In this document: piece after piece, positions 1 through 64,000 of the stretch | How positions within the stretch are numbered: position 1 is the stretch's first letter | Layout: each line of letters opens with the position of its first letter | The notes under the pieces: generated by a model | Seen by the model: the letters and a program-made list of their open reading frames with translations, nothing else | Told to the model about the DNA's origin: nothing | The model's database searches: none | Assembly (NCBI GenBank): GCA_043799385.1 | Contig: JAZDNV010000001.1 | Location: 32,265 to 96,264, forward strand | Source: Candidatus Aenigmatarchaeota archaeon | GTDB taxonomy: Archaea > Aenigmatarchaeota > Aenigmatarchaeia > GW2011-AR5 | Length of the DNA: 64,000 nt | Direction of reading: 5' to 3' | Program-made: the position numbers and the translations under genes

Positions 1-1
1 G

Positions 2-742
2 TTCAACATTCAATTTCTTGCAAAGGAGAATGAAATAAAGGTTATTGAATGCAATCTCAGGGCGTCAAGAAGTTTCCCTTTTGTTTCTAAGGTATCAAAA
101 ATAAATTTCAGTGATCTAGCAACGAAGGTTATAATGGGCCAAAAAATAGGGAAAAAAGACGCGATGAGTGTTAATTGTGTTGGTGTTAAAGCTCCTCAAT
201 TCTCTTTCTCAAGATTGAAAGGCGCAGATCCTATATTGACTGTGGAGATGACATCAACAGGCGAGGTGGCTTGTCTGGGGGATGATCTAAATGAAGCTTT
301 TCTCAAATCAATAATTTCTACTGGATTTTATCCTCCGAGTAAGAGTGTTCTTGTTAGCGTAGGCGGTTATAAAAATAAATACAAACTCTTGGATAGTATT
401 AAGACCTTAGAGTACTTAGGATTTGAGATATATGCAACAGAAAAAACGTCAGAATTTTTAAGTGAGTATGGAATAAAAAATATTATGGTACAGAAAGTCA
501 GCGAAGACTTTTCTGAATTAAACATTATAAATTTACTGAAAAATAAAAAAATAGACCTTGTAATAAATATTCCAAAAGATTTCACAAAACAGGAGCTGGA
601 AGATGAATATATAATAAGAAGGCATTCGGTAGACTATGCTATTCCTCTATTAACTAATATGGAATTATCTGAATTGTTCATTAAAACAATAACCAAAAAA
701 AGCCTAAATGACCTGAAGATAAAGGCATGGGATGAATATTAA
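2..742 (+). CDS. carB: Carbamoyl-phosphate synthase large subunit, C-terminal part including the MGS-like domain (5' end lies outside the window)
   Basis: The frame is open from nt 2 with no stops. Translation ...IECNLRASRSFPFVSKVSKINFSDLATKVIMGQKIG... matches the conserved CarB motif (E/V-N-P-RASR-x-x-PFVSKA) and is followed by an MGS-like tail. The ORF track's Met at 134 is internal. Confidence 0.8.
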   Translation, partial: FNIQFLAKENEIKVIECNLRASRSFPFVSKVSKINFSDLATKVIMGQKIGKKDAMSVNCVGVKAPQFSFSRLKGADPILTVEMTSTGEVACLGDDLNEAFLKSIISTGFYPPSKSVLVSVGGYKNKYKLLDSIKTLEYLGFEIYATEKTSEFLSEYGIKNIMVQKVSEDFSELNIINLLKNKKIDLVINIPKDFTKQELEDEYIIRRHSVDYAIPLLTNMELSELFIKTITKKSLNDLKIKAWDEY

Positions 743-903
743 TAGCCCTGCCAGGATTTTCTCAACCATTTCTTTCCTTCAACGCTTTCTTTTAAGAAAG
801 GGCTGCTTCGAACCTGGGTCTCAAGGTTTCTCTCTGTTTTGTGTCATTTTGTTACGAAGTTTAGACCAGAGCCTCGCATCCTTGACCACTAGACTACAGG
901 GCT
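743..903 (-). tRNA. tRNA-Gln (anticodon CUG) with two introns: a canonical 38-nt intron at 37/38 and a roughly 50-nt intron inside the T-loop at 59/60
   Basis: Hand fold of the minus strand: acceptor AGCCCTG/CAGGGCT plus discriminator A; D-arm GTCT-AGTGGTCAA-GGAT; anticodon stem CGAGG/CCTTG with loop CTCTGG^A (U33 present, anticodon CTG); variable loop AGAC; T-stem CCAGG/CCTGG with loop TTCGAA^T. Removing 38 nt and 50 nt gives a 73-nt canonical cloverleaf. An A1-U72 pair and discriminator A are typical of archaeal tRNA-Gln. Confidence 0.6.
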
Positions 904-937
904 ATCAATAAGAATTAAAGAGAGGAAAGGATTAAAA

Positions 938-1195
938 TCATCTTTCCATATCCTGCAGGGCCCTGCTGCCGTTTTTTGTTATTATGTAGCAGGTGGAGCC
1001 AATAGGATTTATCGTCGTGACGAGATTCTTCTCTATGAGGCCGCGGGTCGCCGAATCTATTATCACGTTCAAATCCTTCCCCGCATTGCCATCGTCTTTG
1101 ATGATTTTTTTCAACTCGTTCTTTGTCACTAGGCTGGACTCTCCTATCTTCCTCAGCAATTTTTCCTCGATTTTTGTCAGACTCATTTTAATCAA
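938..1195 (-). CDS. Small winged-helix DNA-binding protein (MarR/TrmB-like fold), function unknown
   Basis: 85-aa ORF with an HTH-like core (SLVTKNELKKII...GLIEKNLV). It overlaps the upstream DJ-1 gene by 8 nt, so it is probably co-transcribed. It belongs to a set of similar small wHTH ORFs in this window. Confidence 0.45.
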   Translation of the reverse strand: MIKMSLTKIEEKLLRKIGESSLVTKNELKKIIKDDGNAGKDLNVIIDSATRGLIEKNLVTTINPIGSTCYIITKNGSRALQDMER

Positions 1196-1724
1196 CTGCC
1201 ATTTGTTCTCTTAGCTTTTTTTCAACGCCCTTGCCAGAAATTATTTCAACTATTTTCAACGCGAACTCTATTGCCGTTCCTGGACCCTTGGATGTTATAA
1301 CATTTTTATCAACGATAACCTTTGCATCACGCACTCTGGGCAATTCTTTTTCCAAACCGGTAGCTATCGTTCCTATTCTGTCCTCCATTATCCCTGCCTT
1401 TGCGAGCACAGAAGGCGCACCGCATATGGCTGCTATCAATTTTTTCTTCTTCTCAAAATTCTTTACCAGATTGATAACGATTTGGCTGTTTGCAAGATTC
1501 TTGTAGCCTGGGTTACCGCCTGGTAGTATTAAAATATCATAATCGTTCGTATTGATATCACCCAGCCTTTTATCGGCCATCACGCGGACGGCATGTGAAC
1601 TTTCAACTATAGTGGAAATTAGACCTGCGACCGTTACGTCTATCTTTGCCCTGCGCAGTATATCGACTACTGCAAATGACTCGATTTCTTCAAAACCATT
1701 AGCCAAAATTACCAGAGCCTTCAT
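1188..1724 (-). CDS. DJ-1/PfpI family protein (ThiJ-like intracellular protease/deglycase)
   Basis: MKALVILANGFEEIE...ILILPGG...AICGAP is a typical class-I glutamine amidotransferase-like DJ-1/PfpI signature with the nucleophile-elbow Cys. Confidence 0.8.
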   Translation of the reverse strand: MKALVILANGFEEIESFAVVDILRRAKIDVTVAGLISTIVESSHAVRVMADKRLGDINTNDYDILILPGGNPGYKNLANSQIVINLVKNFEKKKKLIAAICGAPSVLAKAGIMEDRIGTIATGLEKELPRVRDAKVIVDKNVITSKGPGTAIEFALKIVEIISGKGVEKKLREQMAVD

Positions 1725-1829
1725 ACTAAATCTAATAATATTCGTTATTTCTATATAAAGTTTCGTAAAGTTTTTTCAAAAGACGATAGATATAAAAGCG
1801 TTGACAATGGATTAATTAGAGGTGGTTCG

Positions 1830-2312
1830 ATGCCCATAGTTGGACTCAATATTAAATCAATAACAGCCAAGATGACCAAGTTAGACGAAAAAAAGGATGA
1901 CAAAACGTCAGTTAGAAAAATAAACACCAAGATAACGCCTGAAGTCGTGAACGTTGAGAGTTTCGACAAAAAGCTTGCTGATATCCCTAATTTTAACACT
2001 GACAACATCATAAAAATCATTTTCAAATTCGAAATAAGCTACGAACTGAAAACTGATGAGAAGAAAGGGGAGAAGATAGGTGAAATTGTGTTTAATGGTG
2101 ATTTCCTATATCAAACAAACGATACAAAGAACGTATTGAACAGATGGAAAAAAGAAAAGAAATTAGAAAATAATATTACCGCTGAAATTTATGACAGGAT
2201 TTTCAGAACATTCCTATCGAATGCTGTCGGCATAGCGAATTATTTCATGCTGCCACCTCCGATAGAATTTCCAAAATTCGAGTTCAAGGACAGCGACGAA
2301 TACATCGGCTAG
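1830..2312 (+). CDS. Hypothetical protein, possibly SecB-like chaperone fold
   Basis: 160-aa ORF with a good start context after an AT-rich promoter region. No diagnostic motif. A distant resemblance to SecB-type chaperones is speculative. Confidence 0.35.
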   Translation: MPIVGLNIKSITAKMTKLDEKKDDKTSVRKINTKITPEVVNVESFDKKLADIPNFNTDNIIKIIFKFEISYELKTDEKKGEKIGEIVFNGDFLYQTNDTKNVLNRWKKEKKLENNITAEIYDRIFRTFLSNAVGIANYFMLPPPIEFPKFEFKDSDEYIG

Positions 2313-2572
2313 TCGATAACCGCACCGTATATATTCTCAAATCTTTTTTGCAACTGTTCTAGTCTTTCTGTTAACAAATTTATTTTTACATTAATTTCAT
2401 CTATCTCTATTTTTAACAAATCAATTCCAGTGTGTTCATCTAACTTTTTAATGATCGAATCAACATTATTTTTCAAATCATCCAGCAATATTTCTCTTCT
2501 CTCGTCGCTCGTTAGTTCTTCGGTTATTTCAGTCATGATACTAGAATATGGATAAAAATATTTATGCTCCAA
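2309..2572 (-). CDS. Hypothetical coiled-coil protein (true start may be Met13 at 2536)
   Basis: Small acidic coiled-coil ORF, convergent with the previous gene. No recognisable family. Confidence 0.3.
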   Translation of the reverse strand: MEHKYFYPYSSIMTEITEELTSDERREILLDDLKNNVDSIIKKLDEHTGIDLLKIEIDEINVKINLLTERLEQLQKRFENIYGAVID

Positions 2573-3019
2573 AAAATCTTTTTATTCGGAAAAAAGAAGT
2601 ATAATCATGTGCCTAAAAAATATATACGCTAAAGGAATTTGCACAGCAGTATGCATGACAGGTTTTATAACATTGCTTGTCAGCGGTTTTCTATATCAGG
2701 CGAAAGCAGGCTCGCTTCTGGCAGATTATTCAGCACTTGCAAACGTTCTTGCCAGATATTTCGTTGCATTCCTGTTCGTAGGCTGTGCAAAATGCTGCAT
2801 GAAGTGCGATAAGAAGAAGAGGTAATCTGAACTTTTCGATTCATGCATTTTTTTAGTTTTTATAATTTCTTCTGTAACATCTATTAAATAAAATATATTT
2901 TTAACAATATTCATTAAATTGGAGATGATATATGTACTATAACAGATATTTTATAGTATATAATATTGATATGTAGGTTAAAAATATTAAAAATTGCTTG
3001 TTATCCCTCACATAAAAGA

Positions 3020-3574
3020 CTATTCATCGACGACATTTTCATTTACTTCATTAACGCCTTCTTCGCTTTCTTCTGATATCTCCTGCGGTTCTACATTTTC
3101 ATCGGTTTTTGCATCTACCTTTTCCTTCCTTGCTATACCTAGCATGAGTAGGTCATCGAAATCCTTGGCTATTCTTCTGGTTTTTCGCATGAAAGACTTC
3201 ATCGACGACTCAACGCGGTCCATTAGGCGATTAACTGTATTAGCCGGAAGCATGTAACCCTTGATAAAGCCGCTGCCGGCTGGTATTTTCACGAACTCTA
3301 TGAGGCCGATAGAACGCCACTTTCTAAGTTCTTCGTAAGTTTGCGATTGCGAAACCTGCAATATCTGCGATATCTTTTCTATCGACAACGGGATGTTATC
3401 CTTTTTCATCTTTAGCAATTCCAGAAGTAGTTCCGCATGCCTTGCCTTACTCTCTTTCCTTTTCAGTCCAAGACGCTTTACCAAAACACGGGATAGGTCT
3501 TCTAAACTCAAATCCGTCTTATGGTCAGGCGGGCTTATTCTTTGAAAAACCATATCAGATAACTTTTTTTTCAT
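3020..3574 (-). CDS. Winged-helix transcriptional regulator with acidic C-terminal tail
   Basis: HTH-like segment SIEKISQILQVSQSQTYEELRKWRSIGLIEF and a highly acidic C-terminus (EPQEISEESEEGVNEVNENVVDE). Confidence 0.5.
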   Translation of the reverse strand: MKKKLSDMVFQRISPPDHKTDLSLEDLSRVLVKRLGLKRKESKARHAELLLELLKMKKDNIPLSIEKISQILQVSQSQTYEELRKWRSIGLIEFVKIPAGSGFIKGYMLPANTVNRLMDRVESSMKSFMRKTRRIAKDFDDLLMLGIARKEKVDAKTDENVEPQEISEESEEGVNEVNENVVDE

Positions 3575-3922
3575 AAAATCATCTTATGAATTGCTATTTT
3601 TTACGCTGCTTTTTTCGCTGGAGGGTATGGTATTGGCTGAATATATACACAGCAAGTGGTCAGTAATTTGCAATTTTTGGCCATAACAACCGCCAACTGA
3701 GCGGCAAAAACCATCAGGAATTTCGTGCAATAATATTCCAGACAAAAAATTAGTCATTTTATCACATTCATAATTAGGCAAGAGTAAGTTTTTAAAGTGC
3801 TCGGTTTTTCATATGTTTGGTATGTAACCTTGGTTACATAGCAGACGTCCTTGTCCATGGACTTTTTGGTTTTCACTACTTATGATAGAAATTATGGTCA
3901 AGAATTGGAGTAAGCAGGTTTT

Positions 3923-4609
3923 TCATATCTGACTATCTGAGATGTGTCCGTTTTTTTCAGAATTAGGGTAGAATCTTATTTTTTGTCCGCCTGACCTATG
4001 CAAAGTCACAGGCGTCTCCAGGATATGTGTTAAATACCTGTTTTTTCTCTTGTATGGTTCTTCTCCCACTATCCTTGCAATGAAGTATCCGACCAAAAGA
4101 GCCATGCCACAGGCAGCAAGATAACCAAAACCCTCTATACCTTTTTCTACCTGACCTGTGCTAACACCCTGATATATTCCTGTTCCAAGCGCAGACAGGT
4201 CTATTAGTAAATCCGTACCAACTGCAACATCTCCAACCAACTCCCATCTGTCTGCCATAGCCCTGCTGTAATCTGCTTCAGAACCAACTGATTTATTGGT
4301 AACATTGATGATATCTGCTGTCTTGAGGCTTGACCTAGATGATGGATATAAATGGATTTCTTTCACAGGAAGTTCGTATTCCTTTTTCTCCCTTCCAATT
4401 TTTTCTCTCACATGTCTCATCAACCTTCTTACAGGCTTTAGTTCGTTCATGCGCCTCGTTCTCTCAAGGTCCTCAGCTTCCTTGTATCCTTTGTAGAGGT
4501 TTTCCATGAAATCGTCTGTCAACTCTCCGTCTTTGACTATATCATCAAAGCTGTTTATTTTGACGTCTAAGGTGCTTTTTTTCTCATTGAATTCGGTAGT
4601 TATTGACAT
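3923..4609 (-). CDS. Hypothetical protein: N-terminal coiled coil plus a C-terminal glycine-zipper transmembrane hairpin
   Basis: The N-terminus is charged and helical. The C-terminal half, VGDVAVGTDLLIDLSALGTGIYQGVSTGQVEKGIEGFGYLAACGMALLVGYFIA, has GxxxG-type glycine-zipper TM segments. No known family recognised. Confidence 0.5.
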   Translation of the reverse strand: MSITTEFNEKKSTLDVKINSFDDIVKDGELTDDFMENLYKGYKEAEDLERTRRMNELKPVRRLMRHVREKIGREKKEYELPVKEIHLYPSSRSSLKTADIINVTNKSVGSEADYSRAMADRWELVGDVAVGTDLLIDLSALGTGIYQGVSTGQVEKGIEGFGYLAACGMALLVGYFIARIVGEEPYKRKNRYLTHILETPVTLHRSGGQKIRFYPNSEKNGHISDSQI

Positions 4610-4671
4610 AGTTCAGCTATAGAAGAAAAACTCTTAAATCTAGTGGGAAAAACGTGGGTATATATAGTTGC

Positions 4672-4953
4672 CTATTTCTTCTTCTTCAGTTTCGAGAATT
4701 TCCTTAGGACGTTCTCGAAATCGCCTGCCAAATCAAGTCCGTCCTGCGTTAATTTTACGAACTTTATCCTACCCTCTTTCTCGAACTCAACAAGACCCAG
4801 GGTCATGAATATGTCTAGTAGTTTCACCGTGTGCGAATACGTGCAATCTGTTTCTTTTGCAAGGATGGATACGTAAGCGTCGCCCTTGTTTTTTATATTG
4901 AGAAGTAGTCTTACCGGCTTTCTTCTGAGAAACAATTCCTCCATCTCCGACAT
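4672..4953 (-). CDS. Small winged-helix transcriptional regulator (MarR/PadR-like)
   Basis: 93 aa; VSILAKETDCTYSHTVKLLDIFMTLGLVEFEKEGR is a recognition helix followed by a wing. Basic C-terminus. Confidence 0.55.
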   Translation of the reverse strand: MSEMEELFLRRKPVRLLLNIKNKGDAYVSILAKETDCTYSHTVKLLDIFMTLGLVEFEKEGRIKFVKLTQDGLDLAGDFENVLRKFSKLKKKK

Positions 4954-5000
4954 ATTTACTTTAATATATGTTTTCGAGGTTTAAATATTTTTTAAGACCA

Positions 5001-5017
5001 TTTAAAAATATATAAGG
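5001..5017 (+). promoter_or_regulatory. TATA-box-like element upstream of the histone gene, suggesting a leaderless or short-leader transcript
   Basis: tttaaaaatatataagg lies 12 to 28 nt upstream of the ATG at 5029. Archaeal TATA boxes sit about 26 nt upstream of the transcription start site. Confidence 0.35.
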
Positions 5018-5028
5018 AAGGTAATGCT

Positions 5029-5238
5029 ATGGAAATGACGTTGCAGTCGATGCGGAGATTGTTCAAAAAAGCTGGCGCAAAGCGTGTTTCTGACAAGGCT
5101 GCCATAGAATTGGGCAAAATAGTTGAAACAAAGGCTAGTTCGATGCTTCTGGAGGCAAAAAAAGTGTCGGAACACAGCGGTCGCAGAACGATATTGAAAA
5201 GGGATGTAAAACTCGCAAAAAAGATTCTGGAAGAGTAA
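5029..5238 (+). CDS. Archaeal histone (HMf-type histone fold)
   Basis: 69 aa; the pattern RLFKKAGAKRVSDKAAIELGKIVE...HSGRRTILKRDVKLAKK aligns with HMfA/B (IGRIIKNAGAERVSDDARIALAKVLEE...HAGRKTIKAEDIELA). Confidence 0.85.
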   Translation: MEMTLQSMRRLFKKAGAKRVSDKAAIELGKIVETKASSMLLEAKKVSEHSGRRTILKRDVKLAKKILEE

Positions 5239-5271
5239 CAACTTTAAACATTTTTCCGTGTTATTATCACC

Positions 5272-6231
5272 ATGCTTGACGAGCTAGTCAAAACGGTTTC
5301 TGCTGCTTCTGGTCTTAACGAAGAAAACATACGGATCAAGATAGCTGAAAAACAGAGGGAACTTTCTGGTCTAGTGTCCGAAGAAGGCGCATGCCATATA
5401 ATTGCTCGAGAGCTTGGCGTAAAGCTGATACGTGAATGCAAGAGACTCAACATAAAGAACGTTATTCCTGGGATGCAGAACGTGGATATAATTGGCAGGA
5501 TAATAAAAATCTTCCCTGCTCGCGAGTTTGGCAATGAAAAGAAGGGCAGAGTAGCCAGCATCTTTGTTGCAGACGAGACCGGACCTATAAGATTATCGCT
5601 ATGGGACAGCGAAACCGACAAAATAAGCGAGTTCAGCGTCGGCGATGTCATCCAGATAAAGGGTTACGTAAAGGATAACCTCGGCGAGCCAGAGATACGT
5701 CTAGGCAGGTACGGCTCAATCGAAAAAATAACACATGAGATGCCTGAGTTAAAAAATCTAGGCGGATTTGAGAGAAGAACAGAGAGAATTGCAATATACG
5801 AGATGAAAGAGAACCAATATTGCGAAATTCGAGCTTGCTTAATAAGCGTATTCGAGTCAAATCCGTTTTACAGCGTCTGCTCAAAGTGCGGTTCGCGGTT
5901 GAAGGATGATAAATGTCCAGAACATGGCGTTGTGGAGCCGGAGTATGAACTGGTCTTGACGGGCATAATAGACGATGGCTCAGACTCGATAAGGGCGGTA
6001 TTTTTCCGCGACAACGCCGAGAAGGTATTGGGCATGGCAAAGAATGACGCGAAGAAGGTCGTTTTCGGCAGAGGCGTTCCTGCATTGATAGATAAAATAG
6101 AATTAGGGGTGGAGTTTATATTTGCTGGCAGGGTCAAGAAAAATATGTTATTCGACAGGCTTGAGTTTATAGTCAATAGCATTAAAAATGTTGATGTTAA
6201 GGATGAGATAGAGATGATGCTGAATGCCTAA
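5272..6231 (+). CDS. Replication protein A-like single-stranded-DNA-binding protein (OB fold plus zinc ribbon)
   Basis: An OB-fold region ([12 protein letters not shown]...[18 protein letters not shown]) and a C4 zinc-ribbon (CSKCGSRL...CPEHG) typical of archaeal RPA. Overlaps radA by 8 nt, so the two are likely an operon. Confidence 0.7.
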
Positions 6232-7222
6232 GGAAGAAGTAAAAGAGAGCACTACTAAGGAAGAATCGATTAAAGCGAGTATGAATGAGGCATTTACACT
6301 TGAGGATTTGCCTGGTGTTGGACCAAAGGGCGCAAAAAAACTGAAAGACGCTGGTTTCGAGGATTTAATGTCAATAGCTGCAGCGTCATCAAAAGAGCTC
6401 GCAAACGTTTGTGAAATAGGCGAGGCAACAGCAGAAAAAATCATAGAAGCGGCGCGCGATAAACTGGATATGGGGTTCAAGACCGCTTCTGACTTTCTTG
6501 AAAAAAGAAAGGAGATAGGAAGAATAACGACAGGCAGCAAGACATTAAATGATTTACTGGGCGGTGGTGTTGAAACGCAGGCGATAACAGAAGCGTACGG
6601 CGCTTTTGGCTCTGGAAAAACGCAACTAGGTTTTCAGCTAGCGATAAGCGTGCAATTACCGAAAGAGAAAGGCGGGTTAAACGGCCGCTGTCTTCTTATA
6701 GACACAGAATCTACCTTCCGTCCTGAGCGAATAGAACAGGTCGCGACTGCGATGGGACTAGACCCGAAAAAGGTTTTGAAAAACATATTTGTTGCGCGCG
6801 CCTACAACTCGGACCATCAAATAGTTTTAGTCGAGAAAGCGAAAGACATGATAAGGGAGAACAACATAAAACTTATAATAATAGATTCCATGATGTCACA
6901 TTTCCGTTCTGATTACACGGGACGAGGGGAATTAGCTCCGCGACAGCAAAAGCTTAATCGCCATCTACATGAATTGCAGAAGATTGCTGATATTTATAAC
7001 ATTGCAATTTACATAACAAACCAGGTAATGGCACGTCCGGATATGCTGTTTGGCGATCCTACGGCTGCAATAGGCGGTCATGTTCTTGGTCATGCATCCA
7101 CTTTCAGATTATATTTCAGGAAGAGCAAACAAACGAAGAGAATAGCAAGATTAATCGATTCGCCATCGCTACCCGAGGGCGAAGCGATTTTTTCAGTCAC
7201 CGAGAAAGGTATTGAAGACTAA
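6224..7222 (+). CDS. radA: DNA repair and recombination protein RadA
   Basis: N-terminal HhH ([20 protein letters not shown]), Walker [10 protein letters not shown], and the conserved RadA/Rad51 core ([14 protein letters not shown]...). Confidence 0.95.
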
Positions 7223-7267
7223 TTTCTTATGTTAGATATAAATATCAAAAATTTTATAAAATAAAAT

Positions 7268-7525
7268 TTAAGAAATCTCTTTTTCAGAAACTATCACAAA
7301 GTCTCCAACGGACTTGACGGAAGAGAACGGCACGAGCAGTCTATTGACTTCATCCTTCTCAAGGCTCAAATCACTTGAATATTTTGTAGGTTCCACCAGC
7401 ACGATATTCAATAACTCGCCTGATTCAGAAACAAAGTTTATATCGCCAACGACGCCAAACTTTCTTCCTGTCTCTTCTGAAACAAGTATCTTCCCTATCA
7501 GGTCGCGTCCTCTATTCTTTATCAT
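7268..7525 (-). CDS. PRC-barrel domain protein
   Basis: 85 aa with a PRC-barrel-like pattern (LIGKILVSEETGRKFGVVGDINF...). A paralog lies at 40313..40603. Confidence 0.55.
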   Translation of the reverse strand: MIKNRGRDLIGKILVSEETGRKFGVVGDINFVSESGELLNIVLVEPTKYSSDLSLEKDEVNRLLVPFSSVKSVGDFVIVSEKEIS

Positions 7526-7600
7526 CCAATCACCTAATTATATTCCCATCGCAGATTTAAATATTTGTTTTTGATATCGTTATTTTTATGTTAGGGATAA

Positions 7601-8818
7601 TTACGACTTTACAACAAGCGTTTTTATCCGCGGGGAAAGCCTGTAAATGAACGTCTTGTCACGCTTTTCCCTTTCAACGAGATTTTCCTGAAGCAGTATT
7701 TTCAATACGTTGTTTAACGACCGCACAGCATGCTGCCTTGACTTGTATTTTTCCAGATCGAGCATGTCGGCAATGTCGCCTGGCGAAAGCGATTTTTTGC
7801 TCAAGAAATTTATGACCTCTTTCTGCATGTTTGTCAGTCTGTCAAGAATCTTCATCGTCGTTGGCTTCTCTTCTATATCTTCGCGCAAAAGGTCGGGTGT
7901 TATTCTTCTTCTTTCCTCCTTAATTGCTAAATTAACTAGCTCGTTTGATAATCTTAAAACTTCGCGCGGAAAGCCGCCTGTCCTCTCGTATATCATATCT
8001 ATTGTTTCCGGCAGGAACGGCTCTATATCATTGCCGCCAACGCTCGCTATCCTCTTTCTAATCAACTCAAACGTTTCTTCTTTTGTTAGGGATAAAAGCT
8101 CTATTCTGGCCACGATTCTTTTTCTTAACGTTTCGAGTTTGTCTTTTATATGGTCCTCGAATATAGGCAAACCTGATAAAATAATAGACATGTTTTCCAC
8201 CTGGTCGCTCAGAACGCGGAGCCATTCCAGAATATCGATATCCGCTTCATGCGATTCGTCAAACATTATAATCAGGTATTTATTTCTCAATTTTTTGTTC
8301 AGAAAACCGGAAATATCATACGTATTTTTTATGTTAGGGTTAAATGGCCTTAAAAACCATGAAATCCTGAATTTTTCTTTAAATATCCTCACAAATTCAT
8401 CCGGCTTGTAAGGTGGTTTTGCGATGTAAATATGTTCATAACCTAGGGGAAGATTGTTAGAAACCCATTTTAGCAAGGTTGTCTTTCCAGATCCCGTTGG
8501 ACCTGTAACTAGTATTATCTTATGCTTTTCTTCCAGCAATGATAGTATCTCATCCCGTTGCTCACTGTAGCCGACTGATATAGAAGGCGTTATTCTGAAC
8601 GTGAACGGGTTAGCAGACCAACCAACATCGTTGAGCCATTTTTTGACTATTTTAGGTTCTAATCTGGCAGTTTTATGGGTTTTTTCGTATTTTTTCTCTT
8701 CTTTTTCTACTCTAGCTTCTCTCTTCTCTTCTATTGGCTTTTCTATGTTAGGGATAACTGCCACGCTTGGAGCTGTATTTTTGCTGCTCTCGTCGCTAAC
8801 TGTATTCTCATCAACCAT
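7601..8818 (-). CDS. Divergent Orc1/Cdc6-like AAA+ ATPase with C-terminal winged helix and a charged N-terminal extension
   Basis: Walker A GPTGSGKTTLL, Walker B MFDESH, and a C-terminal wH domain (KEVINFLSKKSLSPGDIADMLD...). The AAA+ plus wH architecture is that of Orc1/Cdc6, but the sequence differs from the canonical copy at 25558. It sits next to a dense inverted repeat cluster. Confidence 0.6.
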   Translation of the reverse strand: MVDENTVSDESSKNTAPSVAVIPNIEKPIEEKREARVEKEEKKYEKTHKTARLEPKIVKKWLNDVGWSANPFTFRITPSISVGYSEQRDEILSLLEEKHKIILVTGPTGSGKTTLLKWVSNNLPLGYEHIYIAKPPYKPDEFVRIFKEKFRISWFLRPFNPNIKNTYDISGFLNKKLRNKYLIIMFDESHEADIDILEWLRVLSDQVENMSIILSGLPIFEDHIKDKLETLRKRIVARIELLSLTKEETFELIRKRIASVGGNDIEPFLPETIDMIYERTGGFPREVLRLSNELVNLAIKEERRRITPDLLREDIEEKPTTMKILDRLTNMQKEVINFLSKKSLSPGDIADMLDLEKYKSRQHAVRSLNNVLKILLQENLVEREKRDKTFIYRLSPRIKTLVVKS

Positions 8819-8849
8819 ATGCCTATTATGTACAGCTGTTTTATTAAAA

Positions 8850-9260
8850 GATTTTCGTGTTCAACTTCATATTTTTCTTCGTGAAGTTCATCAAATTTTA
8901 AACAAGTTCACTAAAGTTTTATAGACTTTAATGAACTTCATCAAATTTCACAATGAATTCACGTGAAGTTCATGAAGATCTTTTTTAATTTCGTGAAGTA
9001 AGATGAAGGTTTTGTGAAGGGTTTTGTGAATATTTATTACGTATTTTAGTTGTAATAAATGCATAAATGTGAGTTTTTCATATAATTTCTCCAAGGTTTG
9101 GTAAGAGTATTCATATTATGTTCATTTAGCTTCATGGAATATTCATAGATGTTCATTTTAACTTCATATAACTTCACGCAACTTCACGTAATCTTCACGA
9201 AATGTTCACGAAGCCTGTTATGAATGTGGGTAAAATTGTGAGAAATAAAGCCATTTTCGT
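8850..9260. repeat. Dense cluster of short direct and inverted repeats (core AACTTCACG / CGTGAAGTT, plus GTTCATCAAATTT) flanking an AT-rich centre; candidate replication origin or initiator-binding array
   Basis: The left half carries CGTGAAGTTCATCAAATTT, GAACTTCATCAAATTTCAC, TTCACGTGAAGTTCATGAAG, TTCGTGAAGTAAG and TTTGTGAAGGGTTTTGTGAAT. The right half carries four tandem copies AACTTCACGC / AACTTCACGT / AATCTTCACGA / AATGTTCACGA at 9168..9215, which are the reverse complement of the left-half unit. The centre 9030..9160 is AT-rich. Confidence 0.6.
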
Positions 9261-9375
9261 GAGATTGAAATAATAAAATTTTAAAATTTAAATTCAAAAT
9301 ATTGACAATAAAAGCTGAAAACCTAAAATATTTCCTTTTTAGACTGAAAATAACACAATATTAGTGTAATTATTG

Positions 9376-9690
9376 CTAAATTTTGTTCAAAACACGAAGG
9401 AGTTTCATGATCTCGGTTATGTCCTTACCTTCCTGAAGTCTCTCGAGGACGAACGGCTTTAATTTTATGACACGGATTATCGGTTTGCCGTTGCCCAAAC
9501 TGGAATCATCGACAAGCGGCTTAAGAATCCCTTCTACGTATTTAGCCACAGTAGCCGGAGCCATTCCTAGCTCTTCGGATAACCGTCTCAACCAGATGCC
9601 GTCTGGATTAGCCCGCAAAGCCCTTACAATAGATGAAATCTTCCTATCATCAAAGCCCTTTTTCCTTCCCACGCCTAATAAAATGAACAC
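9376..9690 (-). CDS. Small winged-helix DNA-binding protein embedded in the repeat region
   Basis: 104 aa with an HTH core (LSEELGMAPATVAKYVEGIL). Flanked on both sides by TTCAC/TTCAT repeat units. Confidence 0.45.
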   Translation of the reverse strand: MFILLGVGRKKGFDDRKISSIVRALRANPDGIWLRRLSEELGMAPATVAKYVEGILKPLVDDSSLGNGKPIIRVIKLKPFVLERLQEGKDITEIMKLLRVLNKI

Positions 9691-9804
9691 GTGTAAATAT
9701 AAAGCTTTATTGAACCTGCATAACGAAAAAAACCGTACTTTCTATTAAAACCAGCTAAAAACTCACATAAATTGCATAATTACTGGTTTTATACGTAGCG
9801 ATTT

Positions 9805-9870
9805 ATACATTCCAACTTCATCCTTACTTCATATTGTATTCACACATTTTCACGTAAAAATCTATATAAA
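9805..9870. repeat. Additional copies of the AACTTCAT / TTCACG repeat unit on the other side of the wHTH gene
   Basis: ccaacttcatccttacttcatattgtattcacacattttcacgtaaaaatc. Confidence 0.45.
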
Positions 9871-9900
9871 TTTTAAATTTTTTACAATGCAAGTAATGCC

Positions 9901-10401
9901 ATGCGCTGCTTTGTTTCAATCGACGTTGATAGTAGGTTAAAAGAAGCAGCAATCAACCTGCAAAATCAGATACCGGGCGATGTCAAGCTCGTGGAGCCAG
10001 AAAACCTGCATTTCACGCTTGAGTTCCTAGGTGAAATAAGCAATGCATCAGTGATAGAAGAACGTCTGGCTAAAATAGCAGGTGAATTTGAGCCATTTAT
10101 AATTAACATAAGAGGGATCGGCGTATTTCCTGATATGAATTATATCCGTGTCGTCTGGCTGGGTGCAGAAGAGCTTTCTAACCTACAAAGCGCTGTTAAT
10201 CCAAAAGAAGCGACGCCTCATCTAACGATAGCTCGTGTACGCTCAGTGAAGGACAAGGAAGCACTTAAGGCTTTCATAGAAAAGCATAAAGACATAGATA
10301 TTGGCCAGATGCTCGTTGACAAAATCAAACTAAAGAAGTCAACGCTAACGCCAAGCGGGCCTATATACGAGGATATAAGGGTTTTTGAGTTGAGGGTATG
10401 A
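9901..10401 (+). CDS. thpR: RNA 2',3'-cyclic phosphodiesterase (2H phosphoesterase, ThpR/LigT family)
   Basis: Two H-x-T-x motifs (HFTLEFLG and HLTIARV) in the expected spacing for the 2H superfamily. Confidence 0.75.
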   Translation: MRCFVSIDVDSRLKEAAINLQNQIPGDVKLVEPENLHFTLEFLGEISNASVIEERLAKIAGEFEPFIINIRGIGVFPDMNYIRVVWLGAEELSNLQSAVNPKEATPHLTIARVRSVKDKEALKAFIEKHKDIDIGQMLVDKIKLKKSTLTPSGPIYEDIRVFELRV

Positions 10402-10760
10402 TCTCTGACAAGAAATTGATGACATTGTGCCTGGCAATATCGTTAATCGGCATTGCTGCTCTCTTTATTATCGTTCAGTTTATAGAGCCACGGCAGGTAA
10501 AAATCAGCGAGATAAATGAAAGCATGGCCGGGCAGAACGTTATGATTAATTGCATTGTCGATTCGATAACGGTAAAGGATGCTATATTTGTCGAGGTTAG
10601 CGACAACCTCAGTATAAACGCAGTCGCGCTGGACAGAAACGCAAAAGAGAAAGCGATGCAGCTAAAGCTAGGCGACAAGATAATCCTTACAGGTAAGATC
10701 GAGCTCTACAAGGGCGAATTAGAAATCTTAATTAATGATATCAAACTAAGATATGATTAG
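10398..10760 (+). CDS. Membrane-anchored OB-fold domain protein
   Basis: N-terminal TM helix (LMTLCLAISLIGIAALFIIV) followed by an OB-fold-like domain (GQNVMINCIVDSI...KIILTGKIELYKGELEI). Overlaps its neighbours by 4 nt and 1 nt. Confidence 0.4.
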   Translation: MISDKKLMTLCLAISLIGIAALFIIVQFIEPRQVKISEINESMAGQNVMINCIVDSITVKDAIFVEVSDNLSINAVALDRNAKEKAMQLKLGDKIILTGKIELYKGELEILINDIKLRYD

Positions 10761-11497
10761 TGGTTTTTATGAAAGCTATTGTACTTGCAGGCGGTTACGC
10801 GAAGCGGCTCTGGCCTATAACAAAACATGTGTCAAAACCGCTGCTTCTTGTCGGCAAAGAGCCTGTTATAAATTATGTAATAAGGAAATTAGAGACGGTC
10901 GACGTTGATAAAATCTACATTTCCACAAACGAAAAATTCAAGGACGATTACAAAAAATGGCTCAAGAAATACGGATTCAAGAAGATAAAAATTGTTATCG
11001 AGAAAACGCACAGCGAGAAGGAGAAACTTGGCGCGATAGGCGGTATAAATTTTCTCATCAAAAAGGAAAATCTCAAAGACGACTGTATTATAGTGGGTGG
11101 CGACAACCTGCTCAGCTTTAGCATGGAAGAGTTTATTGAATTTTATAAAAACAAAAAAGCGCCTACTGTTGCAGTATTTGACGTAAAATCTATGGAAAAA
11201 GCAAAGCTCTACGGCATCGTAAAGACCAATCAGAAAAATAAAATAATAGATTTTCTTGAGAAGCCAGAAAACCCGCCGACGACGTTGGCAAGCACTTGCT
11301 GCTATTTATTCCCAAAAAACATACTGCCTCTTTTTTCAAAATACCTCAATCAAAAAAATCCAAAAGACGCCCCTGGTTTCTTCCTTAAATGGCTTTGTAA
11401 AAAGAGAAACGTTTTTGCATTTGTTTTCGAGGACCACTGGTTTGACATCGGTGATAAAAAGACATTGGCAGAAGCTAGAGCATACGCAAGCAAATAA
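10760..11497 (+). CDS. Sugar-phosphate nucleotidyltransferase (NTP-transferase fold)
   Basis: KAIVLAGGYAKRLWPITKHVSKPLLLVGKEPVINYVI is the classic G-x-G-x-R-L nucleotidyltransferase N-terminus. Confidence 0.75.
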   Translation: MVFMKAIVLAGGYAKRLWPITKHVSKPLLLVGKEPVINYVIRKLETVDVDKIYISTNEKFKDDYKKWLKKYGFKKIKIVIEKTHSEKEKLGAIGGINFLIKKENLKDDCIIVGGDNLLSFSMEEFIEFYKNKKAPTVAVFDVKSMEKAKLYGIVKTNQKNKIIDFLEKPENPPTTLASTCCYLFPKNILPLFSKYLNQKNPKDAPGFFLKWLCKKRNVFAFVFEDHWFDIGDKKTLAEARAYASK

Positions 11498-11519
11498 ACT
11501 ATATATATGAAACAAAATA

Positions 11520-12686
11520 ATGGTGTTGCTTATGGAAAAACTCATGAAGGACGTTGCAAAGAAAATTGTATGGTCAATGAACATGAAACGCGGCGAATCG
11601 CTACGTATAAGCGCCGGTCTTCATGAACAGGAACTCGTAGAAGAGATGATAATACTTGCGATGAAGCAAGGCATAGACGTAACCACTGCGTTGGGCTCTG
11701 ACAACCTTTCAAAGCGCGTTTATTCTGAAGTGCCGACCGAGAAGTTAAGGAAAACGTCAAAACTATCAATGAAGATTGTGGAGGCGCTGAACAATCATGT
11801 TGCTATAGAGAGACTAAAGGATCCGAGAGTTGCAGAAAGCTTTCCGCCTAAAAAGATTGCAGCTGTGCGCGAATCAGCTGAGCCTGTAAGCAAGCTCATA
11901 GAGAAATATAACATCAAGACATGCTTTGTCGGATATCCGACTGAAGAGATGGCGGAAAAGCTTGGCGTCAAATTCTCTTTATTAAAAAAATTCATACTCA
12001 ATGGCATGCTGATAAAACATAATGACCTGACGAAAAAGGCAGACTTTATCAGAAATTGTTTGAAAGGCGCGAAGTATGCGCACGCCTATGATGAGTACGG
12101 AACGGATTTGAAAATATTGGTTAAGGGGAGAAGGCCGCTTCTCGACGACGGATTGATAGGTGATGAGGATATAAAGAACAAAGACCTGCACGGCAACCTA
12201 CCGTGCGGCGAAATATTCCTTGCGCCAGTAGAAACGTATGCTGAAGGCATTCTTGTGTCGCCAAAGCGTGCTGATTCATTCACGGGCAAGATGATTGAGA
12301 ACATAACACTTGTTTTTGAAAATGGAAAGTTGAATATAAAGAAGACAAAAGCTGAAAAGAATGAAAAGGCATTGAAGACTACGCTAAAGAGCTGCATAAA
12401 CATTGATAAAAAAATGCATAAGGTAGTCAGAACAACGAACATTGCAGAATTAGGCATCGGCCTGAATCCAGTTATAGATCAAATCATCGGTTATCTGCTC
12501 ACTGATGAAAAGATAGGCGGCACGATACACGTTGCCTTAGGCGAGAATAAGAGATTCCCTGGTGGAAAGAGCGAATCCTGCCTGCACTGGGACTTTATAA
12601 CCAATAAAGGTGTTAATTTAGAAGCAATATATCAGAGCGGGAAGAAAAAGATGATATTAGATAAAGGAAAACCGTGCTTTTCCTGA
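11520..12686 (+). CDS. M29 family aminopeptidase (aminopeptidase T / AmpS-like)
   Basis: Length and conserved C-terminal metal-binding region (IAELGIGLNP...GGTIHVALGEN...HWDFI) match thermophilic metalloprotease M29. Confidence 0.8.
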   Translation: MVLLMEKLMKDVAKKIVWSMNMKRGESLRISAGLHEQELVEEMIILAMKQGIDVTTALGSDNLSKRVYSEVPTEKLRKTSKLSMKIVEALNNHVAIERLKDPRVAESFPPKKIAAVRESAEPVSKLIEKYNIKTCFVGYPTEEMAEKLGVKFSLLKKFILNGMLIKHNDLTKKADFIRNCLKGAKYAHAYDEYGTDLKILVKGRRPLLDDGLIGDEDIKNKDLHGNLPCGEIFLAPVETYAEGILVSPKRADSFTGKMIENITLVFENGKLNIKKTKAEKNEKALKTTLKSCINIDKKMHKVVRTTNIAELGIGLNPVIDQIIGYLLTDEKIGGTIHVALGENKRFPGGKSESCLHWDFITNKGVNLEAIYQSGKKKMILDKGKPCFS

Positions 12687-13000
12687 AAATCTTATAAAAA
12701 TTGCTATTAATTTAAAAATGGAAAAATTTTCCATTTTTTAAGTGGGAATTTTTTCCCAAAAAGAATTTAAATATCTATTGATAATAGTATTATTAGTGAA
12801 AAAGATGTCTGAAAAAATGAATAATGGCATGTGGTATTTTGGCATTAATTTGAATAGGACATCTTGTCTCTTCCCTAAGGCCGTATATTGCTGATTTGGG
12901 ATGATTCTGTTTCGTTCTCAAAACTAACAGATGACCAATATATTCAAAAATTACATGGGAAAAATGAAAAAAATATAAAAAATACAAAAATGGTGATTGT

Positions 13001-13150
13001 ATGATAAAAATACCCGTTTGTTGCGGGAAAAAAATGAAAATTAACATGGAACTTGGGCGTTTTGTAGAAGTCCAGTGTGATAAATGCGGAGACACTGTCT
13101 ACATCAAGAAGTATAGCGACGCTCAGAAGCCTGTTTTGATAGATGACTGA
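13001..13150 (+). CDS. Small zinc-ribbon protein, 49 aa (absent from the ORF track because it is under 60 aa)
   Basis: MIKIPVCCGKKMKINMELGRFVEVQCDKCGDTVYIKKYSDAQKPVLIDD has two CxxC-like pairs. Confidence 0.35.
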   Translation: MIKIPVCCGKKMKINMELGRFVEVQCDKCGDTVYIKKYSDAQKPVLIDD

Positions 13151-13189
13151 GGTCACTACAAGAAATACGTAGAGACCTCTCTTTCTATC

Positions 13190-14362
13190 TTACTTGAAAT
13201 CTTCGATTGTCAGAATCTTAAGCGATCCTGGATTGACACGTTCTTTGTAGTCCATCCCAACCAGATATGAAACTTTTTTCTTCAAAGCTAGGTCGACGAT
13301 TGCCTGGTTTATCTTTCCGTCAAAAACAATCGCATGAACGTCGAAATCATCTATGACGCTGCTCAGTTCGTTTAGAGGCACTTTCGTCAGGACTTCACGA
13401 TTCCTGTCTATCAGATACGCTGCTCTTGTTCCGATTAGCTCTTCAAGTGTCGAAGAAAGGAAATTCATCGTCTCTACATCAATCTTTTCTTCCTCGTATT
13501 CTTCCTTGACAGCTTCTTCTACAGGAATGTCATTCAATTTATCGCGCTGGTCGACTGGCACGCGGTCGCGAAGAGCTTTGAATATCTGCTTTTTTGTCAA
13601 TTCCTCAACTTCCTTTCCTTTCTCGCTTCTTGCAACGAACTCTATATCCGCTACTGAAAGCAGTTTTTTCAGTATCAAATCGCCTCCGCGGTCATTATCC
13701 AGAAACGCGGTCGTTATTTTTTCTTTTGTAAGTGCCGCTATTGCTTCCGGGACTTTCGAGCCTTCAACTGCTATTGCGTTTCGTATGCCGTTCTTTAGCA
13801 GGTTTATCACGTCTGCACGACCTTCAACAACGACTATCTCATCCGAATCGCGTATTCCTGGGCCACAACTCAGACCATTGTAGTTCATGACCTCGTAGCT
13901 TCTAACTGCTTCCTTAATAATTTCGGAAAGCTTTTGCGAATCCGGTATTCCCTCGTCTATCGTTGCCCTCAATATTTCTTTGGCGCGGTCGACAACGTAT
14001 TTTCTTTTCTGACTGCGAACATCTTCTACTTTAACCGTCTCTATAGTCGCTTCGCAAGGACCCACTTTGTCTATTGTTTCCAGAGAAGCGGCAATCAATG
14101 CCGTTTCGCTTGCGTCTAAACTGGACGGAATCAATATCTCTGCGTAGGCCTTTCCCTTTGATGTCTTTATTTCTACATCTATTCTTCCTATGCGGCCTGT
14201 TCGCTGCAGCTCGCGCAAATCTAAATCCTGGCCTAAAAGGCCTTCGGTCTGACCGAATATCGCTCCTATCACATCAGGCCTCTCAACGACGCCGCTGGCG
14301 TCAAGCCTTGCATGTATAAGATACTTAGCAAAATCCTGTGCTAATTTAGCCATATGATTCAC
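13190..14362 (-). CDS. dnaG: Archaeal DnaG-like primase (TOPRIM domain; exosome-associated DnaG)
   Basis: The N-terminal region conserved in archaeal DnaG (LIHARLDASGVVERPDVIGAIFGQTEGLLG) and a TOPRIM core (EIVVVEGRADVINL...FLDNDRGGDLI). Confidence 0.85.
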   Translation of the reverse strand: MNHMAKLAQDFAKYLIHARLDASGVVERPDVIGAIFGQTEGLLGQDLDLRELQRTGRIGRIDVEIKTSKGKAYAEILIPSSLDASETALIAASLETIDKVGPCEATIETVKVEDVRSQKRKYVVDRAKEILRATIDEGIPDSQKLSEIIKEAVRSYEVMNYNGLSCGPGIRDSDEIVVVEGRADVINLLKNGIRNAIAVEGSKVPEAIAALTKEKITTAFLDNDRGGDLILKKLLSVADIEFVARSEKGKEVEELTKKQIFKALRDRVPVDQRDKLNDIPVEEAVKEEYEEEKIDVETMNFLSSTLEELIGTRAAYLIDRNREVLTKVPLNELSSVIDDFDVHAIVFDGKINQAIVDLALKKKVSYLVGMDYKERVNPGSLKILTIEDFK

Positions 14363-14496
14363 CTCATTTTTAAATTTGCAGAAATAGGTCTAGTCACACA
14401 TTCGCAAAATAAAACCGTTCATAAAATTCACTTGATGAATATTATTGACTTCCTACTTCTGTGATAAGAATAATGGAAGAAACGTTTTTAAACCTA

Positions 14497-14931
14497 TCAT
14501 GCCACTACAAAATTCTCCTTGATTTGCTTTTCTATTTCTCCTATGATTTTTTTTGCGTCATCCTCTGCACGGTTCTTTACAGAAGGAAATACGTTCTGTG
14601 TATAATAATCAGTAAATGTCTCGGAGGCGAATCCATTTTCCTTCGAAACCATTCTAAACTTGCATGTTATTTTCAATTCAAGGAAGCCTGAACCGTGCGA
14701 CTCGCCCATGAGATTGAAAGAGAATTTCAATTTTGATTTGCTATCTACCGTCTTTATTATCTCATAAACCATCTCAAGCATCTTCCTTGGTCCGTCTGTT
14801 CCGTAAATATTTTTTCTCTCTATCAGTTTTCCGTATTTTGAGATTACGGCAAGTATTTCCAAAGCAGTTGAGTATACATCGTTTGTTTTTATTGAGACGG
14901 ATTTTGTTAAGAACGTATCTATTATCCTCAT
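14497..14931 (-). CDS. Hypothetical protein
   Basis: 144-aa ORF in a same-strand cluster between dnaG and the CBS protein. No recognisable motif. Confidence 0.4.
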   Translation of the reverse strand: MRIIDTFLTKSVSIKTNDVYSTALEILAVISKYGKLIERKNIYGTDGPRKMLEMVYEIIKTVDSKSKLKFSFNLMGESHGSGFLELKITCKFRMVSKENGFASETFTDYYTQNVFPSVKNRAEDDAKKIIGEIEKQIKENFVVA

Positions 14932-15000
14932 ATATTAAAATTAGATTCCCTAGATTTAAAGTTTGAGTTAGTAATGCAAAAGAAGCAGACTTATCTTTAG

Positions 15001-15525
15001 TTAATCCCTGCACTCAGCGCATGTGGCAACGCCATTAACTTCTTCTATATCGTCCGAGTAATTACCGCATACTTCGCACTCTTCAAACTCAAGGTCATCG
15101 TCCGTTGGTCTCTTTAACCCAATCTTCATTCGCTCGAGTAGTATTTCAAATAATGCGGGTTCTACCCGCAATATGTCGTTATTCGTTATTATACCGACTA
15201 TTCGATTATTGTCAAGAACCGGTAGTTTCTCGATGTTTCTCTCAACCATTAATTTTGCCGCGTCTTCTATCGTAGTGTTCGGTGAGATTGTAATCACGTC
15301 CTTGGTCATTATTTCCTTTGCCGTAGAGCCGCACTTGTCTGCAACACACTTGTATACGACATCTTTAGTTGTTATTATTCCCTTGACGTTTTTTTCGCCG
15401 ATTACGAGAACTGAGCCTACGTCATATTTTTTCATTATCTTTGCTGCATTTTCCACAGAATCGTCCAACCCTATTGTGCGGACATTCTTGTTCATCACAT
15501 CCTTTACGAGCGCGCGCAACTTCAT
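15001..15525 (-). CDS. CBS-pair domain protein with C-terminal zinc ribbon
   Basis: Two CBS motifs and a C-terminal CEVCGNY...CAEC ribbon. Confidence 0.75.
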   Translation of the reverse strand: MKLRALVKDVMNKNVRTIGLDDSVENAAKIMKKYDVGSVLVIGEKNVKGIITTKDVVYKCVADKCGSTAKEIMTKDVITISPNTTIEDAAKLMVERNIEKLPVLDNNRIVGIITNNDILRVEPALFEILLERMKIGLKRPTDDDLEFEECEVCGNYSDDIEEVNGVATCAECRD

Positions 15526-15583
15526 AATATCACTAATTTTATTGGGCTACTAACTTAAAAAGGTTTTTACTCCTTTTAGTGAT

Positions 15584-15958
15584 ATGGTCAAGAAATACTT
15601 TAAGGGATATTTCGCCGAATGGCAGCTGGTTCATCTTCTTTCTGATCGTGGGTACATGGTGATTCGTGCGCCCAGGAGCGGCAGAATTTCATTAGCGAGC
15701 CCTGATATAATCGCTGCGAAGGGTGGTCGGTTGATAGTCATTGAATGTAAATCGCGAGCGAAAGGCTTCAAAATACCCATGGAACAGTTAGACGAATTAA
15801 AACAATGGGAGGAAAAAGCTTGTGCGAAAGCATACGTAGTATGGAAAGTTGCGAGAAAGGGCTGGTTCTTCCTGCACTTGAATGACGTTGTGGCAAATAA
15901 CGGCAACGTGGGAAAAAAGTTCATAGAAGAAAAGGCAATCGGCATTGACGATATTTAA
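15584..15958 (+). CDS. hjc: Holliday junction resolvase Hjc
   Basis: FAEWQLVHLLSDRGYMVIRAPRSGR...PDIIAAKGGRLIVIECKSRAK matches the Hjc catalytic core (E...D...E-x-K) of archaeal PD-(D/E)XK resolvases. Confidence 0.75.
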   Translation: MVKKYFKGYFAEWQLVHLLSDRGYMVIRAPRSGRISLASPDIIAAKGGRLIVIECKSRAKGFKIPMEQLDELKQWEEKACAKAYVVWKVARKGWFFLHLNDVVANNGNVGKKFIEEKAIGIDDI

Positions 15959-16004
15959 TGATCATGAGATTCACCTGTTTTATATGCATTTTCTGATTCT
16001 GTAA

Positions 16005-16217
16005 TTGATGAGCGGGGCATACACAACGCTTGAGATGAGTAAAATGGGAATGACTTACACCGGTGTTGGCGCTGGCGACATATATGTCTACAAGATAGGC
16101 GGCGAACTGTTCATAATGCAGCACATAACCGATGATATATTTTTTGAGGTTCGCAGATGCAAGTCCAAAAATATAGGAAGCGTCGATGAGTTAATGAAAG
16201 AATTAAAGAAACTGTAG
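16005..16217 (+). CDS. Hypothetical protein
   Basis: 70-aa ORF in the short gap between hjc and the next ORF; no known motif. Confidence 0.3.
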   Translation: MMSGAYTTLEMSKMGMTYTGVGAGDIYVYKIGGELFIMQHITDDIFFEVRRCKSKNIGSVDELMKELKKL

Positions 16218-16240
16218 AAGATAAGTATTTATTTTTTTGG

Positions 16241-16561
16241 TTGATTCTATGGGAATGGACAAATATGGTTGATGAAATTAGCACACGCTTGAACGTGAAG
16301 ACGTATATTGGCCTGAACGGCTACTTATTCGAAGTTCCTCTGAGCATTGATTTTTTCGCTATATCAGAAGACGGCGCAACCGCGGAGATAAAGGAATTCC
16401 GTTTTTACTACCCTACCTGCATTTTTTCCAATATCGACCCGAACCTGATGGAACAAAAAGCAAAAGCCATACTGGACGTGAAATTCCATAAGGCAGCGAC
16501 TGAAGCGCTGAAGCAATACATGACCGAAGCTGAGGGCTTATACATTGTGAGCAAGAATTAA
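16241..16561 (+). CDS. Hypothetical protein
   Basis: 106-aa ORF immediately upstream of HMG-CoA reductase; no known motif. Confidence 0.35.
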   Translation: MILWEWTNMVDEISTRLNVKTYIGLNGYLFEVPLSIDFFAISEDGATAEIKEFRFYYPTCIFSNIDPNLMEQKAKAILDVKFHKAATEALKQYMTEAEGLYIVSKN

Positions 16562-16607
16562 AAGAAAGCATTAAATATCGTTCTGACAAATTTATCTGAG
16601 TGATGTT

Positions 16608-17852
16608 ATGGATTCAGCGATTTCCGGTTTTCATGAGAAGAGCGTAGACGAACGGCTGCGGATACTGAAGGAATTCGCTAGTCTTAGTGAAGATGAAATT
16701 GCGTCACTGAAGAAAGAGAACGCTCTCGGTATGAAGACGGCGGACATGATGATTGAGAACGTTGTCGGAACGATACAGATACCGCTGGGCATTGCTACCA
16801 ATTTCTTGATTAACGGAAAAGATTATCTTGTACCGATGGCACTTGAAGAACCAAGCGTGGTCGCGGCAGCAAGTTACGCTGCTAAGCTTGCTAGACCAGA
16901 AGGTTTCACTACGAGTAGCGACCCGCCGTTAATGATAGGCCAGTGCCAACTCGTCAATATTGATGATTGCGAAAAAGCAAAGAAAACTGTTTTGAAGAAC
17001 ATGGATAAACTGATTGAAATTGCCAATCAACGGGATTCGGTGCTTGTTAGTTTCGGTGGTGGGGCAAAAGACGTCGAGGCACGGATTATAAAGACTAAAC
17101 GTGGCTCTATGCTTATCGTTCATCTTATCGTAGATGTGCGCGACGCGATGGGCGCCAACGCCGTAAATACGATGATAGAGGCGATTGCACCTATGCTTGC
17201 CGAAATGACTGGTGGTAGAGTTCGATTAAAAATTATTTCTAATCTTGCAACAAAGCGACTGGTTCGGGCAAAAGCTGTATGGAAGGAGGAAGTAATAGAC
17301 GCGGATGTCATTGATGGGATTTTAGATGCTTACGAGTTCGCAGAAAATGACCGCTACCGTTGCGCGACCCACAATAAAGGTATAATGAACGGCATTGATG
17401 CCGTAGCGATAGCGACCGGTCAGGATTTTCGAGCATTAGAGGCAGGAGCGCATGCTTACGCCGCATTGGACGGTTATCGCTCATTGACAAAATATGAAAA
17501 AGATAGAGACGGAAATTTAGTCGGCATCATTGAATTGCCATTGGCTGTCGGCTTAATCGGCGGTGCGATAAAAACGAACCCGATTGCAAAAATTGCTGCA
17601 AAGATTTTAGGCGTGAAGAGCGCTAATGAACTGGCGGAAATAATGGCCTGCGTCGGCCTTGCAAATAATTTTGCAGCAATGCGGGCAATGGTAGTTGAAG
17701 GGATACAAAAAGGTCATATGAAGCTTCACGCAAAAAATATTGCCATTGCGGCCGGCGCGGAAGGCGAATTTATACACAAAATAGCAGAGAAGATTATTGA
17801 GGAAAAAAATATCTCTGTGAACAGGGCGAAAGAACTTTTAGAAGATTTGTGA
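16608..17852 (+). CDS. hmgA: 3-hydroxy-3-methylglutaryl-CoA reductase (short, class II-like form)
   Basis: ENVVGTIQIPLGIATN, DAMGANAVNTMIE and the overall 414-aa length fit HMGR catalytic-domain signatures. Confidence 0.9.
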   Translation: MDSAISGFHEKSVDERLRILKEFASLSEDEIASLKKENALGMKTADMMIENVVGTIQIPLGIATNFLINGKDYLVPMALEEPSVVAAASYAAKLARPEGFTTSSDPPLMIGQCQLVNIDDCEKAKKTVLKNMDKLIEIANQRDSVLVSFGGGAKDVEARIIKTKRGSMLIVHLIVDVRDAMGANAVNTMIEAIAPMLAEMTGGRVRLKIISNLATKRLVRAKAVWKEEVIDADVIDGILDAYEFAENDRYRCATHNKGIMNGIDAVAIATGQDFRALEAGAHAYAALDGYRSLTKYEKDRDGNLVGIIELPLAVGLIGGAIKTNPIAKIAAKILGVKSANELAEIMACVGLANNFAAMRAMVVEGIQKGHMKLHAKNIAIAAGAEGEFIHKIAEKIIEEKNISVNRAKELLEDL

Positions 17853-17864
17853 TAAGGTGATTAA

Positions 17865-18125
17865 ATGAACAAAACTTTTGAGAAACTTGTTGTACGGCCT
17901 TTCTTTTATATGCTAGAAAGTCCGTTTAGAGGCGCGTCTAGGGCACTTGATGGTGAAAGAACGCCGATAAGCCGCGAAGAAATTGCAAAAGAATACCATA
18001 ATAAATTCGGAGATGGCAAAATTACCGATATTGGTATAACGCTTTCATTGATAGCAAGCGCAATACCGGCGTGCTATTGTTATTGCGAGATGCATTTATT
18101 TAACAGTTATCTTGACAAACGCTGA
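17865..18125 (+). CDS. Hypothetical protein
   Basis: 86-aa ORF right after hmgA; C-terminal Cys-rich hydrophobic stretch. Confidence 0.3.
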   Translation: MNKTFEKLVVRPFFYMLESPFRGASRALDGERTPISREEIAKEYHNKFGDGKITDIGITLSLIASAIPACYCYCEMHLFNSYLDKR

Positions 18126-18127
18126 TA

Positions 18128-18937
18128 CTAGACGTAAGCTTCTAGATAAGCGGCAACAAAAATCAATGCTTCTGCTATTACTAAGAACATGACCGAGTCC
18201 ATAAATACTTTCTTGAATTCTTTGCTGATTATTTTTTCGCGGATTATACCGACTGATAATATCCCGCCTGCGAGCCCTGCGATAAAATAGGCAAGTATTT
18301 CCGGTATGCCATGCAGCGCTATAGCTCCGAGACCTGCGGGAATGCCATAAAAGTATGCTGTGCCTATGTTCATGCCCTGATTGACAAATGAATGATATAT
18401 CAACCCCAGGTATACGGATATCACCGATGCATTCCAGGCGAGGATGAAGATTGCCCCTGCTCCAAACATCGTCGAGAGTATGAACATCAGTATCATCACC
18501 TGGCTGTTGTTGATGAAGTACAGCGTGAAGCTTGTATTGCCTGTCGCATTACCTGTGATACCTTGACCAGCGAACCATTCCTTCTGTAGAACAAAGACGT
18601 CTTCAAAACCGAAGAATATGTACGTCAGATTCATTGCAAGAATTATTCCCATGAAGAACGCAGAAAATGTGTAGATGATTTTTGCATGACGCGTGAATAA
18701 ATTTCCAAACTTGTTCCTTGCCGCAAAACATTCTTTCTTCTCCTCAATTTCAAAAAGGCGCTGGAAGAACGGTACGAAAATTATTGTTATCAGCGATATC
18801 GCCAGTATTGACGACTGTGACGGAAAAAGCTGGTGTGCAAAAAATATTGCAACGAAAGAGTAAAAGAACGCCAGGATAAATACGTGCCATGGCTTGTCCT
18901 CGGCATTTCTAGGGTTCATTATTGATTCTAGAACCAT
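18128..18937 (-). CDS. Integral membrane protein, DUF95 / SpoIIM-like
   Basis: Multi-pass membrane topology, and the conserved N-terminal segment resembles stage II sporulation protein M-like archaeal proteins. Confidence 0.5.
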   Translation of the reverse strand: MVLESIMNPRNAEDKPWHVFILAFFYSFVAIFFAHQLFPSQSSILAISLITIIFVPFFQRLFEIEEKKECFAARNKFGNLFTRHAKIIYTFSAFFMGIILAMNLTYIFFGFEDVFVLQKEWFAGQGITGNATGNTSFTLYFINNSQVMILMFILSTMFGAGAIFILAWNASVISVYLGLIYHSFVNQGMNIGTAYFYGIPAGLGAIALHGIPEILAYFIAGLAGGILSVGIIREKIISKEFKKVFMDSVMFLVIAEALIFVAAYLEAYV

Positions 18938-18971
18938 GAATATAATTGCCGCAGGCGGTATATATCTGTTT

Positions 18972-19193
18972 TTATCTGATTTCGATGCGCTTGTTCCTAC
19001 TCCTGCTGCCGCTAACTATCTTTATTGATGATTTCTTGACGTTAAAGTGGTCAGATAACACTTCGATTAATCTTGAATTCGCTTTTCCTTCTATCGTGGG
19101 TGCGTTTAGTTTTATTCTATAGTTATTCTCATCAACTTTTGTTATCTCTAGTTTTTTGGAATTTGGAATGATTTTTACCGAAATTATTACCAT
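18972..19193 (-). CDS. DUF167 (YggU-like) family protein
   Basis: 73 aa; ISVKIIPNSKKLEI...LNAPTIEGKANSRLIEVLSDHFNVKKSSIKIVSGSRSRNKRIEI matches the YggU pattern. Confidence 0.55.
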   Translation of the reverse strand: MVIISVKIIPNSKKLEITKVDENNYRIKLNAPTIEGKANSRLIEVLSDHFNVKKSSIKIVSGSRSRNKRIEIR

Positions 19194-19549
19194 TTAACAA
19201 ACCCTTCGTACATGTTGTAGACTTCCACGAACCCGAGTTCTTTCATTGTCGTCATTGCAACTTTGCTGCGCGAGCCTGTTGCGCAATAGACTAGATATGC
19301 TTTGTTCCTGTCAAAACGATCAATGTCCTCCCGAAAGTTTTTTGAATAATAATCTAGATTTATGGCTTTCTCTATACGGCCGTTCGCATATTCGCCTGCT
19401 GTGCGAACGTCTATAATATTTATATCTGGCCTGTTTTGTATCAATTCTCTTGCCTGGGCTGTACTGATATCTTTGTACATGGTACTATCGCTCACACAAC
19501 CGCTTATTAATACCGTTAATATTAGTATAGATAATACGTCTATTTTCAT
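19187..19549 (-). CDS. Rhodanese-domain sulfurtransferase, lipoprotein-type signal
   Basis: Signal peptide with lipobox-like ISGC, and the rhodanese active-site loop YCATGSRS. Confidence 0.75.
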   Translation of the reverse strand: MKIDVLSILILTVLISGCVSDSTMYKDISTAQARELIQNRPDINIIDVRTAGEYANGRIEKAINLDYYSKNFREDIDRFDRNKAYLVYCATGSRSKVAMTTMKELGFVEVYNMYEGFVKW

Positions 19550-19601
19550 TTCAAGTATTTCTCAATTAATAATTTAAATACAAACTAAAATACATTTTAC
19601 T

Positions 19602-21017
19602 ATGTCCAAAAACAACTACATTAAATATGTTTTTCTAACTATCGTCTTATTAATATTAGTTTCATTCTTTATGTATACGGGATTGAATAAAAACCCTGAG
19701 CTGAAATATAAAGATTATAATCTCGTTTTTGTTTCCTTTGACGCTCTTCAGGCAAACCATGTTCATAATCTTGGCTATTACAGGAATATAACGCCAACAA
19801 TCGATGAACTGGCTGATAGCGGGTTTAATTTTAAAAATGCCATAAGCGTTTCATCGTGGACCGTTCCTTCGAGTATGTCATGGTTTACTGGCGTTTATCC
19901 ATCCCAACATAAGGTTGTAAATAAATTTTCTGTATATACTGAAAAAAACAAAACCATTTCAAATCTAAAGTTATTATCGCCTGAAATAATAACACTTGCT
20001 GAATTGTTTAAACAGAACGGTTATACTACAGCAGGTTTTACTGGCGACGCGGGCGTTAATGGTGTTTTTGGTTATGATAAAGGCTTTGACTTATATTTTG
20101 ACAATACAACGCAGTTTTCTGGTATGGAGGTAAGTGTACCTAAGGCTATAGAATGGTTAAAAAATAACAAAGATAAAAGATTCTTTTTATTTCTTCATGG
20201 TTACGATTTTCATGGACAATATGAGCCGCCTGATGGGTTTGACTACCGTTTTGTTGACGATTATAACGGATTTTACAACGGTAGCAGAGAACAACAGGCA
20301 AAACTCAGGGAAGATGGCTTAGAAAACGGTTATATAAATCTAAGTGAAGATGACGTAAAATTCTGGCGCGCAATATATGATGAAAAAATCTCTAGAGCTG
20401 ATGAGAAGTTCAAGAATTTTATTATCGAATATGAAAAACTTGGGTTGATGAACAAGACCATATTCATTCTAACATCTGACCACGGGACTGAATTTTATGA
20501 GCATGGTAGAGTTGACCACGGCTTTTCTTTATACGACGAACTGATACACGTGCCATTGATTATAATCCTTCCAGGTAAAACTGGCTTGAGTATTGAAAAC
20601 CAAGTCAGTTCTATTGACGTAATGCCGACTATCTTGGATCTACTTGATATAAATTATAATAGCACAGTTGAAAACCAGATGAGGGGTACAAGTCTCGTGC
20701 CTTTAATGGTTGGCGATAATATGGCCATTGATGCGTACTCTGAAACCGATTATAGGTTGTATACTCATAAGAAATCTGTAAGAACTTATGATGGGTGGAA
20801 ATTCATCTATACATTTGCCGAGTATCCAGATAAAAAAATGATAAAAGAACTGTATAATTTAAAAAACGATCCTCATGAAGAAGATAACCTTATTGAAATG
20901 GAGCCAAGAATTGCTTATGAGCTTGAGCAAAAATTATTCAGCTGGATGCGGGGGAATAAAATACAATATTCATATAATCTGGGATGCTCACCCGTATATT
21001 CAACGCAATGTAAATGA
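19602..21017 (+). CDS. Alkaline-phosphatase-superfamily sulfatase-like protein, membrane-anchored, with Thr in the nucleophile position
   Basis: N-terminal TM anchor. The sulfatase N-domain motif aligns as S-V-S-S-W-T-V-P-S-S-M-S-W-F-TG against the canonical S-x-S-P-V-C-S-P-S-R-A-A-L-L-TG, with Cys replaced by Thr and Arg by Ser. Confidence 0.75.
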   Translation: MSKNNYIKYVFLTIVLLILVSFFMYTGLNKNPELKYKDYNLVFVSFDALQANHVHNLGYYRNITPTIDELADSGFNFKNAISVSSWTVPSSMSWFTGVYPSQHKVVNKFSVYTEKNKTISNLKLLSPEIITLAELFKQNGYTTAGFTGDAGVNGVFGYDKGFDLYFDNTTQFSGMEVSVPKAIEWLKNNKDKRFFLFLHGYDFHGQYEPPDGFDYRFVDDYNGFYNGSREQQAKLREDGLENGYINLSEDDVKFWRAIYDEKISRADEKFKNFIIEYEKLGLMNKTIFILTSDHGTEFYEHGRVDHGFSLYDELIHVPLIIILPGKTGLSIENQVSSIDVMPTILDLLDINYNSTVENQMRGTSLVPLMVGDNMAIDAYSETDYRLYTHKKSVRTYDGWKFIYTFAEYPDKKMIKELYNLKNDPHEEDNLIEMEPRIAYELEQKLFSWMRGNKIQYSYNLGCSPVYSTQCK

Positions 21018-21021
21018 TTTA

Positions 21022-22503
21022 ATGAAAAAATTTTTCATAATTTTTATCTTAGCTTTGATTATAATAGTGGTTATTTTTGTTTCACAGCAACGTAGCGTAG
21101 AGATTGGAAAATGCGAGGATTGTAATGTAATTGTTTTTGTTCTGGATGCTTTACGTACAGATCATATGAGCTTGTACGGATATTATAGGAATACGACAAC
21201 GAATATTGATAAATTTGCTGATAAGGGCATTGTATTTGAAAACGCCTTCAGCCAGTCGTTCAACACATTACCAAGTGTTACGTCATTATTTACATCCACA
21301 TATCCTTCTTCGCATGGTGTATATTATGTATATAAGGATACCTTGAACCGCGATATCCCGACATTACCGAGAATACTGAAAAATTATGATTATAAAACAG
21401 CCGCATTCTCACCTTCGGATGATCCATATACTAATCATATTTTAGCTGATTTTGATGAGGGTCATAGGTTGGTTCCTTACTACGAATTTGAAGATAATTA
21501 TATATTCGACTGGTTAGAAAATAATTCAGAAGAAAAGTTTTTTCTTTATTATCACACGTATAACATTCACGCGCCATATCTCGTAACAAATGATGATGAT
21601 TTAAAAATTTATACCAGAGACTGTAACAGCGAAATAGGGGGGACCTTTAAGTACGTTTATAACATTTCAAGGGATAAACTTATTGATTACTACTATAACG
21701 ACAGCGAAAGGTTTTTTGAATATTTTGATAGAAATTTTATAGATGGATTAAACCTCTCCTCAATAAAAAATTATACTTATGAAGAAAGGTGGGAAATAAT
21801 TTTAGAAAATCCTCAACAGAGAAAACTTAAGAAGTTCTTTCATGTTGAGGTATTTCGTGAAATTTTCAAGGAAGATCATGTATGTATAAAGAGTCTTTAC
21901 GACACAAAAATATACCTGGTAGATCAATTTTTGAATAGGATATTCGAAAAGATTGATGAGCTTAACTTGACTAAAAAGACGATAATTATCATAACTGCTG
22001 ACCATGGGGAAGCGTTGTTTGATCATGGAGAAATGTCACATACGCAACTATATGATGAGGTTTTGCATATTCCTCTGATTGTAAAAACGCCTGATATAAA
22101 AAATAAAATTGTTGTTGAGGGTCTTGCTGAAAGCGTTGACATCATGCCAACGATTCTTGATGTTTTGGGGATACCTGTTAATCATGTGGCTCAGGGAAAG
22201 AGTCTTTTGCTAACTTTAAATCGAACGATGGCAAAGGAGTATGTTTATGCAAGCTTCGGTGAAGATTATACTATAAGGTCTAAAGACTGGAAGCTTTATA
22301 GACATGGTGATTGGACTGAACTTTATGATATAAAAAATGACCCTGATGAAATGATAAACGTTGCAGAAGTAAGGAGAGATGTTGTCCGGTCCATTATGAA
22401 TCGTGTTCTTAAACTGCCTAATTATAAAACGCGTAATAGCACTTTTAATGAAAATCTCTCTTCAGAAGAGATGATGAATATAATCAAAACCGGTTATTGG
22501 TAG
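21022..22503 (+). CDS. Second sulfatase-like alkaline-phosphatase-superfamily protein, membrane-anchored, Thr variant
   Basis: Start set at the in-frame ATG (MKKFFIIFILALIIIVVIF, TM anchor) rather than the overlapping ORF-track start at 20875. Motif FNTLPSVTSLFTS is paralogous to the upstream gene. Confidence 0.75.
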   Translation: MKKFFIIFILALIIIVVIFVSQQRSVEIGKCEDCNVIVFVLDALRTDHMSLYGYYRNTTTNIDKFADKGIVFENAFSQSFNTLPSVTSLFTSTYPSSHGVYYVYKDTLNRDIPTLPRILKNYDYKTAAFSPSDDPYTNHILADFDEGHRLVPYYEFEDNYIFDWLENNSEEKFFLYYHTYNIHAPYLVTNDDDLKIYTRDCNSEIGGTFKYVYNISRDKLIDYYYNDSERFFEYFDRNFIDGLNLSSIKNYTYEERWEIILENPQQRKLKKFFHVEVFREIFKEDHVCIKSLYDTKIYLVDQFLNRIFEKIDELNLTKKTIIIITADHGEALFDHGEMSHTQLYDEVLHIPLIVKTPDIKNKIVVEGLAESVDIMPTILDVLGIPVNHVAQGKSLLLTLNRTMAKEYVYASFGEDYTIRSKDWKLYRHGDWTELYDIKNDPDEMINVAEVRRDVVRSIMNRVLKLPNYKTRNSTFNENLSSEEMMNIIKTGYW

Positions 22504-22726
22504 TCTTTAAATATGCTCCAGGATAATTACGGAAGGGGTTGTGCTGCCTCATTTTATCGGATATTTTCCACTGACGGATCACCCAAGTACGATTAAAAGA
22601 ATATGCTAAATGCTCGATTACTGATTTTCATATAGCTATTTAAGAATTTTCCTAGAAGATAAAAAGATGAGATGCATATAGATAATTGCATGGCATCTCA
22701 ATTCGATGCAACGTGGTGTTCTGAAG

Positions 22727-23764
22727 ATGAGAGTCGGCATAGCTGGTTATGGCTGTTATATTCCTGTTTACAGGATAAAGGTCGAGGAGATCGCCAAGGT
22801 GTGGGGTCAGGACCCGAATGCGATAAAAAAAGGCTTAGGTATTGAAGAAAAGAGCGTCCCTGATATCGACGAGGATACTATAACGCTTGCTGTTGAAGCA
22901 GGACGAAACGCATTTCTTTCCGGCATTAATCCTGACAAGGTCGGTGCGTTATTTATCGGCAGCGAAAGTCACCCTTATGTTGTCAAGCCATCCGGCACCG
23001 TCGTTGCTGAAGCGCTCGGTTTGCCGCGCAATCTTATGCTTGCTGATTTCGAATTCGCATGCAAGGCTGGCACAGCAGCGATACAAGTTTGCTCAGCGAT
23101 GGTGCGAGCGGGCGATATTGAATACGGCATTGCAATAGGCAGCGACTGTGCACAAGGTCGACCTGGTGATGCACTAGAGTATACGGCCGCAGCAGGAGCA
23201 GCGGCGTTCATTGTCGGCAAAGAGCCGCTTGCAGAAATAGAAGGAAGCTACTCCTATACAACAGATACACCAGATTTCTGGCGCAGGGAAGGGCAATCGT
23301 ATCCCACTCATGGCGCACGCTTTACCGGCAAGCCTGCATACTTCCATCATATAACCGAGGCGACTAAAGGGTTGATGAGCAAACTTTCGTTGAAGAACGA
23401 TGATTTTGATTACGTTATCTTCCATATGCCGAACGGAAAGTTTCCGCGCGAAGCTTGCAAGTCTCTTGGTTTCGACGAGAAAAAATTATTACCATCTCTC
23501 GTCGTCGAGAAAGTCGGCAACAGCTATTCGGGTTCTTCTTTAATGGGTTTGTGCAAAATACTTGACATCGCAAAGCCAGGCGAACGAATCCTGCTGACGA
23601 GCTTTGGCTCGGGCGCGGGCAGCGATTCATTTTCATTTTTAGTCACCGACGCTATAGAGAAGAGGCGCTTTGGCCGTGTTGATTACTACGTTAACGACGA
23701 AAAAAGGAAACGCTACATTGATTACGGGACTTATATTAAAATGCGGGGTAAACTTAAACTATGA
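22727..23764 (+). CDS. Hydroxymethylglutaryl-CoA synthase (archaeal type)
   Basis: [17 protein letters not shown]...EFACKAGT... is an archaeal HMGCS of the thiolase superfamily. The ORF-track start at 22706 is trimmed to Met8. Confidence 0.85.
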
Positions 23765-24918
23765 AAAACGTTGCAATCGTGGGCATCGGCCAGGTAAAGT
23801 TCGGAGAGAACTGGAATGAATCGCTAAGAGACATTGCTACCGGAGCGATAAGGTCTGCCATGCTTGAGGCAGACATAGGCACAGAAGACGTTGAAGCACT
23901 TTATATCGGAAACATGGGCGCTGGCCGGTTTATCGGCCAGGAGCACCTTTCTGCCCTCATAGCAGATCATTCACGTTTGCTTCATAAGCCGGCGACAAGA
24001 TGCGAGGCTGCGTGCGCATCTGGTGCATTAGCATTCCGCCAGGCTTATTTATCAGTGATGTCCGGTCGCCATGACGTGGTTATGGTTGTGGGCGCCGAGA
24101 AGATGACCGACTTGAAGACAGGTGACGCAACGTCTGCATTAATAACAGCAGGTGACCAGGAAACAGAGGCGTCTTCGGGCATAACATTCGCTGGTTTGTA
24201 CGCATTGATAGCTAGGGCGCACATGAATGCCTACGGCACAACGAGCGAGCAGCTAGCGATGGTTTCGGTAATAAACCACAGAAATGCTATTGGCAATAAG
24301 TATGCGCAATTCCAGTATGAAATAAGCGTTGCAGACGTGCTTAAGTCGGCAATGGTAGCTGAGCCGTTGCATCTTTTAGACTGCTCGCCGATAACAGACG
24401 GCGCTGCTGCGTTGATAATAGCATCAGAAAACGCGGCGAAGCGGTTCAAGAGTCCAGTGTGGATACTTGCGAGCGAGCAGGCTTCTGATACGATAGCGCT
24501 GCACGACCGCAAGTCGTTGACAGAGATGCTTGCAACAAAACATGCGGCCAAAACTGCCTATGAAAAACTGAGAATAACGCCTAGTGATATAGATTTTGCC
24601 GAGGTTCATGATTGCTTTTCAATAAACGAAATATTGGCAATAGAGGATCTTGGTTTTTGTGAGAAAGGGCGCGGCGGCGAGCTTGTTGAAAGCGGCGAGA
24701 TAAAACTGAAAGGATCTATACCTATAAACACCACGGGTGGATTAAAGGCGATCGGCCACCCCGTAGGCGCGACTGGCGTCCGTCAATTGGTTGATATAAC
24801 CCGGCAGTTGCGCGGCGAATGCTACAACCAGGTTAAAGGCGACCTTGGGCTTGCTCTTAATGTTGGTGGAAGCGGAGCGACTGCATTGCTGACAATACTC
24901 GGAAAAGAGGTGAGATAA
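23761..24918 (+). CDS. Acetyl-CoA C-acetyltransferase (thiolase)
   Basis: Thiolase active-site Cys region [13 protein letters not shown] and C-terminal [11 protein letters not shown]. Start and stop overlap the neighbouring genes. Confidence 0.9.
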
Positions 24919-25304
24919 TGCCACACAAATCTTCTATACCGCTTGTCTGGAGGCTGAAGGGCGTACGGTATCGGCTTGTCGGCAGCTACTGCGAGAAATG
25001 TAAGAAATTCTACTTTCCGCCTAGAAACGAGTGCGAATGCAAGGAACGTACAAAAACCGTGTATTTGTCTGGTTTCGGTACGGTTGTTTCTTATACTACA
25101 ATCACTGCAGCGCCAAGTGGTTTCGAGGCAGCCACACCCTATAAGGTTGGTATTGTGGAATTAGAAGAAGGGCCAAGAATAACCACAGGGCTAATCGGCG
25201 ATATTCATATTGGCACTAAAGTAAAGGCGGTTTTTAGGGAGATTTACGAAGACGGTAAAGACGGACTAATCCATTATGGTTATAAATTCGTGCCTGTAGA
25301 GTAG
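24918..25304 (+). CDS. DUF35 OB-fold / zinc-ribbon scaffold protein of the archaeal thiolase-HMGCS complex
   Basis: CEKCKKFYFPPRNECECK zinc ribbon plus an OB fold, in the conserved position after the thiolase. Confidence 0.8.
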   Translation: MPHKSSIPLVWRLKGVRYRLVGSYCEKCKKFYFPPRNECECKERTKTVYLSGFGTVVSYTTITAAPSGFEAATPYKVGIVELEEGPRITTGLIGDIHIGTKVKAVFREIYEDGKDGLIHYGYKFVPVE

Positions 25305-25420
25305 AAGGTACCCGGTGTTTTCGTTTGGAGTTTTGTTTTTATTGAAAATTTGAGAATTTTATGAAAAAAACACTACCTTACTTTCCTATAACATTGTTAT
25401 TTTAATTGTTTTTTATAATA

Positions 25421-25509
25421 TCTCCATTTGAAACGAGGGGGTGTGTTGTGGTGGTGTTAATTCAAAACAAAAAAAGATATACCACCAACCCTATTTTCCA
25501 GTAGAGATA
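25421..25509. promoter_or_regulatory. Predicted oriC core: two inverted ORB-like elements flanking an AT-rich spacer
   Basis: Plus-strand TCTCCATTTGAAACGAGGGGGTGTGTTGTGGTGG at 25421..25456 closely matches the archaeal ORB consensus (CTCCAnnnGAAACGnAGGGGT). An inverted copy at 25482..25507 reads CTCTACTGGAAAATAGGGTTGGTGG on the other strand. The spacer is ttaattcaaaacaaaaaaagatata. A further AT-rich stretch lies at 25328..25375. Immediately upstream of orc1/cdc6. Confidence 0.6.
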
Positions 25510-25557
25510 TGTTTATATATACTCCAAGAGAAAAGTAGGTATATTCTTGGTGGTGTG

Positions 25558-26766
25558 ATGGAAGCAATAGCCAGTAATATTTTTTCCCAACATATAAACA
25601 AACCCTCGTTGTTTAAGAATAAAAATATATTGAACTCTACGTTCATACCGCCAAAAATATCATTCAGAGACGTTGAGATTGAACAGGCGGTTTCGGTACT
25701 TTCTCCGGCCCTGAGGAACTATAAGCCAAACAACATATTCATCTATGGCACGTGCGGAACTGGCAAGACCGTGGTTGTCAAATACGTCCTTAACCAACTC
25801 GAGGCTTTAGGCAAGAATAACATCAAAACAGTTTACGTCAACTGCAAAATGAAGCGCGTTGCAGATACAGAATACCGCTTGCTGGCGTGTCTGCTGCGCG
25901 AACTCGGTGTTACAGTGCCGGATACAGGCCTGCCTACAGACGTTCTTTACAGAAGATTTTTTGAGAAGGTTGACTCAAAACAGCATATAGTCCTAATCGT
26001 GCTTGATGAAATTGATACGCTATTCAACAAAGTAGGCGACGAATTCCTTTACAACCTGATAAGGATAAACAACGAGCTGAAAAACGCGCACATAAGCATA
26101 GTTGGGATAACCAACAACCTTTCTTTCCGGGAGGGCCTGGATGTAAGGATACGCTCTTCTTTGGGCGAAGAGGAAATTTTATTCAAGCCCTACAACGCCA
26201 TACAACTGAAAAACATACTTTCAGAAAGAATAGCTGAAGGGTTTTGCGAGAACGTCGTTTCCGAGGATGTCTTGGGCAGATGTGCCGCATTGGCTGCGCA
26301 GGAGCATGGCGATGCAAGGCGTGCACTTGATATGTTAAGAACAGCAGGCGAGCTTGCAGAGCGCATGGGCGATACAGAAATAACTGATACGCATGTTGAT
26401 TTGGCGGAGAAGAAGATTGACCTTGACCGTGTCGTCGAGACGATAAAGGCCCAGCCGAAACAGTCACAGGCGGTTCTGTGCGCGATAATGGCGTTGGAAA
26501 AACAAAGCAATGGCAAATGGAGCGATTCGCGGTTGCTCACAGGCAATGTTTTCTTGAAATATAAGGAGATAGTCAAGAACAACGGTTTGCGCGCCTTGAC
26601 ACAAAGAAGGATAAGCGACCTGATAGGTGAATTAGATATGCTCGGCGTAATCACTGCGAAGGTTATTTCCAAGGGAAGATACGGCAGAACGAGGGAGATA
26701 TCGTTGGCAATGGCGGATGAATTAAAGGACAAGGTAAAGGCGACCCTCTGGGAAAGATTTTTATGA
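25558..26766 (+). CDS. cdc6: Orc1/Cdc6 replication initiator
   Basis: Walker A GTCGTGKT, VLDEID Walker B, and a C-terminal winged helix. Start set at Met40 (MEAIASNIF...) because the upstream part of the ORF-track ORF overlaps the ORB elements. Confidence 0.85.
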   Translation: MEAIASNIFSQHINKPSLFKNKNILNSTFIPPKISFRDVEIEQAVSVLSPALRNYKPNNIFIYGTCGTGKTVVVKYVLNQLEALGKNNIKTVYVNCKMKRVADTEYRLLACLLRELGVTVPDTGLPTDVLYRRFFEKVDSKQHIVLIVLDEIDTLFNKVGDEFLYNLIRINNELKNAHISIVGITNNLSFREGLDVRIRSSLGEEEILFKPYNAIQLKNILSERIAEGFCENVVSEDVLGRCAALAAQEHGDARRALDMLRTAGELAERMGDTEITDTHVDLAEKKIDLDRVVETIKAQPKQSQAVLCAIMALEKQSNGKWSDSRLLTGNVFLKYKEIVKNNGLRALTQRRISDLIGELDMLGVITAKVISKGRYGRTREISLAMADELKDKVKATLWERFL

Positions 26767-27845
26767 ACAGGGACGAGATAGTTAAAAAATTTCTGGATAA
26801 AAAAAAGCTTCTGACACAGGCTGCGCTGGAAGCAATCCACGGCAAAAACCTAGACGATTTCTTGGGGAAGGAGTACGTATCACTTGTTCTGGAGGAACGG
26901 GATTTTTTTGTTCACGATGTCAAGATACTAAAAAATTTGACGGAAAAGCTCAATGAGATAACAACAGACGATTTTGTAAAATTCTACAAATCGAAATACG
27001 AGCGAATGCGTGAGATAATACTGAGCAGGATGAAGAAGGATTTCGTATCATTAAATAAATTGGATAATTTCAGGAACGAGGTCTTCGTTCTCGGTATCGC
27101 CAGAGAGATAAAAGAGAATGGCGACAAGAAAATCGTCGAATTTGAGGACCTAACGGCAACGAAACCTATAATATTCGACGATATATCAGATCTGGAACTG
27201 GACGATGTTGTTGCAATAAAGGCAATAAGCGCCGGTAATGTTTTATACGGCAAGGGTATTTTTTATCCTGACATACCGCTTCGCGAACCGGTTAAAGGGA
27301 TGGACAAGGCGTGCTTTATCTCTGACATGCATCTGGAAGAAGCGCCATTGAGCGGTGCCGAAGACTTTTTCAAATGGTTTTCAAACCAGGCGATAAAATA
27401 CCTTTTTGTCGCCGGTGACGTTGGTGACAGGGAAAAATTTGAAAAACTCGTCAACGAATACTGTATAGGCAAATCGGTTTTCTCGACACCAGGTTGCGGT
27501 GCCGAATACCCAGGCTTGCCGGAAAAATTTGAAAGCAAGCATATAACATCATTATCCAATCCTGCAATGGTCGAGATAAACGGCATAAAGATACTGCTTG
27601 TGCACAGCCTTAACTTGAATATGCTCAAGAAAAGATACCTAGGTAAATCGAAGATAATACTGCCTGAAGATTATCTGGTCCTCGATTACGTTCCGGACAT
27701 CGTGCATTACGGCCACAATCACGAGGCGCAAGTCACGAATTATAAATCAGTCACACTGGTCAATTCAGGTTCATTGCTCACGGATTTCAAGCCAGTAGTG
27801 ATCGATTTCGCAACGCGCGAAGTTGAGCAGATAAAGATAGCTTAA
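26763..27845 (+). CDS. DNA polymerase II (PolD) small subunit DP1-like protein: short N-terminal helical domain plus calcineurin-like phosphoesterase
   Basis: Phosphoesterase motifs DMH, GDVGDRE and HYGHNHE. A DP1-like N-terminal helical region (IVKKFLDKKKLLTQAALEAI). Its position immediately after cdc6 is typical for DP1 near euryarchaeal origins. 360 aa is short for DP1, so an alternative metallophosphoesterase remains possible. Confidence 0.55.
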   Translation: MNRDEIVKKFLDKKKLLTQAALEAIHGKNLDDFLGKEYVSLVLEERDFFVHDVKILKNLTEKLNEITTDDFVKFYKSKYERMREIILSRMKKDFVSLNKLDNFRNEVFVLGIAREIKENGDKKIVEFEDLTATKPIIFDDISDLELDDVVAIKAISAGNVLYGKGIFYPDIPLREPVKGMDKACFISDMHLEEAPLSGAEDFFKWFSNQAIKYLFVAGDVGDREKFEKLVNEYCIGKSVFSTPGCGAEYPGLPEKFESKHITSLSNPAMVEINGIKILLVHSLNLNMLKKRYLGKSKIILPEDYLVLDYVPDIVHYGHNHEAQVTNYKSVTLVNSGSLLTDFKPVVIDFATREVEQIKIA

Positions 27846-27979
27846 AGGCGTGTTTATTGGTCACGATTTATGATATTATACAATTAGGGTAAGCGAAAAT
27901 CTGCTGACGTATTTGCTACTCATAAGATATATTTAATGATGGCGGAAAGAATTAAATAATTTAATCAATCAATGGGGTT

Positions 27980-30589
27980 ATGTTATTTCAATTATTGGAT
28001 GTTGACTATTTTTTGAACGGAAACAAACCGGTCGTAAGATTATACGGCAAGACAGAAAACGACAACTCAATATGCGTATTCTGCGAGAATTTCCAGCCTT
28101 ATTTCTACATAAAAGAAAAAACCGACGTGCCCGGTGCGATAAAGATAGAAGAGGTCGAGAAATTCCTGCCTCTAGGTTATCATGAAAAACCAATAAAGCT
28201 ACAGAAAGTAACTCTGACCAATCCGCAGGACGTCGGTGTAGTGAGAGAGCAGCTGGCCGCAGACGGCGTAGAGAGCTATGAAGCAGATATATTGTTCAAA
28301 TACAGGTTCATGATCGACCATGGTCTGCACGGCATGGACTGGATTGAATTCGAAGGAAGAAAAACGCACACGAATCTGGTTAACATACCTGCATACGTTG
28401 CAAGCAGCATAAAGAGAGTCGAGAGCTATTCGAACGCGCCGCTGAAATACATGTCGTTTGATATTGAATGCCTGCCGAGTGACGTTAAGCGGTCAATAGA
28501 CGCAAAGATGGACCCTATAATAATGATAGCGCTGACTTTCTACCCGGATTACAGGAACAAAAAAAACCTCGTTCTTGTCGCAAAGCCGGTGAATGAAAAC
28601 GATGCTAAAGGATTCAGAAGCGAGAAAGAGATGCTTGAGGAATTCCTGAACATAATAAGGGTGTACGACCCGGACATAATCACGGGTTATAACATAAATT
28701 CTTTTGATCTGCCGTACCTGCTTGAGAGGTTAAAACAAAACCATCTGCCAGCGAATTTCGGCCGCTGCAACGACAAGTACGTCTACTCAAAAAAATTCGG
28801 CATGACAGAAGAATGCACAATCAACGGAAGAATAGTAGTTGACCCATACCAACTGTTGAAAAGAGACCCGTGGCTCAAATTCGTACGTTACGACCTTAAT
28901 ACGATTGCAAAGGAGTTGCTGGGCGAAGCGAAATTGGACGTTGAGTACAGCGAAATGCCAGAGCTTTGGAACGGCACACGGGACGAACTAAGCAGGTTCA
29001 TCGAATATGCGAGAAAAGATGCAGATCTATCAATACGCTTAGTTCTTGAGAGAAGGATGCTTGACAAATTCATAGAGCTTGCGAAGGTATCCGGATTGCT
29101 TTTACAGGATACGTTCGGCGGCCAATCCACGAGGGTAGAAACGATGATTCTGCACGAATTCAAGAAAAGGAATTTCGTGATGCCGTCTAAGCCAACTTCT
29201 TCTGAACTTACAAAACGATTGAAAGAACGGGAGAAGAAAGGATTGAAGGGCGCGACAGTTTTAGAACCTAATAAAGGATTTTATTCTGACTATGTGCTCG
29301 TACTGGATTTCAAAAGCCTGTACCCGAACATAATCAGGACGTATTGCATTTCGCCTGACTGCCTACTGCTTGATGGCAGCGATGGTATTAAATCACCGTC
29401 AGGCGCGGTTTTTGCGAAACGTGAAGTTCGCGAGGGCGTTTTCCCGTTTCTTCTAACAAAGCTGCTTGAAGCAAGGGGAATTGCAAAGAAGGCGATGAAA
29501 ACCGTAGGCAAAGAAGAGAAAAAGATACTCAATGCAAAACAATTGGCGTTAAAGGACATGGCCAACTCGTTCTACGGCTATACAGGCTACATACGTGCAA
29601 GGCTGTATATGATAGACGTGGCTAATGCAGTGACGAGTTATGGCCGTGAAAATATCGAAAGGACGAAAAAACTGATAGAGGATACCTTTAAAGTGAATGT
29701 CATCTACGGCGACACTGATTCCATATTCCTGAAGGTGAGTGTAAAGAGCATAGACGAGGCGAATGAGCTAGGCAGTAAAATATCAAAATTCGTGACCGAC
29801 AACCTTCCAGGCTACCTTGAGTTGGAATTCGATAAGATATACCGCTCGTTCCTCATACTGACAAAGAAGAGATATGCCGGTTGGAAGTTTGACTATTCAG
29901 ATGGAAAATGGGTTGACAGCATAGACATGCGCGGCATCGAGACAGTCAGACGCGATTGGTGCTCGCTGGTTACAGAAACAATGAACGAGATACTCAACAT
30001 AATCCTGAAAGAGGGCGATGTACAGAAGGCGCTTAATCGCATGCGCGATGTCGTAGAAAAGATAAAGAGAAATGAAATACCAATGGAAAAACTTACTGTT
30101 GTGAAGGAAATAACGAAACATGTGGATTCATATGAAGGGATACTGCCGCACATCGAGCTGGCAAAAAAGCTCACTAACAGGAACCCGCACGACGTACCAA
30201 AAGTTGGCGACAGGATTGGTTATATTATAATAAAAGGCAATCAGCTGCTGTCCAAGAGGGCAGAAGACCCGAAATATGCGGAAAAAAACAGATTACAGAT
30301 AGATTCTGATTACTATCTGTCGTCGCAGCTATTTCCGCCGATCGAAAGAATATTGAACGCCGTCGGGATAACGAGGAGCGAGATGCTTGGCAACGGAAAA
30401 CAGATGAACATATTCGACATGGTCAACGGGAAAAAAAGCTCAAGCAATGAGTTAGCAGGTTGGGAAGGATTTGTCTGCAAAAAATGCAACAAATCCTACA
30501 GAAGGATGCCGCTGCAAGGTCTTTGCGAGTGCGGCGGCGAACTTTTGCTCAGCTACCACGGCTCTGTTGGCAACAAGATAAAGATTTAG
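27980..30589 (+). CDS. polB: Family B DNA polymerase, complete, with exonuclease and polymerase motifs and a C-terminal zinc finger
   Basis: Exo I FDIE, polymerase motifs DFKSLYPNII and YGDTDS, and C-terminal CKKCN...CECGG. Confidence 0.9.
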   Translation: MLFQLLDVDYFLNGNKPVVRLYGKTENDNSICVFCENFQPYFYIKEKTDVPGAIKIEEVEKFLPLGYHEKPIKLQKVTLTNPQDVGVVREQLAADGVESYEADILFKYRFMIDHGLHGMDWIEFEGRKTHTNLVNIPAYVASSIKRVESYSNAPLKYMSFDIECLPSDVKRSIDAKMDPIIMIALTFYPDYRNKKNLVLVAKPVNENDAKGFRSEKEMLEEFLNIIRVYDPDIITGYNINSFDLPYLLERLKQNHLPANFGRCNDKYVYSKKFGMTEECTINGRIVVDPYQLLKRDPWLKFVRYDLNTIAKELLGEAKLDVEYSEMPELWNGTRDELSRFIEYARKDADLSIRLVLERRMLDKFIELAKVSGLLLQDTFGGQSTRVETMILHEFKKRNFVMPSKPTSSELTKRLKEREKKGLKGATVLEPNKGFYSDYVLVLDFKSLYPNIIRTYCISPDCLLLDGSDGIKSPSGAVFAKREVREGVFPFLLTKLLEARGIAKKAMKTVGKEEKKILNAKQLALKDMANSFYGYTGYIRARLYMIDVANAVTSYGRENIERTKKLIEDTFKVNVIYGDTDSIFLKVSVKSIDEANELGSKISKFVTDNLPGYLELEFDKIYRSFLILTKKRYAGWKFDYSDGKWVDSIDMRGIETVRRDWCSLVTETMNEILNIILKEGDVQKALNRMRDVVEKIKRNEIPMEKLTVVKEITKHVDSYEGILPHIELAKKLTNRNPHDVPKVGDRIGYIIIKGNQLLSKRAEDPKYAEKNRLQIDSDYYLSSQLFPPIERILNAVGITRSEMLGNGKQMNIFDMVNGKKSSSNELAGWEGFVCKKCNKSYRRMPLQGLCECGGELLLSYHGSVGNKIKI

Positions 30590-30618
30590 CCGCAGCAGCA
30601 ATCTATTTTTCGTTCTAT

Positions 30619-30634
30619 AAAAGTTTATATAATC
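30619..30634 (+). promoter_or_regulatory. TATA-box-like element upstream of the small ORF at 30654
   Basis: aaagtttatataatcc lies about 20 to 35 nt upstream of the ATG. Confidence 0.3.
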
Positions 30635-30653
30635 CAAATGATAAGAAAATGTC

Positions 30654-30845
30654 ATGCACATCAAGACAATAAACGGAAAACAGTATTATTATGAGTCTGT
30701 GAGGAAGGGAAAGAAGGTTACAAGCAGGTATATCGGCCCTGTAGAAAAAGCAAAAAAGAGAATACAGGAACAAGAGATTGTAGAAGAAAAGGAAAAAATC
30801 AAACAAGAAGATATAAACCTCCCGGATGATAGCTATATCGGCTGA
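30654..30845 (+). CDS. Hypothetical small protein
   Basis: 63 aa; N-terminal INGKQYYYESVRKGKKVTSRYIGP resembles a recurring archaeal small-protein motif I cannot place. Lys/Glu-rich tail. Confidence 0.3.
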   Translation: MHIKTINGKQYYYESVRKGKKVTSRYIGPVEKAKKRIQEQEIVEEKEKIKQEDINLPDDSYIG

Positions 30846-30915
30846 TTCTTCTTAAAAACAGAATTAAATAGAAATATTTATCTCGAATTGAAGAAAAATA
30901 AAAAAATTATAAAAT

Positions 30916-31095
30916 TTACACATGCCTTGATTTTATCGTCCCTTTCTTGTCACTTTTGGCACGCTCTACTGCGCGATCGAGCAATCTTGCGACTTCCTTA
31001 TTCAGTTCGTCGATTGCGTCGCCGCCCATGCGCATCTTCTTCTTTGATGCATAGTCCTTTACTTTACTTTTCACTACCAATACTTCCATTTTCAT
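30916..31095 (-). CDS. Small histone-fold-like protein, 59 aa, possibly DUF1931-like (absent from the ORF track)
   Basis: MKMEVLVVKSKVKDYASKKKMRMGGDAIDELNKEVARLLDRAVERAKSDKKGTIKSRHV; helix-strand-helix reminiscent of histone-fold proteins. Confidence 0.3.
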   Translation of the reverse strand: MKMEVLVVKSKVKDYASKKKMRMGGDAIDELNKEVARLLDRAVERAKSDKKGTIKSRHV

Positions 31096-31150
31096 AACCT
31101 CTACCTTATTTTTAATTAAAGAAATTCTAAATCAAAGCTTAAAAAGCCCT

Positions 31151-32341
31151 CTAAACAGGCAGGTAGAAAAGTATCGTAGGTAAAATCAGGACACCCATCA
31201 GGTTACCACGCTTTATTTTTACAATATTCGTGAAAATACCTAGTACCGAACAAATCGCTAGCAAAAACAATCCGTAGAAGGATGTGAAAACGAAAGTGAG
31301 CAGAAGTATCAGCGATAAAACAAAAACACTAATCACGGAGTAATTCATCTGCTCAATCACGCCCAGAAATCTTTTTGTCATCAGTAATGTTAATATCGCA
31401 GACACGCCGCACGCTATGAGCGATACGGAAACAATCATGAGCAATTCATTAAAGCCGATACTCATCGTCTGCTCGATAACGACTGCAACGCCGCTCCTCG
31501 CCTTTCCGATGAGATACAATGATATCATCGAGAGCAATATGTTTGCAGTAGTTATAGCGCCGATGCTGACTAAAAACGAATGGTCGTTTTTCTCAACGCT
31601 CGCAAGCGAAGCAATTTCGCTCGAGCCCACGCCAGGCAGAATGCCGGAGAAAATGCCGCCGAACGAGCCGGACAATAATGAGCGGTTTACGGTTTTTCTT
31701 GATACGTTTAATTCTGCCCCTGTCTGCTCTGGGATTTTTATCCTGCTTTTTATCTGCAGAAGAAGCATGCTGACTCCGAAAAGACCGGATAATACCGGGA
31801 AAAGAACAAGGCTATTGTTTATTGGCAGTTTGTTTGCAAGAAGTCCGATCAATCCGGCAAGAAAGAACACGAGCAATGCGATTAATTTTTTATTGCCGGT
31901 TTCAGTTAAAACCATAATCAAAACTATTACAATGAGCAGCATGTAGATGAACGGTTTTGCAATGCCGTAAAGAAACGGCACTAAAAAAAGTAAAAATGGC
32001 AGCATCAATGAACAAACCACGGTTGCACCAACTCCACCGATAACAGTCAGTTTAACCGCTTCGTAACCGTGGCCAGCCAGAAGCATTTTGTGCCCAGGCA
32101 GGATGGACAATTCATTGCCATCGTCCGGCGCGCCAAGCAGTATTGAAGGTATGAAATCAATAATACTATTTGATACAGCCATCGTAACGATGAACGCTAG
32201 GAGCAGGAGCGGATTGACGTCAATTGCGAGTAGTATAGGTATTGCCAATACGATGAGGTTTGGGTGGATGCCAGGTATTAGCCCCACCACCACACCAGCA
32301 ATCATACCAAGGAATACAAACACCAACAGCTCGAAAAACAT
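31151..32341 (-). CDS. TctA/DUF112 family membrane transporter
   Basis: Multi-pass membrane protein with the conserved DUF112 segment (ILLGAPDDGNELSILPGHKMLLAGHGYEAVKLT). Confidence 0.65.
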   Translation of the reverse strand: MFFELLVFVFLGMIAGVVVGLIPGIHPNLIVLAIPILLAIDVNPLLLLAFIVTMAVSNSIIDFIPSILLGAPDDGNELSILPGHKMLLAGHGYEAVKLTVIGGVGATVVCSLMLPFLLFLVPFLYGIAKPFIYMLLIVIVLIMVLTETGNKKLIALLVFFLAGLIGLLANKLPINNSLVLFPVLSGLFGVSMLLLQIKSRIKIPEQTGAELNVSRKTVNRSLLSGSFGGIFSGILPGVGSSEIASLASVEKNDHSFLVSIGAITTANILLSMISLYLIGKARSGVAVVIEQTMSIGFNELLMIVSVSLIACGVSAILTLLMTKRFLGVIEQMNYSVISVFVLSLILLLTFVFTSFYGLFLLAICSVLGIFTNIVKIKRGNLMGVLILPTILFYLPV

Positions 32342-32383
32342 TTATTTAAATAATGGATTACAATTTTAAAATAAGTTGATTTT

Positions 32384-32716
32384 ATGTTCGGAAACACAAA
32401 CCCAAAGAAAATGCAGGAAATCCTGAAGAAAATGAACATGAACGTGCGAGAAGTCCGTGCTGAAGAAGTTATCATAAGATGCAAGGACAAGAACATCATA
32501 ATATCCAAACCTGAGATAATGATAGCTGATATGCTAGGCAAAGAGGTCTACCAGATAACAGGCGAAGTATCAGAATCATCGAATATGAGCGAGAAGGATA
32601 TCGCCTTGGTCATGGAAAAAACAGGCAAGGACCGCGAAACGGTCGTTAAGAAATTAGAGGAATTGAACAACGACATCGTCAACGCGATAATCGAATTGAA
32701 GGGGAAAAATAAGTAA
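32384..32716 (+). CDS. nac: Nascent polypeptide-associated complex protein (NAC alpha homolog with UBA domain)
   Basis: NAC domain (VREVRAEEVIIRCKDKNIIISKPEI) and a C-terminal UBA-like helix (DIALVMEKTGKDRETVVKKLEE). Confidence 0.8.
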   Translation: MFGNTNPKKMQEILKKMNMNVREVRAEEVIIRCKDKNIIISKPEIMIADMLGKEVYQITGEVSESSNMSEKDIALVMEKTGKDRETVVKKLEELNNDIVNAIIELKGKNK

Positions 32717-32799
32717 ATTATTTTCAATTACATGGAAATTACAAAATAATTTCTAATTCGTTTTTAAATATTTTCTAGGGATAGTCAGATTGATATAGA

Positions 32800-34407
32800 A
32801 TGTCTGGTATCAATGCCGTTTATTCTGCTGACAGGAAATTTACTGGAAATGATGTTATTGAGTGGACATCTTCTGCCGAGGTTCAAGAGCAACCGAGGGG
32901 CGAGGCTGGCGCAGGAGTCGCTATGGCCGATCAATGGGGAGAGATAAAAATAGAGACGAATATGGGCCCTGTCAGAATAGCTATACCCCTAGAAACTCTG
33001 TTAAAGGTAGGTAACCCATCAGTTTACGTTGTCGCGGGGCACACCAGATACGCGAGAGAAGAAAACCCGAGTATCATAAATACGCAGCCAATAAAAATTG
33101 AAACCGAGCGATATGCAACTGCTGTGGCAGCTGATAGCAAGCTTGTTGGATGGAATGAAATAAACACGTGGTTCGAATATAATCCGAAAAGAACCATGAC
33201 AGGAGCAGAGGTCTTTGGTAGAGTATTCTTAGATGAGTTAGAAAGAACAAATGGCAATATAAGAGATGCCGGTGAAAAATTCTTCTATAGAATGGATGGA
33301 AAGGGATTTTATTCTGTTGTAATGCTTGTTAAGGAAAAGGACAAAAATGATGTTAGATTGGTGGCTATAAGAGACCCTTATTCAGGATTGCCGTTTTGCT
33401 GCGCGAAGAGAGATGAAACGTATTTCTTTAGTTCAGGAACGTACCCCATGGAGCACGAAGGAATTAATCTCAGAGATATAAAAGAAGTACCGCGGGCAAG
33501 CGTAACAGTGATATCAGAGAACGGTATTGATACTAATGTATATGAACAATACAAAAAACCAATAAGAACATGTGTATTTGAAAGGGTATATTTTGGCAGT
33601 CCTTATGACAGGGTATTAACAGAGTTGGGTCCAAAATTCTATGAGCTATATGATAAATATCATAAATTATTGACAGCTAATCCCGAATTCAAAGAAACGC
33701 CAAGTAATTATATGATAAGAGCCGTCTTGGGTGCTTGTTGGGCTGAAAGGCACCGAGAGTTGGCGAACGAAGTTGACAAAGCCATACCAATAGTTTATAC
33801 TGGAACTGGGGTCACACACGGTATATCGAGGGTACTCGGTTTGCCAGAAGAACATGATGCTTTATTTAAGACGTATGCACCTAGAACATTTCAGATATCA
33901 GATAAAGAACTAAGGAAGATGGAAGTCGACTTGAAGAACGCAGGTTTCGCAGAGTTTATAAAGTCGTTTAGGATTCTCACAGGCGATGACAGTATTGTTA
34001 AAGGCGGGGTAGGTGGTTATTACAGCAAGAAGAGAGGCGTATTGGGATTATTTGAGCGTCTAGGAGCTACATCACTTCTAATGGCAATCTCGTATTCTCC
34101 AATGCCTTATCCATGCATAAGAGGGTTCGCTCCTTATCATCTGAGAGAAAGGATGGCGGCCGAGGGCATGGCACACCTCCCGGAAGAAACACAAGAAAAA
34201 TTAGTAGGAGAAAAAATGGGCACAGGTTTAAAAATACCGTTTAGTGTGGGCTATCAACGAAAACAAGATACATACGATATTTTCGGTCCTCACCACTGTT
34301 TTGCTTGTATGGATGGAAACTACCCTGTAGATGTTAAATACGTACCAGACTGGATCAGGTCACAAAAAGATATAGCTGATACGCTTGCAAATATCAGGTG
34401 GGTCTAA
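32800..34407 (+). CDS. Class-II glutamine amidotransferase (Ntn hydrolase)-like domain protein with Ser in the nucleophile position and a large uncharacterised C-terminal region
   Basis: The N-terminus MSGINAV parallels the MCGI start of Ntn amidotransferases, and GHTRYAREENPSIINTQP resembles the GH-x-R-Y/W-(S/A)-T oxyanion segment. No PP-loop or PRTase motif in the C-terminal half. Confidence 0.45.
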   Translation: MSGINAVYSADRKFTGNDVIEWTSSAEVQEQPRGEAGAGVAMADQWGEIKIETNMGPVRIAIPLETLLKVGNPSVYVVAGHTRYAREENPSIINTQPIKIETERYATAVAADSKLVGWNEINTWFEYNPKRTMTGAEVFGRVFLDELERTNGNIRDAGEKFFYRMDGKGFYSVVMLVKEKDKNDVRLVAIRDPYSGLPFCCAKRDETYFFSSGTYPMEHEGINLRDIKEVPRASVTVISENGIDTNVYEQYKKPIRTCVFERVYFGSPYDRVLTELGPKFYELYDKYHKLLTANPEFKETPSNYMIRAVLGACWAERHRELANEVDKAIPIVYTGTGVTHGISRVLGLPEEHDALFKTYAPRTFQISDKELRKMEVDLKNAGFAEFIKSFRILTGDDSIVKGGVGGYYSKKRGVLGLFERLGATSLLMAISYSPMPYPCIRGFAPYHLRERMAAEGMAHLPEETQEKLVGEKMGTGLKIPFSVGYQRKQDTYDIFGPHHCFACMDGNYPVDVKYVPDWIRSQKDIADTLANIRWV

Positions 34408-34673
34408 TAGTGTATTTCAAATCCAACTTCATTTTTAACCATTTCCCAAACGATTTCGAGATTACCGATTCTTGCACTTATCGGACCCTTCTTCAACAGC
34501 GTTATCAACTCATTCAATTTATCTTCTCCACCCTCTGCTACTAATTCAACGCGACCATCATCCAGATTCTTTACCCAGCCGCTCAATCCTAATTCTAATG
34601 CATTCCTTCTTGTAAAGTCGCGGTAGAAGACGCCCTGCACGCGGCCGGAGACGAAGATATGACAGCGTTTCAT
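34404..34673 (-). CDS. acyP: Acylphosphatase
   Basis: VSGRVQGVFYRDFTRRNALELGLSGWVKNLDDGRVELVAEG is the acylphosphatase signature. The ORF-track start at 34748 runs through the tRNA-Leu gene, so it is trimmed to Met26. Confidence 0.8.
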   Translation of the reverse strand: MKRCHIFVSGRVQGVFYRDFTRRNALELGLSGWVKNLDDGRVELVAEGGEDKLNELITLLKKGPISARIGNLEIVWEMVKNEVGFEIHY

Positions 34674-34684
34674 AATTATCGAAA

Positions 34685-34799
34685 TGCGGGGGACGAGATT
34701 TGAACTCGCGGAGCGATTCGTCGCTAAGACGCATAAAGCGTCATGCACTAACGCACAAGGTCCTCAACCTTGCCCCTTTGGCCACTTGGGTACCCCCGC
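34685..34799 (-). tRNA. tRNA-Leu (anticodon GAG) with a roughly 29-nt insertion in the variable-arm region (non-canonical intron)
   Basis: Minus strand: acceptor GCGGGGG/CCCCCGC plus A; D-stem CCC/GGG with an 11-nt loop; anticodon stem CAAGG/CCTTG, loop TTGAGGA; T-arm GCGAG-TTCAAAT-CTCGT. There are 46 nt between the anticodon stem and the T-stem against about 16 expected; candidate variable arm AGCGACGAATCGCT. Confidence 0.65.
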
Positions 34800-34979
34800 T
34801 CTAACTGTCTCTTGGTATGAAAATTCTTAAAGTATCGTTTGCCGTTTCATACCAAAAGGTATATTATTGAATAACGGCAATATTATAAAAAGTCTAAGGC
34901 TAAACAAACATGAAGCTAAAGCTGATTCTGGTGGTCGAGTATTAACCGATATAGTAATGGCAATGCAGTAGCCCTGTTC

Positions 34980-36569
34980 ATGATGGAGTTGGGCATTGAT
35001 AGTTCTATCCCAACGTACAGCGGTGGCATGGGTGTTCTTGGTGGATGTATGGCTAAAGCTGCTGCTGACATCGGTTTACCGTTTGCCGTAGTCACGAATC
35101 TTTACAATCGTGGATATTTCAGACAAGAGATCGACAAGGAAGGAAATCAGGTCGAACATTACGATCCATGGAAACCAGAAGAAAAAATGCAAAAAATACC
35201 AGAGCATATCTATGTAAAAATAGAAGGACGTGATGTTGCTGTCCATGCATGGCGCTATGATGTAAAAGGCAGACGAGGGGTCGTGCCTGTCTACTTTCTT
35301 GATACGAACGGAAACGGCAACCACCCGCGCGATGAAGAGATAACGTCAAGACTTTATAGGGATGATCTCCGGATAAAACAAGAGGCGGTTTTAGGCATTG
35401 GTGGTGCCAGACTTTTGGAAAAGCTTGGTTACGACATCGGAACGTATCATATGAACGAAAGTCACTCCGCATTTCTGGTACTTGAACTATTGAAAAAAAT
35501 GCCATTGGAAAAAGTAAAAGAACTTTGCGTGTTCACAACGCATTCGCCGGTTGCCGGCCACGAACACCACGATTACGGTACGGTCAGAAACGTTATTGGT
35601 GATCTGCCGGTAAATATAGGAGACTTAGCTGGTCGCGGTTGGTTGGACATGACTAAATTTGCAATGAATTCAAGCAGATATGTGAATGGTGTTTCAAAAA
35701 AACACGGAGAAACATGCGGTATCGATTACATAACTAACGGCGCCCATGCCTATACGTGGGTATCAAAACCGTTTCAAGAACTTTATGATTCTGAAATACC
35801 ACAATGGCGAGACGATCCAGGAGAATTAAGGAATGCTCATAAAATAGAAAGGTCAAAAATACTTGTCGCGCATCAGGCTGCAAAGGATATGGCACCAGAC
35901 TATACAGAAGAGAAACTAGGAATAAGATTCGATCCAAATCGTCCTATAATCGGTTGGGCTAGAAGAATGACATGCACGGCTGATGAGTACAAAAGACCAT
36001 GGCTATTGTTTTCCGATATGGAAAGACTCACAAATACCCTGAAAAAATATGATGCACAACTCATCTATGGGGGGAAAGCGCATCCAAGCGATTGGAAAGC
36101 AAAACTAACGATCAGATATATCAATGGCAGGCTCAAAGAACTAAGGGAAAAAGGAATAAACGCAGGATATGGGTCGAACTACGGTATGAATGACTGCGCT
36201 ATGCTGACTTCTTTCTGCGATATATGGCTTAATACACCCAGAGTCCCGTGCGAGGCATCTGGCACGAGTGGTATGTGCGCTGATCTTAACGGTGTTCCGC
36301 AACACAGTACTTTAGACGGTTGGTGGTACGAGGCAATGGCTAACGTAGGCGGCGCGGAAGGCGTAATAGGGTGGTCGATAGGCGGAACAACATCAGATGA
36401 TAGAAAGGATGCCGAAGACCTTTTACGTAAGCTTGACATTACTTTGCCAAAGACCGGCAGTCTTGAGATGGCAGAAGTTATGGCAGGTGCGATAGCAAGA
36501 AATGCATCGCACTTCACTTCAGAGCGCATGATGAAGGAATACGCGGAAAAGGCATACGGTTGCATGTAG
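34980..36569 (+). CDS. Alpha-glucan (glycogen/maltodextrin) phosphorylase, short archaeal form
   Basis: IPTYSGGMGVLGGCMAKAAADIGLPFAVVTNLYNRGYFRQ matches the GT35 N-terminal signature (IPTYSGGLGVLAGD...LYRQGYF). Confidence 0.75.
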   Translation: MMELGIDSSIPTYSGGMGVLGGCMAKAAADIGLPFAVVTNLYNRGYFRQEIDKEGNQVEHYDPWKPEEKMQKIPEHIYVKIEGRDVAVHAWRYDVKGRRGVVPVYFLDTNGNGNHPRDEEITSRLYRDDLRIKQEAVLGIGGARLLEKLGYDIGTYHMNESHSAFLVLELLKKMPLEKVKELCVFTTHSPVAGHEHHDYGTVRNVIGDLPVNIGDLAGRGWLDMTKFAMNSSRYVNGVSKKHGETCGIDYITNGAHAYTWVSKPFQELYDSEIPQWRDDPGELRNAHKIERSKILVAHQAAKDMAPDYTEEKLGIRFDPNRPIIGWARRMTCTADEYKRPWLLFSDMERLTNTLKKYDAQLIYGGKAHPSDWKAKLTIRYINGRLKELREKGINAGYGSNYGMNDCAMLTSFCDIWLNTPRVPCEASGTSGMCADLNGVPQHSTLDGWWYEAMANVGGAEGVIGWSIGGTTSDDRKDAEDLLRKLDITLPKTGSLEMAEVMAGAIARNASHFTSERMMKEYAEKAYGCM

Positions 36570-36596
36570 AAGAAAAGAATTGACGATGTATCTAAA

Positions 36597-37520
36597 TCAC
36601 TGAATGGTTCCGCTGCCGATAATCCTTGGCAGCGCTTCGTTCTGCGACGCGATTATGCAATGCTGGTTTTCAGTATAGGCAACAGGCTGCTGTAGCTTTA
36701 GGACTAGAGTTTCTCCGCATGATTCCACAACCGACGTTATTACCTGAAGGCCGCATGACAGGAAGACAGGCATTCCAGACTTCAGTTCGTTTCTGAAGAA
36801 TCGACTTTTTCTGAATTTTACCGTTACACGGTCAGATTTTTTCATATTATTGCATATAACAAAACCACGCTTTAATTCATCAGCTTCTACGCCTTTCAGG
36901 TTAAGACCAACACGCATACCGGCGTTGGCTTCATTAAAATCATTATCTTGGGACTGTATGCCCTTTATAATAACCTCCTTTCCTAATGGTTCTACAATAG
37001 CTTTGTCGTATTTTTTTAGTGAACCGCTTTTCATTATCCCGAGAATAACCGTGCCAACGCTTTTCACATCGAAATAGTTATCAATAGGTATAAGCAATGG
37101 TTCGCTACTTCTATGCACATTGACTTTCAATATATTTTCCATTAGTTCATCTTCGCTTATGAAGGGGAATTTACCCATACCCGTATTTCTTATAATCGGT
37201 TCCAGCATATTTTTATCGCCTATAATAAATCCATTTTGAAAATCCATCTCATCGATCGCGATTATAATCTCGCCTATTTCTTTTGTGATTTCCTTTACAA
37301 CGATTACAGGAAAATCTATCATTGCTAACGATTGGAGTAGTGGCTGTATTTTATCCGAATTAGGGCACACGTAAGTCAATACGCCTGCAGAATCTGCATG
37401 ATTGCATATCATTATGTCGTTTGTAGTCCCAGGTTTGCCTAGTTTCTTTGCCAGTTCGTTGTCGCCGAATATGCCTATTGTAATATGCATTTTAATCACG
37501 TTTGACAATACATAGAACAA
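36597..37520 (-). CDS. EF-Tu/EF-1alpha domain II and III protein with a degenerate N-terminal G-domain remnant
   Basis: Domain-II beta-barrel pattern (SVGTVILGIMKSGSLKKYDKAIVEPLGKEVIIKGIQ...AGMRVGLNLKGVEADELKRGFVI) and a domain-III-like C-terminus. The N-terminal IGIFGDNELAKKLGKPGTT lacks an intact P-loop (GxxxxGKS/T). Confidence 0.5.
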   Translation of the reverse strand: MFYVLSNVIKMHITIGIFGDNELAKKLGKPGTTNDIMICNHADSAGVLTYVCPNSDKIQPLLQSLAMIDFPVIVVKEITKEIGEIIIAIDEMDFQNGFIIGDKNMLEPIIRNTGMGKFPFISEDELMENILKVNVHRSSEPLLIPIDNYFDVKSVGTVILGIMKSGSLKKYDKAIVEPLGKEVIIKGIQSQDNDFNEANAGMRVGLNLKGVEADELKRGFVICNNMKKSDRVTVKFRKSRFFRNELKSGMPVFLSCGLQVITSVVESCGETLVLKLQQPVAYTENQHCIIASQNEALPRIIGSGTIQ

Positions 37521-37524
37521 GAGG

Positions 37525-38127
37525 TTACGCCGTTATATTTACCACAGGCGCGGTTTCAGCTCCAGGCGTTATTGCCTCAAACATCGTCTTCTCCACCATA
37601 CCCATCCAACCCGCCACTATATTAGATGGTATGAATTTGACAAGATTATTGTAATTCCTTACAGCGTCGTTATAATTTGTTCTCGATACTGCAACGCGGT
37701 TTTCCGTTCCTGCTAATTCATCCATTAACGCTGTAACTGTCTTATCCGCCTTGAGTTCTGGGTAGTTTTCATACGTAGCGAATATGGTTTTCAATGCAGC
37801 TTCGATTTCATTCGCAGTAGCGACACGCTCTTCTGGCGCCGTTGCAGTCATCCACTGGCTTCTGAGCGACGTCACTTTTGTAAGAACTTCTTTTTCGAAT
37901 GCCATGTACCCTTTGACAGAGTTAACGAGATTCGGTATCAAATCAACACGTCTCTGATATTGGACTTCCACGTTTCCCCACGCGGTCTTGACGTTCTGGT
38001 CAGCAGATATCAAGGCATTGTACGTTCCTACGTACCACATGAGAAGTATAAACAGTATTGCGACAATCGCGCCGATGTATAGCCATTTGTTCATTGTGTT
38101 CGCGGTTTTCTTTGCCATAACAATCAA
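37525..38127 (-). CDS. lemA: LemA family membrane protein
   Basis: N-terminal TM plus the conserved YNALISADQNVKTAWGNVEVQYQRRVDLIPNLV LemA core. Confidence 0.8.
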   Translation of the reverse strand: MIVMAKKTANTMNKWLYIGAIVAILFILLMWYVGTYNALISADQNVKTAWGNVEVQYQRRVDLIPNLVNSVKGYMAFEKEVLTKVTSLRSQWMTATAPEERVATANEIEAALKTIFATYENYPELKADKTVTALMDELAGTENRVAVSRTNYNDAVRNYNNLVKFIPSNIVAGWMGMVEKTMFEAITPGAETAPVVNITA

Positions 38128-38147
38128 TTGAAATTAATCTTTAAATA

Positions 38148-38942
38148 TTATCGACCTGCGCCGCCCCCGCCGCCAGAGCCACCGCCGAATCCGCCACCAG
38201 AACCGCCAAACCCGCCACCACCAAAACCTGCGAAGAACACAGACGATTTTCTTGCCTTCTTTTTCTTGAATTTTCGCTTGCAGAACTTGCATATGTAGTA
38301 ATCTCCATTTGATTCAAGCTTTCTCGAACCACATGTCGGGCATTTCGGCTTTGCAAAAATAATCGCGATTATCATAAAAATGCCGAACAAAATAAATGGA
38401 AATAAGCTAGTGATGAGGATTATTATATCAAAGACTATACCATCGTCCCACGAACCCATACCCGAATCAATCGGTATGTATTTACCTTCAAGCACACTCA
38501 TGACTTCAGAAACAATTATGTAAGCTGCTTGTGAGTAATCACCATTTTCGTAATAAGGAAGTGCGTCGTCCAGTATTCTGCCAGCTGTCGCATCTGTTAT
38601 ATAACCTTCCATGCCATAACCAAGCTCGATTCGCATCCTATTACCAGGTGTGCCATTGGCAATAATCAAAAGAAGCAAACCATTATCCTCGTCTTTTTTG
38701 CCTATGCCCCACGTTGTTAAAATCTTGTAGGCATACGTCTCCATCGTCTCATCACTTGGCAGAGCCGTTAATGTGACTATCGCGAACTCGACGCTGCTAT
38801 TCCGCTCCATTTCCACAAGCATTGATTCTAATATATCTTTATTGTCGAGTATACCGGCATAATCGTTGACGTAACCGATCGACTTAGGCGCGTCTGTTGC
38901 AAGAGCGATTGAAATAATCAAGAGAAGAACGACTGCTCGCTT
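38148..38942 (-). CDS. TPM-domain (TLP18.3/Psb32/MOLO-1) membrane protein with Gly-rich C-terminal tail
   Basis: Signal peptide, TPM domain (YVNDYAGILD...), a TM segment, a CxxC...CxxC ribbon and a GGGFGG repeat tail. The ORF-track start at 38996 runs through tRNA-Glu and is trimmed to MKRAVV. Confidence 0.75.
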   Translation of the reverse strand, partial: KRAVVLLLIISIALATDAPKSIGYVNDYAGILDNKDILESMLVEMERNSSVEFAIVTLTALPSDETMETYAYKILTTWGIGKKDEDNGLLLLIIANGTPGNRMRIELGYGMEGYITDATAGRILDDALPYYENGDYSQAAYIIVSEVMSVLEGKYIPIDSGMGSWDDGIVFDIIILITSLFPFILFGIFMIIAIIFAKPKCPTCGSRKLESNGDYYICKFCKRKFKKKKARKSSVFFAGFGGGGFGGSGGGFGGGSGGGGGAGR

Positions 38943-38944
38943 CA

Positions 38945-39035
38945 TAATGCTCCGTACGGGATTTGAACCCGTGTCAGCGGCTCGAAAGGCCACCATCCTA
39001 TCGGCTCTATGTAGTTGGCCGGGCTAGACTAACGG
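38945..39035 (-). tRNA. tRNA-Glu (anticodon UUC) with a roughly 17-nt non-canonical intron in the D-arm region
   Basis: Acceptor GCTCCGT/ACGGAGC plus A; anticodon stem GTGGC/GCCGC, loop CTTTCGA; T-arm ACGGG-TTCAAAT-CCCGT. The D region is 37 nt against about 19 expected; the extra block is CTACATAGAGCCGATAG. Confidence 0.65.
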
Positions 39036-39051
39036 AGCTTGCCTATAAAAA

Positions 39052-39402
39052 CTAACGGGAACCTTTTTTAAACACCATTTTCTGCCTATCTATTAAGGCT
39101 CTCTGCTTCCTTATTGTTAACTTGAGGTCATTCACCTGGCGTGCAAGTTCCTTCCCATGCTTTTTGCTCAGTTCTTCTGTCTTTATGAGTATGAATATCG
39201 CTACCACAACGACTACAGTCACTATGATTGCTGCGATGAACTTTGCTAATATTTTCTGCTCTTCAGGCATAAACTCCTCTATAGCTGATTTTACTACGTC
39301 GTTCCAAAATAGACCAACGACCAGCGTCAGCGCTGTTATCATTGCTGTTACCATCATGCCGGATATATCCGACTTTTTTGCATGCTCTTCCATTGTTCCC
39401 AT
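39052..39402 (-). CDS. Hypothetical membrane protein (two TM helices, basic coiled-coil tail)
   Basis: 116 aa with two hydrophobic helices, then KKHGKELARQVNDLKLTIRKQRALIDRQ. Confidence 0.4.
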   Translation of the reverse strand: MGTMEEHAKKSDISGMMVTAMITALTLVVGLFWNDVVKSAIEEFMPEEQKILAKFIAAIIVTVVVVVAIFILIKTEELSKKHGKELARQVNDLKLTIRKQRALIDRQKMVFKKGSR

Positions 39403-39948
39403 TTACTCACCACCAATATATTTTATTACAAATGTCCTTATTTCCTTATTTTTTATCATTGATATATTCCTTTCCTTCCAGAAACCTTCAATGGGTTTCT
39501 TGTAATTACCACGGTCATGGTATATCTTTGCCTGAATCAGGCGCTCGGCTATATCAATGTCTCTTACAAAGACAGACTCCCGCGTTTTCTGCTGGTTGTA
39601 CTCTTCCCATAAAGCGATAACCTCTTTCCGGGTTTTCGCGCTCAGAGATGATGTCATTTTCTTGACGGCCTTTTCCTCCTTTTCCATCTTTTCTTTTTCA
39701 GTCACAGTTCCTCCGCTAGGCCAGTTCTCCTTTGTAATTATATCACCAACCACTGATTCTGCCAAATCGTGAATTAACGCCATTTTTATCACCTTTTTCT
39801 CATCCACGTTTTTTGCAAGCAACATTGACAAGACTGCAGCCATGAAACTATGCTCTGCGCTGCTTTCCGGATTTTTAACACCGCGTTCAACCCAACCGGT
39901 TCGTTTAATATCCTTGAGTTTGTTTACATAACCGATGAATTCATGCAT
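39403..39948 (-). CDS. HD-domain phosphohydrolase (YfbR-like 5'-nucleotidase family)
   Basis: H...HD...D motif set (EHSFMAAVL...IHDLAESVVGDI). Start trimmed to MHEFIGY because the ORF-track N-terminus overlaps tRNA-Val. Confidence 0.75.
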   Translation of the reverse strand: MHEFIGYVNKLKDIKRTGWVERGVKNPESSAEHSFMAAVLSMLLAKNVDEKKVIKMALIHDLAESVVGDIITKENWPSGGTVTEKEKMEKEEKAVKKMTSSLSAKTRKEVIALWEEYNQQKTRESVFVRDIDIAERLIQAKIYHDRGNYKKPIEGFWKERNISMIKNKEIRTFVIKYIGGE

Positions 39949-39949
39949 A

Positions 39950-40050
39950 TGGGTCGGGGCAGAATTGAACTGCCGGCCTCCACGTTGTAAGCGTGGCGTC
40001 ATACCAATTTCCGCAGACGGCTTTAGCCGTCAACGCTAGACCACCGACCC
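39950..40050 (-). tRNA. tRNA-Val (anticodon UAC) with a 28-nt non-canonical intron in the D-loop
   Basis: Acceptor GGGTCGG/CCGACCC plus A; anticodon stem CCACG/CGTGG, loop CTTACAA; T-arm GGCAG-TTCAATT-CTGCC; variable AGGCC. The D-arm GTCTAG[CGTTGACGGCTAAAGCCGTCTGCGGAAA]TTGGTATGAC becomes canonical once the hairpin-forming 28-nt block is removed. Confidence 0.65.
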
Positions 40051-40053
40051 GAG

Positions 40054-40186
40054 CGCTGGGAGAGGGAAGTTCCCAACCAATTCTTTCCGTTACCGCTTTT
40101 CAAGAAAGGGTTGTTTTGAACCCTCGCTCCCTTTCGGGAACAGGTTTAGCAAACCTGCGCCTTAAACCAGACTTGGCTATCCCAGC
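40054..40186 (-). tRNA. tRNA-Ser (anticodon GCU) with a 47-nt intron inside the T-loop at 59/60
   Basis: Acceptor GCTGGGA/TCCCAGC with discriminator G; D-stem GCC/GGC with a 13-nt loop; anticodon stem CAGGT/ACCTG, loop TTGCTAA; long variable arm TTCCCGAAAGGGAGC; T-stem GAGGG/CCCTC with loop TTCAAA^T interrupted by 47 nt. Confidence 0.65.
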
Positions 40187-40312
40187 AACGCTTATAGACA
40201 CGGTCTTTTATCATCTTTCTGCGTCATTTCTCTTGTGCCTTTAAATACACTAAACAATAAATAATAACAATTTTAAATATTTTGATAGACTAAGATAAAT
40301 AGGAGGATTTTT

Positions 40313-40603
40313 ATGACAATAAACGTTAAGAGTTTTTCTGACATGACGAGAAAGGACGTTTTCACAACCAAAGGAGTGTATTGCGGCAAGGTCACGGATA
40401 TCGAGCTGGATTTGGAGAAATTCAAGGTCCGTTCACTGGTCATCGATGCTATAAAAGGTTCGTTTCTTGCGTCGTTAGTAGGCGACAAGAAGGGCGTAAT
40501 CATTCCTTACGCAATGGTCCAGTCAGTTGGCGACGTGGTCATCATAAAGCATGTGGCACCGCCTGCAGTCAACTCAGAAGGCATTGAAGAAGAAACGAAA
40601 TAG
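40313..40603 (+). CDS. PRC-barrel domain protein
   Basis: VFTTKGVYCGKVTDIELDLEKFKVRSLVID...IIPYAMVQSVGDVVII is a PRC-barrel pattern. Confidence 0.55.
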   Translation: MTINVKSFSDMTRKDVFTTKGVYCGKVTDIELDLEKFKVRSLVIDAIKGSFLASLVGDKKGVIIPYAMVQSVGDVVIIKHVAPPAVNSEGIEEETK

Positions 40604-40632
40604 ATTAATTTCTTTTTATATATATTTCTAGT

Positions 40633-41091
40633 GTGGTTATGATTACATTTTACATATATGGGGAGGGTGCAGACCTGGCGAGGCGAATACTAGGTCGTGC
40701 TTGTTCTTTATCAGGATTTGAAGTACAGGACTTATACGCCAGCATAGGCTATGTCAAGATAGACAAGGGACCCTTATTATCTAAAGATATACCAGAACCG
40801 GATATAATACTTGCTCCGGATAAAAAGGCTTCAATCAAGACAAAAGACCCGAGTATAGTTATAGTGAATTCTGTGCAGAAAATCGCGTACAAGAAAGGCG
40901 TCAAGTGCCATTATTTGGATGCAGACAAGATTGCAAATACGACGAACGCTGATTTGTCTATAGTTATGCTCGGTGCGCTGACCAAGGTATTCAGCAAGCT
41001 CTCTCTGAAGAACATGAGAGAAGCTATTAGAGTAGAATGCGGGGAGGACAAAATCACCGGTTTGGAAGAGGGGTTCAGGGCGGTAAGATGA
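40633..41091 (+). CDS. porG: Pyruvate/2-oxoacid:ferredoxin oxidoreductase gamma subunit
   Basis: Conserved PorG core (ILAPDKKASIKTKDPSIVIVNS...). First gene of the translationally coupled porGDA-x-B cluster. Confidence 0.8.
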   Translation: MVMITFYIYGEGADLARRILGRACSLSGFEVQDLYASIGYVKIDKGPLLSKDIPEPDIILAPDKKASIKTKDPSIVIVNSVQKIAYKKGVKCHYLDADKIANTTNADLSIVMLGALTKVFSKLSLKNMREAIRVECGEDKITGLEEGFRAVR

Positions 41092-41342
41092 AAACAGAAG
41101 AAGAAATCAAAATCGATGCAAAAAAGATAGAATACCCACTATCAGAAAAGCCGAAACGTGTATTCAAGCCGAAAATCGAATCAAGAAAATGTACCAGATG
41201 CATGATGTGCGTCGTGATGTGCCCTGACAACGCGATAGAACCGCGTGACGGAAGCGTAGGCATAAACTATGACAAATGCAAGGGCTGCCTTATCTGCCTT
41301 CGCGAGTGCCCGTTCAACGCAATAACTGAGGAGAGAGAATGA
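41088..41342 (+). CDS. porD: Pyruvate/2-oxoacid:ferredoxin oxidoreductase delta subunit (2x[4Fe-4S] ferredoxin)
   Basis: Two CxxCxxCxxxCP motifs (CTRCMMCVVMCP and CKGCLICLRECP). Start set at Met18 of the ORF-track ORF, overlapping the porG stop. Confidence 0.85.
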   Translation: MKTEEEIKIDAKKIEYPLSEKPKRVFKPKIESRKCTRCMMCVVMCPDNAIEPRDGSVGINYDKCKGCLICLRECPFNAITEERE

Positions 41343-42370
41343 AAAAAGAGCTGTTTTCCGGATACGATGCTGCGGCATATGGAGCAATGCTAGCAAGCGT
41401 TGGATTTATTCCGATATATCCTACGTCGTTCGCAAGCGAGATAGCTAATAAAATCAGTTATTCAGGGCAAGAAGCGTGCAAAATAACAGGATTTGAATCA
41501 CAGTCGTCTGCACTAGCTGCAGCGATAGGCAGCGAGGCCTGCGAGAGAAGAACGTTTGTCGCATCCAACTCGTTGGAAGCAATGCAGGAATTTTATGACA
41601 TGTCAGCTATGCGTTTGCCAATCGTATCGGTTATGAAAAGCCATAGAATTTTCGCTCTGCGCGATTCAGGCTTTATAATATTTTTACCAGAGTCTAATCA
41701 GGAGATTTTGGATACAGTCATACAGGCGTACAGGATATGCGAGGATAGCAAGGTCCTTTTGCCTGCTATAATTAATGTGGATTCTCCTGGCTTTCGCGAA
41801 ACTATAATCGTTCCGAACAAAAAGGCTATCGAGGCGTTTTTGCCAAAGCTGAGGTTGCAAAGCAAGTTGGATTTCAAGAATCCGTTGCCCATGACCAAAG
41901 ACAGCAAGATAGCAATACAACTGGCAATGAAAAGTTCATTGAAACTAATAGAAAAAATAGATGAGAAATGGAAGATAAAGTTCAAGCGCAGCTACGGTCT
42001 TGTAGAGAAATACTTCCTAGATGATGCAGAGTATGCGTTTGTAGTTGCTGGTTACAACGCCCCTACTGCAAAGAGTGTTGTAAAAAAGCTTAGAGAGCAA
42101 GGAGAAAAGGTCGGGCTATTGCGGCTTCGCGTCTTCAGGCCGTTCCCAGACGAGAACGTCAAAACGGCACTGAAAAATGTAAAGAGGGTAGCTGTCGTCG
42201 AGCAGAACGTTTCCTTAGGTGATTTGGGTGTATTTTATCAGGAAGTAAAGCAAAGCTGCGGCTTTTGCAGCGATTTCATACCGATGAAATACATGAACGA
42301 AAAGGATTTCTTTGATATTTTTGCAAGGCTAAAAAAGGCAGAGAAAGAAGAGCGATTATGGGTCGATTAG
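41339..42370 (+). CDS. porA: Pyruvate/2-oxoacid:ferredoxin oxidoreductase alpha subunit (divergent, short)
   Basis: FSGYDAAAYGAMLASVGFIPIYPTSFASEI is the PorA N-terminal signature. Its stop overlaps the next start (TAGATG). Confidence 0.75.
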   Translation: MKKELFSGYDAAAYGAMLASVGFIPIYPTSFASEIANKISYSGQEACKITGFESQSSALAAAIGSEACERRTFVASNSLEAMQEFYDMSAMRLPIVSVMKSHRIFALRDSGFIIFLPESNQEILDTVIQAYRICEDSKVLLPAIINVDSPGFRETIIVPNKKAIEAFLPKLRLQSKLDFKNPLPMTKDSKIAIQLAMKSSLKLIEKIDEKWKIKFKRSYGLVEKYFLDDAEYAFVVAGYNAPTAKSVVKKLREQGEKVGLLRLRVFRPFPDENVKTALKNVKRVAVVEQNVSLGDLGVFYQEVKQSCGFCSDFIPMKYMNEKDFFDIFARLKKAEKEERLWVD

Positions 42371-42793
42371 ATGCGCATGGGAAGGGAGTTCTACGTCAAG
42401 AATTACGACAAGGTCGTGGAACTGTATGAAAGCGGATTAACGATAAGCGAGATTGCAGAGCAGATGAAGATTTCATATTCATGCGTTTATCACTGGGTCA
42501 AGGGACTGAGAAAACCAGATATAGGCAAGCTCAACGAATTCGAGGATTTTCTGAAGGAAGGACCAAAACCCGTTACTGATGTGAAAGAAAAGTTCCCGAA
42601 GCATAACGAGCTATACCTGGTTGCGACCAGACGCGGAATGCCGATAAAGAGGCATGTGTTAAAAAGGAAATTCGGCGATTATTCAACATGGTATTACATC
42701 ACTGGGCAGGAAACAGCGCTCAAGGAGCAGGTAAGCGAGTTATTCAGCAAATATAAAGAGTTGAAAGAAAAAATAGTAAAGGCGATTGGTTGA
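42371..42793 (+). CDS. Helix-turn-helix protein encoded inside the por operon, function unknown
   Basis: 140 aa with an HTH (GLTISEIAEQMKISYSCVYHWVKG). The start is fused to the porA stop (tagATG) and the stop overlaps the porB ATG (TGATG), so it is translationally coupled on both sides. Confidence 0.5.
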   Translation: MRMGREFYVKNYDKVVELYESGLTISEIAEQMKISYSCVYHWVKGLRKPDIGKLNEFEDFLKEGPKPVTDVKEKFPKHNELYLVATRRGMPIKRHVLKRKFGDYSTWYYITGQETALKEQVSELFSKYKELKEKIVKAIG

Positions 42794-43554
42794 TGGAAGA
42801 AGAGATGATAGAGATGCAGGAGAAGAAGATAGTCATACCTGAAGAGGTAAAGAATCTTCCATGGAAGCATATTTTCAATGGCAACAACCTTTGTCGTGGT
42901 TGCGGCGCTATCCTTGGATTGAAATTGGCTTTGCAAGCATTCGGCGAATCGGTATTAGTCATTACGCCAGGTTGCGTGAGCGATATAAGAAAGTATATGG
43001 CTCTGCCAAGCGTAGAGATGGCAAACCCGTCTGTTGCAAGCGGTATCACAAAGAAGGTAATAGTTTTTGCAGACGACGTTGCCACTGCCGCAAATCTGCA
43101 AGGCGTTGTTTCAATGGCAGAGAGAAATGAAAACATTCTATACATATGCAATAACAACCAGGTCGTGGAAAGAAGATTCACAAAGTGCGTTCCAGCGAGT
43201 TACGTTGCCACGGCATCAGTTTCGCATCCAGATGACTACATAAAAAAACTGAAAAAGGCTATTTCACACGAAGGATTCAGGTTCATAGACCTATTTTGCC
43301 CCTGTCCAAAAGAATGGGAATTTGACGCTTCAAACATGGCAGAGGTTGCACGTATTGCGGTTGAGACAGGTTTCTGGCCGCTCTTTGAGGTCGAGAATAA
43401 AAAACTTGAAGTTACCGTCAAGACGCCAAGACTAGAGCCAATAGAAAGATATTTCGGCATGCAGAAAAGGTATAATAATTTCAAGGAAACGGAAAAGCTG
43501 AAAGAAAAAATAAGCAAAAATTACAAGTCTCTGACAGAAGGAAAGTTGTTATGA
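42793..43554 (+). CDS. porB: Pyruvate/2-oxoacid:ferredoxin oxidoreductase beta subunit (TPP-binding; divergent motif)
   Basis: CRGCGAILGLKLALQ and ILYICNNNQVV match the PorB pattern. The usual GDG of the TPP motif reads ADD here. Confidence 0.7.
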   Translation: MEEEMIEMQEKKIVIPEEVKNLPWKHIFNGNNLCRGCGAILGLKLALQAFGESVLVITPGCVSDIRKYMALPSVEMANPSVASGITKKVIVFADDVATAANLQGVVSMAERNENILYICNNNQVVERRFTKCVPASYVATASVSHPDDYIKKLKKAISHEGFRFIDLFCPCPKEWEFDASNMAEVARIAVETGFWPLFEVENKKLEVTVKTPRLEPIERYFGMQKRYNNFKETEKLKEKISKNYKSLTEGKLL

Positions 43555-43758
43555 AAAATAAAAATAAAAAAAGCTAATCTTTATTTATCATTTATTTCTT
43601 CTTTTTCTTCTTTGCCATTTTTATCACCATTTTAATAATTAATTTTATTATGTGCGACCCAGTTTAAATAGTTTTTGCGGAATTTGCCCGAAAATTAATT
43701 CAACGAGCGAATTTTTCAACCAATCGAAAATAAAAACAGGTAAATGCAATATTGAAAT

Positions 43759-45462
43759 ATGAAAAACATAATCAAGAAAAGGCCAAGAGTAAAACCTAAT
43801 TTAGAGGACTATGATTCTAGTTATAAAAAATTTAATTGGAAATCCGCAGAAAAAGAGATAGAATTCTTTGGGAAAAAGCTAAACGTCGCTTACAACGCAG
43901 TTGACAGGCATGCAAAAACGTGGAGAAAAAACAAAATTGCTTTATATTGGGACGGCAACGACAGGGAAGAAAAATACACGTTTCAGGAACTATCCGACCT
44001 CTCAAACAAGTTTGCGAACGTTCTGAAAAAGTTAAAAATAAAGAAGGGCGACCGGGTATTCATATTCCTTCCACGGGTTCCTGAGCTCTATGTTGCATTT
44101 CTGGGAATACTGAAGACAGGTGCAATAGCAGGAACGCTCTTCTCGGCTTTCGGGCCAACCGCATTAAAGGATCGGTTGCAGAACAGCGGGGCAACTGCTC
44201 TAATAACAAACAACGATCTGAAGGGCCGCGTTTATGAGATAATTAAGGACACAGAGTTGAAGCACATGATAATAGTCGATGGCGGGAGGGGCAAAGAAAT
44301 CGATTATCATAAAGCGATGGCCAAGACCTCGAGAAAATTCAATATCGCTAAAATGAGGCGCGGCGAACCGGCGTTCATGCTGTATACGAGCGGAACGACA
44401 GGAAAGCCAAAGGGAGTCGTGCATTGCCATCAGGCGATTCTGCATGAGCATATGACAGCAAAATGGGTCCTGGATTTTCATGATGATGACGTCTACTGGT
44501 GCACTGCTGACCCGGGTTGGGTAACAGGAATTGCCTATGAGATAATAGGTTCGTTATCAAACGGCGTTTCGTCCGTTGTTTACGAGGGCAAGTTTGACCC
44601 TGAAAAATGGTACAGCACCATAGAAAAATACCGCGTCACGATATGGTACACTGCGCCAACAGCGATAAGGATGCTCGCAGCTGCTGGCAACGTGCATAAA
44701 AAATATGATCTATCGTCGTTAAGGCATCTGTGCAGCGTTGGCGAACCGCTCAATCCAGAGCCGATAAGATGGTCGATTAAAACTCTGAAGAAACCGTTCC
44801 ATGACAACTGGTGGCAGACAGAAACAGGCGGAATACTCATAGCAAACTACCCATCAATGCCAATCAAACCGGGTTCTATGGGAAAACCTATCCCGGGCGT
44901 TACCGCAGGCATAGTCGACGATAACGGAAAAGAATTGCCAACAGGAAAAGAGGGCAATCTCGCAATAAGGCCGGGTTGGCCGAGCATGATGAAAAGGATA
45001 TGGAAAAGGCCAAAGAAGTATCGTGAATACTTCAATAACGGCTGGTATATTTCCGGGGACAGGGCGTACAAGGACAAAGACGGTTATTTCTGGTTCATCG
45101 GCCGAGCAGATGACGTCATAAAAACAAGCGGAGAGCGCGTCGGCCCGTTCGAAGTCGAGTCAGCATTGATAGAGCATCCTGCTGTTGTAGAGTCAGGCGT
45201 GATAGGCAAGCCTGACCCTGTTCGTGGCGAGATAATAAAGGCATTCATTGTTCTCGCCAAAGGGTATAAACCAGGAAAAAGGCTGGAAGGCAGCATAAAG
45301 GAGTTTGTAAAGAAGCGTCTTGCTGGACACGCTTATCCCAGAGAGATAGAATTTGTCGATTCGCTGCCAAAGACGCAGAGCGGAAAGATAGTCAGAAGAT
45401 TCCTCAAGGCAAAAGAACTTGGCCTGCCAACAGGCGATACGTCAACGCTTGAAAAATTCTAG
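43759..45462 (+). CDS. AMP-forming acyl-CoA synthetase (acetyl-CoA synthetase-like)
   Basis: AMP-binding signature YTSGTTGKPKGV, hinge/A8 region GWYISGDRAYKDKDGYFWFIGRADDVIK, and C-terminal PKTQSGKIVRR. Confidence 0.85.
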   Translation: MKNIIKKRPRVKPNLEDYDSSYKKFNWKSAEKEIEFFGKKLNVAYNAVDRHAKTWRKNKIALYWDGNDREEKYTFQELSDLSNKFANVLKKLKIKKGDRVFIFLPRVPELYVAFLGILKTGAIAGTLFSAFGPTALKDRLQNSGATALITNNDLKGRVYEIIKDTELKHMIIVDGGRGKEIDYHKAMAKTSRKFNIAKMRRGEPAFMLYTSGTTGKPKGVVHCHQAILHEHMTAKWVLDFHDDDVYWCTADPGWVTGIAYEIIGSLSNGVSSVVYEGKFDPEKWYSTIEKYRVTIWYTAPTAIRMLAAAGNVHKKYDLSSLRHLCSVGEPLNPEPIRWSIKTLKKPFHDNWWQTETGGILIANYPSMPIKPGSMGKPIPGVTAGIVDDNGKELPTGKEGNLAIRPGWPSMMKRIWKRPKKYREYFNNGWYISGDRAYKDKDGYFWFIGRADDVIKTSGERVGPFEVESALIEHPAVVESGVIGKPDPVRGEIIKAFIVLAKGYKPGKRLEGSIKEFVKKRLAGHAYPREIEFVDSLPKTQSGKIVRRFLKAKELGLPTGDTSTLEKF

Positions 45463-45510
45463 TTTCGTGTGCGCGAAAGATATTTATATTGGGTAAAATA
45501 ATTATAAACC

Positions 45511-45915
45511 ATGAAAGGAATAACGCCTGTTGTAGCCACAATTCTATTGTTGCTTGTGACAATATCAATGGTCGGCTTTGCATTCATATGGTTCAACCGT
45601 GTGATGGGTTCGGCAACAGAATCCATAGCTAACCAGACTGATACTGAAACATCGAAAATGCAGATGAAGGTAAAGATAGACAACATAAACAAGGCAAGCG
45701 ATATAGTTTATATCCGCAACGACGGCTCGAGAAGCATCGAAACGTCCAGAATAATCGTTTACGTCGACGGAACCACGCTTGCTACGTGTACATGGAGTTC
45801 GACTACCGTCGTGCCGAATGAGGTTGTAAGTTGTACGGTAACAACACCTGATATCAGCAGTTGCTCAACGATAAAAGCAACATCGCCTGGAACAGGCGAC
45901 ACGCTTTCATGCTAG
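45511..45915 (+). CDS. Archaeal type IV pilin / archaellin-like protein with class III signal peptide
   Basis: MKGITPVVATILLLLVTISMVGFAFIWF is a class III (prepilin peptidase-processed) signal. The remainder is Thr/Ser-rich. Confidence 0.6.
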   Translation: MKGITPVVATILLLLVTISMVGFAFIWFNRVMGSATESIANQTDTETSKMQMKVKIDNINKASDIVYIRNDGSRSIETSRIIVYVDGTTLATCTWSSTTVVPNEVVSCTVTTPDISSCSTIKATSPGTGDTLSC

Positions 45916-45925
45916 TTCAGCTTTT

Positions 45926-47083
45926 TTATAATCCAGCGTCTTTTCTAAGTGCGCTCGCCTTGTCAGTCTTTTCCCATGTGAAATCAGGGTCGTCCCTGCC
46001 GAAATGACCGTAACAGGCGGTTTTTTTGTATATCGGTCTCAGCAGGTTCAGGTTTTCTATCACTGCGCGTGGCCTCATGTCGAAGTGCTTGGTGACCAAC
46101 TCTAAAATTTTTTCATCCGGCACCTTACCGCTGCCGAGTGTATTCACCATCACTGATACGGGCTTAGCCACACCGATTGCATACGCTATCTGGACTTCGC
46201 ACCTTTCAGCTAAACCAGCAGCAACAATATTTTTTGCAACGTATCTCGCCATATATGCTCCAGAGCGGTCGACTTTAGACGGATCTTTGCCTGAAAAACA
46301 ACCGCCACCATGACGACCGACTCCGCCATACGTATCGACGATAATCTTTCTGCCAGTGACGCCCGTATCACCCTCTGGGCCGCCGATTACAAACCGACCG
46401 GTTGCATTTATATGTATTTTTGTATTCTCGTCCATAAGCGTTCCGCAAATCGGTTTTATGACATTTTCCAGAATATCTTTCTTCAACACGTCTTCTGATA
46501 TATCGTCCTTGTGCTGCTGTGCGATGACGATTGCCTCAATTCTCGTTGGCTTATCGTCAACGTATTCAACAGTAACCTGTGACTTGCCGTCAGGACCTAT
46601 GTTATTTACAATATCGCGCTTTCTGACTTCGGCGAGCCTTCTCGTAAGCTTATGCGCAAGAATAATAGGTAGCGGCATAAGTTCATCAGTTTCATTGCAT
46701 GCATAGCCGTACATCATCCCCTGATCGCCTGCTCCCTGGTCTTTGTTGTCGGTAGCAGTAACGCCTTGCGAGATGTCAGGGCTCTGACCGTGGATAGAAA
46801 TCCATACGCCTGCGTCTTCAGAATCAATACCAAATCTAGGATCAGTATAACCAATCTCTTTCAAAACGCGCCTGGCGATATACTGAATATCGGCAAAACC
46901 GCGTGTAGTCACTTCACCAGCAACGTGAACAGTGCCAGTTGTCACTAATGTCTCGACAGCAACGCGTGAGTACGGGTCCTGGACTATAAGATTATCGAGT
47001 ATTGCATCACTTATCTGGTCACAAATTTTATCCGGATGACCTTCCGTTACACTCTCCGACGTTACCAAATACCTATTTTTCAT
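45926..47083 (-). CDS. metK: S-adenosylmethionine synthetase, bacterial/eukaryotic type (MetK)
   Basis: [36 protein letters not shown] and [22 protein letters not shown] are MetK-type signatures, not the archaeal MAT type. Start trimmed to MKNRYLV. Confidence 0.85.
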
Positions 47084-47185
47084 TAAATCACCATTTTTAT
47101 ATTCAAATTCACATTTAAATAATTTATTGTTAATAATATGCATAAATGCATAAAGTATTCACAGCATGAATAATAATCGATCATT

Positions 47186-47731
47186 ATGAAAGTAGACGAA
47201 ATAAAAATATTGAGGAAGAGCATGGACCTGACGCAGAGCGATCTCGCCAAGCTATCGGGCGTAAGCCAATCACTGATAGCTAGGATAGAATCGGGTAAAG
47301 TGGACACGTCCTTCTCCAAGGTTGAAAAAATATTCGATGCTCTGGAAAAATCAAAGAACAATAAAACAAAGCTAACTGCAAAGGACTTTATGAAAAAAAG
47401 TGTGATGAAAATCCACCCAAACGAAAGCATAACGAAAGCGGCAGTAATAATGAAGAGAAGAAATATATCGCAGTTGCCGGTGATAGACAACAACAACGTT
47501 ATAGGAACTATAAGCGAGAAGGAGATATCACACTCTATACTCAGAAATCCGAAGAAATTGCTGGTAAAGGATATAATGAGCGATTCTCTGCCTCTGGTCA
47601 GCGTAAACACCACGGTCGAGGTTCTTGCAGACCTTCTTGATTACTACCCGTCTGTTCTGGTGGCAGAGAACGGTAAGATAAAGGGAATAGTGTGCAGGTC
47701 TGATTTAATGAAGCTGATAAGAAATAAATAA
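47186..47731 (+). CDS. XRE-type HTH plus CBS-pair transcriptional regulator
   Basis: N-terminal LTQSDLAKLSGVSQSLIARIESGK (XRE HTH) followed by two CBS domains. Divergently transcribed from metK. Confidence 0.75.
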   Translation: MKVDEIKILRKSMDLTQSDLAKLSGVSQSLIARIESGKVDTSFSKVEKIFDALEKSKNNKTKLTAKDFMKKSVMKIHPNESITKAAVIMKRRNISQLPVIDNNNVIGTISEKEISHSILRNPKKLLVKDIMSDSLPLVSVNTTVEVLADLLDYYPSVLVAENGKIKGIVCRSDLMKLIRNK

Positions 47732-49009
47732 TCAACTGGCTGCAATTACTTCAAACGCTGTAGTTGCAAAAGCTGTTTTATAACTTTCGTTATACGCTGT
47801 TGCATTTATTGTGAACGTGCCAGGGTTTGCGTTTCCAGAAATAGTTTTTATCCACAGCGATTCGCCGGTCGAGTTTGTATACGAATAATTATAGTCGGTA
47901 TAACCGCTTGCATAAACCATGGTTATGTTGACCAGAACGTTTTCTACAGCGTTAGTGCCGTTTGTTACGATTGTATTTATTTTTACATCATTTCCGCGGA
48001 CGATTGTAGTATTCTCAATGTATATAGTCAAGTAAAGCTGTTGCTTCTCTATACACTCTTGCGTTTCGTTCGGCTTGTTCAACAGCGTTCCGCAGTTATT
48101 CACATCATAACAAGTCCGGTTTTGCTGGATATTCAAGCATTCGCTCCAAGCGCTGCAATTCCAACTCTCAACGCAATGACCTTCGCAACTAGGCGTGCAG
48201 TTGCTGCACACGCCGCTTATGCAGCTGTTATTACATACAGCAACATAGCCGTCGAGACACGTTGCACTTGATTCAGGACAAGTAATGCCTGCACAAGGGT
48301 CGTTGTGACCAGTGCAGTCAGGATTGCAAGAGCCGCATGCGCCGCTGCTGCATGTTGGTGTACAGCTAGCAACGTAGCTGTCAGGGCATGTACTTGTAAC
48401 CTGGGTGCAGACAACGCCGCTGCACGAATCAGTCGTTGTAGTGGTTGTCGTGGTAGGTTTCGAGTATGTGTATTGAGAAACAACGTTGCCGCTGCTATTG
48501 GTTAGCGTTGCCGTATCGCCGTCATCGTTCCACACAGATGATTTGTAGCCCCAGTACAAGTCATATGCGGTGTCGTTGCCAATGCCGCTGTGCACCCTTA
48601 TCGTCATGTTAGGTTTCAGTATAAAGTCCTTGAATTTGTACTCATGCGATGCCTTATCTTTTAGCGTCCAGCCGGAAAGGTTTACGGCAATTCCATTGCT
48701 CCGTATCATAACCCATTCGTCCCTTACATCCAAATATGGTATTGTAACGTTTACGCAGCATTCTGCTTTTTTCGTCTGGTTTGCAGTTTGATTGAACTGG
48801 GAATTGTTTATTCCAGGCGTCTGATTATAAATCTGACCAGTTAACATGCCAGTGCTTGGTATATTACTGATAGTTTCGTTTGAGATAACAGTTCTATTTA
48901 TAGTATTATTACTTTCGTTGTTTAGTCCTGTATTATTTACCAAGGCAACGTTGCCGGTTTCAACGCAGCATGAAACGAGCAGAACAAGGAGCAACAAAAG
49001 CCGCCGCAT
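47732..49009 (-). CDS. Secreted cysteine-rich surface protein with a lamin-tail-like domain and a Thr-rich linker
   Basis: Signal peptide MRRLLLLLVLLVS, an LTD-like beta domain, a TTTTTTT linker, multiple C-x-x-C / CxGxC repeats and many N-x-T/S sequons. Confidence 0.5.
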   Translation of the reverse strand: MRRLLLLLVLLVSCCVETGNVALVNNTGLNNESNNTINRTVISNETISNIPSTGMLTGQIYNQTPGINNSQFNQTANQTKKAECCVNVTIPYLDVRDEWVMIRSNGIAVNLSGWTLKDKASHEYKFKDFILKPNMTIRVHSGIGNDTAYDLYWGYKSSVWNDDGDTATLTNSSGNVVSQYTYSKPTTTTTTTTDSCSGVVCTQVTSTCPDSYVASCTPTCSSGACGSCNPDCTGHNDPCAGITCPESSATCLDGYVAVCNNSCISGVCSNCTPSCEGHCVESWNCSAWSECLNIQQNRTCYDVNNCGTLLNKPNETQECIEKQQLYLTIYIENTTIVRGNDVKINTIVTNGTNAVENVLVNITMVYASGYTDYNYSYTNSTGESLWIKTISGNANPGTFTINATAYNESYKTAFATTAFEVIAAS

Positions 49010-49049
49010 AATATATAACGCATTAAAATTTATTTAAGATTATTTTATC

Positions 49050-49709
49050 ATGTTCGTTACCGATGAACCGGCAATAGTGCTCGGCAAGACGCTGATAGTC
49101 GCAGATTTGCATATAGGGATAACAAGAGAGCTTTACGAGCACGGAGTGAAGATACCGAGCCAGACCAAACCGATTGCCGACAGGATAAACAAATTAAAGA
49201 AGAAGACAAAAACTAGTAGGTTAGTAATTCTTGGCGACGTAAAGCACAAGGTTCCTGGAGTAAGCTATCAGGAAATAATGGAAATACCGGAATTCTTCTC
49301 TTTATTGAAATTCAGAGACATTGTCATAGTAAAGGGCAACCACGACGGCAATATAGAAAGATTGGTGAGCGCCAAAGTAAAGAAATCACTCGCAGTCGGC
49401 GATTATCTTCTGACGCATGGTCATCGCAATGCCAGAACGAATAAAAATATCATAATCGGTCATAATCACCCGCACATAAAATTCCGTGATAAATTAGGCG
49501 CAACCTACGTTGAGCCATGCTGGGTAAGGGGAAAAATTGGCGAGCGGGAAGTGATAATGATGCCTGCATTCAACAAGCTGTGCGGTGCGACGATAGTAAA
49601 CGAGCAGACGCTGCTCGGGCCTATAGCGAAAAGGATTAAGTTCGCAAAAGCATACTTGTTGGATGGCACGGACCTAGGATATCTGAAAGACCTGAAAATC
49701 AGGAAATAA
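49050..49709 (+). CDS. Calcineurin-like metallophosphoesterase (MPE)
   Basis: Motifs ADLHIG, ILGDVKH, KGNHDG and GHNHPH. Confidence 0.7.
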   Translation: MFVTDEPAIVLGKTLIVADLHIGITRELYEHGVKIPSQTKPIADRINKLKKKTKTSRLVILGDVKHKVPGVSYQEIMEIPEFFSLLKFRDIVIVKGNHDGNIERLVSAKVKKSLAVGDYLLTHGHRNARTNKNIIIGHNHPHIKFRDKLGATYVEPCWVRGKIGEREVIMMPAFNKLCGATIVNEQTLLGPIAKRIKFAKAYLLDGTDLGYLKDLKIRK

Positions 49710-49739
49710 CTTTAAAGGTTTTCGTCCGTCCTTAATGAT

Positions 49740-52514
49740 ATGGTGTTTAATCTATTTTCTGAAAAACTGCAGAAACTGATAAAGGATAAAGGATTTCTCG
49801 AGCCGACGTTACCGCAGAGAATAGGGATACCAGAAATAATGAACGGAAAGGACGTTTTGATAATCGCGCCTACGGGCACTGGAAAGACGGAAACGTGCAT
49901 GCTTCCGTTGTTCGATAAGGTAGCAAAAGAAAATAGCAAGCCGATATCAATTTTGTATATAAATCCGCTGCGTTCGCTGAGTCGCGATCTCCTTGACCGA
50001 CTAGTTTGGTGGGCGGACAAGCTGGACCTAGACATATCTGTCCGCCATGGTGACGTTTCGGCTAAGGAACGTGCGGTGCAGCGTGAATTGCCGCCGCACG
50101 TGCTGATAACTACGCCAGAGACTTTGGCAGCAATATTAACTGGCAAAATCATGCGCGAACACCTGAAGAACGTCAAATACGTAGTGATAGACGAGATTCA
50201 TGAACTAGTGGAATCAAAGCGCGGCATTCAGCTATCGATTCTGCTTGAGCGGTTACGCGAGCTTGCCGGAAATTTCCAGCGAATAGGATTGTCTGCAACC
50301 GTAGGCTCGCCTGAGACTGTCGCAAAATTTCTGAGCGAAGACGCGAAGATAATCCACGCAGAGCAGGAGAAGAGATATGATATAACCGTTGAGTCCGTAA
50401 AACCGGCGGAGAGCGACAACGCAATCGCAGATGAGTTACTGATAGGCGCGACAACCACAGCAAGGCTAAGGCGTCTTCATGAACTGATACAATCGCACAA
50501 GAGCGTTCTCATTTTCACGAATACAAGAGAAACGGCAGAAGTTCTTTCATCGCGACTGCGAAGGCTGGACAGAGAACTAAAACAGGCAGTGCATCACGGT
50601 TCGCTTTCAAAGGAAAAGAGAATAAAGGGAGAACAAGACTTCAAGAAGCAGGCGCTGAGATCGCTGATTGCGACTAGCTCTCTGGAGCTGGGGATAGACA
50701 TAGGGTCGATAGATTTAGTAGTGCAGTATCTATCACCCAGGCAAGCGACAAGACTAATCCAACGCGTCGGCCGTGCAGGACATAAAATTAGCGAGGTGAG
50801 TAAAGGAATAATACTTTCCGGTGACGAGGATTTGTTCGAATCCGTTGTCATAGGCGAGCGTGCTATGTTAAAAAAACTTGAGGGTATAAAGATGCACGAA
50901 ATGGCTTTGGATGTTCTGGCTACGCAAATCGTTGGCTTGGCGTTGGACGAATACGATATCAGCGACGAAAAGATATTCAAGATAATCAAAAGAGCCTATC
51001 CTTACAGAAACATCCAGAAAAGCGAGTTAACAGATATACTGAAATTTTTGGACGACCTGAGGCTTTTGTGGCTCAACCCGACTAAAAATGGCTATAGCGT
51101 CAGGAGAAGAAGGAAATCTTGGCAGTACTATTTCGAAAATCTATCGACCATCCCGGACACAATCCAATACCGTATTATATCAATAATAGAAAACGAGCCT
51201 ATCGGTTTGTTGGACGAAGAATTCATCGCAGAGCACGGCATGCCTGGCGAGAAATTCGTCTGCTCAGGTCGCGCTTGGAAGATAATCCAGGTTGACGGCA
51301 ACAAAGTCACAGTTGAGCCTATAGAGGATATAGAGTCAGCAATACCAGCATGGGAAGGAGAGCTAATTCCCGTACCGTATAATGTTGGGCAGGAAGTAGG
51401 CAGATTGAGGAGAAATATATCAAAGGACCGTGATGAATTGACCAAGAAATACAAGATTGACCGCAATTCAGCAAATGAGATGACAAAACTGATTGAGAAT
51501 CATGCAAAGAACCACACGGTGCCTGACGATGCAAATTTTCTTATAGAAGACTATAGTGACTTCATAATAATCCATTCATGCTGCGGCTCTCTTGTAAACG
51601 ATACGATTGGAAGATATCTTGCTGCGCTGATAACGTCTGAGACGGGTGTCTCTGTAAACATGAAAATCGATCCATACAGGATAATGCTCCAGACAGTTGC
51701 AAAGGTCGAGAAGGTCGAGAAGATGTTGAAAGACGCCAAGAATCTGGAAAGCGTTCTGAGGTCAGAGATAGAGCGTTCGCAATTATTCAAGCACCGATTT
51801 CTGCAGGTTGCCAGAAGATTCGGTATACTCTCACGGAATGCGAGGTATGACAGAATTAACATGAATAAACTGATATCAGTTTATGCTGACTCGCCTGCGT
51901 ATAAAGAAACGCTCAAGGAGATATTCCTGGAAAAGATGGATTTAGAGAATGCAACAAATATTCTGGAGAAAATAGGCAAGGGCGAGATAAAAATAAAACT
52001 GCAGAAAGGTCTTAGTATTCTAGGCGAGCTAGGGTTGACGCATCAATTCGCGGAAGTGATGAAGCCAAGGATGCCAAAAGAGGAGATATACAGAGCCTTC
52101 AAGCGTCGGCTGCTGGCGACAAGAGTCCGTTTGCTATGCGTAAATTGTGGTGACTATAATCTCATTAGGACGGTTCGCGAGGTCGACGAGCAACCTGATT
52201 GCCCGAAGTGCAACTCGCGGTTGATTGCTTGTTTAAGAAAGAGCCAGATAAATGCAATAAATATAGTTAAGAAAAAGATAGGAAAAAAACCATTGAGCAG
52301 CGAAGAGCTGAAAGAATTCCAGACAATAAGAAGAAGTGCAGACCTTGTAATCGTATACGGCAGAAAAGCAGTCGAGTGCTTGGCTGCGCACGGCGTTGGC
52401 CCTGAGACGGCTGCACGTATTCTGGCAATGCAACAGCCGACAAAAGAGAGGTTCTACAAGGACATACTTGACGCAGAGAAGATGTTCGTCAAAACGAAGC
52501 CCTACTGGAAATAA
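49740..52514 (+). CDS. lhr: Lhr-type large superfamily-2 helicase with C-terminal zinc ribbon
   Basis: Walker A APTGTGKTE, DEIH box, helicase C motifs and a CVNCGDY...CPKCNS ribbon. At about 920 aa its length fits Lhr-core proteins. Confidence 0.8.
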   Translation: MVFNLFSEKLQKLIKDKGFLEPTLPQRIGIPEIMNGKDVLIIAPTGTGKTETCMLPLFDKVAKENSKPISILYINPLRSLSRDLLDRLVWWADKLDLDISVRHGDVSAKERAVQRELPPHVLITTPETLAAILTGKIMREHLKNVKYVVIDEIHELVESKRGIQLSILLERLRELAGNFQRIGLSATVGSPETVAKFLSEDAKIIHAEQEKRYDITVESVKPAESDNAIADELLIGATTTARLRRLHELIQSHKSVLIFTNTRETAEVLSSRLRRLDRELKQAVHHGSLSKEKRIKGEQDFKKQALRSLIATSSLELGIDIGSIDLVVQYLSPRQATRLIQRVGRAGHKISEVSKGIILSGDEDLFESVVIGERAMLKKLEGIKMHEMALDVLATQIVGLALDEYDISDEKIFKIIKRAYPYRNIQKSELTDILKFLDDLRLLWLNPTKNGYSVRRRRKSWQYYFENLSTIPDTIQYRIISIIENEPIGLLDEEFIAEHGMPGEKFVCSGRAWKIIQVDGNKVTVEPIEDIESAIPAWEGELIPVPYNVGQEVGRLRRNISKDRDELTKKYKIDRNSANEMTKLIENHAKNHTVPDDANFLIEDYSDFIIIHSCCGSLVNDTIGRYLAALITSETGVSVNMKIDPYRIMLQTVAKVEKVEKMLKDAKNLESVLRSEIERSQLFKHRFLQVARRFGILSRNARYDRINMNKLISVYADSPAYKETLKEIFLEKMDLENATNILEKIGKGEIKIKLQKGLSILGELGLTHQFAEVMKPRMPKEEIYRAFKRRLLATRVRLLCVNCGDYNLIRTVREVDEQPDCPKCNSRLIACLRKSQINAINIVKKKIGKKPLSSEELKEFQTIRRSADLVIVYGRKAVECLAAHGVGPETAARILAMQQPTKERFYKDILDAEKMFVKTKPYWK

Positions 52515-52534
52515 TTTAATAGTCTTCCGATGAA

Positions 52535-54814
52535 ATGTTTATTATGTTCTGCCTGCTGGACGCTGACTACATTATAGAAGGAGAGAAACCGGTAATACGC
52601 TTATTTGGAGTTGATGAGAGCGGAAAAGCGGTTATAGTCAAGGACGAGTTCAGGCCCTATTTCTACGCCCTGCCTAAAAACAAGGCGCTGTTGGAAAAAA
52701 AGCTGAAAGCAATGGATAATGTCACAGAGATAAAATACATTAAAAGAAAGATAGGCGGCGATGAAAAAAGCGTTATGCAAGTGTTCGTTGATTTACCGCA
52801 AAATCTGCAGGGGGTTCGCGACGAGATAAAGCGTATTGCGGATTGCTACGAATACTCGATAAATTTCTACAAGCGCTACCTGATAGACAAAAATTTCTAT
52901 CCACTAGACTGGATAACGGATAAGACGGAGAAAATAGAGAAGGATGATAATCCAAAGATGAAGATACTTGCATTTGACATAGAAACGGTAGATGACAGAA
53001 TCGTGATGATAAGCATCGCCGATAACACCGGATTTGAAAAAGTAATAACATCAAAGGATGAGAAAAGTATCCTTGAAGAATTTGAAGAAACGATACTGAA
53101 AACAGACCCACATATTATTGTTACGTACAACGGCGACAAATTCGATTTCGAAGTTCTTCGCGAGCGGGCAGATTATAACAAGATAGAATTAAAGCTTGGT
53201 GATGAAGCTTTCAAGTTCGCCCGCCGTGCGCACGCGAACTCTGCACGGATTTTTGGCCGCGTTCATATCGACTTGTTCAACTTCGTCTACAATATCTTAT
53301 CACCGCAACTGCAATCGGAGATACTGACGCTGAACGAAGTCTCAAGAGAGCTCGTAGGCGAAGGCAAAGAAGAGCTGTCGCTGGAAGAGATAATAAATCT
53401 ATGGAAGAATAATAGCAAAAAACTGGCAGAGTATTGCCAGAACGATTCAAGGCTGACATTAAAACTCGCGAACATGCTCCTGCCGCAAATCTTCGAGTTG
53501 GCAAAACTAAGTGGTCAACTACCTTTTGATTGCTCACGGTTGACTTATGGTCTTCTCGTCGAATGGTATCTGATAAGGAAAGCAAATGAGATGAACATTA
53601 TTGCTCCTAATCAACCGCACTGGAACGAGATACAGAAAAGGCGAGAACTAAAACCGTACAAAGGCGGCTATGTTATAGAACCGAAGCAGGGCCTGCACGA
53701 CAACATTGCTATATTTGACTTCCGCTCACTTTATCCGAGCATAATCGTTTCATTCAACATATCGCCAGAGACATTAAACTGTTCTTGTTGTAAAAGCAAT
53801 AGATACAAAGTTCCAGGAATGGATTATTATTTCTGCAAGAGGAACGAGGGTTTCATACCAAAACAAGTAAAGAAATTGATAGAGAAACGCCAGGAGATAA
53901 AAGAAAGAATGAAAAAAGCGGGTAAAGAAGAAATAAAATCTCTGGACGAGCAGCAGCGTGCAGTGAAAATAATCGCTAATGCGACTTACGGCTATCTCGC
54001 TTACCCAGGCTCAAGATGGTATTCTCGCGAGTGCAGTGAAAGCGCTGCGGCTTTTGGTCGCGACAGCATCAAGAGAACGATAAGCGAGGCGGAGAAATTT
54101 GGCTTTGACGTTCTCTACGGCGATACTGATTCGCTCTTTGTAAAGATGAAAGGAAAAGACGTAGGAAGAGAATCTGAAAAATTCCTTGAGAAGATAAACA
54201 AGTCATTGCCAGGTATGATCGAACTTGAGATGCAAGGCATTTATGAGAAAGGTTTGTTCGTTCCGCAGCGGCTAGGCAATTACGTTGCAAAGAAGAGATA
54301 CGCCTTAATCGACAAGAAAGGAACGCTAACAATACGCGGTCTCGAGACCGTGCGGCGTGACTGGTGCAAGATTGCAAGAAGTTTGCAGCGTGATGTGATA
54401 AGGCTGGTTCTTACCGGCAAAGAGAAAAAAGCGATAAAGGAAGTAAGAGAAGCGGTAAAGAGAGTCAAGGCAAGGAAAGTCTCGTTGAGCGAGCTGATGG
54501 TCACAACGCAACTAGGAAAGGCGTTGAGCGATTACAAGGCGATAGGACCGCACGTCGCAGTCGCAAAGAAACTGGAAAAGGAAGGCCATGAAATTCGTGA
54601 AGGCATGCTAATCAGTTTCATCATCACAAAAGGCCATGGTTCAATATCCGAGCGAGCCGAGCCAATAGATAAAGTCACGATAAATGATTATGACATCGAC
54701 TACTACCTGAATAACCAGATAATATCGGTCGCATTGCGGGTACTGCAGGTCTTCGGTTATAAGGAAGAAGACTTTTTGGAAGCCGGTATGAAGAAATTTT
54801 ATAAAACTAAATGA
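52535..54814 (+). CDS. Second family B DNA polymerase, complete, with intact exonuclease and polymerase motifs
   Basis: Exo I FDIETV, FDFRSLYPSII and YGDTDS are present; 759 aa. Confidence 0.85.
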   Translation: MFIMFCLLDADYIIEGEKPVIRLFGVDESGKAVIVKDEFRPYFYALPKNKALLEKKLKAMDNVTEIKYIKRKIGGDEKSVMQVFVDLPQNLQGVRDEIKRIADCYEYSINFYKRYLIDKNFYPLDWITDKTEKIEKDDNPKMKILAFDIETVDDRIVMISIADNTGFEKVITSKDEKSILEEFEETILKTDPHIIVTYNGDKFDFEVLRERADYNKIELKLGDEAFKFARRAHANSARIFGRVHIDLFNFVYNILSPQLQSEILTLNEVSRELVGEGKEELSLEEIINLWKNNSKKLAEYCQNDSRLTLKLANMLLPQIFELAKLSGQLPFDCSRLTYGLLVEWYLIRKANEMNIIAPNQPHWNEIQKRRELKPYKGGYVIEPKQGLHDNIAIFDFRSLYPSIIVSFNISPETLNCSCCKSNRYKVPGMDYYFCKRNEGFIPKQVKKLIEKRQEIKERMKKAGKEEIKSLDEQQRAVKIIANATYGYLAYPGSRWYSRECSESAAAFGRDSIKRTISEAEKFGFDVLYGDTDSLFVKMKGKDVGRESEKFLEKINKSLPGMIELEMQGIYEKGLFVPQRLGNYVAKKRYALIDKKGTLTIRGLETVRRDWCKIARSLQRDVIRLVLTGKEKKAIKEVREAVKRVKARKVSLSELMVTTQLGKALSDYKAIGPHVAVAKKLEKEGHEIREGMLISFIITKGHGSISERAEPIDKVTINDYDIDYYLNNQIISVALRVLQVFGYKEEDFLEAGMKKFYKTK

Positions 54815-55964
54815 CGATATCACCATTCTTCATCAATATCTTACCGTTATAAATCGTGTAAATTGCTTTTCCAGGAAAGACGTATCCTTCAAACGGCGAC
54901 CACCCACATTTTGTCTGTAAATCCTCTTTTCTTATTTTTGTTTTTTTCATATTTAGAATGGTTAGGTTTGCAATAAAATTTTCTTTTATTCGACCAGCAT
55001 CGATATCCAGAAAGCTGGCTGCATTCATTATCAACTGAGCAATCTGTTCTGGTTTCATCTCGTTCAATAACCACGAAACAATATTTCCGTATGTATCCAG
55101 TCCAGGAAAGCCAGAAGCACCATTTTCCTTATCCTCTAACGTGTGAGGAGCATGGTCAGTGGAAAGCATGTCTATTGACCCGTCTTTTAACGCATTCAAC
55201 AGGGCAGACATGTCTTCTTCTGTACCCGGTTCAGGTTTAACATCTTTACGATTATTCTTTGTAAAGAACAGATAATGAGGGCATGTCTCGCATGTCAACT
55301 GCACCTTATTTTTGTATTTCTTTATTATTTCTATTTCCACTTTCTTGGATAGATGAGCAATATGGGTTCTTGCATTATATTTTTTGCATATTTTCAGTAT
55401 CGTTTCTAAATCTTCAGGATGACAATGAAACACAACAGGCTTCTTTGTTTTTGATATCGCTTTCACCGTCGGTTCCAGCTTGCTTCTATCCAGAATCAGA
55501 TTTCCCGTCGTTTCGGCGAAATAAATTTTATAACCGCAAACAAGCTTGGCCATTTTTTTTATTTCTGATAAATTTTCTGTTGTGACGCCGCCGTAGAATA
55601 AAACATCAATCATCGATTTTTTTGCCAGTTTCTGCCTTTCAAACACTTGCTCTTTGCTTATTGCTGGTAATGGCGTGTTTGGCATATCCGCTACGGTGGT
55701 AACGCCGCCATGTATGGCCGCCCTACTACCTGAAACAAAGTCTTCTTTGTAGTTCCATTTTCCTGAAGCGTCTTCACGCAAATGCACGTGACAATCAATG
55801 AAACCCGGGAAAATCAGGCATGAATCGTCAAGGACTAAGGATTTTTTTCCGGCTATCCTGCCGTCAGATATTCTTTTGATTCTGTCACCAACTATACCGA
55901 TATTTGATTCATAAACACCATTGATATCAACGATTCTGCCAGAAACAACCAGGTCGTAAATCAT
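54807..55964 (-). CDS. pyrC: Dihydroorotase
   Basis: Amidohydrolase metal-binding DCHVHLRE at the N-terminus, in pyr-cluster context. Confidence 0.8.
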   Translation of the reverse strand: MIYDLVVSGRIVDINGVYESNIGIVGDRIKRISDGRIAGKKSLVLDDSCLIFPGFIDCHVHLREDASGKWNYKEDFVSGSRAAIHGGVTTVADMPNTPLPAISKEQVFERQKLAKKSMIDVLFYGGVTTENLSEIKKMAKLVCGYKIYFAETTGNLILDRSKLEPTVKAISKTKKPVVFHCHPEDLETILKICKKYNARTHIAHLSKKVEIEIIKKYKNKVQLTCETCPHYLFFTKNNRKDVKPEPGTEEDMSALLNALKDGSIDMLSTDHAPHTLEDKENGASGFPGLDTYGNIVSWLLNEMKPEQIAQLIMNAASFLDIDAGRIKENFIANLTILNMKKTKIRKEDLQTKCGWSPFEGYVFPGKAIYTIYNGKILMKNGDIVI

Positions 55965-56710
55965 ACACTTACCATTTTTCCGATTTCGTTTCTCTTTGAT
56001 CTACCAAAATCCGAGTTCACGATAGCACTGTATCTGAATATCGGGCCGTCTTTGCAAACACGCAATCCGCTCAGTTCGCAGTTGCCGCATATACCACAAC
56101 CACACTTCATATACCTTTCAAGAGAGAGTATTATATTCTCAGGCGTTTTTATTTTCTGTACGCATGCAAGCATCATTTTTTCAGGACCGCAGATGAAGAA
56201 CTGGGCATCGTCATCTTTAACCAAATCTGTGACAAATCCGCAGCTACCGCAAGAGCCATCATTCGTTGTAATGAGCAGATTCGATTTTTTTCTGAATCTA
56301 TCAGCGAATACAAGACCATCCTTTGACCTTGCTCCTAAGATCACTGTAGGTTTCTCGTTCAGCCATTCGGCAAAAAACGCTAAAGGCGCGGCACCGGTTC
56401 CGCCTGCTATCAAATATTTCTTGGAGTCTCCGACAAAGTCTATGAACGAATTGCCGTAAGGGCCACGAATCCATAATTTATCGCCAATATGTAAGTCGAA
56501 TAAACTCTTCGTGAATGGCCCCAACATCTTAACGGTTATACCATTTTCATAAGATAATGAGAAAGGCTTTTCATTTATTCCAGGTAGCCATACCATTACA
56601 AATTGGCCAGGCATTGCATCAATCTTTTTATCAAGGAAGAACGTCCTGACGTTCTTTGCCTCGTCAACAACATCAATTATCTTGCAAACCTCATACATGT
56701 GCGACACCAA
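55961..56710 (-). CDS. pyrK: Dihydroorotate dehydrogenase electron-transfer subunit (FAD/[2Fe-2S])
   Basis: Flavin reductase-like fold with a C-terminal CGCGICGNC cluster; overlaps pyrD. Confidence 0.85.
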   Translation of the reverse strand: MVSHMYEVCKIIDVVDEAKNVRTFFLDKKIDAMPGQFVMVWLPGINEKPFSLSYENGITVKMLGPFTKSLFDLHIGDKLWIRGPYGNSFIDFVGDSKKYLIAGGTGAAPLAFFAEWLNEKPTVILGARSKDGLVFADRFRKKSNLLITTNDGSCGSCGFVTDLVKDDDAQFFICGPEKMMLACVQKIKTPENIILSLERYMKCGCGICGNCELSGLRVCKDGPIFRYSAIVNSDFGRSKRNEIGKMVSV

Positions 56711-57650
56711 CCAAGTCTTGCAATTTATTTACATCTAAATCTTTCATCAAAACTTCTAGATTTTTAGATAAGCTAAACAGAAAGTATTTGATATCATCTT
56801 CGCTCTTATTGTAAAATGCAGAGCCGATTGCAACAGCAGACGCTCCTGCTTCCACATACTCAATCACGTCTTCGGCTGTTTCAATACCGCCCATGCCTAT
56901 TATCGGGGTATCATAACCGTTAGATCTCAATGCTTCGTATATCGTGTAAACGCAACCAATCCCGAATGGTTTTATCGATTTTCCGCTCATACCGCCGTAC
57001 CTAGCTGCCAATATCGGTTTTCTTGCGCGAATATCAATCTTCATGCCGCCTGAGATTGTGTTTATTGCGGATATAGCGTCTGCTCCTGCATTAACCGCAG
57101 CTATTGCTATATCCTTTATACTATCTCTGCAGTCTATGTAAGGTCCTGCTGAGAGCTTGACTATTATCGGTTTTTTTGTACAATCCCGGACTGCTCGAGT
57201 ATATTCTTCGACTAATTTTGGGTCGCGACCTATCATAATACCATGCTTTTCGCCGGGCATCAGATTCGGGCAAGAGAGATTCAATTCAAATGCATCACAT
57301 GAATCATCTAAACTACTCACCATTTTCGCCAATTTTTCTTTAGAGTTATCGAATATAGATACAATCAACGGCTTTTTCATTGGATAAAATCCATTCAGCT
57401 CCTCTTTCAGTGATTTGCAGCCAGAATTCGGCAAGCCAACTGCATTTATAAATGATTCTTTAGAGCATTGAGCGAATATGGGATTGTCGAAGCCAATTTT
57501 CTCATCGAAAGAAATGCTCTTAGTCACTAGCGCGCCAATCTCAAATTCTGATATACGCTTTAGGATTGGCAGAAAAGAGAATATTCCAGATGCATTCATG
57601 ACAGCTGGTTTTATTTTCAGGCCTGCAATATTAGCTGATAGCATAAACAC
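56691..57650 (-). CDS. pyrD: Dihydroorotate dehydrogenase catalytic subunit (class 1B)
   Basis: TIM-barrel DHODH motifs (NASG, GGMSGKSIKP, IGMGGI). Confidence 0.85.
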   Translation of the reverse strand: MFMLSANIAGLKIKPAVMNASGIFSFLPILKRISEFEIGALVTKSISFDEKIGFDNPIFAQCSKESFINAVGLPNSGCKSLKEELNGFYPMKKPLIVSIFDNSKEKLAKMVSSLDDSCDAFELNLSCPNLMPGEKHGIMIGRDPKLVEEYTRAVRDCTKKPIIVKLSAGPYIDCRDSIKDIAIAAVNAGADAISAINTISGGMKIDIRARKPILAARYGGMSGKSIKPFGIGCVYTIYEALRSNGYDTPIIGMGGIETAEDVIEYVEAGASAVAIGSAFYNKSEDDIKYFLFSLSKNLEVLMKDLDVNKLQDLVGVAHV

Positions 57651-57678
57651 AATAATATTGAAAAGGATAAAAATTCAA

Positions 57679-58392
57679 TCAAGCTAACTTAATTGCGCCG
57701 TACTTATCGTAATATTCAATCCACACTTGCTTTATCTCTGGCGATAACGAATCTTTAACCAATGAAAAAATATCCAGCATATTTAATATAGAGAATGTTG
57801 GGATACCCATTTTTTGGATGTTTTCTATTGCACTATCCTCCTCGATATTCACTGCATCACCCATTTTTTCTTGTCGGTCAACTGCAAGAACCAATCCAAC
57901 TACTTTATGTTCTCCCAACAATTTCAGTTTATCCAGCGCCTCCAACTTCGTGCCTCCAGTCGTAATGACATCATCGATTAACAATATCTTGTCACCAGGT
58001 TTGAAGTAACCGGAGCCTACAAATATCTGGTCCATTTTCTTATCAGCATAGGTTTTCTCTTCTTTGCGGTCGTACAAATAACGGGTGTCCATCCCAAATA
58101 ATTCATGCAAGCCTTCGCAGGCAAGGCATGCAATATTTATACCCTTGTACGCAGGACCGAAGATGAAGTCGAATTTTTCTATCTTACCATCTTTTATCAA
58201 GTCGTGTATCAAGGTTGCGTATGCCTTCTTCAGAGCAGACAACGATTCGCCATCTGTCAACGCGCCAATATTTACGAAGTTAGGTGACTTTCTGCCGCTT
58301 TTGAAAACAAATAAATCATTTATATCCTTAGATATTCTCAGTGAGCCCTTCTTAATCAATACATCAAGAAACTCTCTTCTTATTTCATCCAT
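57679..58392 (-). CDS. pyrE: Orotate phosphoribosyltransferase
   Basis: PRPP-binding loop LLIDDVITTGGT. Confidence 0.7.
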   Translation of the reverse strand: MDEIRREFLDVLIKKGSLRISKDINDLFVFKSGRKSPNFVNIGALTDGESLSALKKAYATLIHDLIKDGKIEKFDFIFGPAYKGINIACLACEGLHELFGMDTRYLYDRKEEKTYADKKMDQIFVGSGYFKPGDKILLIDDVITTGGTKLEALDKLKLLGEHKVVGLVLAVDRQEKMGDAVNIEEDSAIENIQKMGIPTFSILNMLDIFSLVKDSLSPEIKQVWIEYYDKYGAIKLA

Positions 58393-58396
58393 ATAA

Positions 58397-58933
58397 TTAC
58401 CTTTTATCCAAAGTTTCTAGAACCTTTTTAACCAATTTTTCAGGCTCTGATTCGTATATTACCTTTCCAGATTTTTTCCTTCCTGAAAGGTATTTTTCTT
58501 CCAAATCTTTTAATATCTCTGTGATTCCACCGCTACCGAGAAGGATGCCGCAGACCTTTCCTTCATCGTAAGCGATTGTGAACTCGTTTAATGAGCCAGA
58601 ACCACCAGAAATGAATATTGCCGCGTCGCACGTTCGAACTGAAACAACGTTTCTCCCTTTCTTACCAAAACCGGTGAATACCAGTATGTCAAAATCATCT
58701 TCAGGATAGCCGATTTCTTTATGTTCCTGAATATTCTCTGCCGGAGAAAAACCGATTGTAAACCCTTTATGCGCTTTCGCGGATTTTAGTGCTTCGTGCG
58801 GAATGCCTCCGCAGGCGCCGGTCACAAGCATGCAATCATTTTCAGCTATAAGTTTGCCGATTTCTCTGGCTGCTGCTACTACATTTTTATTTTCATCCTT
58901 CGCCGAACCATATACACCGATTTTCAATTTCAT
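58397..58933 (-). CDS. LOG/TIGR00725-family Rossmann-fold protein (lysine-decarboxylase-like nucleotide-binding fold) inside the pyr cluster
   Basis: GVYGSA...TGACGGIPHEA...IFISGGSGSLNEF pattern of the LOG/DprA-like family. Confidence 0.6.
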   Translation of the reverse strand: MKLKIGVYGSAKDENKNVVAAAREIGKLIAENDCMLVTGACGGIPHEALKSAKAHKGFTIGFSPAENIQEHKEIGYPEDDFDILVFTGFGKKGRNVVSVRTCDAAIFISGGSGSLNEFTIAYDEGKVCGILLGSGGITEILKDLEEKYLSGRKKSGKVIYESEPEKLVKKVLETLDKR

Positions 58934-58935
58934 AA

Positions 58936-59643
58936 TTATCTAAAATTCAGTGCAATATCTGCAAAAGACTCTGCAGACTTTTTGATATCAGATGCTTTGT
59001 AGATGCTCGATCCAATAATGGCATAGGCAGAATTATTCCCGCAGGCGTCGAAAGCTGCTTCTATATCACCACCCTGGCGGCCGATTCCAGGGAAACAGAA
59101 TTTTGGATTTATTATCTTAGAAAGCATTTCTGAATATTTTTTTATTGAATCGATCTTGTTTCCAGGAACTATGAAAAATTCTGCACCGGCCTTTGCGCCA
59201 TTATTATACATTTCTTCTGGTGCATTGTCCCTCAAATAACCACCGTCTTTTGCCAAATATTTTGGGTGTGTCATCTCGCCGCCGACCATCGGCACGATGC
59301 CAGAAGTTAGCAATGCTTTGACAAATGCCTCCTGAGTTGCCGGACCTGACTGAGGAAATATTATCGCTGAGTCGACACCTGAATTTTTCATAACCGACGC
59401 GAACTCAGTGCCCATGTCTGGTATGTCGGTGCTTGCTTTCTGATGGTCATATATTACTGGCAGATCTGATAGATCCTTGATAGATTCTACAATATTCTTT
59501 AGTCCGTAATTTAATCCCAAAATAAAGCCGACTTTATAACCAACTATGCCATTGATGGAAGAGGTTGCGTCAACAAGCTTTCTCAACTCATCTAAAGTTT
59601 TGACATCGCAGGCAACGATAATTCCATAATTCGAAGAAAACAT
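58936..59643 (-). CDS. pyrF: Orotidine 5'-phosphate decarboxylase
   Basis: IVACDV...DHQKASTDIP matches OMP decarboxylase catalytic residues (D-x-K-x-x-D). Confidence 0.8.
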   Translation of the reverse strand: MFSSNYGIIVACDVKTLDELRKLVDATSSINGIVGYKVGFILGLNYGLKNIVESIKDLSDLPVIYDHQKASTDIPDMGTEFASVMKNSGVDSAIIFPQSGPATQEAFVKALLTSGIVPMVGGEMTHPKYLAKDGGYLRDNAPEEMYNNGAKAGAEFFIVPGNKIDSIKKYSEMLSKIINPKFCFPGIGRQGGDIEAAFDACGNNSAYAIIGSSIYKASDIKKSAESFADIALNFR

Positions 59644-59710
59644 GACTCCACCCTATACTGTATTTTTAATTTAGGTTTAAAGTATTTAAATTGTTCATCC
59701 ATCTATTTTC

Positions 59711-60592
59711 ATGCAAAAAGAAATTATGGAAAAATATCTACTGGCTGGCAAGATAGCCGCTGAAGTCAGGGAAGAGAGCAAAAAATGGATAGTTGTTGGG
59801 TCAAAACTTATTGATATTGCAGAAAAAATCGAGGCGATGATTCGCGAGAAAGGTGCGGCGCCCGCTTTTCCTGTCAATCTTTCGTTGAATGACGTTGCTG
59901 CCCATTACACGCCGATAAAGAAGGATGAGACAAAAGTAAAGGAAGGTGATATTCTAAAAGTCGATATAGGCGTTCATGTTGACGGATACGTGGGCGATAC
60001 GGCATATACGATTTCCTTCGGTGGAAATGAGAAATTGGTAGAGGCGAGCGAATCTGCACTAAATGGGGCAATAAAACTATGCAAGCCAGGAACGTTGCTT
60101 AGCGATATCTCTGCAAAAATCGAAGAGACGATTCATAGTTATGGCTTTAATCCAATATCGAATCTCACTGGCCACGGCCTTGAGCAATATAATCTTCATG
60201 CCGAGCCGCAGATACCTAACATAAAATTCCATTCTGATTATAAACTGAAAGAGAATCAGGTGATTGCAATAGAGCCTTTCGCTACAAATGGCTCCGGCTA
60301 CGTAAAGGAATCAGATTTGGTTATTATATTCAGACTTGTTGGTTTAGGAGCAGTAAGGAACAACGATGGCAGAGCGATAATGAGATTCGCTACTGCTTTC
60401 AATGGATTGCCGTTCGCTGAGCGCTGGATTCCAATCGACTCTATGATAAAAATACGGATTGCGATGCGTGAATTGCGCGAGAAAGGCATCATATACGATT
60501 ATCCGATACTGAAAGAATCCGCAGGAGGCGCGATAAGCCAGGCAGAACACACAGTTATAATAAAGGATGAGCCAGTCGTGACCACAAAATAA
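59711..60592 (+). CDS. map: Methionine aminopeptidase, type 2 (archaeal)
   Basis: AHYTP, DIGVHVDGY and HG motifs in archaeal MetAP2 arrangement. Confidence 0.9.
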   Translation: MQKEIMEKYLLAGKIAAEVREESKKWIVVGSKLIDIAEKIEAMIREKGAAPAFPVNLSLNDVAAHYTPIKKDETKVKEGDILKVDIGVHVDGYVGDTAYTISFGGNEKLVEASESALNGAIKLCKPGTLLSDISAKIEETIHSYGFNPISNLTGHGLEQYNLHAEPQIPNIKFHSDYKLKENQVIAIEPFATNGSGYVKESDLVIIFRLVGLGAVRNNDGRAIMRFATAFNGLPFAERWIPIDSMIKIRIAMRELREKGIIYDYPILKESAGGAISQAEHTVIIKDEPVVTTK

Positions 60593-60619
60593 ATATATAA
60601 AGATTTTTTTTCAAAATCA

Positions 60620-61159
60620 ATGATAGATATGTTGGTAATAATAGATAACGGAAAAGGCGCGAATGAGATTTCAAGCATAACAAGGGCAAAGATAGCAACG
60701 CCAAAAAGCATACCAAAGGCAGACGCTTACATCTTATCTGATGGCATTCTGAGCAAGGATAATCAGAAGGCGAACGTGAATCTGATAAAATGTTTTGACA
60801 AGCCACTTCTTTGCATCGGTCTTGGCTCCTCGTTTCTTGGCGCAGCTTTTGGTGCGCAGATAAAAGAAATTAAGGCAGCGAAAAAACAGGAACGGTTAAA
60901 TCTAAATATTCCATGCCCGCTCACACTTGATTTGAAGAAATTCTTCAACGTTGTTAATGATTCCAAATATACAATAGGCAATCTACCGGATAACTTCAAC
61001 GTTGTTGCTTCATCATCAGGCGTTGAGTTCGGGATAATACAGGAAATGAGCAAACCCTTTTTCGGCGTCCAATTTAACCCGGAACTCGGCGGTGACGGGA
61101 TAAAGATATTACAGAATTTTGTGCGATTCGTTGAAATCTGGGCGAAGTATCACAAGTGA
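60620..61159 (+). CDS. Class I glutamine amidotransferase-like protein (possibly GMP synthase subunit A-like), divergent
   Basis: GATase1-like fold with nucleophile-elbow CIGLGSS and length about 180 aa. The catalytic His/Glu are not obvious. Confidence 0.45.
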   Translation: MIDMLVIIDNGKGANEISSITRAKIATPKSIPKADAYILSDGILSKDNQKANVNLIKCFDKPLLCIGLGSSFLGAAFGAQIKEIKAAKKQERLNLNIPCPLTLDLKKFFNVVNDSKYTIGNLPDNFNVVASSSGVEFGIIQEMSKPFFGVQFNPELGGDGIKILQNFVRFVEIWAKYHK

Positions 61160-61714
61160 TTATCCTATATAATCAATATCATCCACTTCGATGACTTTCA
61201 TTACGTTTTTTGGTTCCTGGCCTTTCGGGTAGAGTAAGTAAGGAAAGAATTCACTCATATCAAAAGATATTTTTGTAGCTGGGTGCTCTTCTCCAAAAAA
61301 TTTTCTGCATATCAAATAGGAAAGTTTTCTGACCGCTGCTTCGTCAAGGTAACCAAGGCTGTGAATGTATTCGTGTAGAAGTATAGAGAACAAATATGGC
61401 TTAAACAATTCCGGATTCGTTTCCGTTATCCTTCTCAGAGGAGTGCTGTTAACTACAATTATATTCGACTCTACAGGATAGAAAGCGCTCAGCAAACCGT
61501 CTGGCTTGTTTCCAATCTCGACTAATCCTATATCCAGTCCTGCCCGGCTCTCTTTTAGTGTCGCCTTTACGCAGTCTTTAACAAGGTCAAAAATATCTTT
61601 TATCGAATCGCAGTCGTTGAGCTCTTCGCATAAATTTATTTCATCATTATGCTTGGCTGTAAAAAAAGGTATACAATTTTCAAAGAATCCGTTGTACATA
61701 TTTATTGCCAACAT
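61160..61714 (-). CDS. Hypothetical protein with HExxH motif (putative zinc metallopeptidase)
   Basis: HEYIHSLGYLDE provides HExxH plus a downstream acidic residue; Cys-rich N-terminus. Confidence 0.4.
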   Translation of the reverse strand: MLAINMYNGFFENCIPFFTAKHNDEINLCEELNDCDSIKDIFDLVKDCVKATLKESRAGLDIGLVEIGNKPDGLLSAFYPVESNIIVVNSTPLRRITETNPELFKPYLFSILLHEYIHSLGYLDEAAVRKLSYLICRKFFGEEHPATKISFDMSEFFPYLLYPKGQEPKNVMKVIEVDDIDYIG

Positions 61715-61734
61715 AAAACCACACCAAATATTGG

Positions 61735-63945
61735 TTATCCAGTATACGTTATCTCTTCTTCAATCTTCTGCGATTTCTTTCTTTTCATCAGGCTTTCATA
61801 GAACGTGTTCATGTCCTCGCTCACGGAAGGTTTTATCTCCTTCATTGCCGAGTCAAAATCTTTTTTTGCAATCTCCTTTACTTGGGCGTTCTTTCTCATC
61901 GCGTTCATGCCCGCTTCGCGGCACAACGCCTCTAAATCTGCGCCAGAGAAACCTTCCGTTTCCTTTGCCAGATATTCTAACAAGGACAATCTCCTACCAC
62001 TTATATGGTTTTTATCTAGATTATCGACATCTTTTTGCGATACAGCCTCGCCGGATGCCATTCTACTCATTATTTTTTTCTTAATGTCGGTTTTTATTGA
62101 TTCATCTTTGATACCATCTTCGTTTATAGGCATCCCTTTTGTCTGAACCTTTAATATCTCTAATCTTGCTTTCTCGTCAGGAGTCGGAACCAAAATCTGC
62201 CTGTCGAACCGTCCAGGTCTCAGCAGCGCCTGGTCCATTATATCCGGTCTGTTCGTTGCTGCAATGACAACAACACCACGCAATTCCTCCAAGCCAGATA
62301 TTTCGGCGAGCAATTGCGACACCACACGCTCGGATACATGCGAATCCGATGAGTAACCGCGCTTTGGTACGAGCGCATCTATCTCGTCAAAGAATATTAT
62401 CGAAGGTGCAACTTGGCGCGCACGCCTGAATATCTCGCGAACGTGGCGTTCAGATTCGCCGACGTACATCGACAACAGCTCAGGCCCTTTTATCGAAATG
62501 AAATTAGCACCGGCTTCATTAGCTACCGCTTTAGCGAGCATCGTTTTGCCGCAGCCAGGAGGACCGTATAACAAGATTCCAGTCGGCGGGCGAATGCCCA
62601 GATTTTTAAATGAATCCGCGTACTTCAACGGCCACTCTATTGCCTCCTTCATAGACGCTTTCACGGTTTCCAAGCCGCCTATGTCAGCCCATTTGACGTT
62701 CGGAACTTCGAACAGGACTTCGCGCATCGCAGATGGCTCGACCATCTTGAGTGCGTGGTCAAAATCATCGCGGGTCACTATCAATTTCTTCAATAATTCC
62801 TGATCGAATGGCTTGTCTTCTTTTATCTCGCCAAGATCAGGCAAAATTCTTCTTAGCGCGTGCATTGCCGCTTCCTTGCATAATGCAGAAATATCAGCGC
62901 CAACATAACCATATGTAATTTCTGATATTTTATCAATTTCAACGTCTTTGGACAGAGGCATACCTCTTGTATGGATCTGCAATATCTCTTTTCTACCGTC
63001 CTTGTTAGGAACACCTAATTCGATTTCTCGGTCGAATCGGCCAGGTCTTCTCAGTGCCGGGTCTATGGAATTCGGAATATTTGTTGCGCCTATGACAATT
63101 AGTTTTCCACGCGATTTCAATCCATCCAATAACGTTAGCAATTGCGAGACGACACGTCGTTCGACCTCGCCTCGTGTTTCTTCTCTTTTAGGCGCAATCG
63201 CGTCGATTTCGTCTATGAAAATAATCGAAGGCGCGTTCTTTTCTGCTTCCTCAAACTTTTTCCTTAAATTTTCCTCTGATTCGCCATAGAACTTGCTCAT
63301 AATTTCAGGACCGTTGATTACAAGGAATCTTGCTCCGCTTTCATTCGCTACTGCTTTAGCAAGCAACGTTTTACCGGTTCCTGGTGGTCCGTGTAGTAGA
63401 ATACCTTTAGGCGGTTCGATGCCCAAACGCTCGAATAGCTCCGGATGCTTTAGCGGTAATTCAATCATTTCTCGGACCTTTTGAACCTCTTCATGCAGAC
63501 CGCCTAAATCTTCATACGTAACGTCCGGTATCTTTTCCTCCTCCAAAGGTGCGGTCGCTTGCGGTAGAAGTTCGATATCAGTTTCTTTGGTCACGCGAAC
63601 GATGCCTTTCGGCTCAGTTGCTACAACAACGAATTTCTCCTCGCCAAACGGCTGCATCAGCATATCGGTTATGTTCATATCAAATCCGAAGAATTCGAAG
63701 AAGTTGGTTTCCCTGCGGTTCTGGACAATAGGATTTGGAACTATAATATCACCGAGGTATAACGGCCTCATCAGTAAATTCTGCTTGAATATATTACCAC
63801 CCATATGGATTATTATCCCCTTCCTCGCCGGCGCGATGGTAACGCTTTTCGCTTCCTTAACATCAGCCCTTTTTATTTTCACAGCTTCTCCAATACCAGT
63901 ACCACAATTCCTTCTCGCAAGGCCATCCATACGAACGACATCCAA
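61735..63945 (-). CDS. cdc48: CDC48/VCP-like AAA+ ATPase (two AAA domains)
   Basis: Two Walker A sites (GPPGTGKT and GPPGCGKT), two SRH regions and the N-terminal CDC48 domain. Confidence 0.9.
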
Positions 63946-64000
63946 TCCTACATCAGCCGGATAGGCGCGAACTGCAATAGCTGCGGTCTTGCGTTTGCCG

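What the first reader, a model, noticed from the sequence alone, without database searches (positions are those of the whole stretch)
743..903. tRNA-Gln(CUG) carrying two introns, one inside the T-loop at 59/60
Folding the minus strand by hand gives a perfect 73-nt tRNA-Gln only if two blocks are removed. One is a 38-nt block at the canonical 37/38 site. The other is a 50-nt block between TTCGAA and the final T of a canonical TTCGAAT T-loop. Introns at 59/60 are rare and, among archaea, are mostly known from Thermoproteales-like and some small-genome lineages. The gene sits immediately after the carB stop.
Basis: seen in the sequence. Interest (0 to 1): 0.6.

Follow-up and report, generated by a model that had tools for sequence, protein, structure and literature searches.

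The report
Two-intron archaeal tRNA-Gln gene, confirmed
This is a real glutamine tRNA gene from a tiny uncultivated archaeon (Aenigmatarchaeota), broken by two short introns, one at the usual anticodon-loop site and one at a rarer but already documented T-loop site; the same T-loop intron also sits in a nearby serine tRNA gene, so these introns seem to spread between tRNA genes.

Summary

**The gene.** On the minus strand, 903..743 is a 161-nt pre-tRNA.
- Removing 38 nt at 37/38 (865..828) and 50 nt at 59/60 (806..757) gives a 73-nt tRNA-Gln(CUG), which ARAGORN calls cleanly.
- No single-block removal restores a tRNA.

**The junctions.** Both have bulge-helix-bulge (BHB) geometry.
- Intron 1 is strict.
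- Intron 2 is relaxed: 3 of 4 central pairs plus a G·A mismatch, and a 5-bp outer helix.
- Shuffle p is about 4e-4 and 1e-3.

**The host.** It is a Candidatus Aenigmatarchaeota MAG (DPANN).

**Relatives.**
- tRNA-Gln genes in other DPANN genomes carry 59/60 introns ending in the same NGAA-AN|U60 signature.
- Three loci have the same two-intron layout: L004, L117 and L130-132.

**Prior art.** 59/60 is a published non-canonical site. An ARMAN-2 59/60 intron has been cleaved in vitro. The finding is therefore a new member of a known kind.

**Beyond the finding.**
- All five tRNA genes in the window are interrupted.
- tRNA-Ser(GCU) carries a 79%-identical paralogue of intron 2, also at 59/60.
- The orthologous tRNA-Gln in relatives has introns at different positions.
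- Several of those introns share a CTTTCTT…AGAAAG hairpin motif, which hints at intron mobility.

Splicing itself and the endonuclease type were not testable here.

The parts
866..903 (-). Exon 1 of tRNA-Gln(CUG): positions 1-37, covering the acceptor 5' strand, D-arm, anticodon stem 5' strand and loop CUCUGG
   Evidence: The first 38 nt are identical to the tRNA-Gln of L013.
828..865 (-). Intron 1: 38 nt at the canonical 37/38 site with a strict BHB. The central helix is CUCU (871..868) paired with AGAG (833..830). The 5' bulge is GG|U (867..865) and the 3' bulge is AA|A (829..827). The outer helix h' is 2 bp.
   Evidence: BHB register test h5 / H 4 of 4 / h' 2. Shuffle p = 4.4e-4.
807..827 (-). 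Exon 2: positions 38-59, covering the anticodon stem 3' strand, a 4-nt variable loop, the T-stem 5' strand and T-loop UUCGAA
757..806 (-). Intron 2: 50 nt at the non-canonical 59/60 site in the T-loop, with a relaxed BHB. The T-stem serves as helix h (5 bp). The central helix is UUCG (812..809) against AGAA (762..759), giving 3 pairs plus a G57·A mismatch. The 5' bulge is AA|G (808..806) and the 3' bulge is AA|U (758..756). The outer helix h' is CAGCC (805..801) paired with GGUUG (767..763), 5 bp. The intron contains the CUUUCUU…AGAAAG hairpin motif.
   Evidence: (shuffle p = 9.8e-4). The 3' end fits the NGAA-AN|U60 pattern of the other 59/60 introns.
743..756 (-). Exon 3: positions 60-73, covering U60, the T-stem 3' strand, the acceptor 3' strand and discriminator A73. 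No CCA is encoded.
931..937 (-). A/T-rich TATA-like box TTTTAAT, 28-34 nt upstream of tRNA position 1 and directly after the stop of the small upstream ORF (938..1195)
   Evidence: Read from the sequence. A similar TTTAATYC box lies at a similar distance in L124, L126 and L127, but not consistently in all relatives. Promoter function is inferred only.
40054..40186 (-). tRNA-Ser(GCU) gene carrying a paralogue of intron 2 at the same 59/60 site. The intron is 40114..40068 (47 nt), with BHB h5 / H 3 of 4 (A57·G mismatch) / h' 5.
   Evidence: Intron-to-intron alignment gives 37 of 47 identical positions; 0 of 20,000 shuffles reach the score, and z = 13.

Best explanation
Window 903..743 (minus strand) is a functional glutamine tRNA gene, anticodon CUG, of a Candidatus Aenigmatarchaeota (DPANN) archaeon. 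Two protein-spliced archaeal introns interrupt it.

**Proposed pathway**
1. The gene is transcribed as a 161-nt precursor, probably from the A/T-rich box about 30 nt upstream.
2. In the precursor, each intron pairs with the first four nucleotides of the loop it sits in: 32-35 of the anticodon loop, and 54-57 of the T-loop. This extends the neighbouring 5-bp stem into a bulge-helix-bulge (BHB) motif.
3. Position 59/60 is the structural twin of 37/38. Both lie between the sixth and seventh nucleotides of a 7-nt loop closed by a 5-bp stem. The T-arm plus intron 2 therefore mimics an intron-bearing anticodon arm.
4. The archaeal splicing endonuclease EndA cuts in the two 3-nt bulges of each motif.
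5. An RtcB-type ligase joins the three exons. The CCA end is added afterwards.
6. Until intron 2 is removed, T-loop nucleotides 54-57 are sequestered. The D-loop/T-loop elbow and the T-loop modifications cannot form before that.

**What is shown:** exon content, junction positions, BHB geometry, archaeal host, conservation of the architecture in relatives, and a paralogous intron in tRNA-Ser.

**What is inferred:** transcription, cleavage by EndA (which must tolerate a relaxed BHB), ligation and order of events.
For: - The spliced product is a perfect 73-nt tRNA-Gln(CUG).
- BHB ranking alone picks 37/38 + 59/60 and returns the canonical loops.
- The BHB helices are not chance: p is about 4e-4 and 1e-3.
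- No single-intron solution exists.
- The host is archaeal. The neighbouring DJ-1 protein is 100% identical to an NCBI protein from a Candidatus Aenigmatarchaeota MAG. RadA, Cdc6, PolB and Hjc are in the window.
- Among tRNA-Gln genes of other species' genomes, 59/60 introns occur in L004, L025, L031, L055, L075, L089, L109, L117 and L130-132.
- L004, L117 and L130-132 have the same 37/38 + 59/60 layout. L004 and L117 share the DJ-1 to tRNA-Gln synteny in the window's orientation. L130-132 also lie beside DJ-1, but the tRNA is in the opposite orientation.
- All 59/60 introns end in NGAA-AN|U60, the complement of the T-loop UUCG plus a 2-nt bulge. L109 has the same G57·A mismatch as the window.
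- A 79%-identical copy of intron 2 sits at 59/60 in tRNA-Ser(GCU) with the same BHB signature. Its one difference in h' keeps pairing: G·U becomes A-U.
- All five tRNA genes in the window are interrupted, so they cannot all be pseudogenes.
- Precedent: the ARMAN-2 pre-tRNA-Cys 59/60 intron with a relaxed motif is cleaved in vitro by its EndA (PMC3239211, Fig. 4B).
Against: - There is no RNA evidence of transcription or splicing.
- The central helix of the 59/60 BHB has a purine-purine mismatch, so strict-specificity EndA types would probably not cut it.
- No EndA or RtcB gene lies in the 64-kb window, so the enzyme type is unknown.
- The closest relative found, L124 (DJ-1 76% identical), lacks the 59/60 intron in the orthologous gene. 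The intron is therefore not essential to the gene.
- Thermodynamic folding predicts h and h' but not the short central helix. That is usual for BHB motifs, but it is not positive support.
- Only 64 kb of the genome was seen, so an intact second copy of the gene cannot be excluded.
Confidence: 0.87

Rival explanations
1. The locus is a decaying tRNA pseudogene. Two unrelated insertions inactivated it, and a functional tRNA-Gln(CUG) lies elsewhere in the genome.
For: - Only 64 kb of the genome is visible.
- Standard tRNA finders do not call the locus.
- The nearest relative, L124, lacks the T-loop insert.
Against: - All 21 stem pairs and all conserved loop nucleotides of the exons are intact.
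- Both inserts carry BHB geometry at exactly the junctions that restore canonical loops.
- The same architecture recurs in orthologous loci of other genomes.
- All five tRNA genes in the window are interrupted in the same way. That is implausible for pseudogenes.
Confidence: 0.05
2. The gene is real, but the junctions are mis-assigned. Adenines repeat at the exon and intron ends, so the T-loop intron could lie at 58/59 or 57/58. The anticodon-loop intron could lie at 36/37, or at ARAGORN's 35/36, which would make a CUA suppressor tRNA.
For: - Sliding the T-loop cut by 1-2 nt gives the same mature sequence.
- Two-block removal gives 54 products with all 21 stem pairs formed.
- ARAGORN's intron mode reports anticodon CTA.
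Against: - The BHB register scores 14 for 37/38 + 59/60, against 8 for 58/59 and 7 for 36/37.
- Only 59/60 places the 3' cut in a 3-nt bulge next to the T-stem.
- Every homologue is Gln (CTG or TTG), and L013 reads CTCTGG-intron-A with almost the same exons.
- The three options nearest the BHB register all keep CUG as the anticodon.
Confidence: 0.06
3. The inserts are self-splicing introns (group I or II) or transposable elements, not endonuclease-spliced BHB introns.
For: Group I introns do occur in some archaeal and Patescibacteria genes (PMC6125680 and PMC13011429; titles and abstracts only).
Against: - At 38 and 50 nt, the inserts are far too short for any ribozyme core.
- Rfam finds no intron family here, even at permissive thresholds.
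- No open reading frame fits inside either insert.
- BHB geometry is present.
Confidence: 0.01

Closest known systems
Archaeal tRNA genes with multiple BHB introns, one canonical and one non-canonical, as catalogued for Thermoproteales/Crenarchaeota, Nanoarchaeota and Korarchaeum (Marck & Grosjean 2003 and Sugahara 2007/2008, as cited in PMC4090602)
   Same: - Collinear exons.
- One intron at 37/38 plus one elsewhere.
- BHB or relaxed BHB at each junction.
- 59/60 is on the published list of non-canonical sites (PMC4090602).
   Different: - The host is an Aenigmatarchaeota (DPANN) MAG, not a crenarchaeon.
- I found no published description of this particular gene, and tRNAscan-SE/SPLITS could not be run.
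ARMAN-2 (Ca. Micrarchaeum) pre-tRNA-Cys(GCA) with a 13-nt intron at 59/60, cleaved in vitro by the ε2 splicing endonuclease (Fujishima et al. 2011, PMC3239211, Fig. 4B)
   Same: - DPANN host.
- Same 59/60 position.
- Relaxed rather than strict BHB.
- A genome in which a large share of tRNA genes is disrupted (56% in ARMAN-2; 5 of 5 in this window).
   Different: - A different tRNA (Gln and Ser rather than Cys).
- A longer intron (50 nt against 13 nt) that has a well-formed 5-bp outer helix h', so it is closer to hBHBh' with one mismatch than to hBH.
- A second intron in the same gene.
- The EndA type of this organism is unknown.
[quoted passage not shown] 2010, Mol Biol Evol, as summarised in PMC4090602)
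   Same: - Near-identical introns in genes for different tRNAs within one genome. Here these are Gln(CUG) and Ser(GCU), 79% identical, both at 59/60.
[quoted passage not shown]
   Different: - A different superphylum (DPANN).
- Only one unambiguous paralogous pair was seen, because only 64 kb of the genome is available.
- The cross-position relationships are weaker (z about 4.6-6).
- The shared pyrimidine/purine hairpin motif is, as far as I could find, not described.

Membership tests
Archaeal endonuclease-spliced (BHB) tRNA intron | Removing the intron(s) restores a canonical cloverleaf tRNA with conserved loop nucleotides | tested here: met
   - The 73-nt product has 21 of 21 stem pairs, U8, U33, T-loop UUCGAAU and A73.
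- ARAGORN calls it tRNA-Gln(ctg).
Archaeal endonuclease-spliced (BHB) tRNA intron | A bulge-helix-bulge motif at each exon-intron boundary: two 3-nt bulges separated by a 4-bp helix, with the cut sites in the bulges. Relaxed forms are accepted by broad-specificity enzymes. | tested here: met
   - Intron 1: strict 3-4-3, with h 5 bp and h' 2 bp.
- Intron 2: 3-nt bulges, a central helix of 3 pairs plus G·A, h 5 bp and h' 5 bp, so a relaxed form.
- Shuffle p = 4.4e-4 and 9.8e-4.
Archaeal endonuclease-spliced (BHB) tRNA intron | Archaeal (or eukaryotic) host | tested here: met
   - The neighbouring protein is 100% identical to one from a Candidatus Aenigmatarchaeota MAG.
- Archaeal replication and recombination genes are in the window.
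Archaeal endonuclease-spliced (BHB) tRNA intron | The host encodes a splicing endonuclease (EndA) able to cut relaxed, non-canonical BHB motifs, plus an RtcB-type ligase | not testable with these tools
   - Pfam scans found neither gene among about 58 ORFs of the window.
- The rest of the MAG could not be retrieved.
- The literature says DPANN lineages have EndAs with an extra loop linked to more disrupted tRNA genes (PMC5829648).
Archaeal endonuclease-spliced (BHB) tRNA intron | Demonstrated excision in vivo or in vitro | not testable with these tools
   No RNA data are available for this organism.
Non-canonical intron at position 59/60 | The intron lies between T-loop nucleotides 59 and 60, with the T-stem acting as helix h | tested here: met
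   - The BHB register places the 3' bulge (A, A | U60) directly against C61-G53.
- Alternative registers 58/59 and 53/54 score much lower.
- The other 59/60 introns I recovered show the same NGAA-AN|U60 ending.
Transposed / paralogous tRNA intron family (Thermoproteales type) | Highly similar introns in genes for different tRNAs of one genome | tested here: met
   The Gln(CUG) and Ser(GCU) 59/60 introns share 37 of 47 identical positions. None of 20,000 shuffles reaches the score, and z = 13.
Transposed / paralogous tRNA intron family (Thermoproteales type) | Related introns at different positions of the tRNA (canonical and non-canonical) | tested here: inconclusive
   - The motif CTTTCTT.{0,8}AGAAAG has 6 sites in 966 kb, and 5 are in tRNA introns at the D-loop, 37/38 and 59/60 (binomial 4e-13).
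- Local-alignment z is 4.6-6.0 for five introns, against -1.5 to 3.6 for 28 controls.
- The sequences are short and low in complexity, so convergence is not excluded.
Group I / group II self-splicing intron | A ribozyme core of at least about 200 nt that matches Rfam intron models | tested here: not met
   The inserts are 38 and 50 nt, and Rfam gives no intron match at gathering or E ≤ 1.
Split or circularly permuted tRNA gene | tRNA segments encoded at separate loci or in permuted order | tested here: not met
   All three exons are collinear and contiguous within 161 nt.

The most novel reading that the evidence does not exclude
The 59/60 intron belongs to a family of BHB introns, still mobile or recently mobile, that spreads among tRNA genes and among positions (D-loop, 37/38, 59/60) in Aenigmatarchaeota and neighbouring DPANN lineages. 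The family is marked by a conserved pyrimidine/purine hairpin: CYUUUCUU, a loop, AAGAAAG, then GAAAGAAA.

The window would have caught it shortly after a duplication, since the Gln and Ser copies are 79% identical. The orthologous tRNA-Gln in relatives shows gain and loss at three sites. The hairpin could be a recognition element for whatever machinery inserts these introns. That would give a comparative handle on how archaeal tRNA introns are gained, which is still unknown.
Probability: 0.35. Interest if true: 0.6.

Novelty: new member of a known kind. Interest (0 to 1): 0.38.

Why it matters
**Practical point.** A default ARAGORN run finds no tRNA in this 64-kb window, and Rfam at its curated threshold calls one borderline partial match (29.6 bits against a cut-off of 29). 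The window in fact holds five tRNA genes, all interrupted. tRNA counts, and any completeness or codon-usage inference drawn from them, could therefore be too low for genomes like this one. Kaneta et al. 2018 (PMC5829648) already suspected this for DPANN genomes.

**Biological point.** The window gives a clean example, in a DPANN archaeon, of the same intron sitting at the same non-canonical site in two unrelated tRNA genes. One orthologous tRNA-Gln gene also carries very different intron sets in close relatives.

That is the pattern described as intron transposition in Thermoproteales, whose mechanism is unknown. Seeing it in a second, distant archaeal group suggests the process is general wherever a broad-specificity splicing endonuclease exists.

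The two-intron gene itself is not surprising to a specialist.

Tried and rejected
- **ARAGORN on the raw window, and on the locus with intron mode:** it finds nothing unless the T-loop block is removed first. It then misplaces the anticodon-loop cut and calls CTA/Pyl. I rejected that call on BHB register and homology.
- **First intron-mapping script:** it broke ties arbitrarily and reported meaningless positions. I replaced it with BHB-ranked enumeration.
- **Exact-match look-up of the source contig:** I tried the DJ-1 protein and P0001, and neither is on record.
- **The single metagenome scan:** I used the intron-core pattern CCTTTCTTN{3,25}GGAAAGAANTGGTTG. It gave three chance hits in coding sequence with no tRNA context, so it added no family members.
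- **T-loop-intron scanner:** it gave false positives in L054, L084 and L093. These are intronless genes followed by a repeat of their own 3' end, and I discarded them.
- **Search for EndA or RtcB in the window:** Pfam on about 58 ORFs found none.
- **Exact boundaries of the D-arm inserts (tRNA-Val, tRNA-Glu) and the variable-arm insert (tRNA-Leu):** several registers score similarly, so these are left unresolved.
- **Conserved TATA box:** a TTTAATYC box is present in the window, L124, L126 and L127, but not at a constant distance in all relatives. I keep it only as a suggestion.
- **Readings considered and rejected:** C/D-box guide RNA (by eye, no C and D boxes in either intron), group I/II intron, transposon, and split or permuted gene.

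Full report
**1. What is there**

The minus strand of window 903..743 reads AGCCCTGTAGTCTAGTGGTCAAGGATGCGAGGCTCTGG [38 nt] ACCTTGAGACCCAGGTTCGAA [50 nt] TCCTGGCAGGGCTA.
- Joining the three upper-case pieces gives a 73-nt sequence. ARAGORN folds it as tRNA-Gln(ctg) with every stem pair formed, U8, U33, T-loop UUCGAAU and discriminator A73.
- No CCA is encoded.
- The unspliced locus is invisible to ARAGORN and to Rfam at gathering threshold.
- The ORF ending at 742 on the + strand is the C-terminal, MGS-like domain end of carB, with its frame open to the window start.

**2. Is the two-intron reading forced?**

Yes.
- No single-block removal restores a tRNA. The best gives 16 of 21 stem pairs, and ARAGORN makes no call in 2,905 single-block variants.
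- Two-block removals fix the four stems but leave 9 x 6 possible junction choices inside the two loops.
- I ranked all such solutions by bulge-helix-bulge (BHB) geometry only, using the canonical register: a 4-bp helix flanked by two 3-nt bulges, with the cut after the second bulge nucleotide.
- The best solution is 37/38 (38 nt) plus 59/60 (50 nt). Its lower BHB score is 14, against 8 for the runner-up.
- That solution also returns the anticodon loop CUCUGGA and the T-loop UUCGAAU, which the ranking did not use.

**3. Anatomy of the junctions**

*Intron 1*
- The anticodon stem is helix h (5 bp).
- Loop nucleotides 32-35 (CUCU) pair with AGAG near the intron's 3' end, 4 of 4.
- The bulges are G36 G37 | U and A A | A38.
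- The outer helix h' is 2 bp. This is a strict BHB.

*Intron 2*
- The T-stem is helix h (5 bp).
- U54 U55 C56 pair with A A G of the intron, and G57 faces an A (mismatch).
- The bulges are A58 A59 | G and A A | U60.
- The outer helix h' is CAGCC/GGUUG, 5 bp. This is a relaxed BHB.

*Tests*
- Shuffling each intron 200,000 times reproduces helices at least this good in 0.044% and 0.098% of trials.
- Free-energy folding keeps the acceptor stem, the T-stem and h'. A cloverleaf-constrained fold is within 1.4 kcal/mol of the optimum.
- Folding does not predict the short central helices. That is normal for BHB motifs.

*Geometry*
- 59/60 is the exact counterpart of 37/38: both lie between the sixth and seventh nucleotides of a 7-nt loop on a 5-bp stem.

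**4. Host**
- The DJ-1/PfpI protein encoded just upstream (1724..1188) is 100% identical to an NCBI protein named as from a Candidatus Aenigmatarchaeota MAG, on a 166-kb contig.
- The window also encodes RadA, an RPA-like protein, Cdc6/Orc1, two family-B polymerases, Hjc, HMG-CoA reductase and pyrimidine-synthesis genes.
- No EndA or RtcB gene lies in the window.

**5. Comparative evidence**

*Reference genomes.* A partly degenerate 5'-exon pattern retrieved 120 tRNA-Gln loci, mostly DPANN plus Nitrosopumilus and Thermoplasmata.
- L013 has almost identical exons, a 42-nt intron at 37/38 and an uninterrupted T-loop. This pins the exon 2 / exon 3 junction.
- tRNA-Gln genes with 59/60 introns occur in L004, L025, L031, L055, L075, L089, L109 and L117.
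- L004 and L117 have the same 37/38 + 59/60 pair.
- L031 also has a tRNA-Val with a 59/60 intron.
- All these introns end in NGAA-AN before U60. L109 has the same G57·A mismatch as the window, and L089 has G·G.

*Synteny.*
- DJ-1 lies upstream of the tRNA-Gln, in the window's orientation, in L004, L026 and L117.
- Closer relatives fetched through DJ-1 homologues add a small ORF of about 80 aa between DJ-1 and the tRNA.

*Intron sets in the syntenic gene across relatives:*

| Locus | Introns |
|---|---|
| Window | 37/38 + 59/60 |
| L124 (DJ-1 76% identical, carB also convergent) | D-loop 14 nt + 37/38 65 nt, no 59/60 |
| L125 | 37/38 only |
| L126 | D-loop only |
| L134 | D-loop only |
| L127 | D-loop 69 nt + 37/38 |
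| L130-132 (tRNA in the opposite orientation) | 37/38 + 59/60 (12 nt) |

Intron position in this one gene therefore turns over quickly.

**6. Beyond the finding**

*More interrupted tRNA genes.* A permissive Rfam scan and a purpose-built scan show four more tRNA genes in the window, all on the minus strand and all interrupted.
- Ser(GCU) at 40186..40054 has a 47-nt intron at 59/60.
- Val(UAC) at 40050..39950 has an insert in the D-arm.
- Glu(UUC) at 39038..38948 has a 16-nt insert near 20b/21.
- Leu(GAG) at 34799..34685 has an insert in the variable arm.

*A paralogous intron.*
- The Ser intron is a clear paralogue of Gln intron 2: 37 of 47 positions are identical, 0 of 20,000 shuffles reach the score, and z = 13.
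- It has the same BHB signature: h 5, H 3 of 4 with an A57·G mismatch, h' 5.
- Its single difference in h' preserves pairing: G·U in Gln, A-U in Ser.

*A shared motif.*
- The core motif CTTTCTT.{0,8}AGAAAG occurs at six sites in the 966 kb I held.
- Five of those sites are inside tRNA introns, which make up 0.23% of the bases (binomial 4e-13): window Gln 59/60, L055 Gln 59/60, L124 Gln 37/38, L127 Gln D-loop and L070 Thr(GGU) 37/38.
- Against 34 other introns, the window's 59/60 intron scores z >= 4.6 only with the Ser paralogue and five motif-bearing introns. The other 28 fall between -1.5 and 3.6.
- This suggests a dispersed intron family. The sequences are short and compositionally simple, so I treat cross-position homology as probable, not proven.

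**7. Comparison with what is known**
- 59/60 is on the published list of non-canonical archaeal intron sites (PMC4090602).
- In the DPANN archaeon ARMAN-2, a 13-nt 59/60 intron of pre-tRNA-Cys with a relaxed motif is cut in vitro by the ε2 endonuclease, and 56% of its tRNA genes are disrupted (PMC3239211).
- DPANN lineages with an extra loop in EndA show more tRNA disruption, and undetected disrupted genes were predicted there (PMC5829648).
- Near-identical introns in different tRNA genes were described as intron transposition in Thermoproteales (Fujishima 2010, via PMC4090602).
- The finding is therefore a new member of a known kind. The paralogous 59/60 pair and the fast turnover extend the transposition pattern to Aenigmatarchaeota. 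I did not find that described in the searched library.

**8. Verdict**
- Confidence is 0.87 that this is a functional two-intron tRNA-Gln(CUG) gene processed by the archaeal splicing endonuclease and ligase pathway.
- Not shown: transcription, actual splicing, and the endonuclease type.
- Interest is moderate to low for the gene itself, and somewhat higher for the intron-family observation.

Noticed in passing
window 40054-40186 (minus strand); intron 40068-40114: tRNA-Ser(GCU) gene with a 47-nt intron at 59/60. The intron is a 79%-identical paralogue of the tRNA-Gln T-loop intron and has the same relaxed BHB (h5, H 3 of 4, h' 5).
   Followed up: yes
window 39950-40050 (minus strand): tRNA-Val(UAC) gene of 101 nt with an insert of about 26-35 nt in the D-arm. 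Several junction registers score similarly, so the boundaries are unresolved. It starts only 3 nt after the end of tRNA-Ser, so the two are probably co-transcribed.
   Followed up: partly
window 38948-39038 (minus strand): tRNA-Glu(UUC) gene of 91 nt with a 16-nt insert near D-loop position 20b/21. This is about the same place as the D-loop inserts of tRNA-Gln in L124 and L126. The BHB is relaxed and the exact junction is ambiguous.
   Followed up: partly
window 34685-34799 (minus strand): tRNA-Leu(GAG) gene of 115 nt with an insert of about 21-31 nt in the long variable arm. ARAGORN and Rfam both miss it. It overlaps the annotated start of ORF 34404-34748, whose true start is probably further downstream.
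   Followed up: partly
L124, L125, L126, L127, L130-132, L134 (tRNA-Gln next to DJ-1 homologues): The orthologous tRNA-Gln gene carries a different intron set in each relative: D-loop, 37/38 and 59/60 in various combinations. This shows rapid intron gain and loss in Aenigmatarchaeota.
   Followed up: yes
window 757-806; L055 2111-2267; L124 about 1047-1198; L127 about 3370-3560; L070 (minus strand, about 4400-4560); L058 6666-6774: A pyrimidine/purine hairpin motif (CYTTTCTT, a loop, AAGAAAG, often followed by GAAAGAAA) recurs in tRNA introns at three different positions and in Gln, Thr and (degenerate) Ser genes. Five of its six strict-motif occurrences in 966 kb are inside tRNA introns; L058 carries a variant.
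   Followed up: partly
L075 4334-4464 and L117 3742-3919: The 59/60 introns of tRNA-Gln(UUG) in an Iainarchaeum-labelled MAG and an Aenigmatarchaeota-labelled MAG are clearly homologous to each other (z = 13). They are unrelated in sequence to the window's intron, so there is a second 59/60 intron lineage.
   Followed up: partly
L054 5932-6113; L084 5845-6007; L093 1219-1352: Intronless tRNA-Gln genes are followed 60-110 nt downstream by a direct repeat of their own 3' end. This looks like the att-site duplication left by an element integrated into the tRNA gene.
   Followed up: no
window 9901-10401 (+ strand): A LigT-like 2'-5' RNA ligase / 2H phosphoesterase gene, an enzyme of RNA-end chemistry. 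No link to tRNA splicing was shown.
   Followed up: no
L055 (record JAGGYO010000185.1): The record is titled 'MAG: bacterium isolate AUK180'. It nevertheless carries an archaeal-type tRNA-Gln with a 59/60 BHB intron and a homologue of window ORF 4672-4953, so the bin label looks wrong.
   Followed up: no
window 27980-30589 and 52535-54814 (+ strand); 7601-8818 (minus strand) and 25441-26766 (+ strand): One 64-kb stretch holds two family-B DNA polymerase genes, one clear Cdc6/Orc1 gene (25441-26766) and a second AAA+ ATPase with only faint ORC/Cdc6 similarity (7601-8818).
   Followed up: no

Follow-up and report, generated by a model that had tools for sequence, protein, structure and literature searches.

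A variably occupied membrane-protein slot and a conserved promoter-like element between two helix-turn-helix genes of Aenigmarchaeota

Background

Small archaeal DNA-binding proteins and membrane proteins with hydrophobic helical hairpins are the closest described counterparts of the locus analyzed here. Archaeal helix-turn-helix (HTH) regulators of the Lrs14 type bind their own promoters and thereby regulate themselves, and in archaeal promoters an A/T-rich TATA box precedes the transcription start by about 26 nt. AF_1382 of A. fulgidus and other proteins of the PF25212 type consist of a lone winged-helix (wHTH) domain in a chain of 93–98 aa. On the membrane side, holins and ClyA-family alpha-pore-forming toxins have long helices that end in a hydrophobic hairpin. 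A second architectural parallel is offered by the CorA/ZntB and MCU families, which are two-TM (transmembrane) cation channels built with a stalk helix and a cytoplasmic domain.

The locus lies in a 64,000-nt stretch of a Candidatus Aenigmatarchaeota metagenome-assembled genome (hereafter the window); protein P0001 matches an NCBI protein of such a genome at 100% identity. An earlier note had described it as a glycine-zipper membrane protein bracketed by two wHTH regulators, with a perfect inverted repeat as candidate operator—possibly a regulated, toxin-like module. The four minus-strand open reading frames (ORFs) that it listed were confirmed at the same coordinates, and are given here with a promoter candidate and the basis for each assignment:

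4672..4953, minus strand: 93-aa small winged-helix protein (NCBI V1900_00260); PF25212 and AF_1382 matches
4659..4666, minus strand: candidate TATA box TATATATA for the 228-aa gene, ~50 nt upstream of its ATG; read from the sequence, by inference
3923..4609, minus strand: 228-aa orphan membrane protein (NCBI V1900_00255); hydropathy, AF2 model, family alignment
3584..3781, minus strand: 65-aa ORF (57 aa from the ATG at 3757); codon score, similarity search
3020..3574, minus strand: 184-aa HTH protein with an acidic C-terminal tail (NCBI V1900_00250); sub-threshold HTH matches

Results

Both HTH genes belong to a conserved backbone

Comparison of gene order showed that the two HTH genes are part of a backbone shared by L012, L013, L014, L024, L025, L026, and L027, all from Aenigmarchaeota—CPSase ... 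DJ-1/PfpI ... the 184-aa HTH gene ... a slot of variable content ... the 93-aa wHTH gene, histone, RPA, and RadA. Across these archaea, the 93-aa and 184-aa genes are 65–91% identical (for the latter, the range among the 120 matches listed), while the content of the slot between them differs from genome to genome. Six loci (L012, L013, L014, L024, L025, and L026) lack a 228-like gene, and in all six both HTH genes are kept at the same positions. The order small wHTH, 228-like, 184-like was found in the window, in L027 (where the 228-like protein P0023 fills the same slot), and in one ENA contig (where P0024 was placed in the slot as judged by matching lengths of gene and contig), amounting to 3–4 lineages in all; L016 also retains a 228-like gene, followed by a conserved element of ~190 nt described below. 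The suggested check on conservation of the trio thus gave a divided answer, with the order recurring in L027 and the ENA contig but the membrane gene missing from six loci.

These distributions bear directly on the proposal of a dedicated three-gene module, membrane-active, stress-related, or toxin-like, in which the wHTH proteins would control a pore-forming or holin-like 228-aa protein through the palindrome. The recurring trio order and the retention of both the 228-like gene and the element in L016 speak for such a module, and with this order recurring, the 228-like gene may have some functional tie to its neighbors. However, since the HTH genes are kept in six loci that have no 228-like gene, they are not dedicated regulators of the 228-aa gene, and on this ground we rejected a dedicated regulator–effector trio. 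Taken together with the evidence on the membrane protein and the palindrome given below, we regard the module as very improbable, and the toxin-like interpretation of the earlier note is mostly unsupported. Instead, both HTH genes encode lineage-wide, slowly evolving DNA-binding proteins, maintained with or without the membrane gene, and the 228-aa gene occupies the variable slot, where it is patchily retained and quick to diverge.

The 93-aa gene is divergent from the histone gene at 5029–5238. Its product matched AF_1382 (PDB 2qvo, 95 aa) over nearly the full length (residues 6–83, E 7.5e-5) and fell just under the gathering threshold of PF25212 (HVO_A0114; 27.4 bits against a cut-off of 27.6), with further matches to HTH_27, MarR, and ArsR below threshold. 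Homologs at 71–77% identity lie beside the histone gene in L012 and L013 (tblastn), and near-identical protein sequences were read in L024–L027. Judged by these matches, the protein is a winged-helix protein, resembling the AF_1382/PF25212 proteins in both size and its single domain.

The 184-aa protein was harder to place. Its top match, HTH_Crp_2, reached 19.8 bits against a cut-off of 27, and the matches across the family, located at residues 45–96, were likewise sub-threshold (Crp_2 in 12 of 24 sequences, TrmB in 9 of 24). Sta1 and Lrs14 matched weakly (E 0.002–0.005; 18 bits against family cut-offs of 80–90), and a sequence profile search found no relative in the PDB. The protein is therefore comparable to Lrs14/Sta1-type and TrmB/Crp-like regulators only at the level of weak matches, and adds to them an N-terminal region and the acidic tail. 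Of the two flanking wHTH regulators claimed in the earlier note, then, the 93-aa protein is borne out, and the 184-aa protein is a candidate HTH protein, with sub-threshold matches. PADLOC returned weak, generic wHTH matches for both, to Csa3, CasR, and the C-terminal domains of CARF proteins. More than 254 homologs of the 184-aa protein were found, with 58 invariant columns in an alignment of 24 sequences; conservation this extreme points to a regulator of general, not specific, action, and the two HTH proteins are likely general chromatin or transcription factors.

The 228-aa protein is a predicted helical-hairpin membrane protein

Transmembrane (TM) calls for the 228-aa protein were based on Kyte–Doolittle hydropathy, for which the usual threshold is 1.6. 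One segment is strong (residues 164–182, 1.91), and a second, which contains an Asp residue, is weak (residues 124–142, 1.39, below 1.6). The AF2 model, computed with distant homologs included in the alignment (pLDDT 84.8, pTM 0.74), consists of a small N-terminal α/β domain with helices and a long helical hairpin, formed by helices 97–151 and 154–198 around a turn at 152–153, with its hydrophobic tip at about 124–182. The hydrophobic hairpin recognized in the earlier note is thus recovered by both approaches, and the protein is best described as a predicted transmembrane helical-hairpin protein. The N-terminal coiled coil of that note corresponds to a pair of predicted helices (32–56 and 59–71).

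Ten positions—W122, D137, G144, F161, A165, G168, E183, P185, K187, and Y192—are invariant across 23 228-like sequences. Asp137 falls within the first hydrophobic helix, and the second is followed by a basic stretch (EEPxKRKxRY; a KRKNR belt after helix 2), such that, as read from the sequence, four K/R residues follow TM2 and one lies in the tip loop. We propose an N-in/C-in protein, in which a cytoplasmic α/β domain would be joined by a two-helix stalk to a distal portion of ~23+23 residues spanning the membrane, with Asp137 placed in the first membrane helix and the basic belt after the second. The glycine zipper emphasized previously is a small-xxx-small ladder of this single protein and not a family trait: the family conserves only A140/G144 and G162/A165/G168, and its consensus has V, A, and L at zipper positions 166, 170, and 174.

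Searches for known families were uniformly negative. Scans of the 228-aa protein against Pfam, NCBIfam, PADLOC, and PHROGs gave no match, so that the profile check proposed in the earlier note turned up no housekeeping family while the hydrophobic hairpin held up by hydropathy. A PDB profile search gave weak matches to TM helices of bacteriorhodopsin (E 0.02), which we rejected as a match of hydrophobic composition, and Foldseek with the model returned nothing significant. The Foldseek matches do include the alpha-pore-forming toxins SmhB and AhlB and the translocator SipB, which, like the hairpin itself, is what a membrane-active module would lead one to look for; yet all had E > 1. PADLOC was also negative for anti-phage defense and toxin–antitoxin systems for both the 228-aa and the 65-aa products, and there is no phage or lysis context around the gene, whose neighbors are the histone, RPA, RadA, and HTH genes. 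A holin or glycine-zipper pore former was rejected on the length of 228 aa with a folded cytoplasmic domain, unlike holins, together with the absence of a PHROG match and of a lysis cassette.

A small family with relatives on Chloroflexota-like contigs

The 228-aa protein had been reported as having no recognizable homolog, but a search of 5.8 billion proteins revealed a family of 18, with 17 relatives at 49–77% identity and more distant ones in addition. A family-alignment scan of genome contigs from 185,579 species representatives found none. The window's protein is 50–58% identical to proteins encoded on contigs of higher GC content (43–55%), whereas it is merely 26–28% identical to P0023 and P0024, its Aenigmarchaeota homologs in the same slot of two other lineages. 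These higher-GC contigs look like Chloroflexota, an assignment that draws on one neighboring gene, TrkA, whose product is 63–65% identical to named Chloroflexota/Dehalococcoidia proteins. Some of the 228-aa relatives lie beside ion-transport genes—TrkH/TrkA/Usp/NhaP/CLC/P-type ATPase in one case, and TrkH/TrkA with a P-type ATPase tail elsewhere—although two of these neighborhoods (P0012 and L004) lie on contigs closely related to one another. Literature on Aenigmarchaeota, horizontal gene transfer, and Chloroflexi offered nothing specific.

The contrast in identities raises the question of whether the 228-aa gene is a recently and horizontally acquired passenger, functionally unrelated to its surroundings, with the palindrome and repeats as scars of insertion. 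The variability of the slot among genomes fits such a history, as does a 12-nt direct repeat, ATATGAAAAACC, which occurs at the 228-aa stop codon and again 114 nt downstream. Against this, the gene has native codon usage (score +0.24; real neighbors +0.22 to +0.28) and a GC content matching its surroundings, both copies of the repeat fall within the element that is kept in genomes without the 228-aa gene, and the slot is filled by distant homologs in further Aenigmarchaeota. This last observation would be expected if the gene had been inherited vertically and diverged fast, or if it had been passed from Aenigmarchaeota to others. We consider a recent passenger unlikely and favor a slot occupant that is retained patchily.

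A conserved element upstream of the 184-aa gene

The space between the 228-aa and 184-aa genes overlaps a conserved non-coding element with the following features:

3746..3933, minus strand: conserved non-coding element, ~190 nt; nhmmer, blastn, alignments
3853..3862, no strand assigned: second palindromic box GTCCATGGAC, core CCATGGACA; conserved block
3821..3840, no strand assigned: perfect inverted repeat TATGTAACC-TT-GGTTACATA, 9-nt arms; sequence, chance test, alignments
3803..3814, minus strand: 12-nt direct repeat ATATGAAAAACC, with its other copy at 3917–3928, overlapping the 228-aa stop codon; repeat search
3789..3796, minus strand: candidate TATA box TTTAAAAA, 25 nt upstream of a conserved ATG at 3771; alignments
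3754..3771, minus strand: start region ATGAATGTGATAAAATGA (conserved AAATTATGAAT); alignments

The element is single-copy in the window and recurs in each of the 10 Aenigmarchaeota loci compared, with its strand unchanged and always upstream of the 184-aa homolog, with matches in L012–L016 and L024–L027 ranging from E 6e-8 to 4e-49 (nhmmer, blastn). Its alignment has no 3-nt periodicity, and a 40-aa ORF, considered as a hidden conserved peptide, is interrupted in both L015 and L014, which led us to reject a coding explanation. Among its best-conserved blocks is 3859–3850 (mean column identity 0.81), containing the CCATGGACA box, which is unique in the window at zero mismatches; ATGAAAAACC occurs three times in the window against 0.4 expected. 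The element's boxes were not found elsewhere in the window, as a regulon would require, and a scan of genome contigs for the core ACTTTAAAAACTTACTCTT gave seven chance matches, in bacteria.

The palindrome that had been put forward as an operator is present and slightly longer than described, spanning 3821–3840 with 9-nt arms, but it is not in excess of chance: counting perfect arms of at least 8 nt with spacers of at most 6 nt, the whole window holds 8 such palindromes against 8.85 expected from Markov-1 simulations, some of them longer than this one. On the gene strand, its right arm (CAAGGTTAY) is conserved, whereas no part of the element varies more than the left arm—a perfect dyad is confined to the window, with one mismatch in L016 and an unrelated left arm in seven other loci. 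Located inside the element, 3' of the 228-aa gene and upstream of the promoter of the next unit, it is not the operator of the 228-aa gene; this location, the lack of conservation of the dyad in orthologous loci, and its chance frequency all led us to reject that role and likewise weigh against a palindrome-controlled module. What survives of the operator idea is that the repeat sits in a conserved, regulatory-looking element with a TATA box, and the perfect dyad may extend the conserved right half-site in this lineage specifically.

Two features point to a promoter. The TATA candidate TTTAAAAA is conserved as RTTTWAWA in most aligned loci, and in L012 and L014 the ATG or ATGs downstream of it open a called small gene, with AAATTATGAAT as the start region of a gene for a 65/66-aa TM protein. 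In the window, the ATGAATGTGATAAAATGA frame stops after five codons, overlapping the ATG of the 57/65-aa ORF (ATGA). The element would thus carry the TATA-box promoter of the next unit, comprising the small ORF, sometimes a dCMP deaminase gene, and then the 184-aa HTH gene, and would act at the DNA level as a promoter, with the CCATGGACA box, the CAAGGTTAY box, and GAAAAAC repeats upstream as candidate sites for protein binding. This is the most likely reading of the alignments, from which the TATA box, transcription start, and operon structure at the 184-aa gene are inferred. The 184-aa protein, being co-conserved with the element, would be the obvious candidate binder, by autoregulation; its gene is accompanied everywhere by an upstream element with dyad boxes, as that of an autoregulating Lrs14-like regulator would be.

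Conservation extends ~130 nt upstream of the TATA box, which is unusually long for an archaeal promoter, and the element could instead be a small RNA or leader. Under this alternative, the whole stretch from 3933 to 3746 would function as RNA, either a small non-coding species or a conserved 5' leader, with the palindrome as an internal hairpin. Strong conservation without coding periodicity, a T-run that in most loci follows the element, the presence in L015 of another short hairpin at this position, and the sole right-arm change in L016 (C to T, which keeps a G–U pair in the RNA of the gene strand) are all compatible with it. Yet RNAalifold found practically no structure common to the sequences, whichever strand was folded (–0.65, –0.78, and 0 kcal/mol), the single-sequence fold of the intergenic region was no better than that of shuffled sequences (z –0.37 and –1.2), the element region had no Rfam match at either the gathering or the E-value threshold, and the palindrome hairpin is lost in L012, L013, L014, L024, L025, and L026; the conserved TATA box within the element also counts against it. 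An RNA is in our estimation improbable, and we retain the DNA-level promoter. A replication-origin (ORB) role, considered informally, was not favored given the lack of an AT-rich unwinding region and of inverted ORB pairs, and a scan for sigma-70 promoters and intrinsic terminators was set aside as uninformative for an archaeon.

The 65-aa ORF is probably a relic

The small Cys-containing ORF listed in the earlier note does not behave like a gene. It is absent from the NCBI annotation, and its codon score (–0.06) is that of non-coding sequence, against +0.22 to +0.28 for neighboring real genes. The small proteins of L015 and L024 match each other at E 4e-15, and the 65-aa product has no significant similarity to this family (E 0.16). 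Most likely, a small Cys/His protein gene has decayed here, leaving this ORF as a nonfunctional relic. Because a dCMP deaminase gene precedes the 184-aa homolog elsewhere, we also considered a relic of that gene in the 348-nt gap, of which tblastn found no trace.

Discussion

A model combining backbone HTH genes, a membrane protein in a variable slot, a promoter element, and a relic ORF is in our judgment the best explanation of the locus, with a probability a little better than even. Its consequences are of moderate value, chiefly for the annotation of the poorly known Aenigmarchaeota lineage: the two HTH proteins are Aenigmarchaeota-specific and very highly conserved, while in the sources they are unnamed or carry generic computed names, and the conserved element gives them a concrete candidate DNA target. 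A toxin-like module, had the evidence borne it out, would have counted as a new membrane-active system for DPANN archaea. The 228-aa family is, in turn, an orphan two-TM family with an intramembrane carboxylate, apparently present on both sides of the archaeal–bacterial divide, and if the taxonomic assignment holds, it may bear on gene exchange between symbionts and hosts.

As to function, we propose with low confidence, and by analogy, that the 228-aa protein is an oligomerizing membrane protein that takes part in handling cations or protons, in preference to a toxin, the basis for an ion-related role being its architecture, one invariant Asp, and a few gene neighborhoods. A bolder version—that it represents a new family of small oligomeric proteins with a cytoplasmic domain, a stalk, and a two-TM hairpin bearing the invariant Asp, acting as a cation/proton conduit or sensor and exchanged between DPANN archaea and Chloroflexota, and that the ~190-nt element is a new Aenigmarchaeota-specific cis-regulatory or RNA element linked to one of the best-conserved DNA-binding proteins of this lineage—strikes us as a long shot.

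Among known systems, holins and the ClyA family share with the 228-aa protein long helices capped by a hydrophobic hairpin and, in this one sequence, small-xxx-small motifs; they differ in that the zipper of the 228-aa protein is not conserved in its family and its gene lies in a chromosomal housekeeping neighborhood. Another likeness is to CorA/ZntB and MCU, which present a similar succession of a cytoplasmic N-domain, a long helix running into TM1, a short outside loop, TM2, and a basic belt; the pore-side helix has an acidic residue, and the N and C termini are both inside. Identity as a CorA/MCU-type channel was rejected, as the 228-aa protein has neither a GMN nor a DxxE signature motif and no sequence, profile, or fold match to these families, and the likeness, which on the protein's side is taken from a predicted model, is best regarded as one of analogy.

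A conserved backbone with a variable slot

The four ORFs named in the earlier note, from a MAG of Candidatus Aenigmatarchaeota (DPANN archaea), are all present on the minus strand with the coordinates it had claimed:

4672-4953, minus: 93-aa winged-helix protein
3923-4609, minus: 228-aa membrane protein
3584-3781, minus: 65-aa ORF
3020-3574, minus: 184-aa HTH protein

NCBI lists the 228-aa product, at 100% identity, as 'hypothetical protein V1900_00255' and places V1900_00250 (184 aa), V1900_00260 (93 aa), and a gene annotated as histone around it. We compared this region with the neighbourhoods of seven 184-aa homologs on large Aenigmarchaeota contigs (L012, L013, L014, and L024 to L027). The window and all seven loci share a backbone—RadA, RPA, histone, the 93-aa protein (96-101 aa in the seven loci, at 71-77% identity by tblastn), a slot, the 184-aa homolog, DJ-1/PfpI, and CPSase or AlaRS—and the slot holds YidD, NUDIX, small ORFs, or dCMP deaminase, depending on the locus. 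A relative of the 228-aa protein is absent from six of the seven, which nevertheless keep both HTH genes; these are thus conserved lineage genes rather than dedicated regulators of the membrane protein. In this conserved backbone, which includes two HTH genes found across the lineage, the variable slot houses an orphan two-TM protein, and a non-coding element, likewise conserved, lies in a putative promoter region. The earlier note's observation was confirmed in part, while its reading of the palindrome as operator of a regulated, toxin-like module found little support.

Other features were also observed. Just 3' of the 184-aa homolog in L027 (9127-10233) lie a Cas12f1-like/TnpB gene (PF07282, 368 aa) and a small DUF7557 gene, a mobile element inserted into the same backbone. 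An 85-aa protein (window 938-1195, minus), conserved beside DJ-1/PfpI and 53-63% identical to 78-81-aa proteins of L012, L013, and L014, is helix-rich and basic, and may be the third small DNA-binding-like member of this block. At 7601-8818 (minus), the window encodes a 405-aa AAA+ protein whose C-terminal tail is winged-helix-like. It adjoins a very AT-rich stretch (8820-9400, GC 0.25-0.29), and the two might represent an Orc1/Cdc6-like initiator and a replication origin. Presumed homologs, comparably sized AAA+ genes (395-421 aa, Pfam ATPase_2/AAA_22), occur near RadA in L013, L025, and L027. ARAGORN found no tRNA in the 64-kb window, where the sole Rfam tRNA match (39954-40013) spans only 60 nt and is borderline (29.6 bits versus a cut-off of 29).

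The flanking HTH proteins

Both flanking proteins had been described as winged-helix regulators. This holds for the 93-aa protein, which is a winged helix: it matches A. fulgidus AF_1382 (95 aa, PDB 2qvo) over nearly its full length (E 7.5e-5) and scores 27.4 bits on PF25212 (HVO_A0114; cut-off 27.6). For the 184-aa protein, HTH matches at residues 45-96 (Crp-like, TrmB, Lrs14/Sta1, Csa3 C-terminal domain) are all sub-threshold; they recur across the family, HTH_Crp_2 in 12 and TrmB in 9 of 24 members. Its tail is acidic, and a profile search returned no PDB relative. More than 254 homologs exist; the 120 matches listed are 65-91% identical, those with organism names being all from Aenigmarchaeota, and an alignment of 24 sequences contains 58 invariant columns.

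A palindrome within a conserved non-coding element

The palindrome is real and slightly longer than claimed (TATGTAACC-TT-GGTTACATA, 3821-3840), extending imperfectly to 15-nt arms, while its role as an operator gained no support. Perfect palindromes with arms of 8 nt or more and spacers no longer than 6 nt number 8 in the window, not beyond the mean of 8.85 in Markov-1 simulations; several equal or exceed this one in length (one at 51865-51884 is a perfect 20-mer), and its half-site TGTAACC, seen 7 times versus 4.3 expected, shows no enrichment. The right arm is a conserved CAAGGTTAY box, and the left one, unrelated in seven loci, lies in the 10-nt bin with the lowest conservation (0.49).

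That box belongs to a larger element, which emerged as the more interesting side result. Between the 228-aa and 184-aa genes lie 348 nt that are more than ordinary spacer: the first ~190 nt (3933..3746 on the gene strand) are 90% identical in L016, 81% identical in L015, and detectable in L012, L013, and L014, and an HMM of this element matches the independent loci L027 (6e-26), L024 (2.8e-15), L026 (5.6e-13), and L025 (5.9e-8). It occurs in every Aenigmarchaeota locus fetched, invariably on the strand of the 184-aa homolog and upstream of it; in the window the HMM finds a single copy.

Positions of the conserved element
Window: 3746-3933, minus
L012: 3921-4110
L013: 4206-4384
L014: 3999-4187
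L015: 134-322
L016: 494-683
L024: 4976-5161
L025: 5683-5840
L026: 5222-5372
L027: 7618-7809

Conserved blocks comprise TTACTCC, GTAATTTC, CCATGGACA (in the window the palindromic GTCCATGGAC, 3862..3853), CAAGGTTAY, CCAAACAT, and GAAAAAC, together with a TATA box (TTTAAAAA, 3796..3789) and AAATTATGAAT, which includes an ATG region; outside the element, the window contains none of these boxes, and a 12-nt direct repeat, ATATGAAAAACC, is present twice within the element. We detected no codon periodicity. This conserved non-coding sequence may alternatively be an sRNA or leader; it shows no consensus RNA structure on either strand and no Rfam match. We infer that the element would act as promoter and upstream binding region for a transcription unit ending in the 184-aa gene, with the 184-aa protein as its candidate binder.

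Small genes downstream of the element

The Cys-containing 65-aa ORF exists, yet NCBI does not call it and its codon score (-0.06) is at non-coding level, versus +0.22 to +0.28 for six tested neighbouring genes, short and long. At the same position in L015 and L024 lies a genuine small protein family, MTDFG..TSRCxxC..GYR..WYHxSH (40% identity, E 4e-15 between the two), which is possibly zinc-binding.

Members of the small Cys/His family (64-66 aa), right after the element
L015: 310-504
L024: about 5150-5350, uncalled
L016: 671-697, cut off

The 65-aa ORF retains the first four codons of this family and a faint C-terminal echo (E 0.16), nothing more, and we take it to be a decayed relic. L012 (4093-4293) and L014 (4165-4362) carry a different small gene there, encoding a 65/66-aa predicted membrane protein (MNMPK...LLLI(I/A)GAVGVILFWRG(I/V)WALAD...), started by the ATG(s) of the element's conserved ATG region and followed 3' by dCMP deaminase and the 184-aa homolog. 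It is this gene that the putative promoter serves in L012 and L014, and over evolutionary time one small gene 3' of the element has been exchanged for another.

Relatives of the 228-aa protein

P0011, at 77% identity the closest relative, lies in L016, where its 3' side carries the non-coding sequence that also follows the 228-aa gene in the window. Relatives at 50-58% identity come from contigs with 43-55% GC, where the neighbouring genes differ and include TrkH/TrkA/Usp/NhaP/CLC/P-type ATPase, ABC transporters, SDR and β-oxidation genes, and Cas1/2. For one of these relatives, the adjacent TrkA has its best named matches in Chloroflexota/Dehalococcoidia (63-65% identity), which is suggestive of a group that is probably bacterial. 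Despite differing neighbours, the higher-GC homologs, probably from Chloroflexota, share a conserved ~60-nt upstream sequence, in which CTTTAG-N8-CTAAAG forms an inverted repeat and a GGTGGTG box is Shine-Dalgarno-like; the gene seems to carry its own control region along.

Conserved ~60-nt sequence upstream of higher-GC homologs
L001: 200-260
L002: 1040-1100
L004: 5920-5985
L005: 4410-4470
L009: 130-190

The distant homolog P0023 (241 aa, 28% identity) occupies exactly the same slot in L027, where the order is 97-aa wHTH, YidD, P0023, element, small ORF, and 188-aa homolog; P0024 (244 aa, 26% identity) apparently does so on an ENA contig, judged by matching lengths of contig and product. Codon usage of the 228-aa gene is native (+0.24). 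The gene has thus occupied this slot for long, diverging fast and often being lost.

Probable topology and structural model of the 228-aa protein

The protein has no match in Pfam, NCBIfam, PADLOC, or PHROGs, and its family is very small, with 18 members in a set of 5.8 billion proteins and 10 representatives retrieved from 1.84 billion by exhaustive profile search. Hydropathy marks a strong segment at 164-182 (1.91) and a weaker, Asp-containing one at 124-142 (1.39). AF2 performed poorly from 17 close sequences (pLDDT 58.9), and with distant members added (pLDDT 84.8, pTM 0.74) predicted β-strands at 4-8, 13-18, 84-89, 201-204, and 210-213, helices at 32-56 and 59-71, and a very long helical hairpin (97-151 and 154-198) with both hydrophobic segments at its tip. 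The membrane hairpin of the earlier note therefore stands, whereas its glycine zipper, a small-xxx-small ladder, is peculiar to the window sequence; family-wide, only A140/G144 and G162/A165/G168 are kept. W122, D137 (mid-TM1), G144, F161, A165, G168, E183, P185, K187, and Y192 are invariant across 23 sequences. Because a basic EEPxKRKxRY belt follows helix 2 and a signal peptide is absent, the topology is probably N-in/C-in. We infer a membrane-embedded oligomer with an intramembrane carboxylate, which may be ion-related. None of the defining features of CorA/MCU-type two-TM channels was found in the protein, yet its architecture is similar to theirs.

What the first reader, a model, noticed from the sequence alone, without database searches (positions are those of the whole stretch)
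7601..9900. Second origin-like locus: divergent Orc1/Cdc6-like AAA+ gene next to a dense inverted array of AACTTCACG repeats and an embedded wHTH gene
Immediately upstream of the divergent Orc1-like gene is a roughly 400-bp non-coding stretch packed with a 9-bp unit (AACTTCACG). At least four copies run tandemly on one side. The reverse-complement form (CGTGAAGTT, often extended to GTTCATCAAATTT) lies on the other side, and the centre is AT-rich. That is the architecture of initiator-binding sites flanking a DNA unwinding element. The unit is unrelated to the ORB at the canonical origin, so this may be a second origin with a dedicated initiator paralog. It could also be the replicon of an integrated plasmid-like element, or a regulatory array for the small wHTH protein whose gene is flanked by more copies at 9812..9862.
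Basis: partly seen in the sequence, partly recalled or inferred. Interest (0 to 1): 0.65.

Follow-up and report, generated by a model that had tools for sequence, protein, structure and literature searches.

The report
Phased binding-site array beside Orc1-like ATPase
Next to a gene for an Orc1/Cdc6-shaped DNA-binding ATPase, this DPANN archaeon carries about 26 copies of a short TTCAC-type site, roughly one per turn of the DNA helix; locus and array recur in all 11 loci examined from one Aenigmarchaeota clade, and the gene pair recurs in a second clade, which marks an undescribed protein-DNA assembly site whose role (extra replication origin, segregation site or regulator) is still open.

Summary
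The 557-bp spacer 8819..9375 holds 26 TTCAY sites per 400 bp, against a window mean of 2.7. Same-strand spacing across eight related loci averages 10.65 bp. The sites form two outward-facing arrays (4 and 10 copies) around an AT-rich centre, plus palindromes near the promoter of gene 7601..8818.

A canonical orc1 gene with an inverted ORB-like pair lies 16.5 kb away, at 25.3 kb.

Gene order (LigT, small wHTH, array, AAA+, PRC-barrel, RadA, RPA, histone) and the array recur in seven other Aenigmarchaeota loci and three metagenomic fragments. No relative beyond P-loop or ExeA-level similarity turned up in the plasmid and viral collections, so an integrated plasmid replicon is rejected.

Most likely the ATPase's winged helix reads TTCAC and the protein oligomerises along the arrays, repressing its own promoter. 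Whether the complex fires replication, marks the chromosome for segregation or division, or only regulates is unresolved. It is a new variant of a known kind.

The parts
7601..8818 (-). Gene for a 405-aa AAA+ plus C-terminal winged-helix protein. Walker A is GPTGSGKT, Walker B is D187-E188, sensor-2 is GGFPRE, and the recognition helix YKSRQHAVRSVNN is invariant. Residues 1-50 are disordered.
7268..7525 (-). 85-aa PRC-barrel protein gene. It follows the ATPase gene within a few hundred bp in 11 of 12 loci from both clades; it lies on the opposite strand in L086 and behind an intervening ORF in L081, L085 and L087. Identity between clades is 69%. An SD-like GGTGA precedes its ATG.
   Evidence: sequence read.
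8839..8849 (-). Putative TATA-like box (TTTTAATAAAA) 21-31 nt upstream of the ATPase ATG. It aligns with TTTAAGCC-type boxes in related loci. This is an inference.
   Evidence: Sequence; alignment A2; L148 and L186 promoters flanked by TTCACGTGAA.
8866..8976 (.). Promoter-proximal block of mixed-orientation TTCAY sites. It includes the perfect palindrome TTCACGTGAA at 8958-8967 and two 17-nt copies of TGAAsTTCATCAAATTT.
8993..9030 (-). Proximal phased array: 4 TTCAY sites spaced 10-12 bp. In relatives it is 6-7 copies of CCTTCACAAAA.
9031..9109 (.). AT-rich centre between the two outward-facing arrays (24% GC). It carries the conserved element AAAAACTCACAT..ATTAC..ATACGTA, with CTCACA at 9068-9073 on the - strand.
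   Evidence: alignment A2.
9110..9209 (+). Distal phased array: 10 TTCAY sites spaced 10-11 bp. The last five are AACTTCAT, AACTTCACG, AACTTCACG, ATCTTCACG and ATGTTCACG.
9220..9375 (.). Distal flank. It holds CTCACA/CTCACG elements at 9237-9242 and 9258-9263 (- strand). A 22%-GC stretch follows, containing the third least stable 50-mer of the window. A hairpin plus T-run lies downstream of the wHTH stop.
9376..9672 (-). Gene for a 98-aa winged-helix protein with a MarR/ArsR/IclR-like fold. The family is found only in Aenigmarchaeota, always upstream of the array in clade 1. The ORF extends to 9690, but the conserved start is MGRKKGFD.
9753..9797 (+). Inverted second copy of the central CTCACA element (AAAAACTCACAT..ATTAC..ATACGTA).
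9817..9853 (+). Secondary phased array of 4 TTCAY sites, between the divergent wHTH and LigT promoters. Its position is not conserved in other loci.

Best explanation
The spacer 8866..9209, with outliers to 9853, is the dedicated DNA assembly site of the ATPase encoded next to it. The protein is an AAA+ module, a lid and a C-terminal winged helix, the same three-domain build as Orc1/Cdc6.

Proposed mechanism:
- The winged helix reads one TTCAC-type site.
- Sites recur about every 10.65 bp, so all lie on one face of the helix.
- ATP-bound protomers can therefore contact each other head to tail along an array. I recall this as the arrangement of DnaA on the two opposed low-affinity arrays of E. 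coli oriC.
- Two such oligomers point away from an AT-rich centre of about 80 bp.
- Palindromic TTCACGTGAA sites and sites beside the TATA box let the same protein repress its own promoter.

Like its fold relatives (Orc1/Cdc6, MuB, TnsC), the DNA-bound oligomer then probably recruits a partner to this single chromosomal locus.

Shown here: the sites, their phasing, their symmetry and their conservation; the fold; the synteny.

Inferred: which protein reads the sites, the oligomerisation, the autorepression, and what is recruited.

My split for the downstream role is about 25% auxiliary or alternative replication origin, 15-20% segregation or division-coupling site, and the rest regulation only or something else.
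For: Site density and phasing:
- 26 sites per 400 bp against 2.7.
- Phased chains occur only at this locus; shuffles give 0.06 per window.
- Across 8 loci there are 247 sites. Same-strand spacing peaks at 11 bp (78 cases) and 10 bp (34), with harmonics at 20-22 and 30-31 bp; the mean period is 10.65 bp.

Layout:
- Distal '<' array, centre with CTCACA elements, proximal '>' array, palindromes, TATA, ATG. This holds in 7 of 8 full loci and in the fragments L148, L186 and L183.

Reader identity:
- The recognition helix YKSRQHAVRSVNN is invariant in 24 proteins that are only about 50% identical overall.
- In the second clade (39% identity, no small wHTH upstream), TTCAC/GTGAA sites still sit beside the TATA box. 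The upstream coding gene also carries more sites than synonymous-codon shuffles allow: 14 against 7.1 (P<0.0005), 12 against 6.6 (P=0.001), 7 against 3.2 (P=0.0065).

Fold and ATPase motifs:
- Walker A, Walker B, sensor-2 and a candidate arginine finger (R234) are invariant.

Single locus:
- Paired sites and the palindrome occur nowhere else in the 64 kb.
Against: - No binding data exist.
- Direct repeats one turn apart are also used by wHTH proteins that have no ATPase domain, such as PhoB/OmpR-type regulators (from my own knowledge).
- L083 has a different layout: 16 copies in one orientation.
- The AF2 model has inter-domain uncertainty (pTM 0.61), and TM-scores to Orc1 are only 0.45-0.54.
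- Enrichment inside clade-2 coding genes could partly reflect V-K and V-N dipeptide content; even the shuffle mean is high.
Confidence: 0.6

Rival explanations
1. A true second replication origin. The Orc1-fold ATPase is a dedicated initiator that assembles on the arrays, melts the AT-rich centre or distal flank, and loads MCM.
For: - Orc1/Cdc6 are the closest solved folds.
- The array lies next to its own initiator-like gene, as at archaeal origins and iteron replicons.
- Opposed arrays flank a 24%-GC centre whose least stable 50-mer (-52.8 kcal/mol) equals that of the canonical unwinding region (-52.9). The distal flank is the third least stable spot in the window.
- The locus sits among RPA, RadA, histone and DnaG-type primase genes.
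Against: - A canonical orc1 gene with an inverted ORB-like pair and the DP1 and PolB genes lies only 16.5 kb away.
- Sequence families are ExeA, TniB and MuB-like, none known as initiators.
- In relatives the spacer is not the least stable DNA of the locus; in L086, 1147 windows elsewhere are less stable.
- In clade 2 there is no free spacer at all and the sites lie in coding DNA.
- GC skew in the window follows gene strand and gives no signal.
Confidence: 0.25
2. A centromere-like or division-coupling site. The array-bound ATPase recruits the always-adjacent PRC-barrel protein, a relative of the CdpB division-ring proteins. This would tie an origin-proximal chromosome locus to segregation or to the FtsZ ring.
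For: - The ATPase to PRC-barrel gene pair is the most conserved feature of the module. It is present in 11 of 12 loci across both clades, and the PRC-barrel protein is 69% identical between clades against 39% for the ATPase.
- PRC-barrel proteins CdpB1-3 act in haloarchaeal division (bioRxiv 10.1101/2023.03.28.534520).
- Two sets of iterons about 11 bp long around a promoter recall the R1 parC centromere (from my own knowledge).
- The locus is near the canonical origin, as bacterial parS sites are (also from my own knowledge).
Against: - No ParA, ParM or SegA-type motor is present in the locus.
- That paper reports many PRC-barrel genes whose neighbourhoods are unrelated to division.
- No interaction evidence exists.
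- In L086 the PRC-barrel gene is on the opposite strand.
Confidence: 0.17
3. An operator array for the small MarR-like wHTH, possibly together with the ATPase. It would serve only transcriptional control of the two genes and LigT.
For: - The wHTH gene always borders the array in clade 1.
- Four phased sites lie between the wHTH and LigT promoters.
- Sites overlap or flank the ATPase TATA box.
- Orc1-2 of Saccharolobus is a precedent for an Orc1-fold protein acting as a transcription regulator (PMC9738581, title and abstract listed).
Against: - About 30 sites per locus is far more than an operator needs.
- MarR-type dimers normally use palindromes rather than long direct-repeat arrays (from my own knowledge).
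- The site cluster persists upstream of the ATPase gene where the wHTH gene is elsewhere or not nearby.
- The secondary array near the wHTH promoter is not conserved.
Confidence: 0.15
4. The replicon of an integrated plasmid or virus.
For: The module of iteron-like repeats plus an adjacent initiator-like gene looks like a plasmid replicon. The region has low GC (27% against 41%).
Against: - The same core-gene synteny (LigT, RadA, RPA, histone, DnaG) holds in all loci examined.
- No integrase, transposase or tRNA border is present.
- Viral contigs yield only short partial matches, and PLSDB gives only 24-29% ExeA-like matches.
Confidence: 0.02

Closest known systems
Archaeal Orc1/Cdc6 initiators with ORB-flanked origins (for example Aeropyrum ORC2 1w5s, Saccharolobus Orc1-1 2qby)
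   Same: - Three-domain build: AAA+ base, lid and C-terminal winged helix.
- The gene lies next to a symmetric array of its presumed binding sites around AT-rich DNA.
   Different: - No Cdc6_C or Cdc6_lid profile match, and only 9.7% hhalign probability against the genome's own Orc1.
- The N-terminal NPFTF..VGY motif and the GGFPRE sensor-2 resemble ExeA (ExeA side from my own knowledge).
- Sites are 5-9 bp, about 30 in number and one per helical turn, not a few ORBs of roughly 20-35 bp (ORB size from my own knowledge).
- A canonical Orc1 origin coexists 16.5 kb away.
DnaA on the two opposed arrays of low-affinity sites in E. coli oriC (recalled from my own knowledge: Rozgaja et al. 2011)
   Same: AAA+ protein with a C-terminal DNA-reading domain. 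Two oppositely oriented arrays with about 11-bp register would guide head-to-tail oligomers.
   Different: Unrelated DNA-binding domain and motif. This is an archaeon with a Cdc6-type replication system, and unwinding is unproven. The comparison is an analogy of mechanism, not a membership claim.
Iteron-type replicons (recalled from my own knowledge: RepA/pPS10, P1 and F plasmids, Vibrio chromosome 2 RctB with phased 11/12-mers)
   Same: Direct repeats in helical phase, and inverted repeats at the promoter of the adjacent initiator-like gene. This gives the same logic of autorepression plus an array.
   Different: The protein is an AAA+ ATPase, not a WH-WH Rep protein. The locus is chromosomal and syntenic across a phylum, and there is no plasmid context.
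ExeA/GspA-like AAA_22 ATPases and MuB, TnsC and TniB target-DNA ATPases
   Same: - Best sequence profiles: PF13401 (3e-12), TIGR03015 (5e-22), phrog_296 'DNA transposition protein' (6e-15).
   Different: - It has a sequence-specific winged helix and a dedicated site array.
- No transposase, T2SS or PEP-CTERM genes are nearby.
- The TIGR03015 score (78 bits) is far below the family cut-off (324 bits).
Orc1-2 of Saccharolobus islandicus, a non-initiator Orc1 paralogue acting as a DNA-damage regulator (PMC9738581, PMC12490963)
   Same: An Orc1-fold protein that works as a sequence-specific DNA binder rather than an initiator. Here too the neighbours are repair genes (RadA, RPA).
   Different: Orc1-2 is a true Orc1/Cdc6 family member. 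It is described as a global regulator, so presumably acts at many promoters, whereas here the sites form one dense phased array at a single locus within the 64 kb examined.
R1 plasmid parC/ParR centromere (recalled from my own knowledge)
   Same: Two sets of iterons about 11 bp long in helical phase flank a promoter. Cooperative binding builds a large complex that also autoregulates.
   Different: The binder there is a small RHH protein working with the actin-like ParM. No such motor is present here.

Membership tests
Orc1/Cdc6 (archaeal initiator family) | AAA+ base, lid and C-terminal winged-helix architecture | tested here: met
Orc1/Cdc6 (archaeal initiator family) | Significant match to the family profiles (Cdc6_C PF09079, Cdc6_lid PF22703, orc1/cdc6 NCBIfam) | tested here: not met
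   None were found at E<=0.1 in Pfam or E<=0.01 in NCBIfam. The genome's real Orc1 (25441..26766) hits Cdc6_C at 5e-24 and Cdc6_lid at 1e-23. hhalign of A1 against that Orc1 gives 9.7% probability, limited to the P-loop region.
Orc1/Cdc6 (archaeal initiator family) | Initiator-specific helical insertion (ISM) after strand beta-2 | tested here: inconclusive
   The model has three helices (141-149, 154-159, 166-177) between strands 127-132 and 181-186. That is compatible with an ISM, but no residue-level superposition was made.
Orc1/Cdc6 (archaeal initiator family) | Gene adjacent to an origin made of ORB elements flanking an unwinding element | tested here: not met
   There is no ORB-like element here. 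CTCCA-N3-GAAA-N5-GGG occurs only at 25311-25441. A different array of short sites is present instead.
Orc1/Cdc6 (archaeal initiator family) | Origin firing and MCM loading | not testable with these tools
   This needs marker-frequency analysis, ChIP or biochemistry.
ExeA/GspA-like AAA_22 ATPases (COG3267, TIGR03015) | Profile match above the curated cut-off | tested here: inconclusive
   PF13401 AAA_22 scores 47.4 bits against a cut-off of 27, so it is met. TIGR03015 scores 78.5 bits against a cut-off of 324.5, so it is not met. JGI names many homologues 'ExeA'.
ExeA/GspA-like AAA_22 ATPases (COG3267, TIGR03015) | Association with type II secretion or PEP-CTERM/exosortase genes | tested here: not met
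   No such genes occur within +-6 kb in 12 loci.
MuB/TnsC/TniB transposition ATPases | AAA+ fold and profile similarity | tested here: met
MuB/TnsC/TniB transposition ATPases | Encoded next to a transposase within a mobile element | tested here: not met
   No transposase is present, and core-gene synteny is conserved in all loci.
Iteron-type replicon | Multiple direct repeats in helical phase next to the initiator gene, with inverted repeats at its promoter | tested here: met
Iteron-type replicon | Adjacent AT-rich unwinding element | tested here: inconclusive
   In the window the centre is 24% GC and the flank 22% GC, and their stability is comparable to the canonical unwinding region. This is not conserved as the least stable DNA in relatives, and it is absent as free spacer in clade 2.
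Iteron-type replicon | Extrachromosomal or mobile context | tested here: not met
   and the synteny.
Type II (ParMRC-like) or other partition centromere | Phased iteron arrays flanking a promoter | tested here: met
   Whether a promoter sits in the centre is inferred only.
Type II (ParMRC-like) or other partition centromere | Adjacent partition NTPase (ParA, ParM, TubZ or SegA) and adaptor | tested here: not met
   Pfam annotations of the neighbours show none.

The most novel reading that the evidence does not exclude
Aenigmarchaeota carry a second, non-Orc1-family initiator-clade machine: an ExeA-derived AAA+ plus winged-helix protein that polymerises on helically phased TTCAC arrays at one origin-proximal locus. 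It would recruit either MCM, giving a new class of archaeal origin and initiator, or the co-conserved PRC-barrel protein. The latter would make it the first archaeal link between a specific chromosome site and the FtsZ-type division or segregation apparatus.
Probability: 0.3. Interest if true: 0.85.

Novelty: new variant of a known kind. Interest (0 to 1): 0.62.

Why it matters
All characterised archaeal origins that I know of use Orc1/Cdc6-family proteins or the Cdt1-like WhiP, together with ORB-type elements. FtsZ-type archaea have no known centromere or nucleoid-to-divisome link.

This finding is an essential-looking module, conserved across a phylum and found at one locus in the 64 kb examined, beside the canonical origin. 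It combines an Orc1-shaped but ExeA-family ATPase, about 30 phased sites, a PRC-barrel partner and a small wHTH.

It gives a concrete and cheap experimental target: purified protein plus a 400-bp DNA fragment. That would test whether AAA+ oligomers guided by phased sites, the DnaA principle, also operate in archaea, and what they recruit.

It also shows that automated labels for this protein ('T2SS/T4P ATPase', 'TadA', 'ExeA') are misleading.

Tried and rejected
- **GC and AT skew** over the window follows gene strand only, so it says nothing about origins.
- **Rfam** on 8700-10000 gave no RNA family.
- **The sigma-70 promoter and terminator scan** gave nothing above chance and is not appropriate for archaea.
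- **The genome-contig scan** with the protein alignment was swamped by the Walker-A pattern. Only one true relative (L001) was recovered.
Only 3 of 120 contigs carried the module, so it could not test uniqueness genome-wide.
- **Viral contigs and PLSDB** gave no relatives beyond P-loop or ExeA level.
- **PDB sequence searches** gave only P-loop-level hits. The relation to Orc1 is visible by fold only.
- **Literature searches** found no description of this locus. The supplement of PMC12680538 with per-genome Cdc6 counts is not held.
- **Walking along relatives' contigs** to measure the distance to their orc1 was not possible with the look-up rules.
- **Chance or low complexity** as an explanation of the repeats is rejected by the shuffles and by conservation across loci.
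Full report
**Source and setting**

The window comes from a Candidatus Aenigmatarchaeota (DPANN) metagenome-assembled genome. The protein of gene 7601..8818 is 100% identical to an NCBI entry on a 166-kb contig. The finding lies in a stretch of replication and repair genes:
- histone, 5029-5238
- RPA, 5272-6231
- RadA, 6224-7222
- PRC-barrel protein, 7268-7525(-)
- the AAA+ gene, 7601-8818(-)
- a 557-bp spacer
- a small wHTH gene, 9376-9672(-)
- LigT, 9901-10401
- an OB-fold protein
- DnaG-type primase, 13190-14362(-)

**Observation**

The real unit is shorter and far more numerous. TTCAY occurs 26 times in 8801-9200, against 2.7 +- 2.5 per 400 bp in the window, and the next-best bin has 8. 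The 7-mer AACTTCA occurs 7 times where 0.05 is expected.

The sites are helically phased. Ten copies on the + strand lie at 9110-9209, spaced 10-11 bp. Four copies on the - strand lie at 8993-9030. A mixed block at 8866-8976 includes the perfect palindrome TTCACGTGAA. Four further phased copies lie at 9817-9853.

Chains of at least 3 phased sites occur nowhere else in the 64 kb. Block shuffles give 0.06 chains per window and never more than 3 members. Paired sites and the palindrome are likewise confined to this locus. The two main arrays point away from a 79-bp, 24%-GC centre (9031-9109).

**The ATPase**

Sequence profiles place the protein with AAA_22 and ExeA-like P-loop ATPases: PF13401 at 3e-12, TIGR03015 at 5e-22 but far below its cut-off, and a MuB-like phage 'DNA transposition protein' family at 6e-15. 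An ArsR/SdpR-like winged helix covers residues 331-395. It does not match Cdc6_C, Cdc6_lid or any orc1/cdc6 model. hhalign against the genome's own Orc1 finds only the P-loop region, at 9.7% probability.

So 'Orc1/Cdc6-like' holds for fold and architecture but fails as family membership.

Walker A, Walker B, a sensor-2 arginine (GGFPRE) and a candidate arginine finger (R234) are invariant. So is the winged-helix recognition helix YKSRQHAVRSVNN, in proteins that share only about 50% identity overall. An invariant reading head predicts an invariant DNA target.

**A canonical origin is also present**

Gene 25441..26766 is a standard Orc1/Cdc6 (Cdc6_C 5e-24, Cdc6_lid 1e-23). It is followed by a DP1-like gene and a PolB gene. 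This fits the report that Aenigmatarchaeota keep DP1 but lack DP2 (PMC12680538).

Upstream of it, CTCCA-N3-GAAA-N5-GGG occurs exactly twice in the window, in inverted orientation, at 25311-25330 and 25422-25441 (expected 0.01). The pair flanks a 17%-GC stretch. The TTCAY locus is therefore not this organism's only initiator-and-origin candidate, and it lies only 16.5 kb from the conventional one.

**Conservation**

Seven homologues (49-56% identity) from long contigs of other Aenigmarchaeota were fetched with their flanks. All keep the main gene order: small wHTH (about 100 aa), a spacer of roughly 420-725 bp, the AAA+ plus winged-helix gene, a PRC-barrel gene, then RadA, RPA and histone. LigT lies just upstream of the wHTH gene in most of them.

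Every spacer is packed with the same motif. The bins upstream of the gene hold 11-17 TTCAY sites per 200 bp, against locus means of 1.3-2.1. In total there are 247 sites, with logo A-n-(C/G)-TTCA-(C/T)-(G/A).

Same-strand spacings peak at 11 bp (78 cases) and 10 bp (34 cases), with harmonics at 20-22 and 30-31 bp. The mean period is 10.65 bp.

The layout is shared by seven of the eight spacers. Read in the direction of the gene, it runs:
1. two CTCACAAA elements 21 bp apart
2. a distal array of 5-10 sites
3. a centre with two CTCACA elements 31 or 42 bp apart
4. a proximal array of 6-7 CCTTCACAAAA units
5. TTCACGTGAA palindromes
6. a TTTAAGCC-type TATA box
7. the start codon

L083 departs from this, with 16 copies in one orientation followed by 4 in the other.

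Three metagenomic fragments with roughly 41-42%-identical relatives of the ATPase or the wHTH show the same features (L148, L186, L183). In L148 and L186, palindromes sit on both sides of the TATA box.

No relatives exist in IMG/VR or PLSDB beyond P-loop or ExeA-level similarity. The locus is therefore an old chromosomal feature of the phylum and not an integrated replicon.

**A second clade**

L001, L208, L209 and L210 carry a 350-365-aa version of the ATPase. It is 39% identical to the window protein, lacks the disordered N-terminus, and its recognition helix varies in the SRQH positions but keeps A-x-RS-x-NN.

These loci keep the ATPase to PRC-barrel pairing. The PRC-barrel protein is 69% identical between clades. 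They have only 55-115 bp upstream of the ATPase gene and no wHTH gene there. L001 and L208 have a distantly related 100-aa wHTH further downstream.

One to three TTCAC/GTGAA sites still sit beside the TATA box. The upstream coding gene also contains more sites than shuffles of synonymous codons allow:
- L001: 14 against 7.1 +- 1.6 (P<0.0005)
- L208: 12 against 6.6 (P=0.001)
- L210: 7 against 3.2 (P=0.0065)
- L209: 5 against 2.4 (P=0.03)

Clade-1 LigT genes show no clear enrichment: L082 has 0 sites, L086 has 1, and the window's LigT is borderline (4 against 1.6, P=0.04).

A site cluster upstream of the ATPase gene is thus maintained even at the cost of overlapping a coding sequence, and independently of where the small wHTH gene lies. 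This is the best available argument that the ATPase's own winged helix is the TTCAC reader. It also argues that the cluster does more than tune one promoter. It is not proof, because amino-acid content contributes to the counts.

**The small wHTH**

It may read the second motif, CTCACA. The whole central element (AAAAACTCACAT..ATTAC..ATACGTA) is repeated in inverted orientation upstream of the wHTH gene at 9753-9797. This assignment is a guess.

**Mechanism**

The following is inference. Direct repeats at one site per helical turn suit head-to-tail protomers rather than symmetric dimers. An AAA+ module with an intact arginine finger provides exactly such contacts.

From my own knowledge, the closest working analogy is DnaA filling two oppositely oriented arrays of low-affinity boxes in 11-bp register in E. 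coli oriC. The promoter-proximal palindromes resemble the operator logic of iteron plasmids.

From their solved filament structures, MuB and TnsC bind DNA as ATP-dependent oligomers. From my own knowledge, they and Orc1/Cdc6 then recruit a partner. I therefore propose an ATP-dependent double oligomer on the arrays that represses its own gene and serves as a platform (confidence about 0.6).

What it recruits is open:
- **Origin reading, about 0.25.** For: the fold, the gene-adjacent symmetric array, AT-rich DNA as unstable as the canonical unwinding region in this window, and the replication-gene neighbourhood. Against: the canonical origin 16.5 kb away, the lack of a conserved exceptionally unstable segment in relatives, and the absence of free spacer in clade 2.
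[quoted passage not shown] There is no motor gene in the locus and no interaction evidence.
- **Purely regulatory reading, about 0.15.** It has the Orc1-2 precedent (PMC9738581). It does not explain 30 phased sites at one locus.

**Novelty**

Literature searches found no description of this family, array or gene pairing. Public annotations call the protein 'ATPase, T2SS/T4P/T4SS family', 'TadA' or 'ExeA'. The missing secretion-gene context and the winged-helix and array evidence make these labels misleading.

I rate it a new variant of a known kind: an initiator-clade AAA+ plus winged-helix protein with an iteron-like phased array. It would become more than that if the recruited partner proves to be MCM or the division machinery.

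Noticed in passing
window 25305-30589: Canonical origin and replication operon. CTCCA-N3-GAAA-N5-GGG occurs only twice in the window, inverted, at 25311-25330(-) and 25422-25441(+). The pair flanks a 17%-GC stretch directly upstream of a true orc1/cdc6 (25441-26766). A DP1-like gene (26763-27845) and a PolB gene (27980-30589) follow. This fits the published note that Aenigmatarchaeota keep DP1 but lack DP2 (PMC12680538).
   Followed up: partly
window 7268-7525 (-); L001 7159-7419; all fetched loci: An 85-aa PRC-barrel gene follows the ATPase gene in 11 of 12 loci from both clades (opposite strand in L086). It is more conserved than the ATPase: 69% against 39% identity between clades. PRC-barrel proteins (CdpB1-3) act in haloarchaeal cell division. 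No interaction test was possible.
   Followed up: partly
L001 5388-5945, L208 5345-5887, L209 5583-5945, L210 5526-5912: In the second clade, the coding gene upstream of the ATPase gene (LigT or an OB-fold gene) carries about twice as many TTCAC/GTGAA sites as synonymous-codon shuffles give (P from <0.0005 to 0.03). The binding-site cluster seems to be embedded in coding sequence.
   Followed up: yes
window 9068-9073(-), 9237-9242(-), 9753-9797(+); L081-L087 spacers: A second conserved motif, CTCACA(A/T), always in one orientation and itself phased (21 bp, and 31 or 42 bp). The whole central element AAAAACTCACAT..ATTAC..ATACGTA is duplicated in inverted orientation upstream of the wHTH gene. 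Its reader is unknown; it may be the small wHTH.
   Followed up: partly
window 9670-9690: The wHTH ORF as listed starts at GTG 9690 (MFILLGVGRKK...). All homologues start at MGRKKGFD, so the real start is probably the GTG at 9672. A TTTATATT box lies about 25-30 nt upstream of that codon.
   Followed up: partly
L083 5694-5921: One relative has a different array layout: 16 phased sites in one orientation, then 4 in the other next to the gene, with no distal opposite-facing array.
   Followed up: no
L084 4001-4046; window 9817-9853: Secondary phased arrays of 4-5 sites occur at non-homologous places on either side of LigT in two genomes, so small satellite arrays come and go.
   Followed up: no
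window 9330-9375; L082 5395-5440: Just after the wHTH stop there is a conserved hairpin-like element (CTAAAA-AGGAAATA-TTTTAG) within T-rich DNA. It is probably the wHTH terminator.
   Followed up: no
window 49740-54814 and 61735-63945: Further DNA-metabolism genes lie in the same window: an Lhr-type helicase (49740-52514), a second family-B polymerase (52535-54814) and a Cdc48-type double AAA ATPase (61735-63945).
   Followed up: no
window 7601-8818 product; public annotation: Public records name this family 'ATPase, T2SS/T4P/T4SS family', 'Flp pilus assembly complex ATPase component TadA' or 'ExeA'. The profile matches underlying these names (T2SSE, GspE, PilB) cover only about 30-40 residues around the P-loop, so the names are probably misannotations.
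   Followed up: yes
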